Positions 1-64,000 of a stretch of 64,000 nt of DNA are shown here, piece after piece. Both the position numbers and the translations under genes were made by a program. The stretch lies in contig NIVC01003376.1 in NCBI GenBank assembly GCA_002269645.1, positions 37,026 through 101,025 on the forward strand, given 5' to 3'. Each line of letters begins with the position of its first letter. The stretch's first letter is position 1. The notes beneath the pieces were generated by a model, which saw only the letters and a program-made list of their open reading frames with translations, was not told the DNA's origin and made no database searches. This DNA is from Macrostomum lignano. Lineage: Eukaryota.

Positions 1-335
1 ATGGAAGCTACTTACCACCTCAGGGTGGAAGCTACTTACCACCTCAGGGTGGAAGCTACCACCTCAGGATGGAAGCTACTTACCACCTCAGGATGGAAGC
101 TACTTACCACCTCAGGATGGAAGCTACTTACCACCTCAGGATGGAAGCTACTTACCACCTCAGGATGGAAGCTACTTACCACCTCAGGATGGAAGCTACT
201 TACCACCTCAGGGTGGAAGCTACTTACCACCTCAGGGTGGAAGCTACTTACCACCTCAGGGTGGAAGCTACTTACCACCTCAGGGTGGAAGCTACTTACC
301 ACCTCAGGGTGGAAGCTACCACCTTAGGATGGAAG
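1..335. repeat. 24-bp minisatellite (ATGGAAGCTACTTACCACCTCAGG)n, runs off window start
   Basis: Direct tandem copies; accounts for the MEATYHLR/TTSGWKLL repeat ORFs. Confidence 0.95.
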
Positions 336-420
336 CTATCAGTTGAGTGTGTATCCAAAACACACTATATAGCATAAGCCTCCCCTTCAGGAGGATGTTA
401 TCTATCACAGCTTGATACAA

Positions 421-480
421 GACACCACATCAGGATATAAGACACCACATCAGGATATAGGACACCACATCAGGATATAA
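421..480. repeat. 20-bp tandem repeat x3 (GACACCACATCAGGATATAR)
   Basis: Three near-perfect adjacent copies. Confidence 0.9.
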
Positions 481-1839
481 GATACAATGCCACAACAGAA
501 TATAGGGCATCACCTATTTTTGTATGTTTCCTAACGAATTCCCTTGAAAAAAAAAGAAATTTCCCCTTGGATTTTAATCCAAATTCAATTTACTAAGCTT
601 GGTAAATTATTTAGTAAAGTAATTATGACATATTCTCCATAACTTTACACTGTACTACTACATTTAATACTTCTAATTCCTAACTATAAAAGCTGGCCTT
701 CCCTAACCTGAATAACACAGAGTGAATAATCTGCACCCAGATCTTCAGTCAAAAATAAATAGAAAACATAACGCGGAATAGTCAGAAAAGGGCGTTAAGG
801 CTGTTAGAAACCTAAAGTGCCAAAATCACCCACTAGCTAGCTATAGCGTCACCGGGCCCATGCACGGTGTTCAACTAACACAGGGAAAAATCAATTTCAC
901 GAGCTACAATCTCTCTCTCTCTCTCCCTGCCCGTTGCCATATAGATTATGCGATTGTGCAATTTTTCCCATTGGGTGACAGGCCACTCTGTCTCTTCAGG
1001 CCTGTTTCCCACTCTCTACCCCCACAAACCCGTCTTTCTCCCTAGCCAGCAAGACAAGAGGGAGCAGCAAAAAAGGAAGGGTTGTTTTGTAGCTCGACTT
1101 ATATTCTACACGACCGCGAGCCCGAAAATATAGCGCAAGGCCAACGCCCATTACACTTATACACATACGAGTAATGTAGTATTCACATTTTCTAGATATT
1201 AGTACACTTGAGTGAATTTGAGTGTACGCAGACTAGAAAGAGGTCTGGTGTACACGTATGCACGCAAATACACGCCATACTAATTGCACTTATATCTTTC
1301 CTTATGCTAAACATGGGCAGTTGAAGTAGAAGAACGCGCTACCGTCGCGAGTAAAGAACGCGTATCTGTCGTATTGCCAATTGCATTTAGTGCGCTCTAG
1401 AGAGAACGCATAGCGTTTAATGAGGTTTAGCCATAGACAAGTTCGGTCGAGCAAAATGCCCCCAGCTCATCTCTAAGAAAATGGAGCACCGTCTACCTCT
1501 ACCTTCAGCTGAATATATGGTGCTAAATTTGGAAGAAATAGTGTGAATCTTCACAAACAAAAAACCAAGTAAAGAACTAAGAAGGACAATAAATCGTAAA
1601 CATAAATAGACAGGAAGGAGTTGAATGGCCGCAATAAAACGAACAAATAAACCAGAAAAACAATTTGCCAAAAGGTAAACAAAGCTGGCTTAGGGAATTG
1701 TTTTGAAGAACTTTGTACTCGTAGACTTCAAAAGACAAAAGGCTTTGGGGGGTTTACTGATTTGATGAAATAAATATCCCTGCGGTATCAGCTCACATTC
1801 GCTGGCATCATCACGCAATCAACGGTGAGGCAATTTTGA

Positions 1840-1940
1840 CCATTCTGTGCACTCATACACACGCTCACAGCGGCCCTTTGACTTTCTAATCGGTCAGGCA
1901 TGTACCTCTCTGTGTCTTGAGGCCTTAGGGGTTGGCCCCT
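1840..1940. mobile_element. Dispersed repeat fragment, probably SINE-derived; second copy at about 45210-45303
   Basis: Shared GCACTCAT.CACACGCTCACA...GACT.TCTAATCG.TCAGGCATGTAC..TCTGTG...GGGG.TGGCCC at both sites. Confidence 0.45.
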
Positions 1941-2620
1941 CCCGCCCAACGCTGCTCTGCCATACGCAACCATAAAGTATAAATATTGGAAGTTTGGAAT
2001 TGAAGAAACAATTGTCAATCATGCTTGTCAGATTTCTTGATGAAAACAATTAGCGGGGTAAAACCTCAAAACGAAAAGGGTCAGCACAACAGCTTGACCT
2101 CTCTGAATCCTTGGATGCTGCAAGCAGACTGTTTCTATCCCAATTTTATTGCAGAACTGCAGCACAGAAAAAACAGAACAACAGAAGCTTTCTAGTTCTA
2201 GCCAAACAAAAACAGTGCATTTTGGCTTGCGGCCCAAAATCCAGACTTGGTGCAGCTGCAACCTGCAGGCTCCCCGCTGCGCGAGGGGCTGGTATGGAGC
2301 TGCGACGGGGATCTAGCCACAAGAATGTCTAAATAGAACTCTGTCTGACTGCAGTTTCTGGGTCATGATTTACTAAATTCATCACATGGACAGCTAAATC
2401 GGATGTTTTCTCCACCGATTTTGTCTATGGCAAAACCCCATTAAGCGCTATGCCAAGGAAGCTTCTATGGTCGCTGCGGTCATAGAGGTTTCCCTGGCTA
2501 TGCGTTCTCGAGAACATACTAAATGCGACAAATTATCGTTCCTTAAAACGCCTCCATCTCATCTCTAAGAAAACTGAGTGTAGAATCCATCTTTCTTTCT
2601 TCTTCTACTTGAGTAGTCCA

Positions 2621-3525
2621 TAGGGGCGTCGCCACCGGGGGAGGGACAAGGGGGACATGTACCCCCCCCCAGTAAAAGCTATGGGGGACATTACAATGCT
2701 TTGTCCACCAACCCCACCTTGTGACCCGTTGTGGAAATCAATAATTTTGTTTCTGGGCACTTAAATATAGCCCCTGCGGCGCTAGAATGAGTACCTGTGG
2801 CGCTAAAATGAGTGCCTGTGGCGCTAAAATGAGTGCCTGCGGCGCTAAAATGAGTGCCTGTGGCGCTAAAATGAGTGCCTGCGGCGCTAAAATGAGTGCC
2901 TGTGGCGCTAAAATTAGTGCCTGTGGCGCTAAAATGAGTACCTGTGGCGCTAGAATCAGTACCTGTGGCGCTAAAATGAGTGCCTGTGGCGCTAAAATGA
3001 GTGCCTGCGGCGCTAAAATGAGTGCCTGTGGCGCTAAAATGAGTGCCTGCGGCGCTAAAATGAGTGCCTGTGGCGCTAAAATGAGTGCCTGTGGCGCTAA
3101 AATGAGTACCTGTGGCGCTAGAATCAGTACCTGTGGCGCTAAAATGAGTGCCTGTGGCGCTAAAATGAGTGCCTGCGGCGCTAAAATGAGTGCCTGTGGC
3201 GCTAAAATTAGTGCCTGTGGCGCTAGAATGAGTGCCTGTGGCGCTAAAAGTGGGTGCCTGCGGCGCTAAAATGAGTGCCTGTGGCGCTAAAATGAGTGCC
3301 TGTGGCGCTAAAATGAGTGCCTGTGGCGCTAAAATGAGTGCCTGCGGCGCTAAAATGAGGGCTGAAAACACCGACTTTCAAAATAATTTACACATAGGAA
3401 TTTAGTCATGTACTAGTATTCTAAAAATGAAAAAATTCTAGTATTCTAAAAATTAATAAAATTGTATATCTAAAATTCTTTGCTCTGCCCCCCCCCCCAC
3501 CATAAAATCCATCGCGACGCCCCTG
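2621..3525. mobile_element. Non-autonomous hAT-type MITE carrying an internal 21-bp minisatellite (about 2775-3362, about 28 units of AGTGCCTGTGGCGCTAAAATG)
   Basis: TIRs TAGGGGCGTCGC ... GCGACGCCCCTG; 8-bp TSD GTAGTCCA at 2613-2620 and 3526-3533. Confidence 0.85.
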
Positions 3526-4444
3526 GTAGTCCATAAGTAATTATCGTCTGTGAGTAAAACAATCATTTAATTCTGGGCTAACACACTTATGAAGCTAATA
3601 TTGATTTTTCTACATCAAACTTCTTTGATGTCTAGTTCGAAAAAAATTGAAATATTGAATAATAATTGAAACTGCACGGTCTGTTTGCTTCTGCTTCTGG
3701 TGCTTTAAGTCTTCTTGGCTTCGGCAAAGCAGAGGGCAGCGAAGGACAAGCAAATCTTGCAAATCCAGATTCCCCCAAACCTTGCACCGACCGCTGCTTT
3801 CCCTCCTGCCTTCCCAATCAGGCAAATCAAGATTCGGACAGAGCCAAACCAAAATCCACCAGCTGTTTGGGCCATGCAGTTTCCCAACGCAGTGAACTTG
3901 ACTAAAACTTGACTTATACATACTGCGTATACTGTTAGCCCCTATATAGAAACAACTTCTGCCTTAGAACTGCGGAGCTTGAAGCTGATGGAAGCAAAGG
4001 CCACAAAAAATTAGAACCTTAAAGCAAAAAAAAAACGATTTTCAAGGACTTTGTTTATCATGTATATTGATGAGCTAAAAGATGCATTTAAAAACTCTTT
4101 CAAGTCCGTTTTCTTTCTATCAGAACTACACACGTTACAGTATTGTAGGGTTTATCTGGCGGCAGCCCAGTTAATTATGCATGGTAACAGGGTGCATGTG
4201 GAAGAATTAGCACGCTGTAATAAACGTGTACCTAATTCTTGTTAAGGACTCTTTATTTCAAGCCGGGTGAAGAATTTACTCTCTATGCTCGCTTTTGCAA
4301 TCAACCAGATTAGGATCTAGCTTAAAAATACGTTTGAAAAGAGTACTTTTTCAGAATCATAATGAATAAATTAGATGGAAGCCAAATAGAAGGAAATATA
4401 GAGAAGTCGGAAGCAACCTGGATGCACCAGAGATAAACTTTTAA

Positions 4445-6185
4445 ATGAACCGGAATCAAACTTGATGAACCGGAATCAAACTTGATGAACCGGAATCAAA
4501 CTTGATTAACCGGAATCAAATTAGATGAACCGGAATCAAACTTGATGAACCGGAATCAAACTTGATGAACCGGAATCAAACATGATGAACCGGAATCAAA
4601 CTTGATGAACCGGAATCAAACTTGATGAACCGGAATCAAACTTGATGAACCGGAATCAACTTGATGAACCGGAATCAAACTTGATGAACCGGAATCAAAC
4701 TTGATGAACCGGAATCAAACTTGATGAACTGGAATCAAACTAGATGAACCGGAATCAAACTTGATGAACCGGAATCAAACTTGATGAACCGGAATCAAAC
4801 TTGATAAACCGGAATCAAAATTAATGAACCGGAATCAAACATGGTGAACCAGAATCAAACTTGATGAACCGGAATCAAATTTGATGAACCGGAATCAAAC
4901 ATGATGAACCGGAATCAAACTTGATGAACCGGAATCAAACTTGATGAACCGGAATCAAACTTGATGAACCGGAATCAAACTTGATGAACCGGAATCAAAC
5001 TTGATGAACCGGAATCAAATTTGATGAACCGGAATCAAACTTGATGAACCGGAATCAAACTTGATGAACCGGAATCAAACTTGATGAACCGGAATCAAAC
5101 TTGATGAACCGGAATCAAACTTGATGAACCGGAATCAAACTTGATGAACCGGAATCAAATTTGATGAACCGGAATCAAACTTGATGAACCGGAATCAAAC
5201 TTGATGAACCGGAATCAAACTTGATGAACCGGAATCAAACTTGATGAACCGGAATCAAACTTGATGAACCGGAATCAAACTTGATGATCCAGAATCAAAC
5301 TTGATGAACCGGAATCAAACTAGATGAACCGGAATCAAACTTGATGAACCGGAATCAAACTTGATGAACCGGAATCAAACTTGATGAACCGGAATCAAAC
5401 TTGATGAACCGGAATCAAACTTGATGAACCGGAATCAAACTTGATGATCCAGAATCAAACTTGATGAACCGGAATCAAACTAGATGAACCGGAATCAAAC
5501 TTGATTAACCGGAATCAAACTTGATGAACCGGAATCAAACTTGATGAACCGAAATCAAATTAGATGAACCGGAATCAAACTTAATGAACCGGAATCAAAC
5601 TTGATGAACCGGAATCAAATTAGATGAACCGGAATCAAACTTGATGAACCGGAATCAAACTAGATGAACCGGAATCAAACTTGATGAACCGGAATCAAAC
5701 TTGATGAACCGAAATCAAATTAGATGAACCGGAATCAAACTTGATGAACCGGAATCAAACTTGATGAACCGAAATCAAATTAGATGAACCGGAATCAAAC
5801 TTGATAAGCCGGAATCAAACATGATGAACCGAAATCAAATTAGATGAACCGGGATCAAACTTGATGAACCGGAATCAAATTAGATGAACCGGAATCAAAC
5901 TATATGAACTGAAATCAAATTAGATGAACCGGAATCAAACTTGATGAACTGGAATCAAACTAGATGAACCGGAATCAAACTTGAAGAACCGAAATCAAAT
6001 TTGATGAACCGGAATCAAACTTGATGAACCGGAATCAAACTTGATGAACTGGAATCAAACTTGATGAACTGGAATCAAACTTGATGAACTGGAATCAAAC
6101 TAGATGAACCGGAATCAAACTAGATGAACCGGAATCAAACTTGATGAACTGGAATCAAACTAGATGAACCGGAATCAAACTAGAT
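4445..6185. repeat. 20-bp minisatellite (GATGAACCGGAATCAAACTT)n, about 87 units, in intron 1 of the TMEM24-like gene
   Basis: Direct tandem array. Confidence 0.97.
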
Positions 6186-6322
6186 CAATGTGGAGCAACC
6201 TGAACTAAAAGAAATGAAAATCTGACAATCAGAAACAGAACCATAAGATAGAGTTGGTTGCAAACTGAAGAAACCCCGATACGATAAACAAAACAGACAA
6301 GGCTAATATTCGTGACACTCAC

Positions 6323-6796
6323 TCGTCCATCAAATTGCTTCTCTTTGGATAGCGCATAGTTCAGTGCGCTGAGCCAGGCCTCTAGCAGGGCTGGAGCGCC
6401 GCTTCTATTCAGAAACAGCCAAGCAACCAGAGTGTTGAGCCAGCAGCAGGACTCTGCGCTTGATGAGTTCGGTTCAATCAACTCGTCGATGGAGCTCAGC
6501 GGCCCATTCTGCTGAACAGGCGGAGTCTGTTTGGATCGCAGAAGCACTGGCGTCACGTGCTGGCTCTCCTGTTTCTTATTGCCAACCGTCTGTTTCTGTT
6601 GTTGCTGCTTTGGATGAACCAATTCGTAGATAAAATTGATTATGACAACGGCGAGAATGCCGAATAGGCACCAGCCGACAAACAGCAGGTCAAGGACGTC
6701 TAATTTAGCCAGATCTGTACCGGCCAGTTGTTCCGACGTACTATTATAGAGTTCGTTCAGCCGGTACCAGATGAGTCGCATTGTGATGTCGGCCAT
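6323..6796 (-). CDS. C2CD2L: First coding exon of a TMEM24/C2CD2L-like ER-PM lipid transfer protein (N-terminal TM plus start of SMP domain); later exons not identified in window
   Basis: ATG at 6796 (MADITMRL); TM GWCLFGILAVVIINFIY; SMP-start-like ESCCWLNTLVAWLFL...LLEAWLSALN; GTGAGT donor after GGACGA at 6323. Confidence 0.6.
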
Positions 6797-7124
6797 GCCG
6801 GTGCTTGGTTCAACAATGACGGAAGAAGAAAAATCAGAGCAAAACAAAATCTCGAACAAGAGAAGACTTTTGCTCTTCTCTCAATAGGAGGCGTTGCTAA
6901 ATAAAATCTATCCAGTCATGTTTGCGGAGAAATTGCGAAAAAATGGATTTCTATAGCCGTTGAGTTCTTATTGCAGGTCTTCTCATGCGGTGTAGCTTGC
7001 CAGGGAAAAGCTGAAATATTTCAAGCTATTCTAGTATCGGTTATTGGAAAATTAGAAAGCTCTTCTGCTATAAACGCCTACAATTTTGTTTAAATAAGCT
7101 CGCCGGGGATGTAACGGACTGCAT

Positions 7125-7195
7125 GGGCATCGATTGGCCGATGCGAACATTTTTGTCCACGCCTCATTGGCCACGGTTTGGCTTGGAATTGGGCG
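7125..7195 (-). promoter_or_regulatory. Cluster of three CCAAT boxes upstream of the TMEM24-like gene
   Basis: ATTGG at about 7133, 7166 and 7188 within a GC-richer patch about 350 bp upstream of the ATG. Confidence 0.35.
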
Positions 7196-10149
7196 TTACG
7201 CACGCGTTTACGCGCAGAGCATAGAAATGCAGGCAAGCGCCATTGGGTCTGGGCAAATAGAGGGACTTAGCTTAATTCGTAGATAAGAGATTGCGTATAG
7301 AGCATATACACGGGTTGGATAAAGGAACGATAGAGATTCTGTTACCTCTTTAGTGTTTAGCCATAGCATGACTAAAATTAGACACAATTCCTTTGCCAAG
7401 GCGACTTCATTCTGCATTATGTTTAGCTGCGTGTGTCTGTGGGTGTGTGGGTGTACACGTTCTGGCTCTGGTTTGATCTTGTCCATTGGAACTGATAAGA
7501 GTGCCGATTATCACAGGTCGACGTACGATGGGGCCAATTAGTCATTATAATTCAGTCAGCTAAATGCCCACATTGTTGGACATCTCTAAAGATAGGCGGC
7601 TAGCAAAGTATTGAATGTCAACTTTGGGCGTCACTTCATCTCAGTTAATTTCTGATTAATCATTACAAGATTTTTACGAACTTATGATTCGCCACAAGAT
7701 GCTGTTTACTTATACTGCTGCAAAAGCTGTACACTGCAACAGGTCTGTTTTTTATGGTAAAATCTCAAAACGATGCTAGTATTCTATCATAAAATTTTAC
7801 TGATACGCGAGCCTTGTTATGGCTACAAGTAGTAACATTTATGTATGATTTAAAATAATAATTTATAAGTAATATATTCTTCGGAATTCAATACCAAATT
7901 TCTTAATTACTGAATAGAAAGCATTAGGCCTGAGAAATATAAATGTTTATCCAATGTTGCCATTTTTAATTTATAATATTTATGATTGGAAAGTTACTTA
8001 TTTTAATCAATATGACCATAGTTTTATTGCCTTAAGTAAAATATTATAAATAAAACATTGCATACAGATTGTACCAGTGTGTTGTAGTTTAACTTATTTG
8101 CACCTTATATAGTTCAATCACAAGAAACTTAATTGACTGACTGTTAAACTTAAGTCTAGTCTGATAAAGATGCATAATAGATAAGAAAGTTTTATGTTTT
8201 CAATCAATGCAATCCAATGGGTTACTAGCTATATCTAAATTGAGAAATATATAAAGTACAATAATAGGGCCAAAAGTGCAACATTGAGTGAACCTCCACA
8301 TAGTTTAATATTGACAAAACAAATCAAAATTAATACCATAAGTTCAAATTATACTAATCTATTCTCTAGTCTGGATTAGATGCAAGATAGATATGAAGTG
8401 ATGCTATGAATGATTCCTAGCTGACAAAAAGAACAATACAAGGTACAATAAAATCGGATTTAAGATTTGTCTATATACCTCATACATAAAAATAGTTGGG
8501 TAAAGGTAAAGCTTCTTGTGATTTTAATTCAGAAATCCTGAGAGAGTACGAGTATGGCAAGGTCTATATTAAGTAAGCCTAACACTAACATTAAGAGCCC
8601 TATCATTCGCAAAAAATCAATTAAAGCAAATGGAGAGAAAAGTCGCTGAACTAAACGAAAAAATCCTGATTTTTTCTTTTCGCAGAAAAGCGAGAGGATC
8701 ACAGTAAAGGTCCAAAGCAATTTCATTTACAATAACAACAAGAAGTCTACAAGTACGAAGTACGACGATTATATTTTAAAAGCTGCCTTTTTGAGCAGGT
8801 TAAATTTAGTACAACGCTTTCTTAAACCTAGCATGCCGACAAAAACAGTCTATATTACCAGTAATTATAGTTTAAAACAGTTAATTTATATAAATTTTAG
8901 TGTTAATTCAACGTTTTTAGGCTAAATGCTTTAATATTTACTTATAATGAGCGTAATAAACAAAGTTACGGCCCGGAGCAGTTTTGCGTTAATTTTTATC
9001 ACAGTGCGCATGCACTTCGCATTAAGTCTAGAAAATTTTGCATAACACGCACCCTACGCATGTCTAGTTTAGGTGCCCAGCCAGGTCAAAAAATCTAGCC
9101 ATATATAAATCCTTAGGAACCATTAGACCTCCAAATACTATGCATGTACTCCATGGGTGATCAATGAACTGTCGGTGACTCCTTGAGTTAAGTTCAAATG
9201 ACTAATGACGTGAATAACATAAATACATAACTAAGCTATGCCTAATATTCTAGGCCTACACGTCACTAGTCTTCCACTTGGCAGTACTGATGTGTATGTA
9301 CGAACAAGGCTACTAGAGTTAATTAGTAAAATATTGCTAGGGAGTGGAATTTTAGATAAAAAACTTACATCTTAAAAAATATAAATCTACAATCAAGAAG
9401 TCAATTTTCAAGAGGACTTAAATAGGGCGATAGCCCTAAGACAAGATCAAGATAAGGGCTAAGATCTTTTTGACCTCTTTATTAGGTAGGCCCCTATTCA
9501 TTACTATTGTTTAGCCTGGAGTCCTAGACCTAGAGATTCCAATGTGATTTTTGAGTTATTTTTATTTAGTAGGCCTAGGCCTAGCTAGGGGCTAGGGCTA
9601 GGCCTAGGCCTACTATTTTTCCATTTTATTCAAGTCTCATTAAAAGATAAAAGTAGGCTAGGCCTAAAATTAAAAAGATAGGCCTACTTTAGTCTTTACT
9701 TTTGAAAATTAGTAAATGCCTTAAAAAAAGTTATACCCTACCTAGTACTAGTTATATATGGCAAGCTAACAAATGAAACAAATATAAACTAAAAGTAAAA
9801 CCAATGCCATTAGGATTTAATTTCATTTTTTCTCTTATAAAGTAGGCTTAAATGCAATAGATAAGTTTATTTAGTTGTTTTCTTGACTAAAACAACAATG
9901 TTGTAGTTTGTTTTACATAATTTTTATAAGTTTATATTCATATAGGCCTAGGCTTACCATGCGGCAATGCGGCATGCCAAATAATACTTTCTATGTTATT
10001 TGATAGTCACTTGTACAAATCTATAGTGTAAATATACTAAATCTCTAAGGTTTGTATGCTTGCTTGCTTGAATGTCCATAACACTCTAGAGAGAGCAATT
10101 CTTTATCTAAATATACTAAATCTCTAATTAATGTTCTAAAAATGAAAAA

Positions 10150-10850
10150 ATTGCTTGCTTGCTTGCTTGTACGCAATCAATTTTCTTCTGAATAGCTTAA
10201 CCAATTTTATCTGTTTCTTCACCAAAAGATGTCAAATATGCCCAGTATAGTACATGCATTTTTATTAAGCTCTAGCTCATTGCTAAAGGAATTAAATCGA
10301 TTTTCTCCTGAATGGCTTAACTGATTTTCTTCGTTTCTTCACCAAAAGATGTCAAATGTGCCCAGGACGGTACATGCATTTTCATTAAGCTCTAGCTCAT
10401 TGCTAAAGGGATTAAATATTTGAAAAACTGTTTTAAATGGGGTTTTTCAATGCAAATTTTATTAGCAAGAAACTTCACAGCCAATTTTAATGATTGTGCC
10501 AGAGCCAACTGATAAGAAAACTCACTCTGCCCCACTGCCTAGATAATTACTCTATTTAACTTGTGTAACCAATTAAGGGGGGTATAATAAAAATTCTGGA
10601 TACTGGCAGATAGCCTACCCCAGCTAGTCCAATATACTAAAAATGAGTTGTCTGTATATGTATATATATGGGTATGCGATTGATTTCAGAAAAAACAGCT
10701 TAATTTATTTTCTTCAAACTTGCACCATTCAATCAGAAATTTTCCTGGGGCAGTACATGCATCTTGGCTAAGAAATTTATCAATGTTAAACAGATTAAAT
10801 ATTCGAAAAACATGCTCTTTTGCAGAGGTCAAAAAAATTTTCAACTTGAA
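10150..10850. mobile_element. Degenerate non-autonomous element with 120-bp tandem units, possibly Helentron-associated (HINE/DINE-1-like)
   Basis: 120-bp unit at about 10181 and 10301 plus a diverged third at about 10690; GCTT microsatellite; GGGGGGTATAA motif. Confidence 0.3.
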
Positions 10851-11234
10851 ATGCATTGTAAGAATACTAGAAAAAACCTGACTGACTGAATTTCAAATCT
10901 GATAAAGATTACATCACAAGTTGAAAACAGTGCCAAAGAAATGCATATACAACTTGATTTAAATTGCGTAACCAATACGAGCTCGTATTGCTAACTTTAA
11001 TTGAGATTGATACTAGCCGACTGAGATATTGATTATGTCATAACTTTTTACTAACTGACTTGCTGTAAAATTGAATTATAAGGGCAACAGTTCATATTCT
11101 CCAATTGAAAAGAGATAGCCTAGATGCGAACAGACTGGACTGCTAATGTAGTGACCTAGATTCGAATCTTAATAGCGCAAAATGATTTTTTTAATAAAAC
11201 ACTTTAAAAATGCTAAACATAAAAGAAGCGCAAA

Positions 11235-13310
11235 GTCAAACATAAAAGTAGCACCATGTCAAACATAAAAAAGCCCCACCATGTCAAATATAAAAGAGCC
11301 ATCATGTCAAACAATTAAGAGCTTCCATGTCAAACTTAAAAGAGCCATCATGCCAAACATTAAAGAGACACCATGTCAAACATAAAATAGCTACCATGTC
11401 GAACATATATGTGACTCCATGTTGAACATATACGTGACTCTATGTCAAACATTAAAGAGCCACTATGTCAAACATAAAAGAGCCACTATGTCAAACATAA
11501 AAGAGCCACTATGTCAAACCTAAAAGAGCCACCATTTCAAACATAAAAGAGCCACCATGTCAAATATAAAAGCCAACATGTCAAACATGAAAGCCACTAT
11601 GTAAGACAATAAAGAGCCACCATGTGAAGCATAAAAGAGCCACTATGTCAAACATTAAAGAGCCACCATGTCAAACATTAAAGAACCACCATGTTGAAGA
11701 TTAAAGTGCTACCATGTCAAACATAGAAGAGCCACCATGTCAAACATTAAAGAGCTATCATGTCAAACACAAAAGAGCCGCCATGTCAAATATATACTTG
11801 ACTCTATATTGAACATATATGTGACACCATTTCAAACATTAAAGAGCAACCATATCAAACATAAAAGAACCACTATGTCAAACATAAAAGAACTACTAAG
11901 TCAAATTTATACGTGACTACATGTCAAACATATACATGACTCCATGTCAAACAATTAAAGAGCCACCATGTCAAACATAAAAGAGCTACTATGTCAAACA
12001 AATGCATGACTCCATGTCAAACATAAAAGAGCCACCATTTCAAATATTAAAAAGCCACCATGTCAAACATTAAAGAGCCACCATGTCCCACATTAAAGAG
12101 ACACCATGTCAAACATAAAAGAATTACCATATCAAACATATATGAGACTACATGTCAAACATATACGTGACTCCATGTCAAACATATATGTGAGTCCATG
12201 TTGAAAATATAAGTGACTTCATGTCAAACATATATATGATTCCATATCAAACATATACGTGACTCCAAGTTAAACATTAAAGAGACCCCATGTCAAACAT
12301 AAAAAAGCGCTACCATGTCGAACATATATGTGACTCCATGTTGAACATATATGTGACTCCATGTCAAACATTAGAGCCACTATGTTAAACATTAAAAAGC
12401 CACCATTTCAAACAAAAAAGAAGCACCATATCAAACATTAAAGAGGCACAATGTCAAACATAAAAGAGCCACCATGTCAAACATAAGAGCCAATATGTCA
12501 AACATGAGAGCCACTATGTAAGACAATAAAGAGCCACCATGTCAAACATAAAAAAGCCACCATGTCAAACATTAAAGAGCCACCATGTTAAAAATTAAAG
12601 AGCCACCATTTCAAAGATTAAAGTGCTACCATGTCAAACATACATGCGCAACAGTCGGCCGAGTCGGCCGATCCGGCCGACCGATTTGGCGGCCAACCAA
12701 GGGGGTCGCAAAAATGCCCACCCGAAAACTTAGTACTTAGTAGTACTAAGTAGCTGACGAGGCATTTTGGCTTAATAAGACAGTTATAGTTACTCCTGCC
12801 GTTTACCCAAAGTTGCGTTAATTTTGCTTTCGGGTTTTTTTCATGTAAGTCGCATTTTTGGTCAAAAACTACGTCGCATTTTTGTTAAAACTAAGTCGCA
12901 TGGCCGACCGAATTTCGGAGGTTGCGCATGTATGATGTCAAATATAGAAGAGCCACCATGTCAAACATTAAAGAGCTATCATGTCAAACAGAAAAGAGCC
13001 ACCATGTCAAACATAGAAGAGGCTTAGAGACACCATATAAAACATTAAAGAGCCACCATGTCAAACATTAAAGAGCCACCATGTCAAAAATTAAAGAGCC
13101 ACCATGTCAAACATTAAAGAGCTACCATGTCAAACATTAAAGTGCCACTATGTCAAACATATATGTGATTCCATGTCAAACATTAAAGAGCTACCATGTC
13201 AAACATAGAAGATCCACCATGTCAAACATAGAAGAGCCACCATGTCAAACACTAAAGAGCCAACATTTCAAACATAAAAAGAAGTATCATGCCAAACAAA
13301 ATGGAGCCAC
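11235..13310. repeat. Divergent 20-22-bp satellite (AAAGAGCCACCATGTCAAACATT)n interrupted by a MITE
   Basis: Tandem array with many variants. Confidence 0.92.
12639..12934 (+). mobile_element. hAT-type MITE family A (TIR CATACATGCGCAAC)
   Basis: 14-bp TIRs; 8-bp TSD ATGTCAAA at 12631-12638 and 12935-12942. Confidence 0.88.
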
Positions 13311-13344
13311 TATAAAGCTAAGGAAATTATTGCACTAGCTACTT

Positions 13345-14270
13345 GTTCTCTGGTGGATGCTTGCTATTTAAGGATAGAATACTTGCTATTAGGGGGATGC
13401 TTGCTATCTGAGGGATGCTTGCTATTGGGGGGATGCTTGCTACTGGGGTAACCTGCTATTGGGAGATGCTTGCTTTTGGGGGGTGGAGGGTACTTGCTAT
13501 CTGAGAGGGGGTTGCTAGATATCTATAAGGTCTCTTTGTATCTAGGTTATGCTTGCTATCTGAGGTTGCTTGCAGTCTGGGGGATGCTTGCTATCTGGGC
13601 GATGCTTGCTATCTGGGGGATGCTTGCTATCTGGGGGATGCTTGCTATCTGGGAGATGCTTGCTATCTGGGGGATGCTTGCCATCTGGGGGATGCTTGCT
13701 ATCTGGGATCTAGGGGATGCTTGCTATCTGGGGGATGCTTGCTATCTGGGGGATGCTTGCCATCTGGGGGATGCTTGCTATCTGGGGGATGCTTGCTATC
13801 TGGGCATACATGAGCAATTTCCAAAATTCGGTCAGCCATGCAACTTAGTTTTAACAAAAATGCGACATAGTTTTTGGCCAAAAATGCAACTTACATGTAA
13901 AAAAACCCTAAAGCAAAATTAATGCAACTTTGGGTAAATGGCAGAAGTAACTATGACTGTCTTATTAAGCCAAAATGCCTCGTCAGCTACTTAGTACTAC
14001 TACTTGGGTTATTTTTTTGGGTGGGCATTTTTGCGACTTCCTTGGTTGGCCGCCAAATCGGTCGGCCAGATTGGCCAACTCGGCCGACTATTGCGCATGT
14101 ATGTATCTGGGGGATGCTTACAGTCTGGGGGATGCTTGCTATCTAGGGTCTGGGGGATGCTTGCTAGCTGGGGGATGCTTGCTATCTGTAGGATGCTTGC
14201 AATCTGAGGGATGCTTGCTATTTGGGGATCAATGCTTGAATGCTGTCTGGGGATGCTTGCTGTCTTGGGA
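13345..14270. repeat. About 19-bp satellite (GGGGATGCTTGCTATCTG)n interrupted by a MITE
   Basis: Tandem array. Confidence 0.9.
13805..14103 (-). mobile_element. hAT-type MITE family A, inverted copy
   Basis: Reverse complement of 12639-12934; 8-bp TSD TATCTGGG at 13797-13804 and 14104-14111. Confidence 0.88.
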
Positions 14271-15189
14271 TGTTTTGTTTTTAGAAGGAATATCTGTTGT
14301 TTTTTATGAAGGCTTTATTTTGCTGTCTATTTGTTACTTGTAAAGAACAAAGATTCTATCCAGATGTCCCCATTGGTAGGCGAAGATTGCTAGTTCAAAC
14401 TAAAATTAATTATGCAAAGCTAATTAAAACTTTAATAGTTTTCTTATTGTTATTTTATTGATTATTCAATAAATTGTTTTTTGTTTAAAGATTGTTGCAA
14501 TATAAAACTATAGAAAATAATAGAAAGTAGGTCATTAAGAGTATAAGACTAGAGGTTGGACAAGTCAAGATCTTAATCTTGATTCTTAAAATTTTAGCAC
14601 TTCACTTAATTTCAATCTTGGCTTTAAGATCCTGAGAAAAAGTTATGATTTATATCATGACTATGATTTTTTGTGATTATGAATAATATTATTATACTTA
14701 TATTTGAAGAAAAAGTTTTTATTTAAAGGGTATAAATGAATATATCAAGTTATTAACAAGCTCAATATTAAATTATCATTGTTTTTTCTTCTATTATCAT
14801 TATTGTATATATTTAAAAAATAAAAATATTAGCATTAATAGATTTAATAATAAATAGACCTACTATATACTAATTAGGCTTAATCTTAAATCTTGGTCAA
14901 ATCTCAATTGTCTTAATAGTATAGATCTTGAGTCTTAAAAAACTAAAAAAATATGATATTTTTTAGCCCTTAACCAAGACCTTTATAAGATTAAGAAACT
15001 CAAAATAGTTATCTATGGTCAAAATTATGACTAAAAAGGAGTTATACGAGTAATACTTGTAGAAATAAAAAACTTTCAATTTTATAGTTCAGTCATTTGA
15101 GGTACCTTTATTTTTATGAAATAGCTTGTGTTCTTCATTGCAATTGAACTAAAAGTAAAAATGCTATTTTACTAAGTATATATATATAT

Positions 15190-15232
15190 ATAATATGCCT
15201 GAGTTGCTCATCTAGTTATTTTAGTATCTGTG
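15190..15232 (-). mobile_element. Solo terminus of hAT-type element family C
   Basis: Reverse complement reads CACAGATACTAAAATAACTAGATGAGCAACTCAGGCAT, matching the left end at 59670. Confidence 0.6.
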
Positions 15233-15404
15233 GCCCTTATTGGTATAACCACTAGCAACTGAGAAGCTTGGAAAAACTATAAGCCATACCTTAAGTCCGT
15301 TAGCTCAGTACTACACTGGGCCCTTGAGGGCAACAGGAAGGCTATCTCTAGAACCTGCAAACTGGCTGCATACCCTGTTAAGGTCAGAGGGGGTGATTCC
15401 TGAT

Positions 15405-15576
15405 CATACATGCGCAACCTTGGGAATCACTCGGCCGTTTCTATTGGCAACACACACATGTAAGTCGCTATTGGTTGAGAGCAGTCACGTGACTACTATT
15501 CCGTCCAATAGCGACTTTCATGCGTGTGTTGCCAATAGAAACGGCCGGGTGAATCCTTAGGTTGCGCCCAAGCATG
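15405..15576 (+). mobile_element. Fold-back hAT-type MITE family B (same TIR start as family A)
   Basis: Near-palindromic 172 bp; 8-bp TSD TTCCTGAT; second copy at 39675-39846. Confidence 0.88.
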
Positions 15577-16013
15577 TTCCTGATCTTCAGAGCCATAGCC
15601 AGATATACCTTGATACACACAGGTTTGCTTCTGGGCACCCAATATGGCCAAGACAGAAGCCAAGTCCAGCAGCCCTAGAGGTGCCCTGAGCACATGTGGA
15701 ATGTGAACCCCTGGGTTGGCTTGTGAGTCAGCTTGGGGAGAGTTCTGCTATTCCTGCACCATAATAGAGGGGGTACAGGTGTGCAGGGTTGCAGACCTTA
15801 GGTTGTAAGCCTGGTTTGTCTCATACTACACAGGCGTGCTGAGCTCACCATTGCATACAAGTTCATTACATATTTTCATCAGAAGTTCAAACCCATAGTC
15901 AGTTTAACCCCCCCCCCCCGCTCCACCCGAATTATTTGCATGCATTGTCAGCCAAGGTTCAAATTGCAGGCATCAATCTAATCTAACTTGATTAGTTTAT
16001 TTTGTTTTGAAAC

Positions 16014-25243
<9,230 letters not shown>

Positions 25244-25934
25244 ACCCAGTCTGTCTAGTGATTCTTTAGTGCACTTTAACAGTACTTTTGTAACCAGCAG
25301 CAAAACTTAATGACGTTGTCTATTCTAAAAAGTCATCGTCATTCAATTCAGTTAAAAGCTTTCTCTGTTTATTTATATTAATGTTTTTGGGTTCAAGGTA
25401 TTTACATAACATACTACTTATGTAATATCTAATCATCGATTTGTGACGAATTGAAGTTTCAGTGCGGGTGCGACCACTCTAGACGAGTTTTTCGACACTG
25501 TGTTGGGCTTTTAGCCATAGGCAATCGGTGAGTGGACTAGAGATCTCTGAATGTTGAAAATTTGCATAAATTTCATACATATTTATTTAGTAACATTAGT
25601 TGCATTTTCAATCTGAGACAAAATTAAACGGAAATACTTTTAGACAGAAGTAGATGGATTTATTCTGTCTGAGAGAGTGAAGTCGTGTAGGAAATCAGTT
25701 CCGCTATTTATAATATTTTTCGTGCATACTTTCACATCCCGGTCTTTGTGCTGTCTGTGTTGCTGTCTTTTCTCTACATTATTGTGTATGATTACATTGT
25801 CCCCTATGCCAGTACAAAATTTTCAAACAAGTCATTATGAATGTGTAAAATTTGCTACTGTGTTTACGAATATATTTTTGTTTGTAATTTTGTTACAAAT
25901 ATTCTCCAATTTGTAAGTTAATGAGCTCGCTTCC

Positions 25935-26335
25935 TTCTGACCAGATCCTCAGTTGCTGGGGAGCCTCCCAGATCCTCAGTTGCTGGGCCAGCCTCCCAGA
26001 TCCTCAGTACTGGTCCAGCCTGTCAGATACTCAGTTGCTGGGCCGCCTCTCAGATCCTCAGTTGCTGGGCAGCCTCCCAGATCCTCAGTTGCTGGGCAGC
26101 CTCTCAGATCCTCAGTTGCTGGGCAGCCTCCCAGATCCTCAGTTGCTGGGCAGCCTCTCAGATCCTCAGTTGCTGGGCAGCCTCCCAGATCCTTAGTACT
26201 GGTCCAGCCTCTCAGATCCGCAGTTGCTGGGCAGCCTCCCAGATCCTCAGTACTGGTCCAGCCTCCCAGATCATCAGTTGCTGGGCCAGCCTCCCAGATC
26301 CTCAGCCTCCCAGATCCTCAGTTGCTGGGCCACCA
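25935..26335 (+). repeat. Minisatellite family P, intergenic
   Basis: 28-31-bp variants of the same unit. Confidence 0.9.
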
Positions 26336-26744
26336 GCCGTATATTCTTCAAGCCACATCAACTTCGTTTAAGGATTAATCATGATTGTCAACTGTACATC
26401 ATTGATTTTTTATTTCGTTTAGATAAGATATTTTTACCCAGTTTGTTTGTCACCTGTTTTCTTAATGTTCCTCAAACGTTTTGCACCTATATATTCCGCG
26501 AAGTCATTGTTTCTACTTAAGTAGACTATTTCAAATGTTAGTAGTATTTTCTCATCGCGAAGTAGGGTTTTCTGTTTTCAATCAAAATCTTGAAGCATTG
26601 CTTGATTTTCAATTGTAATTTGTGGCCTCATAATACAAAAAACACTTACAATGCTCTTCTTTATTATTTTTTGTGCAGTTGTAGCTGTAAACAGTTGTTT
26701 GTTAATTGCAGTTACCCTAAAATTACATCTACTCATTTTAGTAA

Positions 26745-27200
26745 TTGTGCAATGTACATATGCTAGTCAGCAGGAGCCTAGACCCTAATCAATCCAGCCA
26801 ATGTACATATGCTAGTCAGCAGGAGCCTAGACCCTAATCAACCCAGCCAATGTACGTATGCTAGTCAGCAGGAGCCTAGACCCTAATCAACCCAGCCAAT
26901 GTACGTATGCTAGTCAGCAGGAGCCTAGACCCTAATCAATCCAGCCAATGTACATATGCTAGTCAGCAGGAGCCTGGACCCTAATCAATCCAGCCAATGT
27001 ACATATGCTAGTCAGCAGGAGCCTAGACCCTAATCAATCCAGCCAATGTACATATGCTAGTCAGCAGGAGCCTGGACCCTAATCAATCCAGCCAATGTAC
27101 ATATGCTAGTCAGCAGGAGCCTGGACCCTAATAAATCCTGCCGATGTACATATGCTATCAGCAGGAGCCTAGACCTTAATCAATACAGCAAATGTACACA
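26745..27200. repeat. 49-bp minisatellite (AGCCAATGTACATATGCTAGTCAGCAGGAGCCTAGACCCTAATCAATCC)n
   Basis: Tandem array, about 9 units. Confidence 0.93.
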
Positions 27201-27347
27201 AGGCTATAGTTTTATAGACAAATTTATAAATTATTTTGCGTCATAACCATTGATACTTGACCCAACTGTTCATGCCGAGATCAATACAAGACACCTAAAA
27301 GTCAATTTATCCAAAAATAATCCATACGTCAAAGGCGCCGCTCAATC

Positions 27348-30300
27348 ATGGACTGGAGCCAACAGGTGCCATCCTACACAGCCTGGGTGAACAGTCAGTT
27401 GAAGAAGCGACCAGGCTATCCGCTAGTAAAAGATCTAACAGATCCCAGCATATTAAACGGCACCAGCCTAGCAGTCTTAGTTGAAACTGTTGCCGACGTT
27501 AAACTAGAAGACATCATCTGGTATCCCATAGACGACTACGATCGAGAGCAGAACATCCTAGTAGTGCTGGATTTCATGCGATCCCGCCGAATCAGAATGC
27601 ATCGCATTGAACGCGCGTAGTCATGTCAGGCGATGTTAAAGCTGTTATGAGATTAATATTGGCATTAGCTGCTCACTATAAGCCAGCTTCTGTTCGGCAT
27701 CAAAAGCAGGCCGCTCAACAGCAACAAGCCGCCGACGGAGCTACTCTGTCCCGAGCTAGAAAGAAGCTGTCATCGGCTAATAATCATAATAATAATGGCG
27801 AAGAGACGCCAGCTTCCGGTTGGCTATCTAGCGGCTGCAACAGTCCCAGACACGGAGCTACGCCTACAATATCTGCCGGTTCTCATGCCAGCTCACCTAC
27901 TGCTCAGTTGCTAGGCTCCGGTTCTACAGCGGCCTCGTCTGCTAGCGGCAATGGCAGCGAATTGGAAGAGGCCAGAAGTGAATTGAAAGAGATGCGCAGC
28001 CTTATACTACGGTTGCAGGACGCTCTGTCGTCTGGTGCAGCTTCTCCAATGTCTGCGGAATCCAACTGTTCGTCGAATCATTCAGGAATGGACGGCTGTT
28101 TCTGCGGCAGCGGCGACAAGATGCACCAGCAGGAGCAACAGAAGCAACAGCAGCAGACGGTGGATGAACTGACGCTAAAGGTAGATTTGTTTGATTTCTG
28201 TCGAGATTCCATCATTCTGAACCCTAAAATTGTGTTGAACACTGCAGCGCCTTGCTTAAAGCTCTGATTATATTCCCGAGCTTTGTTTCTGAAGCCTGAG
28301 AGTCTGTGTCTTAAAGCCTAAAAGTCTTCATCCTAAAGGCTGGGAGTCTTTATCCTGAAGCCTGGGATTCTTGATCCTGAAGCCTGAGATTCTTGATCCT
28401 GAATTCTGAGTCTTGATCCTGAAGCATGAGGCTCTTGATCCTGAAGCATGATATTCTTGATCCTGAAGCCTGAGATTCTTGATCCTGAATTTTGAGAGTC
28501 TTGATCCTGAAGCCTGAGATTCTTGATCCTGAAGCATGAGGCTCTTGATCCTGAAGTCTGAGATTATTGATCCTGAATTCTGAGAGTCTTTATCCTGAAG
28601 CATGAGGCCCTTGATCCTGACGCATGATATTCTTGATCCTGACGCATGATATTCTTGATCCTGAAGTCTGAGAGTCTTGATCCTGAAGCATGAGATTCTT
28701 GTTCCTGAATTCTGAGAGTCTTGATCCTGAAGCATGAGGCTCTTGATCCTGAAGCCTGAGATTCTTGATCCTGAAGCATGAGGCTCTTGATCCTGAAGCC
28801 TGAGATTCTTGATCCTGAAGCATGAGGCTCTTGATCCTGAAGTCTGAGATTATTGATCCTGAATTCTGAGAGTCTTTATCCTGAAGTATGGGGCTCTTGA
28901 TCCTGAAGCATGATATTCTTGATCCTGAAGCATGAGGCTCTTGATCCTGAAGTCTGAGAGTCTTGATCCTGAAGCATAAGGCTCTTGATCCTGAAGCCTG
29001 ACTGCCTGAGGGTCTGTATCCTGACGCATAGGAGTCTTTATCCTGAAGTCTAATAGTATGAATCCTGAAGGCTAAGAGTATTAATCTTGAAGTCTAAGAG
29101 TATGAATCCTGAAGTCTAAGAGTATTAATCTTGAAGTCTAAGAGTATGAATCCTGAAGTCTAATAGTATGAATCCTGAAGTCTAAGAGTATGAATCTTGA
29201 AGTCTAAGAGTATGAATCCTGAAGTCTAAGAGTATGAATCCTGAAGTCCAAGACTATGAATCTTGAAGTCTAAGAGTATGAATCCTGAAGGCTAAGAGTA
29301 TGAATCCTGAAGTCTAAGAGTATGAATCTTGAAGTCTAATAGTATGAATCCTGAAGGCTAAGAGTATGAATCTTGAAGTCTAATAGTATGAATCCTGAAG
29401 GCTAAGAGTATTAATCTTGAAGTCTAATAGTATGAATCCTGAAGTCTAAGAGTATGAATCTTGAAGTCTAAGAGTATGAATCCTGAAGTCTAATAGTATG
29501 AATCCTGAAGTCTAAGAGTATGAATCCTGAAGTCTAAGAGTATGAATCCTGAAGTCTAATAGTATGAATCCTGAAGTCTAAGAGTATGAATCCTGAAGTC
29601 TAAGAGTATGAATCCTGAAGTCTAAGACTATGAATCTTGAAGTCTAAGAGTATGAATCTTGAAGTCTAAGAGTATTGGTCCTGGAGTCTAAGAGTCTTGA
29701 TCCCTGAGCTTCGATACTCTTGGTCCTGAAGTTCAAGAGTCATAATCCTGAAGTGCGAGAGTCTTGATTCTGAATTTTTGAACCATAGATTCCATCTCCC
29801 CAATGATGTCATAATCCCTCACGGTTATGTACAATGCTACTCGAACTCCATCCCAAACTCCCCAAGGTCGAAGAGCTGCAATACACTCTGCGCTACAGCG
29901 AACAGCGTCGCGAAATGGCCGAACGCGAAGCCGCCGCCGCTCGTAACGACAATGAACGACTTCGCCGCCTAGTAGCTGAGCATCAGCAGTGCGTAGCCGC
30001 TCTGAGCAGCGAGTTGGATCGATTGAAATGCTCAAATTCTGAGTCTGCTACTACTTCCACTGCTGGCGCTGGTGATGCTCATTCTGTCGGCGACTCTGCC
30101 GGATCCGAGGCAGCCGTGGCTGCCCAGTGCATCAGTCGGTTGAGATTGGCTCTGCCACCTGGCGACACCGGTTCACAGGTGGTGCTAGACACCCTGGAGC
30201 ACGCTTTGCACCTGTCCTCAGCTAATTCTAGCGCTACTACATCGGCTAGTCAGCAAAGTTTAACTCCACAGCAACGTAAAATGCAATTAAAACGATTGCC

Positions 30301-31703
30301 GTTGTCTGCTGTGCCTGGTTTTCCTATACATCGATTAGATGTGCCAGATACTACTGGTTCGGCAATTGGCATTAGTAGTACTAGTAGTGGTGGGCCAGTT
30401 AGTACCAGGTGTCTGTACTATACTGAGCGGAGTGCCGCGCCGTACCTGCTTAATATCCCTAAGCCTATTGGGCAGGTAAGAATTCACCGCAATTGTTGTG
30501 TCATTCAGTCTTAGAGATTTTTATTTAATTGTGTCATACAGTTTTATCATTGTTATTTGGCGTCATCATCACCTGTGGCTTCTACGGCTTTATCATATCA
30601 TAATCCAGCTTTATTATCTAGTAGCCATTCAGCTTCATCCTCACTTGATCATACAGCTTCATCCTCACTTGATCATTCAGCTTCATCCTCACTAGATCAT
30701 ACAGCTTCATCATCACTAGATCATACAGCTTCATCATCACTTGATCATACAGCTTCATCATCACTAGATCATACAGCTTCATCCTCACTAGATCATACAG
30801 CTTCATCACCAGGTAGCACAGCTACATTATCTATTCATTCAGCTTCATCACCAGGTAACACAGCTTCATCATCTATTCATTCAGCTTTATCACCAGGTAG
30901 CACAGCTTCATCATCTATTCATTCAGCTTTATCACCAGGTAGCACAGCTTCATCATCTATTCATTCAGCTTCATCATCAGGTAACACAGCTTCATCATCT
31001 ATTCAGTCAGCTTTATCACCAGGTAGCACTGCTTCATCATCTATTCATTCAGCTTCATCATCAGGTAACACAGCTTCATCATCTATTCATTCAGCTTCAT
31101 CACCAGGTAACACAGCTTCATCATCTACCATTCAGCGTCATCACCAGGTCCTGCAGCTCGATCTTCTCTTCATCCAGTTATTGTTGATTGTATTTTTAGT
31201 TGCCTTAATCTCTAATATAAATGAATAAAATATCAATAAATTTACAAACTAATCTACAGGTAACACTGGGCGACATCAAACGTTGCATCCAGCTTCCGCC
31301 AAATTCTTCTCAGCATCAGCAGCAGTCCGGTGGGCCCCAATTCAGTCCTTGGCGCTACCTGTTCAAGGTGCCGCAACAGCAGCAGCAGCAGCAGCAACAG
31401 CTACAAAAACCAACAAAAATCGAAGTTGCCGACGACAATCAAGTAGTTCCAGTTTGGGAGGATAAAATTGTAGTCTGGGTTGTCTCAAGCAGTTCCTCTC
31501 AGAAGGCCGAATCTCACACTAACGGATTTCATCATCAACAGCAGCAACAGCGCGGATATTCTACTGCTAATAGTAGCAACGGTAAAAAATACTATCACCA
31601 TGGCAACGGCAGCATCAGCGTTAGTGGCAACGGTGGAATTCAATTGTTACCGCCTGGGCATCAGCAGCAGCAGCAGCAGCAGGCTCGGGCCACGCTACTG
31701 TGA
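27348..31703 (+). CDS. DIXDC1: Dixin/DIXDC1 (CH domain, coiled coil, DIX domain). Exons 27348-28180 (one-base frameshift near 27615), 29867-30475, 31260-31703
   Basis: QQVPSYTAWVNSQLKKRPG...IRMH / VKAVMRLILALAAHYKP matches the DIXDC1 CH domain; TRCLYYTERSAAPYLLNIPK|VTLGDIK...RYLFK...VPVWEDKIVVWV matches DIX; phase-0 GT-AG introns. Confidence 0.88.
28300..29760. repeat. About 22-bp minisatellite grading from (TCTTGATCCTGAAGCCTGAGAT)n to (TATGAATCCTGAAGTCTAAGAG)n in DIXDC1 intron 1
   Basis: Tandem array; unit switch at about 29040. Confidence 0.92.
30610..31160. repeat. 21/42-bp minisatellite (CAGCTTCATCATCACTAGATCATA-like) in DIXDC1 intron 2
   Basis: Tandem array. Confidence 0.88.
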
Positions 31704-32167
31704 TTAATAGACTTGAACCGCAAGAACGTTTTTTGTTTACCATTTCGCTTAAATAAACTATGATAGTACAGTTTTTTTTCATAATTTTATAACGACACAC
31801 TTGATATTGTAAATATGATAGATATCTACGTTATAATACTGCATAACACAGCGCAACCTATTTGCAATCTGGCACAAATAGAACTCTTTTATTGTTTTGT
31901 TATTCTCGTTTAGAAAACGCGAGCATTTTCTCTAAGGATTTGTGCGCGCTTTCTTTTTTTCAAACCTGTTATGATCTCGCTTTACTTATTTTAGTATGGA
32001 TTAACTTTTTTATTCGTATTAGTACTTCTGATACAAACTTTGTTTTGTTAGTGAATTTTTAATCTTGAATTTATGAAACTATTTGAAATTGCAGTTTCGT
32101 AAATATCGAAACATGCTGTGTATATTCATTCGAAAAATCAAACTTACACAACAATGACAATTTACTG

Positions 32168-32610
32168 ATGTATGCTGCCGCCTCCCCACAAACCCCACTC
32201 AGCCCCAATGTACACTGCCTCCTCCCCACAAACCCCACTCAGCTCCAATGTACACTGCCTCCTCCCCACAAACCCCACTCAGCCCCAATGTACACTGCCT
32301 CCTCCCCACAAACCCCACTCAGCTCCAATGTACACTGCCTCCTCCCCACAAACCCCACTCAGCCCCAATGTACACTGCCTCCTCCCCACAAACCCCACTC
32401 AGCCCCAATGTACACTGCCTCCTCCCCACAAACCCCACTCAGCCCCAATGTACACTGCCTCCTCCCCACAAACCCCACTCAGCCCCAATGTACACTGCCT
32501 CCTCCCCACAAACCCCACTCAGCCCCAATGTACACTGCCGCCTCCCCACAAACCCCACTCAGCCCCAATGTACACTGCCTCCTATCTGCAAGCCCCACTC
32601 AGCCCCAATA
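32168..32610. repeat. 40-bp minisatellite (AATGTACACTGCCTCCTCCCCACAAACCCCACTCAGCCCC)n
   Basis: About 11 tandem copies. Confidence 0.95.
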
Positions 32611-33221
32611 AACTTTCAAAAAGACAGCATCCTATCTTTACAACTTACAAAGTCGTACAAGTAGCATATCGCGTATTTTTGCGTCTTGCTATACATCGTA
32701 ATATAAATTTCATCAGCATTGCACTTTTGCGTGCGCAAGTCTTCAAGCAGCCGAACCATTTTTATGTTTTCTGTTTTTTTGTCACACCAAGCCTTGTTCT
32801 TTAAAGTTTTTTTTAAAAAATGCAATAACGCTGTTTTTTGCAAGTCTGGTAAAATCAGAATCGGCAATAAAATAACTTTAATAGAAATCTTATTTTCAGT
32901 TTTCTGCAAAATCCTGTTGTCACAAACCGTACTTGTCCATCGAATGTAATTTAATTTTTACGTTCACATCGTTTTTTAGTTTTCACCGCTTTATTTAAAG
33001 TTTTTTTGCGTATAATACAATATGTTCTCGTGTGATGTATATTTATAACAAATCAATTTTGTGTTTTTTCAACTCTTTATCCAGGGTTGTGAACCTTCGA
33101 TCAACGAAGGTTCTTGTACTGTTAAAATAACAATTCGCTTCATTTTATGATTTGTCTACTCCACTCAATTTCTAAACTCTCTCTCGACTCAATTTATGTA
33201 AATAGCTTCTAGCTTACCATA

Positions 33222-34570
33222 TCTGTTAGATGCCTATACCCTAGTACAGGTGCCTATACTCTGTTAAATGCCTATACCCTAGTACAGGTGCCTATACTCT
33301 GTTAAATGCCTATACCCTAGTACAGGTGCCTATACTCTGTTAGATGCCTATACCCTAGTACAGGTGCCTATACTCTGTTAGATGCCTATACCCTAGTACA
33401 GGTGCCTATACTCTGTTAGATGCCTATACCCTAGTACAGGTGCCTATACTCTGTTAGATGCCTATACCCTAGTACAGGTGCCTATACTCTGTTAGATGCC
33501 TATACCCTAGTACAGGTGCCTATACTCTGTTAGATGCCTATACTCTGTTAGATGCCTATACCCTAGTACAGGTGCCTATACTCTGTTAGATGCCTATACC
33601 CTAGTACAGGTGCCTATACTCTGTTAGATGCCTATACCCTAGTACAGGTGCCTATACTCTGTTAGATGCCTATACCCTAGTACAGGTGCCTATACTCTGT
33701 TAGATGCCTATACTCTGTTAGATGCCTATACCCTAGTACAGGTGCCTATACTCTGTTAGATGCCTATACCCTAGTACAGGTGCCTATACTCTGTTAGATG
33801 CCTATACCCTAGTACAGGTGCCTATACTCTGTTAGATGCCTATACCCTAGTACAGGTGCCTATACTCTGTTAGATGCCTATACCCTAGTACAGGTGCCTA
33901 TACTCTGTTAGATGCCTATACCCTAGTACAGGTGCCTATACTCTGTTAGATGCCTATACTCTGTTAGATGCCTATACCCTAGTACAGGTGCCTATACTCT
34001 GTTAGATGCCTATACCCTAGTACAGGTGCCTATACTCTGTTAGATGCCTATACTCTGTTAGATGCCTATACCCTAGTATAGGTGCCTATACTCTGTTAGA
34101 TGCCTATACCCTAGTATAGGTGCCTATACTCTGTTAGATGCCTATACCCTAGGATAGGTGCCTATACTCTCTGTTAGATGCCTATACTCTGTTAGATGCC
34201 TATACCCTAGTACAGGTGCCTATACTCTGTTAGATGCCTATACCCTAGTACAGGTGCCTATACTCTGTTAGATGCCTATACTCTGTTAGATGCCTATACC
34301 CTAGTATAGGTGCCTATACTCTGTTAGATGCCTATACTCTGTTAGATGCCTATACCCTAGTATAGGTGCCTATACTCTGTTAGATGCCTATACCCTAGGA
34401 TAGGTGCCTATACTCTCTGTTAGATGCCTATACCCTAGTATAGGTGCCTATACTCTGTTAGATGCCCATACCCTAGTATAGGTGCCTATACTCTGTTAGA
34501 TGCCTATACTCTCTGTTAGATGTCTATACTATCTTTTAGATGTTTATACTCTCTGTTAGATGTCTATACC
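33222..34570. repeat. 38-bp bipartite minisatellite (TGCCTATACCCTAGTACAGGTGCCTATACTCTGTTAGA)n
   Basis: Tandem array of two related half-units. Confidence 0.95.
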
Positions 34571-35574
34571 CTCCCCTAACTATCTATATACCCTCTCCTA
34601 GGTCTCTATGCTCTGTCCTATATGCCTATACCATCTAGACATCCATGCCCTGCTAGATTTCTGTAGCTTCTCATAGATTTTCTACACTCTCCTACCCTCC
34701 CTGTCTCCTTAACTTCAGGCCGTAGTTTTGATTCACATTTGATTAAAAATTTGTTACTAATACAGAAAGTAACTAAAAAGTTAAATAAATATGTATTTAT
34801 TACAGTCTTTCCCTTTACTGCCTTGCTCGGATCTGCAGCTGATTTCAATTTTAAATCGAGCGTATTTGCTAGTAAAATCATGCAAACTTTCTCATCAATT
34901 CACAGATTAATAACTTTCATTATTGTATTTGTTTTATTTTGCATGCAGTTTGAAACAGCTGAAGTTGTGTGTTGTTGGTCTTTTTTTGCGCGGTTACCCT
35001 TGTGCATATGGATACGTTTTGTATCAAGTTTTAATAATATAAATATGTATATTTCTGCGAAACCCTACCAAACTATTCATATATTCATTGTGTGTTTTGA
35101 AAATACTACGAGCCACTTGAATATTTGTTCGTGCATGACACTTTTTGCTACTTTACTGAATTCTCTCTCAGAGGGTGAAATTTTTGTTTCGTCTGCCGCT
35201 GTGACTTTAGTAGTGAGTGCTGTTCTGTGTTTTTTTTACCTATAATAAATATATGCGTAAATAACTTTTTTGTCTTCACCCGCTGTAGTGTGTAAAAGTG
35301 TTGATTCTGGTTTAGATTCATATAGAGAGAACACAGTTGGTAACAGATCGGCATATTTGCTATAAATTAAATATCTAAATCTATTTTTTGTTATATCTGC
35401 ATGTTTTGAATTTAGCGTATTCAGTGAAAGTTTTCAAAATAATAATTATAATATTAGCCACTTAAGTACCTCGGCTAGTTTTTGCTCTGTAATAACTGTT
35501 GGTACAATTTTCATTGTTCTTTTCGTAATAGTTTTTTCATTTTTCCTGCATGATAGCGATGTACTTTAGTGAGC

Positions 35575-35930
35575 GGTATTCAATATCTAGATAGACTTAG
35601 CGAGTGTCTCTTAAATATTTAGATAGACTTAGCGAGTGGCTCTTCAATATCTAGATATGCTTAGCGAGTGGCTCTTCAATATCTAGATAGACTTAGCGAG
35701 TGGCTCTTCAATATCTAGATAGACTTAGCGAGTGGCTCTTCAATATCTAGATAGACTTAGCGAGTGTCTCTTAAATATTTAGATAGACTTAGCGAGTGGC
35801 TCTTAAATATCTAGATATGCTTAGCGAGTGGCTCTTCAATATCTAGATATGCTTAGCGAGTGGCTCTTCAATATCTAGATAGACTTAGCGAGTGGCTCTT
35901 CAATATCTAGATAGACTTGGCGAGTGACTT
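35575..35930. repeat. 32-bp minisatellite (ATAGACTTAGCGAGTGGCTCTTCAATATCTAG)n
   Basis: About 11 tandem copies. Confidence 0.93.
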
Positions 35931-36233
35931 TTCAATGCCTGCATAGAGCCATCAGTACACATATTTAACTTGATTTAATAAACTTAGCAATACTTTATTT
36001 CTGTGCAATAAATATTCAATTCAGCCTATTTTAAATGTAACAATTTTACTGTTATTTGTAATACTTAGGCTCTAATAATTCTCGGGCAGAGTTTAGTGCT
36101 CCGAGATAGAATGCGTTGTACCAATGAAAACTTTTATAAGATAAACAGCAAGCCTCCATACGTGTTTATTTGGGCCTGCTACATCTAGATCTATCTATCT
36201 ATTTTATCCATTTAAGCAATTTAAATTACAGAA

Positions 36234-37266
36234 ATGAAGCCTTGGAACCGAGTGACTCCTAGTCCGAACTTCCTACTGTCTTTGTCATTCTATATTAGAA
36301 CGAAGACTTCTACAACGCAGCAGTGTATTTTATATTCTACTAAAAGTAATACTACTACCGCATTTGCCAATAATAGGGAGAGCTCATCAAAGCAGCCAGT
36401 CACTGTTAACGCTAAACGACAAGATATTCTACGCGAACGATGGTCTCGTCTACCTATTCCAAGAGAGAATTTGCAGTTACGTTTAGCTACTCTAGACGAC
36501 AGAGATCAGGTGCTCAGCATTGAGCCAGATATTCACTATGGCCTTGACTATTTGCCTGACTACTATGAGTATATTGTGAGCAGCCAACACCGGACCGGCA
36601 TTGTTACTGTTGATAAGGCCAGCAATAGAGTTGTGAGTACTGACTGACTGACTGACTGACTGACTGACTGACTGACTGACTGGCTGACTGACTGACTGAC
36701 TGACTGACTGACTGACTGACTGACTGACTGACTGACTGACTGACTGACTGACTGACTGACTGACTGACTGACTGACTGACTGACTGACTGACTGACTGAC
36801 TGACTGACTGACTGACTGACTGACTGACTCACTGACTGACTGACTGACTGACTAACTAACTGAATGACTGACTGACTGACTAACTAACTGACTGACTAAC
36901 TGACTGACTGACTGACTGACTGACTCACTCACTGACTGACTCACTGACTCACTGGCTGACTCACTGACTGACTCACTGACTGACTGACTGACTAACTGAC
37001 TGACTCACTGACTGACTGACTGACTGACTGACTGACTGACTGACTGATTGAATGACTGACTGACTGACTGACTGACTGACTCACTGACTGACTGATTGAC
37101 TGACTGACTCACTGACTGACTGACTCACTGACTGACTGACTCACTGACTGACTGACTGACTGACTCACTGACTGACTGGCTGACTGACTCACTGACTGAC
37201 TGACTCACTGACTCACTGACTGACTGACTGACTCACTGACTCACTGGCTGACTCACTGACTGACTC

Positions 37267-37297
<31 letters not shown>

Positions 37298-39205
37298 CAC
37301 TGACTGACTCACTGACTGACTCACTGACTCACTGACTGACTCACTGACTGACTGACTGACTGACTGACTGACTGACTGACTCACTGACTCACTGACTGAC
37401 TGACTGACTCACTCACTCACTGACTCACTCACTGACTCACTCACTGACTCACTGACTCACTCACTCACTCACTGACTCACTGACTGACTGACTGACTGAC
37501 TGACTGACTGACTGACTGACTGACTGACTGACTGACTGACTGACTCACTGACTCACTGGCTGACTGACTCACTCACTCACTCACTGACTCACTCACTGAC
37601 TGACTCACTGACTCACTCACTGACTCACTCACTGACTCACTCACTGACTCACTGACTGACTGACTGACTGACTGACTGACTGACTCACTCACTGACTGAC
37701 TGACTCACTCACTCACTCACTGACTCACTCACTGACTGACTCACTGACTCACTGACTCACTCACTGACTCACTGACTGACTGACTGACTGACTCACTGAC
37801 TGACTCACTGACTGACTGACTGACTGACTGACTCACTGACTCACTCACTGACTCACTCACTGACTCACTCACTGACTGACTGACTATCTATCCTGATACG
37901 AGGTTATTTACGAGATAGATGTGTAGAGACGATCTATCTATCTATCTATTTAATAAGACATGCCCCATCCATTATAATCACCGCAGTTTTCATTCGGCTA
38001 CGCTATCGTTAACCACGAAGGCCGGAACTTGTCCTACGCTGGCGGCCGCACAGTCAAGGACTTTCGCGCCTACTCGTTGGCAGCTCGAAGTTCACAAGCA
38101 CTGTTTGAAATGTTAAAACCGCGCCTACACCCTGCTGTAATGTGCTGCGGAGTCTATAGTCTGCCAACTTATACTAGGCGTTATTTCGATCAGCTGGGCG
38201 GTGACCTGACAACTAGAGTTGTGCTGCGCAACCAGCAGCTGGGATTTGAATGCTCGGCCGACTACCTGGCTGCTTTAGCTAATAGATTTGCTACTGGGCC
38301 TTCCTCTAGTCTAGAGGAGCCTCACTTAGTGTCCAATCCTGTTGACTTCTTGTGCTCAGAGTCGGTCTGCAGCAGTACAGAGAACCGCCTGTTTAAGCCT
38401 CAACAGTATATACTTGTTGCTAAGGAACCGCTGACAATCTCTAGAGGCAATCTGCTTATTTGGAGAAAATTTCTGCATCAGGTTAGTTTATATTGTTTTA
38501 TTCATTGTCTATGTCACTCAAATTTGTCACTGTTATAATGACCAGCTGTCACTCTAATAATGACTAGTTGTCACATCTGTCACTCTAATAATGACTAGCT
38601 GTCACATCTGTCACTCAAATAATAAGTAGCTTTCATATCTGTCACTCTAATAATGACTAGTTGTCACATCTGTCACTCTAATAATAAGTAGCTGTCATAT
38701 CTGTCACTCTAATAATGACTAGTTGTCACATCTGTCACTCTAATAATGACCATCTGTCACATCTGTCACTAATAATGACCATCTGTCACTCCAGTAATGA
38801 CCAACTGTCACATCTGTCACCAAAACCGCGCCTCAGGTGATGGCCAGTTACTCGGAGCCTGGCCCGGCGCCCACCGGTGAAGTAACCGGTGTCAGCATAG
38901 CCAACTGGACTTCAGTACCGGTTGGCGGGCTCCACCTGGTGCTGAACATCTACTGCCGGACAGAATCGGACGCAGTCGGACATCTGGCCGGTCAGTTACG
39001 AACGGCCGTTAGTCGGCTTCGACTGTCGGATCCACAGCGGCACCGCCTGTACATCAGCGCATTTGTGCCTTCGCACCTGCTGTTTAATGAGACTCTGTCT
39101 GGGCTTCGGCTGCACCCGCTGCTCAGGGATCTGCCGCATTCCTACTCACCGAAACTGGCCTGCGATGCTCGTATTGTGGCCTGGTCTCCCGGAACCTTTG
39201 TCTAA
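36234..39205 (+). CDS. NAT16/histidine N-acetyltransferase-like GNAT, paralog 1 (about 420 aa). Exons 36234-36632, 37987-38481, 38837-39205
   Basis: LQLRLATLDDRDQVLSIEPDIHYGLDYLPDYY resembles the NAT16 N-terminus (IYGGLDYLP); three phase-0 GT-AG junctions; same exon structure as paralog 2. Confidence 0.75.
36640..37885. repeat. (GACT)n/(CACT)n tetranucleotide tract filling NAT16-1 intron 1
   Basis: Direct. Confidence 0.97.
38540..38822. repeat. About 31-bp minisatellite (CTAATAATGACTAGTTGTCACATCTGTCACT)n filling NAT16-1 intron 2
   Basis: Tandem array. Confidence 0.9.
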
Positions 39206-39287
39206 CATTGTTGAGCACTGTTGAGTGGTTTTTCAGATTGAATTTTTACTGGTTTTTTAGGTCTACCAGCGTACGGCATTTGGCTTC

Positions 39288-39393
39288 CAGTGACAATTTC
39301 ACAGTCTGTCAGTGACAATTTCACAGTCGGTCAGTGACAATTTCACAGTCTGTCAGTGACAATTTCACAGTCTGTCAGTGACAATTTCACAGT
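39288..39393. repeat. About 22-bp repeat (CAGTGACAATTTCACAGTCTGT)n
   Basis: About 5 copies. Confidence 0.85.
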
Positions 39394-39402
39394 CGTACTA
39401 GA

Positions 39403-40008
39403 CAACAGGTACTAAAATAACTAGATGGGCCACTCAGACATAGTAAAACAGCTTTCTACTTTCAGTTCAGTAGCAAAGAGGAATACATAAGCTACTCTAT
39501 AAAAACAAGGCAGCTGAAATGACTTTGATAAGTAGGAAGTCCAAGCTTGCAGGCGTAAACAACTTGCTAATTGGTTCAGCAATAATGTACATTGGCCAGT
39601 CCACTGGAATGTACATCATGGCAGCTTTAGGCTGGAATTCCGAGAACGGCAATAAAAATTGGGTCGGATGGGGGCATGCTTGGGCGCAACCTAGGGATTC
39701 ACTCGGCCGTTTCTATTGGCAACACACACACATAAGTCGCTATCGGACGGAATAGTAGTCACGTGACTGCTCTCAGCCAATAGCGACTTACATATATGTG
39801 TTGCCAATAGAAACGGCCGGGTGATTCCCAAAGTTGCGCATGTATGGATGGGGGGGGTAGTGCGGAAAGGCGCGGTTGGAGAGTTTAAGCTCGGGGGGGG
39901 GGCTAAGAGCCAATAAATGAGCCTTGGCTTTAAAAATACATTAAAATGCTTCTGTTAATCCTACTACTGAACTGAAAGTAGCTTACACGCAAATGTGCTG
40001 AGTGGCCC
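39403..40008 (+). mobile_element. hAT-type non-autonomous element family C with a nested family B MITE
   Basis: Colinear with the uninterrupted copy at 59670-60104 apart from the 39675-39846 insertion. Confidence 0.85.
39675..39846 (-). mobile_element. Fold-back MITE family B nested in family C
   Basis: Reverse complement of 15405-15576; 8-bp TSD GATGGGGG. Confidence 0.88.
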
Positions 40009-40754
40009 TATAAGTTTAATATAAGTTTAATTGATAGAGCTTATCGATACAGATGAATTTTATTTTAATAACAGCGGTTAATCTGTTGTCAGTATCAGCG
40101 GTTGTGCTCGTCTGTCATGTCTTTCCCCTGCCTTCTGATATTTCTTTTACACTCGTATTTCAAACGATTTTTATATTATCCTAGCTTATTAGTTAGTTAA
40201 TCTTGTTCTCTATTTAGCACAAAGATTTCAGGTAGTTCGTGAATGGTTTTCAAATTAGTTCACTTTAAAAGCTATCGAAGCGAAACAGGGAAGTTTTTTC
40301 TGAAATTTTAAGAATTATTGTTATGTTTGAAACGTCTGTACTGCACACTTTTATTTAATTATCCGAAAATAAAATGTTCTGTTTTGTTAGTGTATACATA
40401 TTCTTTACTAATCTACTGCTAGTAGTTTGTGTGCAACGTATTTCAACAGCTGGAATTCTCATAGGAATGCCACAGAAAGTTCTATAGAAGTAGATTGATT
40501 TAGCTGTGGGGATTCCACTAAAGTGGTTCCTTTGAGGGAAATCCATGGATAGGAACCCCATGGTGAATTCTACTGGGGGATTCTACTGAAGGGAATTCCA
40601 TGGAGAGGGATTCCACTGAGATAAAATCCGTTGACTCCGCATAGCGATGAGTTTTGCCTAGTGTTTTACTATTCTTTCTACTATTAGTAGGTTGCATGTA
40701 GCTAATGATATTTTTCCGTCGTTTCTTAATAACAATTCATGCGCAGTGGCAAGC

Positions 40755-43430
40755 ATGTCGTCAGTCGCCGCTCTCTGCACTCGCCGCTTCCTGTCCACGG
40801 CTGGGCAGCGTCGAGTCACCTCGTTGAGCCAAATCAGCATGCACGCTAATTTAGAGGAGAAATTTAAAAAATTTCCCATACCGAAAGAGAATTTACAATT
40901 TCGTTTGGCCACTTTGGCGGATAAAGCGGAAGTGTTGAAAATTGAACCGGATATTCACTACGGACTCGATTATATGCAGGATTATTACGATGAAATTATC
41001 AGGCATGATGATCGCTACGGAATTGTGGCTGTTGATACCGTTAATAATAAAATTGTAAGTCATGAGCTAAATAATCAAAGTATATTCTGTATTTTGAGTT
41101 TGTGTCTGTTTTCTTATTTTGCAGTTTATTGTGTCTTGTGTGTCCTATTGTACATTCAGTGCAATGCATTAGTCTATGGCTTTGTGTCCCTAATGTACAT
41201 TCAGTACACAGAATTAGCCTATGGCTTTATCTCTAATGTACATCCAGTACACAGCATTAGTCTATGGCTCTGTGTCCCTAATGTATATTCAGTACACAGC
41301 ACCAGTCTATGGCCCTATCTCTAATGTACATTCAGTGCACAGCATTAGTCTATGGCCCTATCTCTGATGTACATTCAGTACACAGCACCAGTCTATGGCT
41401 CTGTCCCTAATGTACATTCAGTACACAGCATTAGTCTATGGCCCTATCTCTAATGTACATTCAGTACACAGCATTAGTCTATGGCCCTATCTCTAATGTA
41501 CATTCAGTATACAGCACCAGTCTATGGCCCTATCTCTAATGTACATTCAGTATACAGCACCAGTCTATGGCCCTATCTCTAATGTACATTCAGTACACAG
41601 CACCAGTCTATGGCCCTATCTCTAATGTACATTCAGTACACAGCACCAGTCTATGGCCCTATCTCTAATGTACAATCAGTACACAGCACCAGTCTATGGC
41701 CCTATCTCTAATGTACATTCAGTACACAGCACCAGTCTATGGCCCTATCTCTAATGTACAATCAGTACACAGCACCAGTCTATGGCCCTATCTCTAATGT
41801 ACATTCAGTACACAGCACCAGTCTATGGCCCTATCTCTAATGTACATTCAGTACACAGCACCAGTCTATGGCCCTATCTCTAATGTACAATCAGTACACA
41901 GCACCAGTCTATGGCCCTATCTCTAATGTACATTCATTACACAGCATTAGTCTATGGCCCTATCTCTAATGTACATTCAGTACGCAGCACCAGTCTATGG
42001 CCCTATCTCTAATGTACATTCAGTACACAGCACCAGTCTATGGCCCTATCTCTAATGTACATTCAGTACACAGCACCAGTCTATGGCCCTATCTCTAATG
42101 TACATGGCTCTATGGCTCTGTGTCCCCTCTAAACCCTGCAGCTCACATTTGCCTACGCAATCGTGAACGAAGGCGGTCGCAATCTGTCGTTCGGCGGTGG
42201 TCGAACTGTAGCAGGTGTCAGGGATTTCGGCCTGATGTCTTACGCCACTCGAGCTCTATTGGAGCATCTGCAGCCCCGTCTGCATAGCCTAGCCGGCTGT
42301 TGCGGTGTCTACAGCCTTCCAGTTTATAATAGAAACTTCTTTGAGAATCGTCAACACCTACTAAAAGTAGTGCTACACAATCAACAATTAGGATTTGAAT
42401 GTACAGCGGATTATTGGGAAAATTTGGCAACGAGATTTGCGGCTAGCGAACCGCGACAAGGCGAGCCGGTGCCAGTGTCCGATCCTGTCCAGTTTCTCAG
42501 CTCTGAGTCTGTTTGCAGTAGCACTGAGAACCGGTTGTTTAAACCTGACCAACACATTCTCATTGCCAAGGAGTCCCTTGTACTGTCTAAAGGCAATCTG
42601 AAAATATGGAATAACTATCTGCATCAGGTAACACTTGAAGTACTTTTTCATGGAAACCAATTGGATGACGACCGATCATTACCATATACACTATAGACCA
42701 AGACTAAGACATTAGACCTACCAAGATTCTCCTCACCAAGATTCTTCCCACTAAGATTCTTCCCACCAAGATTCAGCTTTTCACCAAGATTCTCCCCACC
42801 AAGATTCCTCCCACCAAGACTCCCCACTAAAATTCTCCCCACCAATCTTCTTCACACCAAGATTCTCCTCACCAAGATTCTTCCCACTAAGATCCCCCGC
42901 CAAGACTCTCCCCAACAGGATTCTTCCCACCAAGATTCAGCTTTTCACCAAGATTCTCCCCACCAAATTCTCCCAAAGAGCTGCTCAGTTGCTTCAAGCA
43001 AATAGGCGATACGAAAACAATAGTTTAATTAAATAAAATTTATCCCAAACCCGCGCCCCAGGTGATGGCCAGTTACTCGGAGCCTGGCCCGGGGCCCACC
43101 GGTGAAGTAACCGGTGTTAGCATAGCCAACTGGACTTCAGTACCGGTTGGCGGGCTCCACCTGGTGCTGAACATCTACTGCCGGACAGAATCGGACGCAG
43201 TCGAACATCTGGCCGGTCAGTTACGAACGGCCGTTAGTCGGCTTCGACTGTCGGATCCACAGCGGCACCGGCTGTACATCAGCGCATTTGTGCCTTCGCA
43301 CCTGCTGTTTAATGAGACTCTGTCTGGGCTTCGGCTGCACCCGCTGCTCAGGGATCTGCCGCATTCCTACTCACCGAAACTGGCCTGCGATGCTCGTATT
43401 GGAGCCTGGTCACCTGGCGCCTATGTCTGA
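40755..43430 (+). CDS. NAT16/histidine N-acetyltransferase-like GNAT, paralog 2 (about 384 aa) with mitochondrial-presequence-like N-terminus. Exons 40755-41054, 42142-42627, 43062-43430
   Basis: MSSVAALCTRRFLSTAGQRR; LQFRLATLADKAEVLKIEPDIHYGLDY; same intron positions and phases as paralog 1. Confidence 0.75.
41145..42105. repeat. 43-bp minisatellite (AATGTACATTCAGTACACAGCACCAGTCTATGGCCCTATCTCT)n filling NAT16-2 intron 1
   Basis: Tandem array. Confidence 0.95.
42718..42978. repeat. CACCAAGATTCTCCC-type minisatellite in NAT16-2 intron 2
   Basis: Same core as 45340-46900. Confidence 0.85.
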
Positions 43431-43669
43431 TGCCTTTGTAGCTGAATTGATCATTTACTATGCTTACGGCGTGAAAAATCATAATATTCAAAAGGTTCGC
43501 TTCCACTTGTCTTGCGTTGGTCTCTCCAGTGCGGGGCCAACCCCTATGGGCGGTCACATGCGGTCAGCGAAGCCTCTCTATCCGACCCTCGGGGGGCCTT
43601 TGAGTCAGTACAATAGCAATCATGGCCCGCCTAACCTGTGTGGCTCTTGTCAGCTCTCTTCTCTCTTTT

Positions 43670-44500
43670 TCTTCTCCAACCTCTCCTCTCCTCACTCCCT
43701 CTAATCCCTGCTCTGCTCTCCCCTCTCCTCTCCTCTCCTCTCCTCACTCCCTCTAATCCCTGCTCTGCTCTCCCCTCTCCTCTCCTCTCCTCACTCCCTC
43801 TAATCCCTGCTCTGCTCTCCCCTCTCCTCTCCTCTCCTCACTCCCCTCTAATCCCTGCTCTGCTCTCCCCTCTCCTCTCCTCTCCTCTCCTCACTCCCTC
43901 TAATCCCTGCTCTGCTCTCCCCTCTCCTCTCCTCTCCTCACTCCCTCTAATCCCTGCTCTGCTCTCCCCTCTCCTCTCCTCTCCTCACTCCCTCTAATCC
44001 CTGCTCTGCTCTCCCCTCTCCTCTCCTCTCCTCTCCTCACTCCCTCTAATCCCTGCTCTGCTCTCCCCTCTCCTCTCCTCTCCTCACTCCCTCTAATCCC
44101 TGCTCTGCTCTCCCCTCTCCTCTCCTCTCCTCACTCCCTCTAATCCCTGCTCTGCTCTCCCCTCTCCTCTCCTCTCCTCTCCTCACTCCCTCTAATCCCT
44201 GCTCTGCTCTCCCCTCTCCTCTCCTCTCCTCACTCCCTCTAATCCCTGCTCTGCTCTCCCCTCTCCTCTCCTCTCCTCACTCCCTCTAATCCCTGCTCTG
44301 CTCTCCCCTCTCCTCTCCTCTCCTCTCCTCACTCCCTCTAATCCCTGCTCTGCTCTCCCCTCTCCTCTCCTCTCCTCACTCCCTCTAATCCCTGCTCTGC
44401 TCTCCCCTCTCCTCTCCTCTCCTCTCCTCTTATCTCCTCTCTTCTCCCCTCTCCTCTCCTCTCTCCTCTCCTCTTATCTCCTCTCTCCTTTCCTCTCCTA
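43670..44500. repeat. CT-rich 41-46-bp minisatellite
   Basis: (CTCCTCACTCCCTCTAATCCCTGCTCTGCTCTCCCCTCTCCT)n. Confidence 0.93.
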
Positions 44501-45339
44501 TCTACTCATTCCAATATTCATCTCATTTGTCTCTAAATAAGTTGACCAATTCTAACTTTGAACAGAGTGTACACACTGCCTGAGACAATGCAGAGCAATA
44601 GTCGAAACTGCACCCGCTGTGAACCCTGTGTGAGTTAGCCCAGGGGTCAGCGGAACGGGCTACAACTGCTTGTCCATGGCTGGCTGCGGGGGTCAACTGC
44701 TGCCTCTGATATGCGGCAGTTGCCAAAACAATGCCAGTGATGCCACTTTTCCAGTTTAGACTAACTTCATCAACTTATCAAATGTGCGCTTTTAAAGTGA
44801 ATAAATATGATGTGTTTCATTTCTATGCAATGCGTACACCGGGTGCCTATTTTTGTGATAAAATCTCGCTTTAATAACTTTAATAGTGTTTTTTATAAAA
44901 TAATTTGTCCAAATTCTAATAAAGTATCGGTTTTTTATCTGATAGATTTAAAAGCTGGAATCAGTTTTGTCGCCTTAATTAATTCTTGCTTGAAGTCCAG
45001 GTAGTAAAAGTATCATTTTTAAATATATTAAATACAGCTTCATTATACTTAAAAATGTTAATTCTTACTGAATTTATACGCTTGTACACATCCTAGCCAC
45101 ATCTTGACACGCCTTCTTCGACATCTACCCGCAGTCAGTTACCCGCTGAGCCAATTCTGCCCATTCAGATGACTTCTGAGCACAGGCTAAACCAATACTG
45201 TAGGCAGGCACGCACTCATTCACACGCTCACACAGGGTGCACACAGGCCCTGACTATCTAATCGTCAGGCATGTACACTCTGTGTGCCTTGGGGGCTGGC
45301 CCTTAATGGCTGTGAATCGCAGACAACCACGATTGTCCA

Positions 45340-46900
45340 TCAAGAATTCAACAAGATTCCCCGGCCCACCAAGATTCTCCCCACTAAAAATCTCCCCACC
45401 AATATTCCCCCACCAAGATTCTCCCCTTAAGATTCTCCTCACCAAGATTCTCTCCCCCAATATTCCCCCACCAAAACTACCCACCAAGATTCTCTCCACC
45501 AAGATTCTCTCCCCCAATATTCCCCCACCAAAACTACCCACCAAGATTCTCTCCACCAAGATTCTCTCTCCCAATATTCCCCCCACCAAAACTACCCACC
45601 AAGATTCTCTCCCCCAATATTCCCCCACCAAAACTACCCACCAAGATTCTCTCCACCAAGATTCTCTCTCCCAATATTCCCCCCACCAAAACTACCCACC
45701 AAGATTCTCTCCCCCAATATTCCCCCCACCAAAACTACCCACCAAGATTCTCTCCACCAAGATTCTCTCTCCCAATATTCCCCCACCAAAACTACCCACC
45801 AAGATTCTCTCCCCCAATATTCCCCCACCAAAACTACCCACCAAGATTCTCTCCACCAAGATTCTCTCCCCAATATTCCCCCACCAAAACTACCCACCAA
45901 GATTCTCTCCCCCAATATTCCCCCACCAAAACTACCCACCAAGATTCTCTTCCCCAATATTCCCCCACCAAAACTATCCATCAAGATTCCCCCACCAAGA
46001 TTCTCTCCCCCAATATTCCCCACCAAAACTACCCACCCAGATTCTCTCCCACAATATTCCCCCACCAAAACTACCCACCAAGATTCTCTCCACCAAGATT
46101 CTCTCTCCCAATATTCCCCCACCAAAACTACCCACCAAGATTCTCCCCACCAAGATTCTCTCCCCCAATATTCCCCCACCAAAACTACCCATCAAGATTC
46201 TCCCCACCAAGATTCTCTCCACCAAGATTCTCTCCCCCAATATTCCCCCACCAAAACTACCCACCAAGATTCTCTCCCCCAATATTCCCCCACCAAAACT
46301 ACCCACCAAGATTCTCTTCCCCAATATTCCCCCACCAAAACTACCCATCAAGATTCTCTCCCCCAATATTCCCCCACCAAAACTACCCACCAAGATTCTC
46401 TCCCCCAATATTCCCCCACCAAAACTACCCACCAAGATTCTCTTCCCCAATATTCCCCCACCAAAACTATCCATCAAGATTCCCCCACCAAGATTCTCTC
46501 CCCCAATATTCCCCCACCAAAACTACCCACCAAGATTCTCTTCCCCAATATTCCCCCACCAAAACTATCCATCAAGATTCCCCACCAAGATTCTCTCCCC
46601 CAATATTCCCCCACCAAAACTACCCACCAAGATTCTCTCCACCAAGATTCTCTCTCCCAATATTCCCCCACCAAAACTACCCACCAAGATTCTCCCCACC
46701 AAGATTCTCTCCCCCAATATTCCCCCCACCAAAACTACCCATCAAGATTCTCTCTCCCAATATTCCCCCACCAAAACTACCCACCAAGATTCTCTTCCCC
46801 AATATTCCCCCACCAAAACTATCCATCAAGATTCCCCCACCAAAACTACCCATCAAGATTCCCCCACCGAGATTCTCCTCCAAAATTGTTCTCACCAAGA
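45340..46900. repeat. About 42-bp minisatellite (CCACCAAGATTCTCTCCCCCAATATTCCCCCACCAAAACTAC)n
   Basis: Tandem array; explains the 581-aa PPKLPTKIL ORF. Confidence 0.93.
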
Positions 46901-47074
46901 TCTGAACTATGTTAGAACGTTTGCACATTCTAGTACTACAGTAGCTAATATCGATGGCACATATATTTTTTTAATTATATAAAATTCAAATTAAACTTCT
47001 ACTGTTCCCTTTGCTGACACTTCTGCGTAAAACACCTATTAGAAGCATTAATTAATTAATTACTAAGTAGAGCA

Positions 47075-48626
47075 ATGGTTAAAGACTCGAAAGAGGCTGC
47101 AACCGGTACGAGCCACGGCGATGTCAATCTGTCGGAGACTTCGACTCCAAGATTGCCGAGTTTCGAAAGTTTAGAAACCGAGGAGCGAACCGCGTTCAGC
47201 ATGAGCTACGATTTGCTCCGCTACAACCTGGAGAACATGCCGCTGCCGCCTGATGTCAATCACGAGGCCGAGGCTGTGGCCGAGTCTGCAAGCAGGGAGC
47301 TGCTGGGCGACTCTAACGAGGTGACCTGACAACCTAGTTGAATGGTGATATCTGCGTGTTGGCCAACCGCCACAACTCCCAGATCCTTAGATATTGAGCT
47401 AGAATCCCAGATCCTCAGTTGCTGGGCCAGCCTCCCAGATCCCCAGTTGCTGGGCCAGCCTCCCAAATCCTCTGTTGCTGGGCCACCAGCCTCCAAGATC
47501 CTAAGTTGCTGGGCCAGCCTCCCAAATCCCCAGTTGCTGGGCCACCAGCCTCCCAGATCTTCAGTTACTGGGCCAGCCTCCCAGAGTGTCAGTCTCTGGA
47601 CCAGCCTCCCAAATCCTCAATTTCTGGACCACCAGCCTCCCAGATCTTCAGTTGCTGGGCCAGCCTTCCAGATCCTAAGTTGCTGGGCCAGCGTCCCAGA
47701 TCCTCAGTTGCTGGGCCAGCGTCCCAGAGTGTCAGTCTCTGGACCAGCCTCCCAAATCCTCAATTTCTGGACCACCAGCCTCCCAGATCTTCAGTTGCTG
47801 GGCCAGCCTCCCAGATCCTAAGTTGCTGGGCCAGCGTCCCAGATCCTCAGTTGCTGGACCACCAGCCTCCCAGATCCTCAGTTGCTGGGCCAGCCTCCCA
47901 GATCCTAAGTTGCTGGGCCAGCGTCCCAGATCCTCAGTTGCTGGACCACCAGCCTCCCAGATCCTCAGTTGCTGGACCAGCCTCCCAGATCCTCAGTTGC
48001 TGGACCAGCCTCCCAGATCCTCAGTTGCTGGACCAGCCTCCCAGATCCTCAGTTGCTGGACCAGCCTCCCAAATCCTCCCAGTTGTACTCTTATTAGCTT
48101 CTTGTGTCACGCGACCAATGAACAAAAAACTCTATAGGTGAACAACCTGCTCCGGTCCCCACTGGGCACCCAGCTGAGCAGCAGCAGCCTTGGGCAGGAG
48201 ATGTCCCGACTCGCCGACGAGTTCCGCGCCTCTCGCCAGGGCACCCAGGCGGATCAGCTGGCCGCCAGCGTGAACCTATCGGAGCTGTCTAGCAATCCCC
48301 ATAGCTTCACTGACATTCTCGAACAGCTGTTCCACTCCGGCTACAATGTGGAATCGTTCGTAGCTCTGTTCCATTTTGTTGCTAGGCTGTTGCAGCGTGC
48401 CTACTTTGAAGGCGGCGAATCCGTGTTCAAGGATCTGTGCAAACAGCTCATGTTTGCTTTCCTAACCTATCTGCTGGCTAACCTGATCAAGTTTCTGGCT
48501 AATATGTTTCGAAATCTTAGCCAGAGGCGTCAGGAAGCTCTGTTGGGTTTTTTGTCCGGTCTTGCCGTGGCTTCTGCCGCCTGCGCCGTTGTTGGCTATT
48601 TTGTACTGCGGAATATTGATAAGTGA
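47075..48626 (+). CDS. Divergent Bcl-2-family tail-anchored protein A (about 244 aa). Exons 47075-47320, 48138-48626
   Basis: BH4-like SYDLLRYNL; BH3-like LGQEMSRLADEF; BH1-like FTDILEQLFHSGYNVESFVALFHF (NWGR replaced by NVES); C-terminal TM LLGFLSGLAVASAACAVVGYFVL+RNIDK; phase-0 GT-AG intron. Confidence 0.65.
47395..48078 (+). repeat. Minisatellite family P filling the intron of Bcl-2-like A
   Basis: Same unit as 22088. Confidence 0.92.
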
Positions 48627-48714
48627 GGTTGGTTATAAACTGTCTTTTCATCGGTATTATACTGGCAATATTGTTGTTTGGCATCGGGCATGGTGCATGG
48701 ACTGCTATAGTCGA

Positions 48715-49518
48715 AACAGAGAGCGCCATATATTTTGAGTGTGTCAGAAAGCGTCATTTTGAGTGTGTGTCAGAAAGCGCCATTTTGAGTGTGTGTCAGA
48801 AAGCGCCATTTTGAGTGTGTGTCAGAAAGCGCCATTTTGAGTGTGTGTCAGAAAGCGCCATTTTGAGTGTGTGTCAGAAAGCGCCATTTTAGTGTCAGAA
48901 AACGTTGCTTGAAGGTGTCAGAAAGCGCCATTTGAAGGTGTCAGAAAGCGCCATTTGAGTGTATCAGCGTCATTTAAGTGTGTCAGAAAGCGCCATTTGA
49001 TTGTGTCAGAAAGCGCCATTCGTGTTTCAGAAAGCGCCATTCGTGTGTGTGTCAGAAAGCGCCATTTGAGTGTGTCAGAAAGCTCTATTTGAAGGTGTCA
49101 GAAAGCGCCATTTGAGTGTGTCAGAAAGCTCCAGTTGAAGGTGTCAGAAAGCGCCATTTGAGTGTGTCAGAAAGCGCCATTTGAGTGTGTCAGAAAGCGC
49201 CATTTGAGTGTGTCAGAAAGCTCCAGTTGAGTGTGTCAGAAAGCGCCATTTGAGTGTGTCAGAAAGCTCCAGTTGAAGGTGTCAGAAAGCGCCATTTGAG
49301 TGTGTCAGTAAGCTCCAGTTGAAGGTGTCAGAAAGCTCCAGTTGAAGGTGTCAGAAAGCGCCATTTGAGTGTGTCAGAAAGCTCCAGTTGAAGGTGTCAG
49401 AAAGCTCCAGTTGAAGGTGTCAGAAAGCGCCATTTGAGTGTGTCAGAAAGCTCCAGTTGAAGGTGTCAGAAAGCTCCAGTTGAAGGTGTCAGAAAGCGCC
49501 ATTTGAGTGTGTCAGAAA
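48715..49518. repeat. About 23-25-bp minisatellite (GTGTCAGAAAGCGCCATTTGAGT)n
   Basis: Tandem array. Confidence 0.93.
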
Positions 49519-50099
49519 GATTATGAGTCAGAACTTTACAAAGCTATCGCATATCGCATGTTTATTCAAGTTTTTAAAAAAGCTAAAAGTTTTGTTATAA
49601 TCAAGTTTAATTATTAATTAATTAATCTGTTTTTCCACTTGTCACTTATCTGGTTCTAACAAATAACAGGGTAACTTGTATTTTTTTACTTTTTTTCAAT
49701 TTTGCTATTCAGAATTTGTTAAATATCTGCCAAAATTTTGAATTGGTGCGAAAACTCGGCCAAAATGATTTATACGAGCTAACGATCATGAGTTGACTTT
49801 TATATTATACTTCCTTCATGTGCAAATATATACGAGCGTATATTTGACTTATTATGTAATTCTCTTGCTACTAAAGTGCAATTTTTGCTACTGTCAGTAA
49901 TTTTAACATTTTAATAAAAATGTTATTCTGTACTTTCATTTGCTTTTTAACTGAGCAAAAAATACAAATATAAAGAAGTCATTGTTTTGCTTTGCTGTTA
50001 ACGAGCTATCTGTTTTCCAGCCGTTTACCTTTACCAATTGAGGTTTTCTTGCTTTTGCTTAAAGGTATTACGGCATCTGACGTTTGCAAATTTAATACA

Positions 50100-51190
50100 G
50101 TCTAAGATCCCAAATCCCAGATCCCAAATCCAGTCTTAAGATCCCAGATCCCAAATCCAGTCTTAAGATCCCAGATCCCCAATCCAGACTGAGATCTCAG
50201 ATTCCCAATACAGTCTTAAGATCCCAGATCCCCAATACAGTCTTAAGATCCCAGATCCCCAATCCAGTCTGAGATCCCAGATCCCCAATACAGTCTTAAC
50301 ATCCCATCTCCAATACAGTCTTAAGATCCCAGATCCCTAATCCAGTCTTAAGATCCCATATCCCCAATCCAGTCTTAAGATCCCATATCTCCAATACAGT
50401 CTTAAGATCCCAGATCCCAAATCCAGTCTTAAGATCCCAGATCCCCAATCCAGACTGAGATCTCAGATTCCCAATACAGTCTTAAGATCCCAGATCCCCA
50501 ATACAGTCTTAAGATCCCAGATCCCCAATCCAGTCTGAGATCCCAGATCCCCAATACAGTCTTAACATCCCATATCTCCAATACAGTCTTAAGATCCCAG
50601 ATCCCCAATCCAGACTGAGATCCCAGATCCCCAATACAGTCTTAAGATCCCAGATCCCCAATCCAGTCTGAGATCCCAGATCCCCAATACAGTCTTAACA
50701 TCCCATCTCCAATACAGTCTTAAGATCCCAGATCCCTAATCCAGTCTTAAGATCCCATATCCCCAATCCAGTCTTAAGATCCCATATCTCCAATACAGTC
50801 TTAAGATCCCAGATCCCCAATCCAGACTGAGATCCCAGATCCTCAATCCAGTCTTAAAATCCCAGATCCCCAATCCAGTCTTGAGATCCCAGATCTCAAA
50901 TCCAGACTGAGCCCCAGATCCCCAATCCAGTCTTAAGATCCCATATCCTCAATACAGTCTTAAAATCCCATCTCCAATACAGTCTTAAGATCCCATATCC
51001 CCAATCCAGTCTTAAGATCCCAGATCCTCAATCCAGTCTTAAGATCACAGATCCCTAATCCAGTCTTAAGATCCCAGATCCTCAATCCAGTCTTAAGATC
51101 CCATATCCCTAATCCAGTCTTAAGATCCCATATCCCTAATCCAGTCTTGAAATCCCAGATCCCCAATCCAGACAGAGATCTCAGATTAAA
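50100..51190. repeat. About 27-bp minisatellite (CAGTCTTAAGATCCCAGATCCCCAAT[C/A])n
   Basis: Tandem array. Confidence 0.93.
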
Positions 51191-51261
51191 GTCATAAAAT
51201 AGAATCCCAGTTTTCAGGCCAACAACTATTGTATTGCATGCCTATAAACAGCAATACAACT

Positions 51262-52452
51262 ATGGAAAAGAAATCCACTGAGCAGTCCTACGTAGCAGAA
51301 GAGGAAGCGGACCAGACTGTTCCAACGGTGCCAGAGTACGATTATAACGAGCTCAACCCTGTTGAGCAGCACGTGCTAGAAGCCACCACTGGTCTCCTGA
51401 CCAGCACTGCAGCCCAAGAGGTGCCAGACATCAATATTAACACGCTCACTACCGTGGCCGCCCAAGAAACGGTGAACGCTCCGCCTGATTTTGTGGACAG
51501 AGCCCAGGCAAGCCTTCGAAACAGCGATGTCGGACTGCAGCTCAGGCGGTATGCCGCCGATTTTGCCTCCACGCAGGAAGCTGGGCGGTTGCGCACCTTG
51601 GCTGATCAGTTTATTCAGCAGCGAATCACGTGAGTTCACAAGACTTTTGGGGCAGCCTTCCAGATCCTCAGTTGCTGGGCCAGCCTTCCAGATCCTCAGT
51701 TGCTGGGCCAGCCTCCCAGATCCCCAGTTGCTGGGCCAGCCTTCCAGATCCTCAGTTGCTGGGCCAGCCTTCCAGATCCCCAGTTGCTGGGCCAGCCTTC
51801 CAGATCATCAGTTGCTGGGCCAGCCTTCCAGATCCCCAGTTGCTGGGCCAGCCTTCCAGATCCCCAGTTGCTGGGCCAGCCTCCCAGATCCCCAGTTGCT
51901 GGGCCAGCATCCCAGATCCTCAGTTGCTAGGCCAGCCTCCCAGCTCCTCAGTTGCTGGGCCAGCCTTCCAGATCCTCAGTTGTTGGGCCAGCCTCCCAGA
52001 TCCTCAGTCGCTGGGCCAGCCTCCCAGATCCTCAGTTGCTGTGCCACCATCCCAGATACCCCAGCCATTTTGTTAAAATACTTACTCTACTATAGGATGC
52101 ATTCTATCCATTGCTCAGGTACGCGCGCCTCGTGAACCAGCTAGAGACGGAATTCCACCGCAGCTACGACTTGAATGGCCTTGTCCGGGTCCAGTTCTTT
52201 GTAGCCCACTTGTTGCCTGGTGTGCTTCGATCGGCTATTAACCAGAATCCCCAGGCCGATTGTTTGCGTCTAATAAAGTACTTTCTGCTCTATCTGGGCA
52301 GGTGTCGCGTGCTTAGCCTGGCTGCTAGGATTTTTAGCGAGGCCAGACGCCACTGGGGTCATGCCGCCATTTTTTTTGCCGGTTTCAGCATCGGCTCCGT
52401 GGTTGCCACCACTGCTATAATGGTGCTGTACTTGAGAAAGAACAATAGTTGA
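51262..52452 (+). CDS. Divergent Bcl-2-family tail-anchored protein B (about 233 aa), paralog of A. Exons 51262-51629, 52119-52452
   Basis: BH3-like VGLQLRRYAADF; segment LETEFHRSYDLNGLVRVQFFVAHLL aligns to LEQLFHSGYNVESFVALFHFVARLL of A; C-terminal TM + RKNNS; phase-2 GT-AG intron restores the frame. Confidence 0.55.
51645..52055 (+). repeat. Minisatellite family P filling the intron of Bcl-2-like B
   Basis: 28-bp variant of the 22088 unit. Confidence 0.92.
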
Positions 52453-52604
52453 TTGCTTATTATTTGACTCTGCTCAATATTGCCAATTTTCTAATGTTAT
52501 TACAAAATTAATCAGTGCCACGACTCCAGCTGGTTCGATACATTTCATTCGGGGCGGGTGTGAACGATGTCACGAATTTTTTAGTCATTTTTACAGCTTA
52601 TCTG

Positions 52605-53095
52605 TGTTTGCTCTGTTTTCTCTCCCCTCTTTCCAGTTCAGTCTTGTTATTCTTATCTCTCTCCGTCGCTGCCTTCTGATTGGCTCTTCAATCTCGCCTG
52701 TTTCCTCAGTCGCGCGCTCCACCCCCATCGTCTCTTTTTACTCTGTTTTTCTCTCCCTTAGTCCAGTTCAGCCTTGTTATTCTTATCTCTCCCCCTCGCT
52801 GCCTTCTGATTGGCTCTTCAATCTCGCCTGTTTCCTGAGTCGCGCGCTCCACCCCCATCGTCTCTTTTTACTCTGTTTTTCTCTCCCTTAGTCCAGTTCA
52901 GCCTTGTTATTCTTATCTCTCCCCCTCGCTGCCTTCTGATTGGCTCTTCAATCTCGCCTGTTTCCTGAGTCGCGCGCTCCACCCCCATCATCTCTTTTTA
53001 CTCTGTTTTTCTCTCCCTTAGTCCAGTTCAGTCTTGTTATTCTTATCTCTCCCCCTCGCTGCCTTCTGATTGGCTCTTCAATCCTTATTCACGCG
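52605..53095. repeat. 130-bp tandem repeat, about 4 copies
   Basis: CTCTGTTTTT anchor at 52741, 52871 and 53001. Confidence 0.92.
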
Positions 53096-53929
53096 CTCCT
53101 TTCTTATATGCACTCAGCCCACCCCCACTAATTGAAATTCACTAGTTTTGAGCCATGCGCCATACTTACGCTCGTACTGTGTTTTTTGTTTCTAACTTTC
53201 GAACTGCGCGTGTGTAAGAGAGTGCGTTTTGTGCTGATTATTTAAAAGCTTTGTTTTTTATTATTCAATCGCCTTTGCCTTGACTTGACAATTTAATTAA
53301 AAATTGATGCTTACTCATTTTTTGATGTTTTACTTATGTACATAGGCAATATTAAGTTCCACTTATTGATTAATTCGCACATTCGCCTGCTTTCAATTTC
53401 TGCTCAACTCGGCTATTTTATTGTTTTAATATTTTTAAACGCTATTTGTTATACCTTTTTATTGGATAGGGTGCTATATACTCGGCAACATTCAAAGGCT
53501 GAAGTTTTTTCCAGCTAAGTTACAGTGCAAGCCAATGAAATATTTGTGTGAAATATTTATACAGGACAATCATTACTTAATAATGACTTTTACAGTATAA
53601 AATCATTTTCAAGTTTTGGCGTGTCTTGACTCATACATCTTTCCTTTTTCTAATTTAAATTAGAAAATTAGAATGTATTTTTTAAAGCGGTTCAAATTTT
53701 TATAGAAGTTTTGCGTTGCATTAAAATAAATGACAATAAATTATTTGAATCTTTCTTTTAATCGCATCTTATATTTTCAGCAGCATGTTTCGCTTTGCTT
53801 ATTTATTATTTTAAGTTACAGTAAAAGTGTATCATTTGTCTACATATCATGTACTTTTATTAGTTTTTTTACTATGATTAAGAGCTGTAGCACTGTTTAG
53901 TGTAGGTTTTCTTCTAGTTGAACTCGTCT

Positions 53930-54040
53930 GTCTGCCTGACTGTCACAGTATCTGTCTGTCTGTCTATCTATCTGTCTGGTTGTTCCTGTGTCTATCTATC
54001 TGTCTGGTTGTTCCTGTGTCTATCTGTCTGTCTGCCTGTA

Positions 54041-54077
<37 letters not shown>

Positions 54078-54144
54078 GTCTGGTTGTTCCTGTGTCTATC
54101 TATCTGTCTGGTTGTTCCTGTGTCTATCTGTCTGTCTGCCTGTA

Positions 54145-54181
<37 letters not shown>

Positions 54182-54260
54182 GTCTATCTATCTGTCTGGT
54201 TGTTCCTGTGTCTATCTATCTGTCTGGTTGTTCCTGTGTCTATCTGTCTGTCTGTCTGTA

Positions 54261-54303
<43 letters not shown>

Positions 54304-54383
54304 GTCTGTCTGTCTGTCTGTTTGTCATAGGGTCTGTCTGTCTGTCTGTCTCTGTCTGTCTGTCTGTCTGTTTGTCATAGGGT

Positions 54384-54475
<92 letters not shown>

Positions 54476-54485
54476 TTGTCATAGG

Positions 54486-54519
<34 letters not shown>

Positions 54520-54670
54520 TTGTCATAGGGTCTGTCTGTCTGTCTGTCATAGGTCTGTCTGTTTGTCATAGGGTCTGTCTGTCTGTCTGTCATAGGTCTG
54601 TCTGTTTGTCATAGGGTCTGTCTGTCTGTCTGTCTGTCATAGGTCTGTCTGTCTGTCTGTTTGTCATAGG

Positions 54671-54713
<43 letters not shown>

Positions 54714-54715
54714 AG
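53930..54715. repeat. (TCTG)n-rich microsatellite
   Basis: Direct. Confidence 0.95.
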
Positions 54716-54911
54716 ACTGTCCATCTGTCAAAGTGTGAATTTGTCTGTCTGTGTTACACTTTCTATCCCTTGTCGTACGCTCGTCTCAAGTGTTCAAAAT
54801 ACCCTCTGTGGATGAGATGTTTTTGGCCATAGACAAAAGCTTACAAACAATATATTATATATTAATGATTAGTTTAGCTAATGATCTGTTTATTTTCAAA
54901 TCTTGCTGGCA

Positions 54912-55379
54912 ATGAGCTTGAGTCGCGTCTGTCTAAGCAGCATTAGCCGCCGCTTTTTATCCTCTTCATCGTCATCTTTGAGATCGAAAAATCGCATATC
55001 GGAAAGTGTAGGCCCGCCAGATCCTCGATCTTGCATCCGGCCGGTTGATGTGAAAATCGGTGACGAGTTAAGAGACATCCAGGCCAGGTGCTATCGCGAT
55101 AAACGTCTGGCCGCGTTCGACCTTTGCCACAAGCACTGGGCGGCGCACAATCAGGCATTCAAGCTGGCTAAAGACAGATTCTCGATTATTAAACGAACTG
55201 AGCTGGCGTTTGCACCCGAGGAGCAGCTGATGCCGGACCAGATGGCCGAGTTCTATAGGCAGTTTCTTGAGCAGACTCGCCAGGGTCAGTACGAGTTTAA
55301 TCGATTGTGGTATCGAACTCTGCTCGGGCTGCTTGTTGCTCAGGCTAAACTCTCTTTACCCAAGCGGATGTCTAAGTAG
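54912..55379 (+). CDS. COA8: Cytochrome c oxidase assembly factor 8 / apoptogenic protein 1 (155 aa, single exon)
   Basis: Presequence MSLSRVCLSSISRRFLSS; VGPPDPRSCIRPV, HWAAHNQAFKLAKDRF, QMAEFYRQFL, FNRLWY match COA8/APOPT1 motifs. Confidence 0.88.
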   Translation: MSLSRVCLSSISRRFLSSSSSSLRSKNRISESVGPPDPRSCIRPVDVKIGDELRDIQARCYRDKRLAAFDLCHKHWAAHNQAFKLAKDRFSIIKRTELAFAPEEQLMPDQMAEFYRQFLEQTRQGQYEFNRLWYRTLLGLLVAQAKLSLPKRMSK

Positions 55380-55559
55380 AACTTCGCATTGAACTTTATC
55401 AACTACTGCATACTCAAAGTGTGTTAATAATCAATTTTAACAAAAATACATTCATGATTGTATATTGCATTCTGTAAATTATTTTGGTTGGCATTTTGTT
55501 TTTTTGTGCTTCATTATGGATTGTACAGAACTGCCACCAGGTTTAACCATAAGCTTTAA

Positions 55560-56222
55560 AATCTGTCTGTCTCTCTGTGTCTTGTCTGTGTGTCTGTCTG
55601 TCTGCCTGTGTCTTGTCTGTCTGTCTTTGTGTGTCTGTCTATGTCTTGTCTGTCTGTCTGTCTGCCTGTGTCTTGTCTGTCTGTCTTTGTGTGTCTGTCT
55701 GTGTCTTGTCTGTCTGTCTGTCTGCCTGTGTCTTGTCTATGTCTGTCTGCGTCTTGTCTGTCTGTCTGTCTGCCTGTGTCTTGTCTGTGTCTGTCTGTGT
55801 CTGTCTGTCTGCCTGTGTCTTGTCTGTGTCTGTCTGTGTCTTGTCTGTCTGTGTGTCTGTGTCTGTCTGTCTGTGTCTTGTCTGTGTCTGTCTGTCCGTC
55901 TGTCTGTGTCCTGTCTGTCTGTCTGTCTATGTCTGTCTGTGTCTTGTCTGTCTGTCTGTCTGTGTCTGTCTGTCTGTGTCTTGTCTGTCTGTCTGTCTGT
56001 GTCTGTCCTTGTCTTGTCTGTCTGCCTGTGTCTTGTCTGTCTGTCTGTCTGCTTGTGTCTTGTCTGTGTGTCTGTGTCTGTCTGTCTGTCTGTCTGTATC
56101 TTGTCTGTGTCTATGTCTTGTTTGTGTGTTTTGTCTGTCGGTCTTTGTGCCTGTCTGTCTGTCTGTCTGTATCTTGTCTCTGTCCGTCTATGTCTTGTTT
56201 GTGTGTTCTGTCTGTCTGTCTG
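55560..56222. repeat. (TGTC)n-rich microsatellite
   Basis: Direct. Confidence 0.95.
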
Positions 56223-56361
56223 AAGCTAGTCTGCATACACAGTCCATAGAGTCCAGTTGTCCTACAATTTGCTTAACACGTGACGTAACTCTACAAAAGC
56301 TACAAAATTCCCTTTTTCATCACTCCAAGCTGCTTTAAATCAGTCAAAAGGGCTCGGAAAG

Positions 56362-56696
56362 ATGCACAGTCTGATGCTGCGTTGCTGCAGACTTATTGGA
56401 TCTGCAAATTTTCTAACAAGACTTGCACAGTCAACACCTGTAGCTGTTAGCAATAGCAATTATAACAAACGGTTGTTAACGTACGCTTCTGGTGTTGCTA
56501 TGACAACGGATCGATATGGCGGCGTTATGCTAGACCTGTCGGCTGTTAACGAGGGCACTGATGAAGATCTAGTTATGGAGCATATAAGAGGTGGGTATTC
56601 ATAGAAGTGGTAGCTATCAAAATTGTAAGTGTACTTTGTAACACTATCGCTTGTTAATTCTACCTACGGGATATTCATACGTAGTTGAAGTTTGGT

Positions 56697-56731
<35 letters not shown>

Positions 56732-57089
56732 TGATTACACCTGCCCCAATTGGGCCAGATGTGCAGCCTGAAGCTCTAAAGGCTGCGTACGGCTGTTCAG
56801 TCCAATGACTGAGGGGTCGCCACACACATCCTCAATTACCCCAGCTAATGCTGGCACCCATTTTACAGCTGGGTGAACTGAAGCAATGAGCACTGAAACG
56901 TGGTGCTCAAGGACACAGATTGTTCCGAGTGGGCCCTTGACGCTCTAACAACTAGGCTACAACCCGAGGGGGTTGGGGTAATTGAGGGCGTGTGTGGCGA
57001 CCCCCCAGCCGAAGTACTTGCTGAACAGCCGTACGCAGCATTCAGAACTGCCGGTTGCACATCTTGCCGAATTGGGGCAGGTGTAATCA

Positions 57090-57128
<39 letters not shown>

Positions 57129-58263
57129 TTTGTAAAAAAATATAGATAAACTCAAAGATCGTTAAAGAAAATCGTTAAATAAAAATTTCTGATGATGAAA
57201 AACAAAGAAGTACAAAAGGTCGACCTTATTTCTTACCATCACAAGCCAGACGCGGTCTCCAACAGTTTAACAGTAGCTCCGGCAGCCTGGGTTCGAGTGC
57301 CTCTCCATCTGAGCAGTTTAACTACACATCTGGCTGTCGACGGCTTCCGTTATCATCACGCCGAAGGCTACTACGCGACTCTGGTGAAATGGCTGAGGCC
57401 AGGACGGCCAAGTAAAGTGCCTCGGTTTGGCACGCATCAGCTCGGGGTTGCAGGCTTGCTCATTGATGACGAGTCGTTGCTGTGCGTCCGCGAGCATCGG
57501 TTGCCGCCTAAACAGGTTAGAGATAAAAATTATAATTTCTATTTTAATGTTTGCCACTACGGGCGTAATAGTGCCATACATGCGCAACAGCCGACCGATT
57601 TGGCGGCCAACCAAGGGTAAGTCGCAAAAATGCCCACCCCAAAGAATAGACGTAGTACTAATTAGACGACGAAGCATTTTGCCTTTATAAGACAGTCATA
57701 GTTACTCCTGCCGTTTACCCTAAATTGCGTTAATTTTGCCTAATGGTTTCTTTCACAGGTAAGTCATTCAGTCATCATTGCCTCTCTCGCAGGGCGCCCA
57801 GACCAAGAAGCCTCACCAGTCGCCATGGAAACTACCAGGCGGTGTCGCCGATTTAGGCGAAGAAATTGGCGACGCGGCTGTTCGCGAAGTCGCGGAAGAA
57901 ACCGGCATCGCGGCGCGATTCGAGTCTGTGCTGGCCTTTCGTCATCATCACTGGCATCCGATGGCTTTTAATCGGTCAGATTTTTATGTACTGTGCCGAC
58001 TGAGTCTTGATGGACAGCGGCGAGGCGAGTTGAAACCGTGTCCAGATGAGATTTCCAAGGTTGATTGGCTGACAGTGTCCCAGCTTGATGCACTGCCGAC
58101 AGAGGAGGTGGCCCCGATTCTGCGGGCATCTCTGCCGCTGATTAGACTCGGATTAAGAAACGGTTTTAAGACGGTCGATATGCAAAGATTTGCATTGCAC
58201 TCGTTGTATACGGCTAAACGGGTTAGTCTGTATCACAGGCCGTTGCTGGGTGAAGTCGAGTAA
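56362..58263 (+). CDS. NUDT6: Nudix hydrolase NUDT6-like (about 321 aa). Exons 56362-56590, 57250-57515, 57793-58263
   Basis: DRYGGV, AWVRVP, GFRYHHAE, LVKWL, VPRFGTHQLGVAG, WKLPGG, intact Nudix box GVADLGEEIGDAAVREVAEETGI, FRHHH, SDFYVLCRL; junction phases 1 and 0 are consistent. Confidence 0.9.
56698..57126. mobile_element. Head-to-head pair of 5'-truncated SINE copies with (TTA)n tails in NUDT6 intron 1; third copy at about 63130-63335
   Basis: 56698-56930 (minus) and 56972-57126 (plus) share GGGGTAATTGAGG..TGTGTGGCGACCCC..CTGAACAGCCGTACGCAGC..GCACATC..AATTGGGGCAGGTGTAATCAA(TTA)n; the minus copy also has TGTGTCCTTGAGCA...TCACCCAGCTGTAAAATGGGT, resembling V/Meta-type SINE cores. Confidence 0.65.
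57575..57755 (+). mobile_element. Truncated MITE family A in NUDT6 intron 2
   Basis: Starts CATACATGCGCAAC and is colinear with 12639-12830. Confidence 0.85.
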
Positions 58264-58369
58264 AGAGCTTTTTTAATAGCAGCGTAATTTGTAGTTGTTA
58301 GTCTATGAATTCTCCTTTTTCTGCAGGGTTTTAATTTCTAACTTTTGGTTTTTAGTTAGTCATCTTGGC

Positions 58370-59205
58370 TTGGGAGAGTCAGATTCTCGGTTAGTCATCC
58401 TGGGAGAATCAGATTCTCAGGTAGTCATCCTGGGAGAGTCAGATTCTCAGGTAGTCATCCTGGGAGAGTCAGATTCTCAGCAAGTAGTCATTCTGGGAGA
58501 GTCAGATTCTCAGGTAGTCAGGTTGGGAGAGTCAGATTCTCAGGTAGTCATCCTGGGAGAGTCAGATTCTCAGGTAGTCATCCTGGGAGAGTCAGATTCT
58601 CAGGTAGTCATCCTGGGAGAGTCAGATTCTCAGGTAGTCAGGTTGGGAGAGTCAGATTCTCAGGTAGTCATCCTGGGAGAGTCAGATTCTCAGCAAGTAG
58701 TCATTCTGGGAGAGTCAGATTCTCAGGTAGTCAGGTTGGGAGAGTCAGATTCTCAGGTAGTCATCCTGGGAGAGTCAGATTCTCAGGTAGTCATCCTGGG
58801 AGAGTCAGATTCTCAGGTAGTCAGGTTGGGAGAGTCAGATTCTCAGGTAGTCATCCTGGGAGAGTCAGATTCTCAGCAAGTAGTCATTCTGGGAGAGTCA
58901 GATTCTCAGGTAGTCAGGTTGGGAGAGTCAGATTCTCAGGTAGTCATCCTGGGAGAGTCAGATTCTCAGGTAGTCATCCTGGGAGAGTCAGATTCTCAGG
59001 TAGTCATCCTGGGAGAGTCAGATTCTCAGGTAGTCATCCTGGAGAGTCAGATTCTCAGCAAGTAGTCATTCTGGGAGAGTCAGATTCTCAGGTAGTCAGG
59101 TTGGGAGAGTCAGATTCTCAGGTAGTCAGGTTGGGAGAGTCAGATTCTCAGGTAGTCAGGTTGGGAGAGTCAGATTCCCAGGTAGACATCCTGGAAAAGT
59201 GAGAT
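58370..59205. repeat. 30-bp minisatellite (CTGGGAGAGTCAGATTCTCAGGTAGTCATC)n
   Basis: Tandem array; explains the VVILGESDSQ ORF. Confidence 0.95.
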
Positions 59206-59669
59206 TCTCTCTACCAGTATTTCACCGCCAGTCATTGGACTGCGGATAAAATAGAATTCAAAGCCCTAACCTAAATTCTCATATTATCCATACGCTTATT
59301 TTTCCAGTGCGCTGTACCTACAATGTACATGTCTTTTTTAGAACTATAATAGTTTAACAACAATTAGATTGAATCAATTGTAAATTATTTGAAACAAGAG
59401 CGTATTAACAATTTGTTGACTCCCAACCGATGTCATAACTAAATCGCAAACATCATGCCTTTCTTGTAATATGGTTCATTATATTTATGCTTGTATATCA
59501 TATCATACAATATATAGTTTTTATTGCAGAAATAAATAAAAACTTGTGTACGTTTTGAACAGACCAGCTTGTCTGAAGCAGTTGGTGGTGACATGCGTAT
59601 CAAATTATTGTGAAGTTTTGCTGTTTTTAAGATTTTACACAAGTAGCAGAACAGTGCACAAGTCGGTCA

Positions 59670-60104
59670 CACAGATACTAAAATAACTAGATGGGCCACT
59701 CAGACATATATACTTAGCAAAATAGCTTTGTACTTTCAGTTCAGTAGCAAAGATGAATGCGTAAGCTATTTTATAGGAATAAAGGCAGCTGAAATGACTT
59801 TGATAAGTAGGAAGTCCAAGCTTGCAGGCGTAAACAACTTGCTAATTGGTTCAGCAATAATGTACATTGGCCAGTCCACTGAAATGTACATGGCAGCTTT
59901 AGGCTGGAAATCCGAGAACGGCAATAAAAATTAGATTGGGGGGGGGGGCGGGGCGGGGCGGAAAGGCGCGGTTGGAGGGTTTGAGCTAGGGGTAAGAGCT
60001 TTGGCTTTAAAAATACATTAAAATGCTTCCGTTTAACTTACTACTGAACTGAAAGTAGCTTACACGCAACTGTGCAGAGTGGCCCATCTATTCTAGTATC
60101 TGTG
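59670..60104 (+). mobile_element. hAT-type non-autonomous element family C, intact copy
   Basis: TIRs CACAGATACTA...ATGGGCCACTC and its complement; 8-bp TSD GTCGGTCA at 59662-59669 and 60105-60112. Confidence 0.88.
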
Positions 60105-60138
60105 GTCGGTCATGAGCATATTTTTACATCAGCTCTTG

Positions 60139-60654
60139 CTAGACTTTTCTCACTGGAATTGGTGGCAGCAGGTTTCGAGCTGCAGCCTTTCTTGCCGCCG
60201 CCCTTTCAGCTGCGTAGCTTAATCCAACTTGTACAGACGGGTGAAAGGATACAGTCTTCTGTTGGTTGTTGTCGTTCTTGGCATTGCTTGGCTTAGCTCT
60301 TTGCTGCTGCTCCTGCTGTTTTCGCGTCCTTCTTGAAGAAGCTTCAAGTGCTAGGCTAGCCGCAGTCAGGGCTTGCTGTACTAGCATTCTTGGCGACGTG
60401 GTTGCTACAGGGATTTCGGCCGCCGCGTCAGACCAGTGCAGATTTTCGTAATATCCTGATTGCCGGGGTCTCATGGTTCGATTGTCTGGCCTATAAGTTG
60501 CTCCAGAATCGCAGAGAAACACTATTCGACGATGATCGAACAATTGCTGCTGTTTCGTCTCTAAACTTGTTGTCCTCCGCTGCTGCGGTAGGCAGAAGCC
60601 TACGGTAGTGTTTGGCGAGTTTAACTTAGCGTTGTTGTCTAATTCTTGCTGCAT
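60139..60654 (-). CDS. Orphan single-exon protein (171 aa), Q/A-rich
   Basis: ATG-initiated ORF in unique, GC-richer sequence with composition like the neighbouring genes; no recognised domain. Confidence 0.45.
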   Translation of the reverse strand: MQQELDNNAKLNSPNTTVGFCLPQQRRTTSLETKQQQLFDHRRIVFLCDSGATYRPDNRTMRPRQSGYYENLHWSDAAAEIPVATTSPRMLVQQALTAASLALEASSRRTRKQQEQQQRAKPSNAKNDNNQQKTVSFHPSVQVGLSYAAERAAARKAAARNLLPPIPVRKV

Positions 60655-61787
60655 TGTCGCTTGTGATCGTGTGTTTTGTTAAGACAGTCGCAGAACTGGC
60701 AATGACTTCACTTGAATACGCTGCTCCGAACGAATTGGTTATAACAGAGCCTACGGACTGCTGCTTTAATAATAATCTAGCTCGGAGGTTTCTTTATCTT
60801 TTAGACGCGAGTTGAATTCAACGACGCTGAGCGAAAGTATTACAGTGTAATCAGCAAACAAAACTCTTGTTCCAAGTGTGCGGACTTTATATAAACCGAC
60901 TATAGGCGACGAAAGCTCAACTCACTCGCTAGGTGCCACTTCAGACAGACTTTTATACTCGTATATGGCACTACACTATATTTAACATGTCTCTCTAGTT
61001 CTACCTACACTACATGTAGCGTATGGCTGCATAAAACGTATAAGACATTAAGCATTCGCTTTGCCAAGCTAAACTCAAGCCAACATTTACTGTCTTACAA
61101 AGCGATGAATGTTTAATTAAAACTGGACAGACAGAGAGAGAATATGCAGCAGGCTTCTCCATGGGGTATCTTGAATTAATATTCCTTAGCGTGCACGCGA
61201 ACGTGAAGCCGTAGTAGCTGATCAACCTTAGGAAGTTATAAAGGTTAAAATGCAGAGTGCCTAGACCATGTACAATGTACGTTGTTACTATATGTGTGTA
61301 CGTTATCACTGACTTACTTCAGATGATCTTTGAGTATATATGCCTGTTATATAGATTTTTTCCGGTCGAATAGCACAAAATCCAACTCCATTTCAACATA
61401 CGAGTACATAGCCCTCGATCTCAAGTGCATAAAATTCAGGGGATCTAGCATCGAAAACCCGAACTATCGTAACTCCAAATACGGTGCTAAAACTTTTCCG
61501 GTGTTGTGATTTTTCGGGTCTATGATGGCGACCCAACCGCTACTTAAAAGGCCAAACCAAGTGCGACAAAGCACCACTGCGCACACAACAATATAGATAT
61601 GCTGTTGCCGAACCAGCCAGAATATCCGCTGCATGGGGACAGCAACGAGCGAGTCTGCTACTTAAAATGACTAACTAGATGTAGTTACTTGGGCTTTTTT
61701 TAAACTCTCAATTGCATGACATTTCGCGGCTTATTTGGCTTGTTGCCGCTAAACTAGAATTGATTATGTCGCATTTGAGTTAGCTAC

Positions 61788-63095
61788 CCCCACCTTGTGA
61801 CCCTCGTAGTAATAAATAGTTTTGCTTCAGGGCGCCAGTCGATCCTGATTGTTATCTTCATAGATTGCAAGAAAGCATTAATTTCGACTCGGTCGTCAGG
61901 TCTGTGCTCCCAAATGTGCTCCGTGCGTACAGCGTGCCAGAGCAGCTGATTTCCGCCATCATGGCGATGTACCCTGATACGAAAGCTGCTGTTTCAACAC
62001 CGGACGGCCTATCGGACTTCTTTGAGACATCCTCCAGAGTGCTTCAGGGAGATACGCTTGCGCCGTTTCTGTTCGTTCTGGTGCTTGACTCGGCGCTGCG
62101 GACCGCTCTTCCTACCAACGACGATGGCTTTCTGTTGCGGCGACGCGAGGGTCGACGTCAACCGGAGAGGCGGCTCAGCGTGCTTGGCTACGACGACGAT
62201 CTCGCCCGTTGTCCTCAACTGTCAAGGGCGCCAAAGCGACAACTGGACAAGCTAGTTGCTGTTGCGGCGAGTCTCGGCCTGGTGGTCAACACGCAGAAGA
62301 CCGTCGTGCTCTACGTGCCGGACGACATCGAGGCTGCGATTTGGTGCCGAGGCGCTGATGAACAGGCGACAGAGCTTCCGCGTTGTCAGCAGTTCGTCTA
62401 CCTCGACAATCTGGTTCCCGGTGTCCGCGAGGATTTGCGGCGTCGCCGCGGGCTTGCCTGGGCTGCCTTCCGCTCTGTGAGGGCAGTCCTGCAGTCCGAG
62501 GCCGTACCTGACGCTAGAGGCGGCGTTGTTCCAGGCGGTGGTCGAGACCGTCCTGCTGTACAACGCCGAGACCTGGACGCTGACGGAGTCGCTCGAGCAG
62601 CAAGTTGACGCGGCGCACGCTGGCCTGCTGCGCGCCGCCTTCAAGATCGGCTACGAGCGAGTGACCAACGCGGCTTTGTATCGCCGCACCAGCCTGGTCC
62701 GTCCAAGCGACCTGTTTGCGCCGTCGGCGACTCCAGCTGGCAGGCCACATCATCCGAGCCGAGCCGTACTGCCCAGAGCCGCTGCAGGAGGTGCTGCTGC
62801 TAACGCTGCAGGCACCCTACCGGCGGGGCAGGCGCGCACTCGGCGTTTCGTCGACTGCCTGCTGGCTGACGCCGGCGCCCCGGATTCGGCCGGCGGCGTG
62901 GCGTTCGTTCGCGACCCGACCTGGCCTTGAGGCGCGCCCTGTGATGCTAACTACGTATTCTGTTGTTGTTGTTCAGGGCGCCAAAATGAGTTCTAACAAC
63001 ACCGATTCTCAAAATAATGCACATCTATGAATTTAGTCATGTACATGTACATGTAGAATCATTGGCTTTGTCCCCCCCACTATAAATCGAAATAC
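61788..63095. mobile_element. Degenerate relative of the 2621-3525 MITE, split by the RTE insertion
   Basis: CCCCACCTTGTGACCC..AATA.TTTTG.TTC.GGGC on the left and AACACCGA.T.TCAAAATAAT...GAATTTAGTCATGTAC on the right both match 2621-3525. Confidence 0.65.
61838..62971 (+). mobile_element. 5'-truncated, frameshifted non-LTR retrotransposon (RTE-like reverse transcriptase)
   Basis: RT motifs FDSV, VLQGDTLAPFLF, GYDDDLA (YADD-like), VNTQKT, FVYL, LLYNAETWTLT; (GTT)n tail; 12-bp TSD TTCAGGGCGCCA at 61826-61837 and 62972-62983. Confidence 0.9.
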
Positions 63096-63532
63096 ACGGA
63101 TACGAAACAATAGCTACATGTATTGATCCGTATTGACTCTGCATTGCTTCAGTTCAACTGGGTGCCGCATTAGCTGGGGTAATTGAGGGTGTGTGTGTGT
63201 GTGTGGCGACCCCCCCCCACACAGTCCTTGGACTGAACAGCCGTACGCAGCCTTCAAATGCACCGCGCAATAGCTGCGGCTGAGCTGTCGGTTGCACATC
63301 TGCATGCTCATTAGAGTAGGAGCAATCAATAATTACTTTTATTGTTATTATTCACACAGTTACCGTTTGTTTATTTTTCAGTTTAAAACGTGTTTTAAAG
63401 ACGACATTTGGCATTGTGTTTTTTATAATTACGTGTACATACATTATCCTAGACACTTCTGTTTAATGCATTGCATTAATGTACTACAAGTTATGTAAGA
63501 CTAATAAAAAGAGTTGTATAAAAGGAAATTGG

Positions 63533-63884
63533 CTAATTTGGACCAAAGTTTACACACGGCACTTGCGGCTCGAACATGTTCGAAGCACTGACCAAAGTGA
63601 GAAAAATAATACTAGCCGTTATGACCAGCGGCGACGCCACTCTCAGCACGTTCATCACTAGCGAAGTGATGTACATGATATGGCTCTCCTCTTTGGCGTG
63701 GCGGATTATCAATTAACGTAGCCAACCACGCGGCCCTTGTGCAGGCAGTGTATTTCCGCTGATCTTGGGTCTTTTTCACGTCGGCAATGTTCAAATTGCC
63801 GCCCGGGTCGGTGAAGACCTGCGTACGCGTGGGCGGTTTGCGTTTAAACGGCTCGTATGATGATGGATCATTTATAGGAACGCA
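63533..63884 (-). pseudogene. Terminal exon encoding an Ig-domain C-terminus plus TM segment (FAM187A-like), with two apparent 1-bp deletions
   Basis: After a TTTAGCAG acceptor, restoring two T's gives QVFTDPGGNLNIADVKKTQDQRKYTCLHKGRVVGYVNLIIRH...IMYITSLVMNVLRVASPLVITASIIFLTLVS; pseudogene or consensus error. Confidence 0.5.
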
Positions 63885-63928
63885 CTGCTAAACTAGACGG
63901 ATGATGCTTTGGTTTAAAGGATTATGCG

Positions 63929-64000
63929 CAGTGGCTTCGCCACCGGGGGGGGGGCATTGCCAATCAATGCTTTGTCCCCCCCGCCCCACCCTAATTGTGA
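63929..64000 (+). mobile_element. Left end of another MITE related to 2621-3525
   Basis: CAGTGGCTTCGCCACCGGGGG...CAATGCTTTGTCC...CCCACC matches 2621-2720. Confidence 0.6.

What the first reader, a model, noticed from the sequence alone, without database searches (positions are those of the whole stretch)
47075..52452. Tandem pair of highly divergent Bcl-2-like proteins with no NWGR and no BH2 tryptophan motif
Seen: both have a BH3-like helix (LGQEMSRLADEF; VGLQLRRYAADF), a shared helix-5 signature FH..Y....V...FVA.LL and a basic-tailed C-terminal TM. Known: canonical multi-BH proteins need BH1 NWGR to bind BH3 ligands. Here it is NVES or DLNG, and B lacks the BH3 Asp at the canonical position while carrying a second BH3-like stretch (LRTLADQF). 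Their introns differ in position and phase, which implies an old duplication or independent intron gain. Inference: a lineage-specific Bcl-2 subfamily acting as BH3-exposing sensitisers, mitophagy receptors or mitochondrial-dynamics factors, of interest in a regenerative animal.
Basis: partly seen in the sequence, partly recalled or inferred. Interest (0 to 1): 0.7.

Follow-up and report, generated by a model that had tools for sequence, protein, structure and literature searches.

The report
Divergent flatworm Bcl-2-like gene pair
Two neighbouring genes of the flatworm Macrostomum lignano encode real, expressed, very divergent members of the Bcl-2 cell-death family that have lost two of the family's signature motifs; this is a modest addition to a known family, and their function is untested.

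Summary
Window 47075-52452 (Macrostomum lignano) carries two two-exon genes on the + strand. Gene A is 244 aa and gene B is 233 aa. My splice models match existing transcript-based annotation exactly. A and B are paralogues (27% identity). A third, intronless paralogue (P0008) lies on another contig.

All three are homologous to Bcl-2-domain proteins. An HMM built only from chelicerate 'BAX-like' proteins that pass Pfam Bcl-2 scores them at 82, 64 and 32 bits, against at most 8.7 bits for 3000 shuffles. Profile-profile E is 1.4e-21. AlphaFold models are of moderate confidence and their best PDB neighbours are BAK, Bcl-xL, Bcl-2 and BAX, but the Foldseek E-values are not significant.

NWGR is replaced by NVES in A and DLNG in B. 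The BH2 'GGW' is gone. A tail anchor is present. Only A keeps a canonical BH3 core. Two copies of the locus differ with dN/dS of about 0.1. B's mRNA is recorded as trans-spliced, and A, B and the downstream COA8/APOPT1 gene share one transcriptional-unit name.

'Lineage-specific divergent Bcl-2 subfamily' is supported. The proposed roles (sensitiser, mitophagy receptor, dynamics factor) are untested. Subfamily affinity (BAX, BAK or other) is unresolved. Interest is modest.

The parts
47075..47320 (+). Gene A exon 1 (codons 1-82): N-terminal region including predicted helix 1
   Evidence: The spliced product is 100% identical to UniRef A0A1I8IHC3. AF2 helices at 35-54 and 59-77.
47321..48137 (+). 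Gene A intron, phase 0, GT..AG; 703 of its 817 nt are a 28-nt minisatellite (47376-48078)
   Evidence: The same intron in the second locus copy is 866 nt.
48138..48626 (+). Gene A exon 2 (codons 83-244 plus stop): Bcl-2-like domain and tail anchor
   Evidence: Pfam Bcl-2 E 1.4e-5, 26 bits, residues 104-198. Bcl-w E 0.0025. 64 bits against the chelicerate-only HMM.
48189..48224 (+). A BH3 / helix 2: LGQEMSRLADEF (aa 100-111), with the canonical core (h1-h4 hydrophobics, small residue, Asp)
   Evidence: Aligned to the BAX BH3 and to the chelicerate 'LRRLADEFARS'.
48345..48356 (+). A BH1 position: NVES (aa 152-155) in place of NWGR
48537..48608 (+). A predicted C-terminal transmembrane anchor (aa 216-239), followed by RNIDK
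   Evidence: Hydropathy. AF2 helix 211-243.
51262..51629 (+). Gene B exon 1 (codons 1-122 plus 2 nt of codon 123)
   Evidence: Same splice as PAA51693.1 and PAA81188.1.
51529..51564 (+). B helix-2 / BH3-equivalent: VGLQLRRYAADF (aa 90-101); Ala replaces the canonical Asp
51589..51612 (+). B 'second BH3-like' LRTLADQF (aa 110-117), at the helix-3 position
   Evidence: It fits the core regex, but so do 6.5% of shuffles. AF2 helix 105-119.
51630..52118 (+). Gene B intron, phase 2, GT..AG; 410 of its 489 nt are the same 28-nt minisatellite (51648-52057) in the same orientation
   Evidence: The same intron is 772 nt in the second locus copy.
52119..52452 (+). Gene B exon 2 (last nt of codon 123 to the stop): helices 4-8 and tail anchor
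   Evidence: 32 bits, E 1.3e-8 against the chelicerate-only HMM.
52168..52179 (+). B BH1 position: DLNG (aa 140-143) in place of NWGR
52366..52434 (+). B predicted C-terminal transmembrane anchor (aa 206-228), followed by RKNNS
   Evidence: Hydropathy. AF2 helix 205-232.
54912..55379 (+). Downstream single-exon COA8/APOPT1 (DUF2315) gene. It shares the transcriptional-unit name with A and B and is joined to them in the fusion model A0A1I8F377.
   Evidence: Pfam PF10231 E 4e-21. P0007. Mlig002791.g5 = DUF2315. Same gene order in the second locus copy.

Best explanation
A and B are two of three Macrostomum lignano paralogues of a very divergent, tail-anchored, multi-helix branch of the Bcl-2 family.

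Shown:
- They are intact, spliced, transcribed genes under purifying selection.
- Each is homologous, collinearly from helix 2 (BH3) to the C-terminal anchor, to Bcl-2-domain proteins.
- The conserved positions among the three paralogues are mostly core hydrophobics of helices 2, 4, 5 and 6 and of the anchor.
- The NWGR Gly and Arg and the BH2 Gly-Gly-Trp are replaced.
- Only A keeps a canonical BH3 core.

Inferred:
- They sit in the mitochondrial outer membrane (or ER) through the tail anchor and keep a Bcl-2-type helical bundle.
- The canonical BH3-receiving groove is remodelled. The Arg that normally pairs with the ligand's Asp is gone, and so is the Trp that packs helices 7/8 against BH1. 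They are therefore unlikely to act as classical pro-survival BH3 receptors.
- The most likely role is as effector-derived or accessory regulators of mitochondrial outer-membrane integrity.
- A, with an intact BH3, could present its BH3 to canonical M. lignano Bcl-2 or Bak-type partners, or self-associate through it.
- B and P0008 have lost the BH3 Asp and would act through the membrane-embedded core or by hetero-association with A.
- A, B and the mitochondrial COA8/APOPT1 gene are probably made from one SL-trans-spliced polycistronic precursor.
For: Gene models
- identical to the annotation.
- That annotation is built from RNA-seq-derived transcriptional units (PMC5730564).

Paralogy
- A versus B: E 5e-6.
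- Third paralogue P0008: E 5e-21 to the A+B profile.

Family membership
- Pfam Bcl-2 on A: E 1.4e-5.
- PDB Bcl-w: E 0.0025, with NVES under NWGR.
- The A+B profile finds chelicerate proteins at E 7e-8 to 5e-4 in 1.84 billion sequences. These pass the Pfam Bcl-2 gathering score at 36-54 bits.
- An HMM built from those proteins alone scores P0008 82, A 64 and B 32 bits. The best of 3000 shuffles scores 8.7.
- hhalign between the Macrostomum clade and the chelicerate group: probability 99.4%, E 1.4e-21, 136 columns.
- A versus BAX is collinear from BH3 to the tail, E 1e-4.

Fold
- AF2 model of A: pLDDT 71 overall, 79-92 over residues 100-200. All 50 top Foldseek PDB hits are Bcl-2 family, with probability up to 0.99 and TM to target about 0.5.
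- AF2 model of B: pTM 0.61, nine helices with a helix-5/6 break. All hits with probability of at least 0.35 are BAK, BAX, BHRF1, Bcl-2 or Bcl-xL.

Selection
- 9 synonymous against 3 non-synonymous differences between the two locus copies. dN/dS about 0.10, P = 2.6e-4.

Expression and operon
- B's transcript cluster is flagged TRANSSPLICED with 19-95 reads per library.
- Mlig002791.g2 is A.g3 and .g7 are B, and .g5 is DUF2315/COA8.
- The same A-B-COA8 order is seen in NIVC01000544.1.
Against: - Formal thresholds are missed. A is below the Pfam gathering score (26 against 31.4 bits) and B has no Pfam hit.
- No Foldseek hit reaches E 0.001. In the best model of A, helices 5 and 6 form one continuous 56-residue helix rather than a hairpin. 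The models rest on only 13-14 sequences.
- Membrane location, partners and any effect on cell death are untested.
- Subfamily affinity is unresolved. The chelicerate intermediates are closest to BAX (77 bits against 64 for Bcl-xL; hhalign 111 against 99.5 for Bcl-2). The Macrostomum profile compared directly scores BAK 38, Bcl-xL 35, Bcl-w 34, Bcl-2 27 and BAX 25, and all its PDB hits are weak.
- Co-transcription is inferred from gene names and a fusion model, not from reads I inspected.
Confidence: 0.6

Rival explanations
1. These are non-apoptotic or sensitiser-type outer-membrane proteins: a mitophagy receptor of the BCL2L13/NIX type, a mitochondrial-dynamics factor, or a constitutively BH3-exposed sensitiser.
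For: - Tail anchor plus a long N-terminal region modelled with low to moderate confidence.
- An aromatic-x-x-Leu motif with acidic or Ser/Thr neighbours is conserved at the same alignment position in all three paralogues: A 30-33 FESL, B 28-31 YNEL, P0008 26-29 FEEL.
- UniProt names A 'Miff domain-containing protein'.
- Linkage, and probably co-transcription, with the mitochondrial gene COA8.
- Loss of the groove-defining residues.
Against: - [WFY]xx[LIV] is a four-residue pattern expected often by chance. Here it lies at the N-cap of the helix-1 region, which aligns with BAX-like helix 1.
- The Pfam-A scan at E up to 10 found no Miff hit.
- Nothing was tested functionally.
- Only A has a canonical BH3, so 'BH3-exposing' cannot hold for B or P0008.
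Confidence: 0.2
2. They are classical pro-survival Bcl-2 proteins that still bind BH3 ligands in a groove built from different residues, as viral Bcl-2 homologues do.
For: - Top single-sequence PDB hits include Bcl-w and Bcl-xL.
- Viral homologues without recognisable BH motifs still bind Bak, Bax or Bim (PMC7022251).
Against: - Simultaneous loss of the NWGR Gly/Arg and the BH2 Trp.
- The closest relatives (the chelicerate group) match BAX best.
- In the helix-5 stretch of the A-BAX alignment, FVALFHFVARLLQRA of A lies under VVALFYFASKLVLKA of BAX with 8 of 15 identities.
Confidence: 0.1
3. They are decaying duplicates or annotation artefacts with no function.
For: - Extreme divergence and loss of the signature motifs.
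- B is expressed at a low level.
- The genome is repeat-rich and highly duplicated.
Against: - Intact ORFs and canonical splice sites in two locus copies.
- dN/dS about 0.1.
- Transcript-derived models and a trans-spliced mRNA.
- Conserved hydrophobic core positions across three paralogues.
Confidence: 0.04
4. The Bcl-2 resemblance is a chance match of a helical tail-anchored protein that happens to carry a BH3-like short motif.
For: The BH3 core regex alone occurs in 5-8% of shuffles. No Foldseek E-value is significant.
Against:: E values from 1e-8 to 1e-24 against independent Bcl-2-domain profiles, with shuffles scoring at most 8.7 bits. The alignment is collinear from BH3 to the TM segment.
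Confidence: 0.02

Closest known systems
Chelicerate 'apoptosis regulator BAX-like / Bcl-2-like' proteins, uncharacterised. Examples: Varroa XP_022651856.1, Galendromus XP_018497745.2, Limulus XP_013784388.2, Parasteatoda XP_015906600.1, Uloborus XP_054712797.1.
   Same: - Apart from the M. lignano paralogue P0008, they are the only relatives below E 1e-3 in 1.84 billion representatives.
- They share a BH3 of the form G-x-x-L-x-R-L-A-D-E-F-A-x-S (the 7-mer SRLADEF is identical in A and P0009).
- They share the helix-5 pattern 'LV.LFFF' and a tail anchor ending in a basic residue followed by Asn.
- NWGR is also absent, replaced by SRER, TRER, TGEG, NKHC and similar.
   Different: - They keep an invariant BH2 'GGW' and pass the Pfam gathering score.
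- Many keep an Arg at the fourth BH1 position.
- Identity to A or B is only 16-28% overall.
- They come from a different phylum, so orthology is not established.
BAX (human, PDB 1F16) and BAK (PDB 2IMS): the pore-forming effectors
   Same: - Collinear helix 2 (BH3) to helix 9 (tail anchor).
- A keeps a complete BH3 core.
- In the helix-5 stretch of the A-BAX alignment 8 of 15 residues are identical.
- BAK and BAX are among the best structural neighbours.
- BAK is the best hhalign reference for the Macrostomum profile. BAX is the best for the chelicerate intermediates.
   Different: - No NWGR, so no Arg to pair with the BH3 Asp in a BH3-in-groove dimer.
- No BH2 Trp.
- The BH3 Asp is lost in B and P0008.
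- Direct similarity is weak: A versus BAX E 1e-4 pairwise, profile against PDB E at least 0.01.
Atypical cellular Bcl-2 members with degenerate BH1/BH2: BCL2L13 (Bcl-rambo), BCL-G (BCL2L14), Bfk, Trichoplax Bcl-2L4, mouse Boo
   Same: - Family members in which signature motifs are missing or altered. BCL-G lacks BH1 (PMC10244440, abstract shown). Trichoplax Bcl-2L4 lacks the NWGR Gly and is suspected of having a non-functional groove, and Boo has Ser at that position (PMC8998228).
- BCL2L13 is tail-anchored and acts as a mitophagy receptor (my own knowledge).
   Different: No specific sequence relationship to any of them was detected. BCL-G and Bfk lack a tail anchor, and BCL2L13 has a long unique C-terminal extension (my own knowledge). 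These comparisons were not tested with tools.
Characterised platyhelminth Bcl-2 proteins (Schmidtea/Dugesia Bak and Bcl-2 orthologues; Schistosoma Bcl-2-like and BH3-only proteins)
   Same: Same phylum and same family. Flatworms use a Bcl-2-regulated pathway dependent on outer-membrane permeabilisation (MOMP) and cytochrome c release (PMC7022251 and PMC8998228).
   Different: No flatworm protein outside M. lignano reached E 1e-3 with the A+B profile. The published lophotrochozoan Bcl-2 phylogeny did not include M. lignano. It reports only BAK among the pro-apoptotic members in flatworms (PMC11463336).

Membership tests
Bcl-2 family (Pfam PF00452, multi-BH proteins) | Match to the PF00452 profile at the curated gathering score (31.4 bits) | tested here: not met
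   A scores 26.0 bits, E 1.4e-5, covering profile positions 1-90 of 100. B has no hit. P0008 scores 23.7 bits.
Bcl-2 family (Pfam PF00452, multi-BH proteins) | Statistically significant homology to proteins that do pass PF00452 | tested here: met
   The chelicerate-only HMM scores P0008 at 82, A at 64 and B at 32 bits, against at most 8.7 for 3000 shuffles. hhalign E 1.4e-21. Library-wide E values of 7e-8 to 5e-4. Those proteins score 36-54 bits on PF00452.
Bcl-2 family (Pfam PF00452, multi-BH proteins) | Bcl-2-type helical bundle: a central helix-5/6 hairpin wrapped by amphipathic helices | tested here: inconclusive
   AF2 pLDDT is 71 (A) and 69 (B); pTM is 0.49 and 0.61. The best PDB neighbours are Bcl-2 family only (A) or mainly (B), with probability up to 0.99 and TM to target about 0.5, but E is at least 0.09. 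Helices 5 and 6 are fused in the model of A.
Bcl-2 family (Pfam PF00452, multi-BH proteins) | BH3 core on helix 2 (h2-x-x-h3-small-Asp-x-h4) | tested here: met
   Met for A (MSRLADEF, preceded by L100). Not met for B (LRRYAADF, Asp replaced by Ala) or for P0008 (LLQIANEF, Asp replaced by Asn) at the homologous position.
Bcl-2 family (Pfam PF00452, multi-BH proteins) | BH1 signature NWGR | tested here: not met
   NVES in A, DLNG in B, SLEA in P0008, all at the aligned position.
Bcl-2 family (Pfam PF00452, multi-BH proteins) | BH2 signature with an invariant Trp (GGW) | tested here: not met
   A has no Trp. 'QRRQEALLGF' of A aligns with 'QGGWEGLLSYF' of BAX. B has a single displaced W202. GGW is invariant in the chelicerate relatives.
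Bcl-2 family (Pfam PF00452, multi-BH proteins) | C-terminal tail anchor | tested here: met
   Hydropathy maxima at A216-239 and B206-228, each followed by basic residues. Modelled as terminal helices. This is a prediction only.
Bcl-2 family (Pfam PF00452, multi-BH proteins) | Regulates or executes mitochondrial outer-membrane permeabilisation; binds BH3 ligands | not testable with these tools
   No functional data exist for these genes. RNAi has been reported only for the neighbouring DUF2315/COA8 gene, with no reproducible regeneration phenotype (PMC7806878).
BAX subfamily | Closer to BAX than to any other Bcl-2 subfamily | tested here: inconclusive
   For the chelicerate intermediates, BAX scores 77 bits against 64 for Bcl-xL, and hhalign gives 111 for BAX against 99.5 for Bcl-2. 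PDB hits are all weak.
BH3-only proteins / sensitisers | BH3 as the only region of family similarity, with no Bcl-2 core | tested here: not met
   Similarity runs collinearly from helix 2 through helices 4-6 to the anchor.
Tail-anchored mitophagy receptors (BCL2L13, NIX, FUNDC1 type) | Cytosolic LIR ([W/F/Y]xx[L/I/V] with acidic or phospho-acceptor flanks) that binds Atg8/LC3 | tested here: inconclusive
   FESL, YNEL and FEEL are conserved at one alignment position in the three paralogues. The motif is short and expected by chance. Binding cannot be tested here.
Mff / Miff (Pfam PF05644), as UniProt's name for A suggests | Match to the Miff profile | tested here: not met
   There is no Miff hit in the Pfam-A scan of A or B even at E up to 10.

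The most novel reading that the evidence does not exclude
Macrostomid flatworms and chelicerates retain an old bilaterian, BAX-related Bcl-2 subfamily that gave up NWGR. In Macrostomum it triplicated and also lost the BH2 Trp and, in two of the three copies, the BH3 Asp. Two copies are expressed from an SL-trans-spliced operon together with the mitochondrial COA8/APOPT1 gene.

This would mean that flatworms did not simply lose BAX, as current surveys state. It would also mean that this clade works by a non-canonical mechanism, independent of the canonical groove, at the mitochondrial outer membrane.
Probability: 0.2. Interest if true: 0.5.

Novelty: new variant of a known kind. Interest (0 to 1): 0.33.

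Why it matters
M. lignano is a transgenic, regeneration-competent flatworm model, and flatworms use a Bcl-2-regulated, cytochrome-c-dependent death pathway. The published survey of lophotrochozoan Bcl-2 proteins did not include M. lignano. It concluded that flatworms keep only BAK among the effectors.

A three-gene clade that keeps the Bcl-2 core, a BH3 (in one copy) and a tail anchor, but lacks both the NWGR and the BH2 Trp, is a natural experiment. It asks which family signatures are needed for membrane activity and for BH3-in-groove pairing.

If the link to the chelicerate BAX-like proteins reflects ancestry, it changes the loss and gain picture for BAX in protostomes. The gain is incremental. 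Atypical Bcl-2 members are already known, and no function is shown here.

Tried and rejected
1. Acceptor at 52095 (the first AG after the satellite in B's intron). It breaks the frame with the only GT donor. The acceptor at 52118 restores the frame and matches the annotation.

2. Word-indexed homologue searches. A found only itself, B found nothing, and the 13-sequence profile found three proteins. Relatives came only from the exhaustive HMMER search.

3. B alone against Pfam and PDB. No hit. Its membership had to be shown through the chelicerate HMM.

4. Assigning a subfamily.
- PDB searches with the Macrostomum profile and with P0008 alone gave only weak, mixed Bcl-w, BAK and Bcl-xL hits.
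- hhalign against six human references was equally undecided.
- I therefore do not file the genes under BAX.

5. The 'Miff domain' name. Not reproducible.

6. The idea that the shared intron satellite marks homologous introns. Rejected for three reasons.
- The two introns differ in position and phase.
- The third paralogue is intronless.
- The same satellite occurs elsewhere in the window, including inside an intron of an unrelated glycosyltransferase gene.

7. Contamination or horizontal transfer from a mite. Rejected. Identity is only 16-28% overall (about 33% locally over the BH3-helix 5 region). The genes carry M. lignano satellites in their introns. They also sit among M. lignano genes in two independent contigs.

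8. Literature search for these gene identifiers. It found only the neighbouring DUF2315 gene and an expression table. The supplement of the lophotrochozoan apoptosis paper is not held.

Full report
**What is there**

The window is from Macrostomum lignano. Gene A's product is 100% identical to UniRef A0A1I8IHC3. The other cluster members are M. lignano GenBank proteins.

Gene A has exons 47075-47320 and 48138-48626, a phase-0 GT..AG intron and a 244-aa product.

Gene B has exons 51262-51629 and 52119-52452, a phase-2 GT..AG intron inside codon 123 and a 233-aa product. The first AG after the intron's repeat (52095) is out of frame. The acceptor at 52118 is the one used in GenBank PAA51693.1 and PAA81188.1.

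The one slip is that the helix-5 signature needs one more residue in each gap: FH..Y.....V....FVA.LL. A has no tryptophan. B has one, W202, just before its anchor.

**The genes are real**

The GenBank models carry names of the form BOX15_MligNNNNNNgN. These come from an annotation built from RNA-seq-derived 'transcriptional units', cut into genes at experimentally mapped trans-splice and poly(A) sites (PMC5730564).

An expression table lists B's transcript cluster (Mlig002791.g7, Mlig002791.g8 and Mlig028085.g1) as TRANSSPLICED, with 19-95 reads per library (PMC7806878, supplement 3).

A second copy of the locus (NIVC01000544.1, locus L001) has the same order A, B, COA8. Its coding sequences differ from the window by 9 synonymous and 3 non-synonymous changes. 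That gives dN/dS of about 0.10, P = 2.6e-4 against neutrality. Its introns differ in length: 866 against 817 nt in A, and 772 against 489 nt in B.

**They are Bcl-2-family proteins**

- A versus B: 27% identity, E 5e-6.
- A has a sub-threshold Pfam Bcl-2 match (26 bits, E 1.4e-5, gathering score 31.4). It also has a weak Bcl-w match (E 0.0025) in which NVES lies under NWGR.
- B alone hits nothing.
- A profile of the A and B C-terminal domains was searched against 1.84 billion representatives. It found a third M. lignano paralogue (P0008 = PAA50268.1, E 5e-21). It also found a dozen chelicerate proteins from Varroa, Galendromus, Limulus and spiders (E 7e-8 to 5e-4). Their sources name them 'apoptosis regulator BAX-like' or 'Bcl-2-like'.
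- Those chelicerate proteins pass Pfam Bcl-2 at 36-54 bits.
- An HMM built from the chelicerate proteins alone scores P0008 at 82 bits, A at 64 and B at 32. The best of 3000 shuffles of the three proteins scores 8.7.
- Profile-profile comparison gives probability 99.4% and E 1.4e-21 over 136 columns, from the BH3 helix to the tail.
- A aligns collinearly with BAX from BH3 to the anchor. NVES falls under NWGR and QRRQEALLGF under QGGWEGLLSYF.

**Fold**

The AlphaFold2 models were built from 13-14 sequence alignments and are of moderate confidence.

- Model of A: pLDDT 71 overall and 79-92 over residues 100-200; pTM 0.49.
- Model of B: pLDDT 69; pTM 0.61.
- For A, all 50 best Foldseek PDB matches are Bcl-2-family structures (BAK, Bcl-xL, Bcl-2, Bcl-w). 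Probability reaches 0.99 and TM to the target is about 0.5, but E is at least 0.09.
- For B, every match with probability of at least 0.35 is BAK, BAX, BHRF1, Bcl-2 or Bcl-xL, mixed with low-probability noise.
- B's model shows the expected nine helices with a break between helices 5 and 6. A's best model fuses helices 5 and 6 into one long helix.

I count the fold as consistent but not proven.

**State of the motifs**

| Feature | A | B | P0008 | Chelicerate relatives |
|---|---|---|---|---|
| BH3 core (helix 2) | L100-GQE-M-SR-L-A-D-E-F, complete | LRRYAADF, Ala at the Asp position | LLQIANEF, Asn at the Asp position | LRRLADEFARS |
| BH1 (NWGR position) | NVES | DLNG | SLEA | SRER, TRER, TGEG and similar |
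| BH2 (GGW) | absent | absent (displaced W202) | absent | GGW invariant |

B's LRTLADQF fits the BH3 core pattern but sits at the helix-3 position. The pattern appears in 5-8% of shuffles, so it may be chance.

Residues invariant across the three paralogues are mainly hydrophobic core positions of helices 2, 4, 5 and 6 and of the anchor. This fits a conserved fold with altered surface chemistry.

**Subfamily**

The chelicerate group is closest to BAX. In the PDB search BAX scores 77 bits against 64 for Bcl-xL. In hhalign BAX scores 111 against 99.5 for Bcl-2.

The Macrostomum profile, compared directly with six human references, is undecided: BAK 38, Bcl-xL 35, Bcl-w 34, Bcl-2 27, BAX 25 and BOK 15. 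Its PDB hits are all weak.

I therefore describe the clade as an orphan Bcl-2 branch. Its nearest detectable relatives are chelicerate BAX-like proteins, and I do not file it as BAX. The published lophotrochozoan survey did not analyse M. lignano Bcl-2 genes and reports only BAK among flatworm effectors (PMC11463336).

**Mechanism (inference)**

- Tail-anchored in the mitochondrial outer membrane or ER, with a Bcl-2-type core.
- The canonical groove is remodelled, because the Arg and Gly of NWGR and the BH2 Trp are gone. A classical pro-survival BH3-receptor role is therefore unlikely.
- A can still offer a BH3. B and P0008 cannot in the canonical way.
- The most likely role is as effector-derived or accessory regulators of outer-membrane integrity.

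They rest only on a short conserved [F/Y]xxL motif (A30-33, B28-31, P0008 26-29) and on a UniProt 'Miff' name that I could not reproduce.

The premise that NWGR is required for BH3 binding is overstated. [quoted passage not shown] Degenerate NWGR has already been discussed for Trichoplax Bcl-2L4 and mouse Boo (PMC8998228).

**Context**

A single-exon COA8/APOPT1 (DUF2315) gene lies 2.5 kb downstream of B on the same strand, at 54912-55379 (Pfam E 4e-21).

In the M. lignano nomenclature, Mlig002791.g2 is A.g3 and .g7 are B, and .g5 is DUF2315. The shared prefix marks a cluster of transcriptional units. An older gene model (A0A1I8F377, 606 aa) fuses A, B and COA8.

Its A-to-B junction uses a GT at 48623-48624, overlapping A's last codon and stop. 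It joins an AG at 51250-51251, 10 nt upstream of B's ATG. That acceptor is a good candidate for B's trans-splice site. The three genes are therefore probably one polycistronic unit. This is inferred, because I did not inspect reads.

**Introns**

Both introns are almost entirely the same 28-nt minisatellite in the same orientation. The introns are not homologous: their position and phase differ, and the third paralogue is intronless (L002 8001-8696).

The satellite also occurs at 22102-22966, at 24661-24859 (minus strand, inside an intron of a glycosyltransferase-2 gene) and at 25967-26336. Satellite-filled introns are thus a feature of this genome rather than of these genes. A is closer to the unlinked P0008 (35-36%) than to B (20-27%), so the tandem pair is old.

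**Verdict**

'Divergent lineage-restricted Bcl-2 subfamily' is supported, and the function is open. This is a new variant of a known kind and of modest interest.

Noticed in passing
window 47376-48078 and 51648-52057; also 22102-22966, 24661-24859 (minus strand), 25967-26336: One 28-nt minisatellite (CCCAGATCCTCAGTTGCTGGGCCAGCCT) makes up most of both Bcl-2-like introns, in the same orientation. The two introns are at non-homologous positions and phases, and the third paralogue (L002 8001-8696) is intronless. The satellite also fills an intron of an unrelated glycosyltransferase-2 gene. Array length differs between locus copies (817 against 866 nt, and 489 against 772 nt). A's intron is flanked by a 6-nt direct repeat, AGGTGA. 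This is possibly satellite-associated intron gain or expansion.
   Followed up: partly
window 54912-55379 (+): A single-exon COA8/APOPT1 (DUF2315, Pfam PF10231, E 4e-21) gene lies just downstream of B. It shares the transcriptional-unit prefix Mlig002791 with A and B and is fused to them in UniProt A0A1I8F377. This is probably an SL-trans-spliced operon of three mitochondria-related genes. Published RNAi of this gene gave no reproducible regeneration phenotype (PMC7806878).
   Followed up: partly
window 48623-48624 (GT) and 51250-51251 (AG): A consensus-like donor (GATAA|GTGAGG) overlaps gene A's last codon and stop. A good acceptor (aaacag|CAATACAACTATG) lies 10 nt upstream of B's ATG. Joining them gives the in-frame A-B fusion seen in A0A1I8F377. 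The acceptor is a candidate SL trans-splice site for B.
   Followed up: no
window 47162-47173 (A aa 30-33), 51343-51354 (B aa 28-31); P0008 aa 26-29: An aromatic-x-x-Leu motif with a preceding Pro and following acidic residues (PSFESLETEE, PEYDYNELNP, VPQFEELDTE) is conserved in all three paralogues at the N-cap of predicted helix 1. It looks like an LC3-interacting region but is short enough to be chance.
   Followed up: partly
UniRef A0A1I8IHC3 / A0A1I8H8V3 / A0A1I8IKY2 (gene A): UniProt calls gene A 'Miff domain-containing protein' (mitochondrial fission factor). A Pfam-A scan at E up to 10 shows no Miff hit, only Bcl-2.
   Followed up: yes
window 47048-47062 and 49611-49625: The motif TTAATTAATTAATTA (stops in all frames) occurs 13 nt upstream of gene A's ATG. 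It occurs again, in reverse complement with one mismatch, about 1 kb downstream of A's stop. About 0.01 matches are expected by chance in the window. Its meaning is unknown.
   Followed up: no
window 45365-46878, 48734-49519, 50114-51171, 52607-53083, 53926-54729, 55562-56222: The intergenic DNA around the pair is largely made of distinct tandem arrays. Periods are 15/42/57/84, 23, 27/80 and 130 nt, plus (GTCT)n. Strong C-over-G skew runs from about 42 to 52 kb.
   Followed up: no
window 38029-39205 and 42163-43430 (+): A tandem duplicate of an unannotated gene, with two ORFs in each copy. The second ORF (122 aa, MMASYSEPGP...) is nearly identical between the copies and has a weak Hisat_C hit (E 0.013). 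The first ORF has no Pfam match.
   Followed up: no
window 22986-25243 (+), 27348-28267 (+), 57778-58263 (+), 61865-63030 (+): Other genes in the window: a multi-exon glycosyltransferase family 2 gene, an ORF with a weak calponin-homology match, a NUDIX hydrolase ORF, and a reverse-transcriptase (RVT_1) fragment of a retroelement.
   Followed up: partly
L002 (NIVC01003683.1) 8001-8696: The third paralogue P0008 is intronless and not in tandem with another Bcl-2-like gene. Its downstream neighbour is an EF-hand protein. Of the three paralogues it is the closest to the chelicerate relatives (82 bits).
   Followed up: partly
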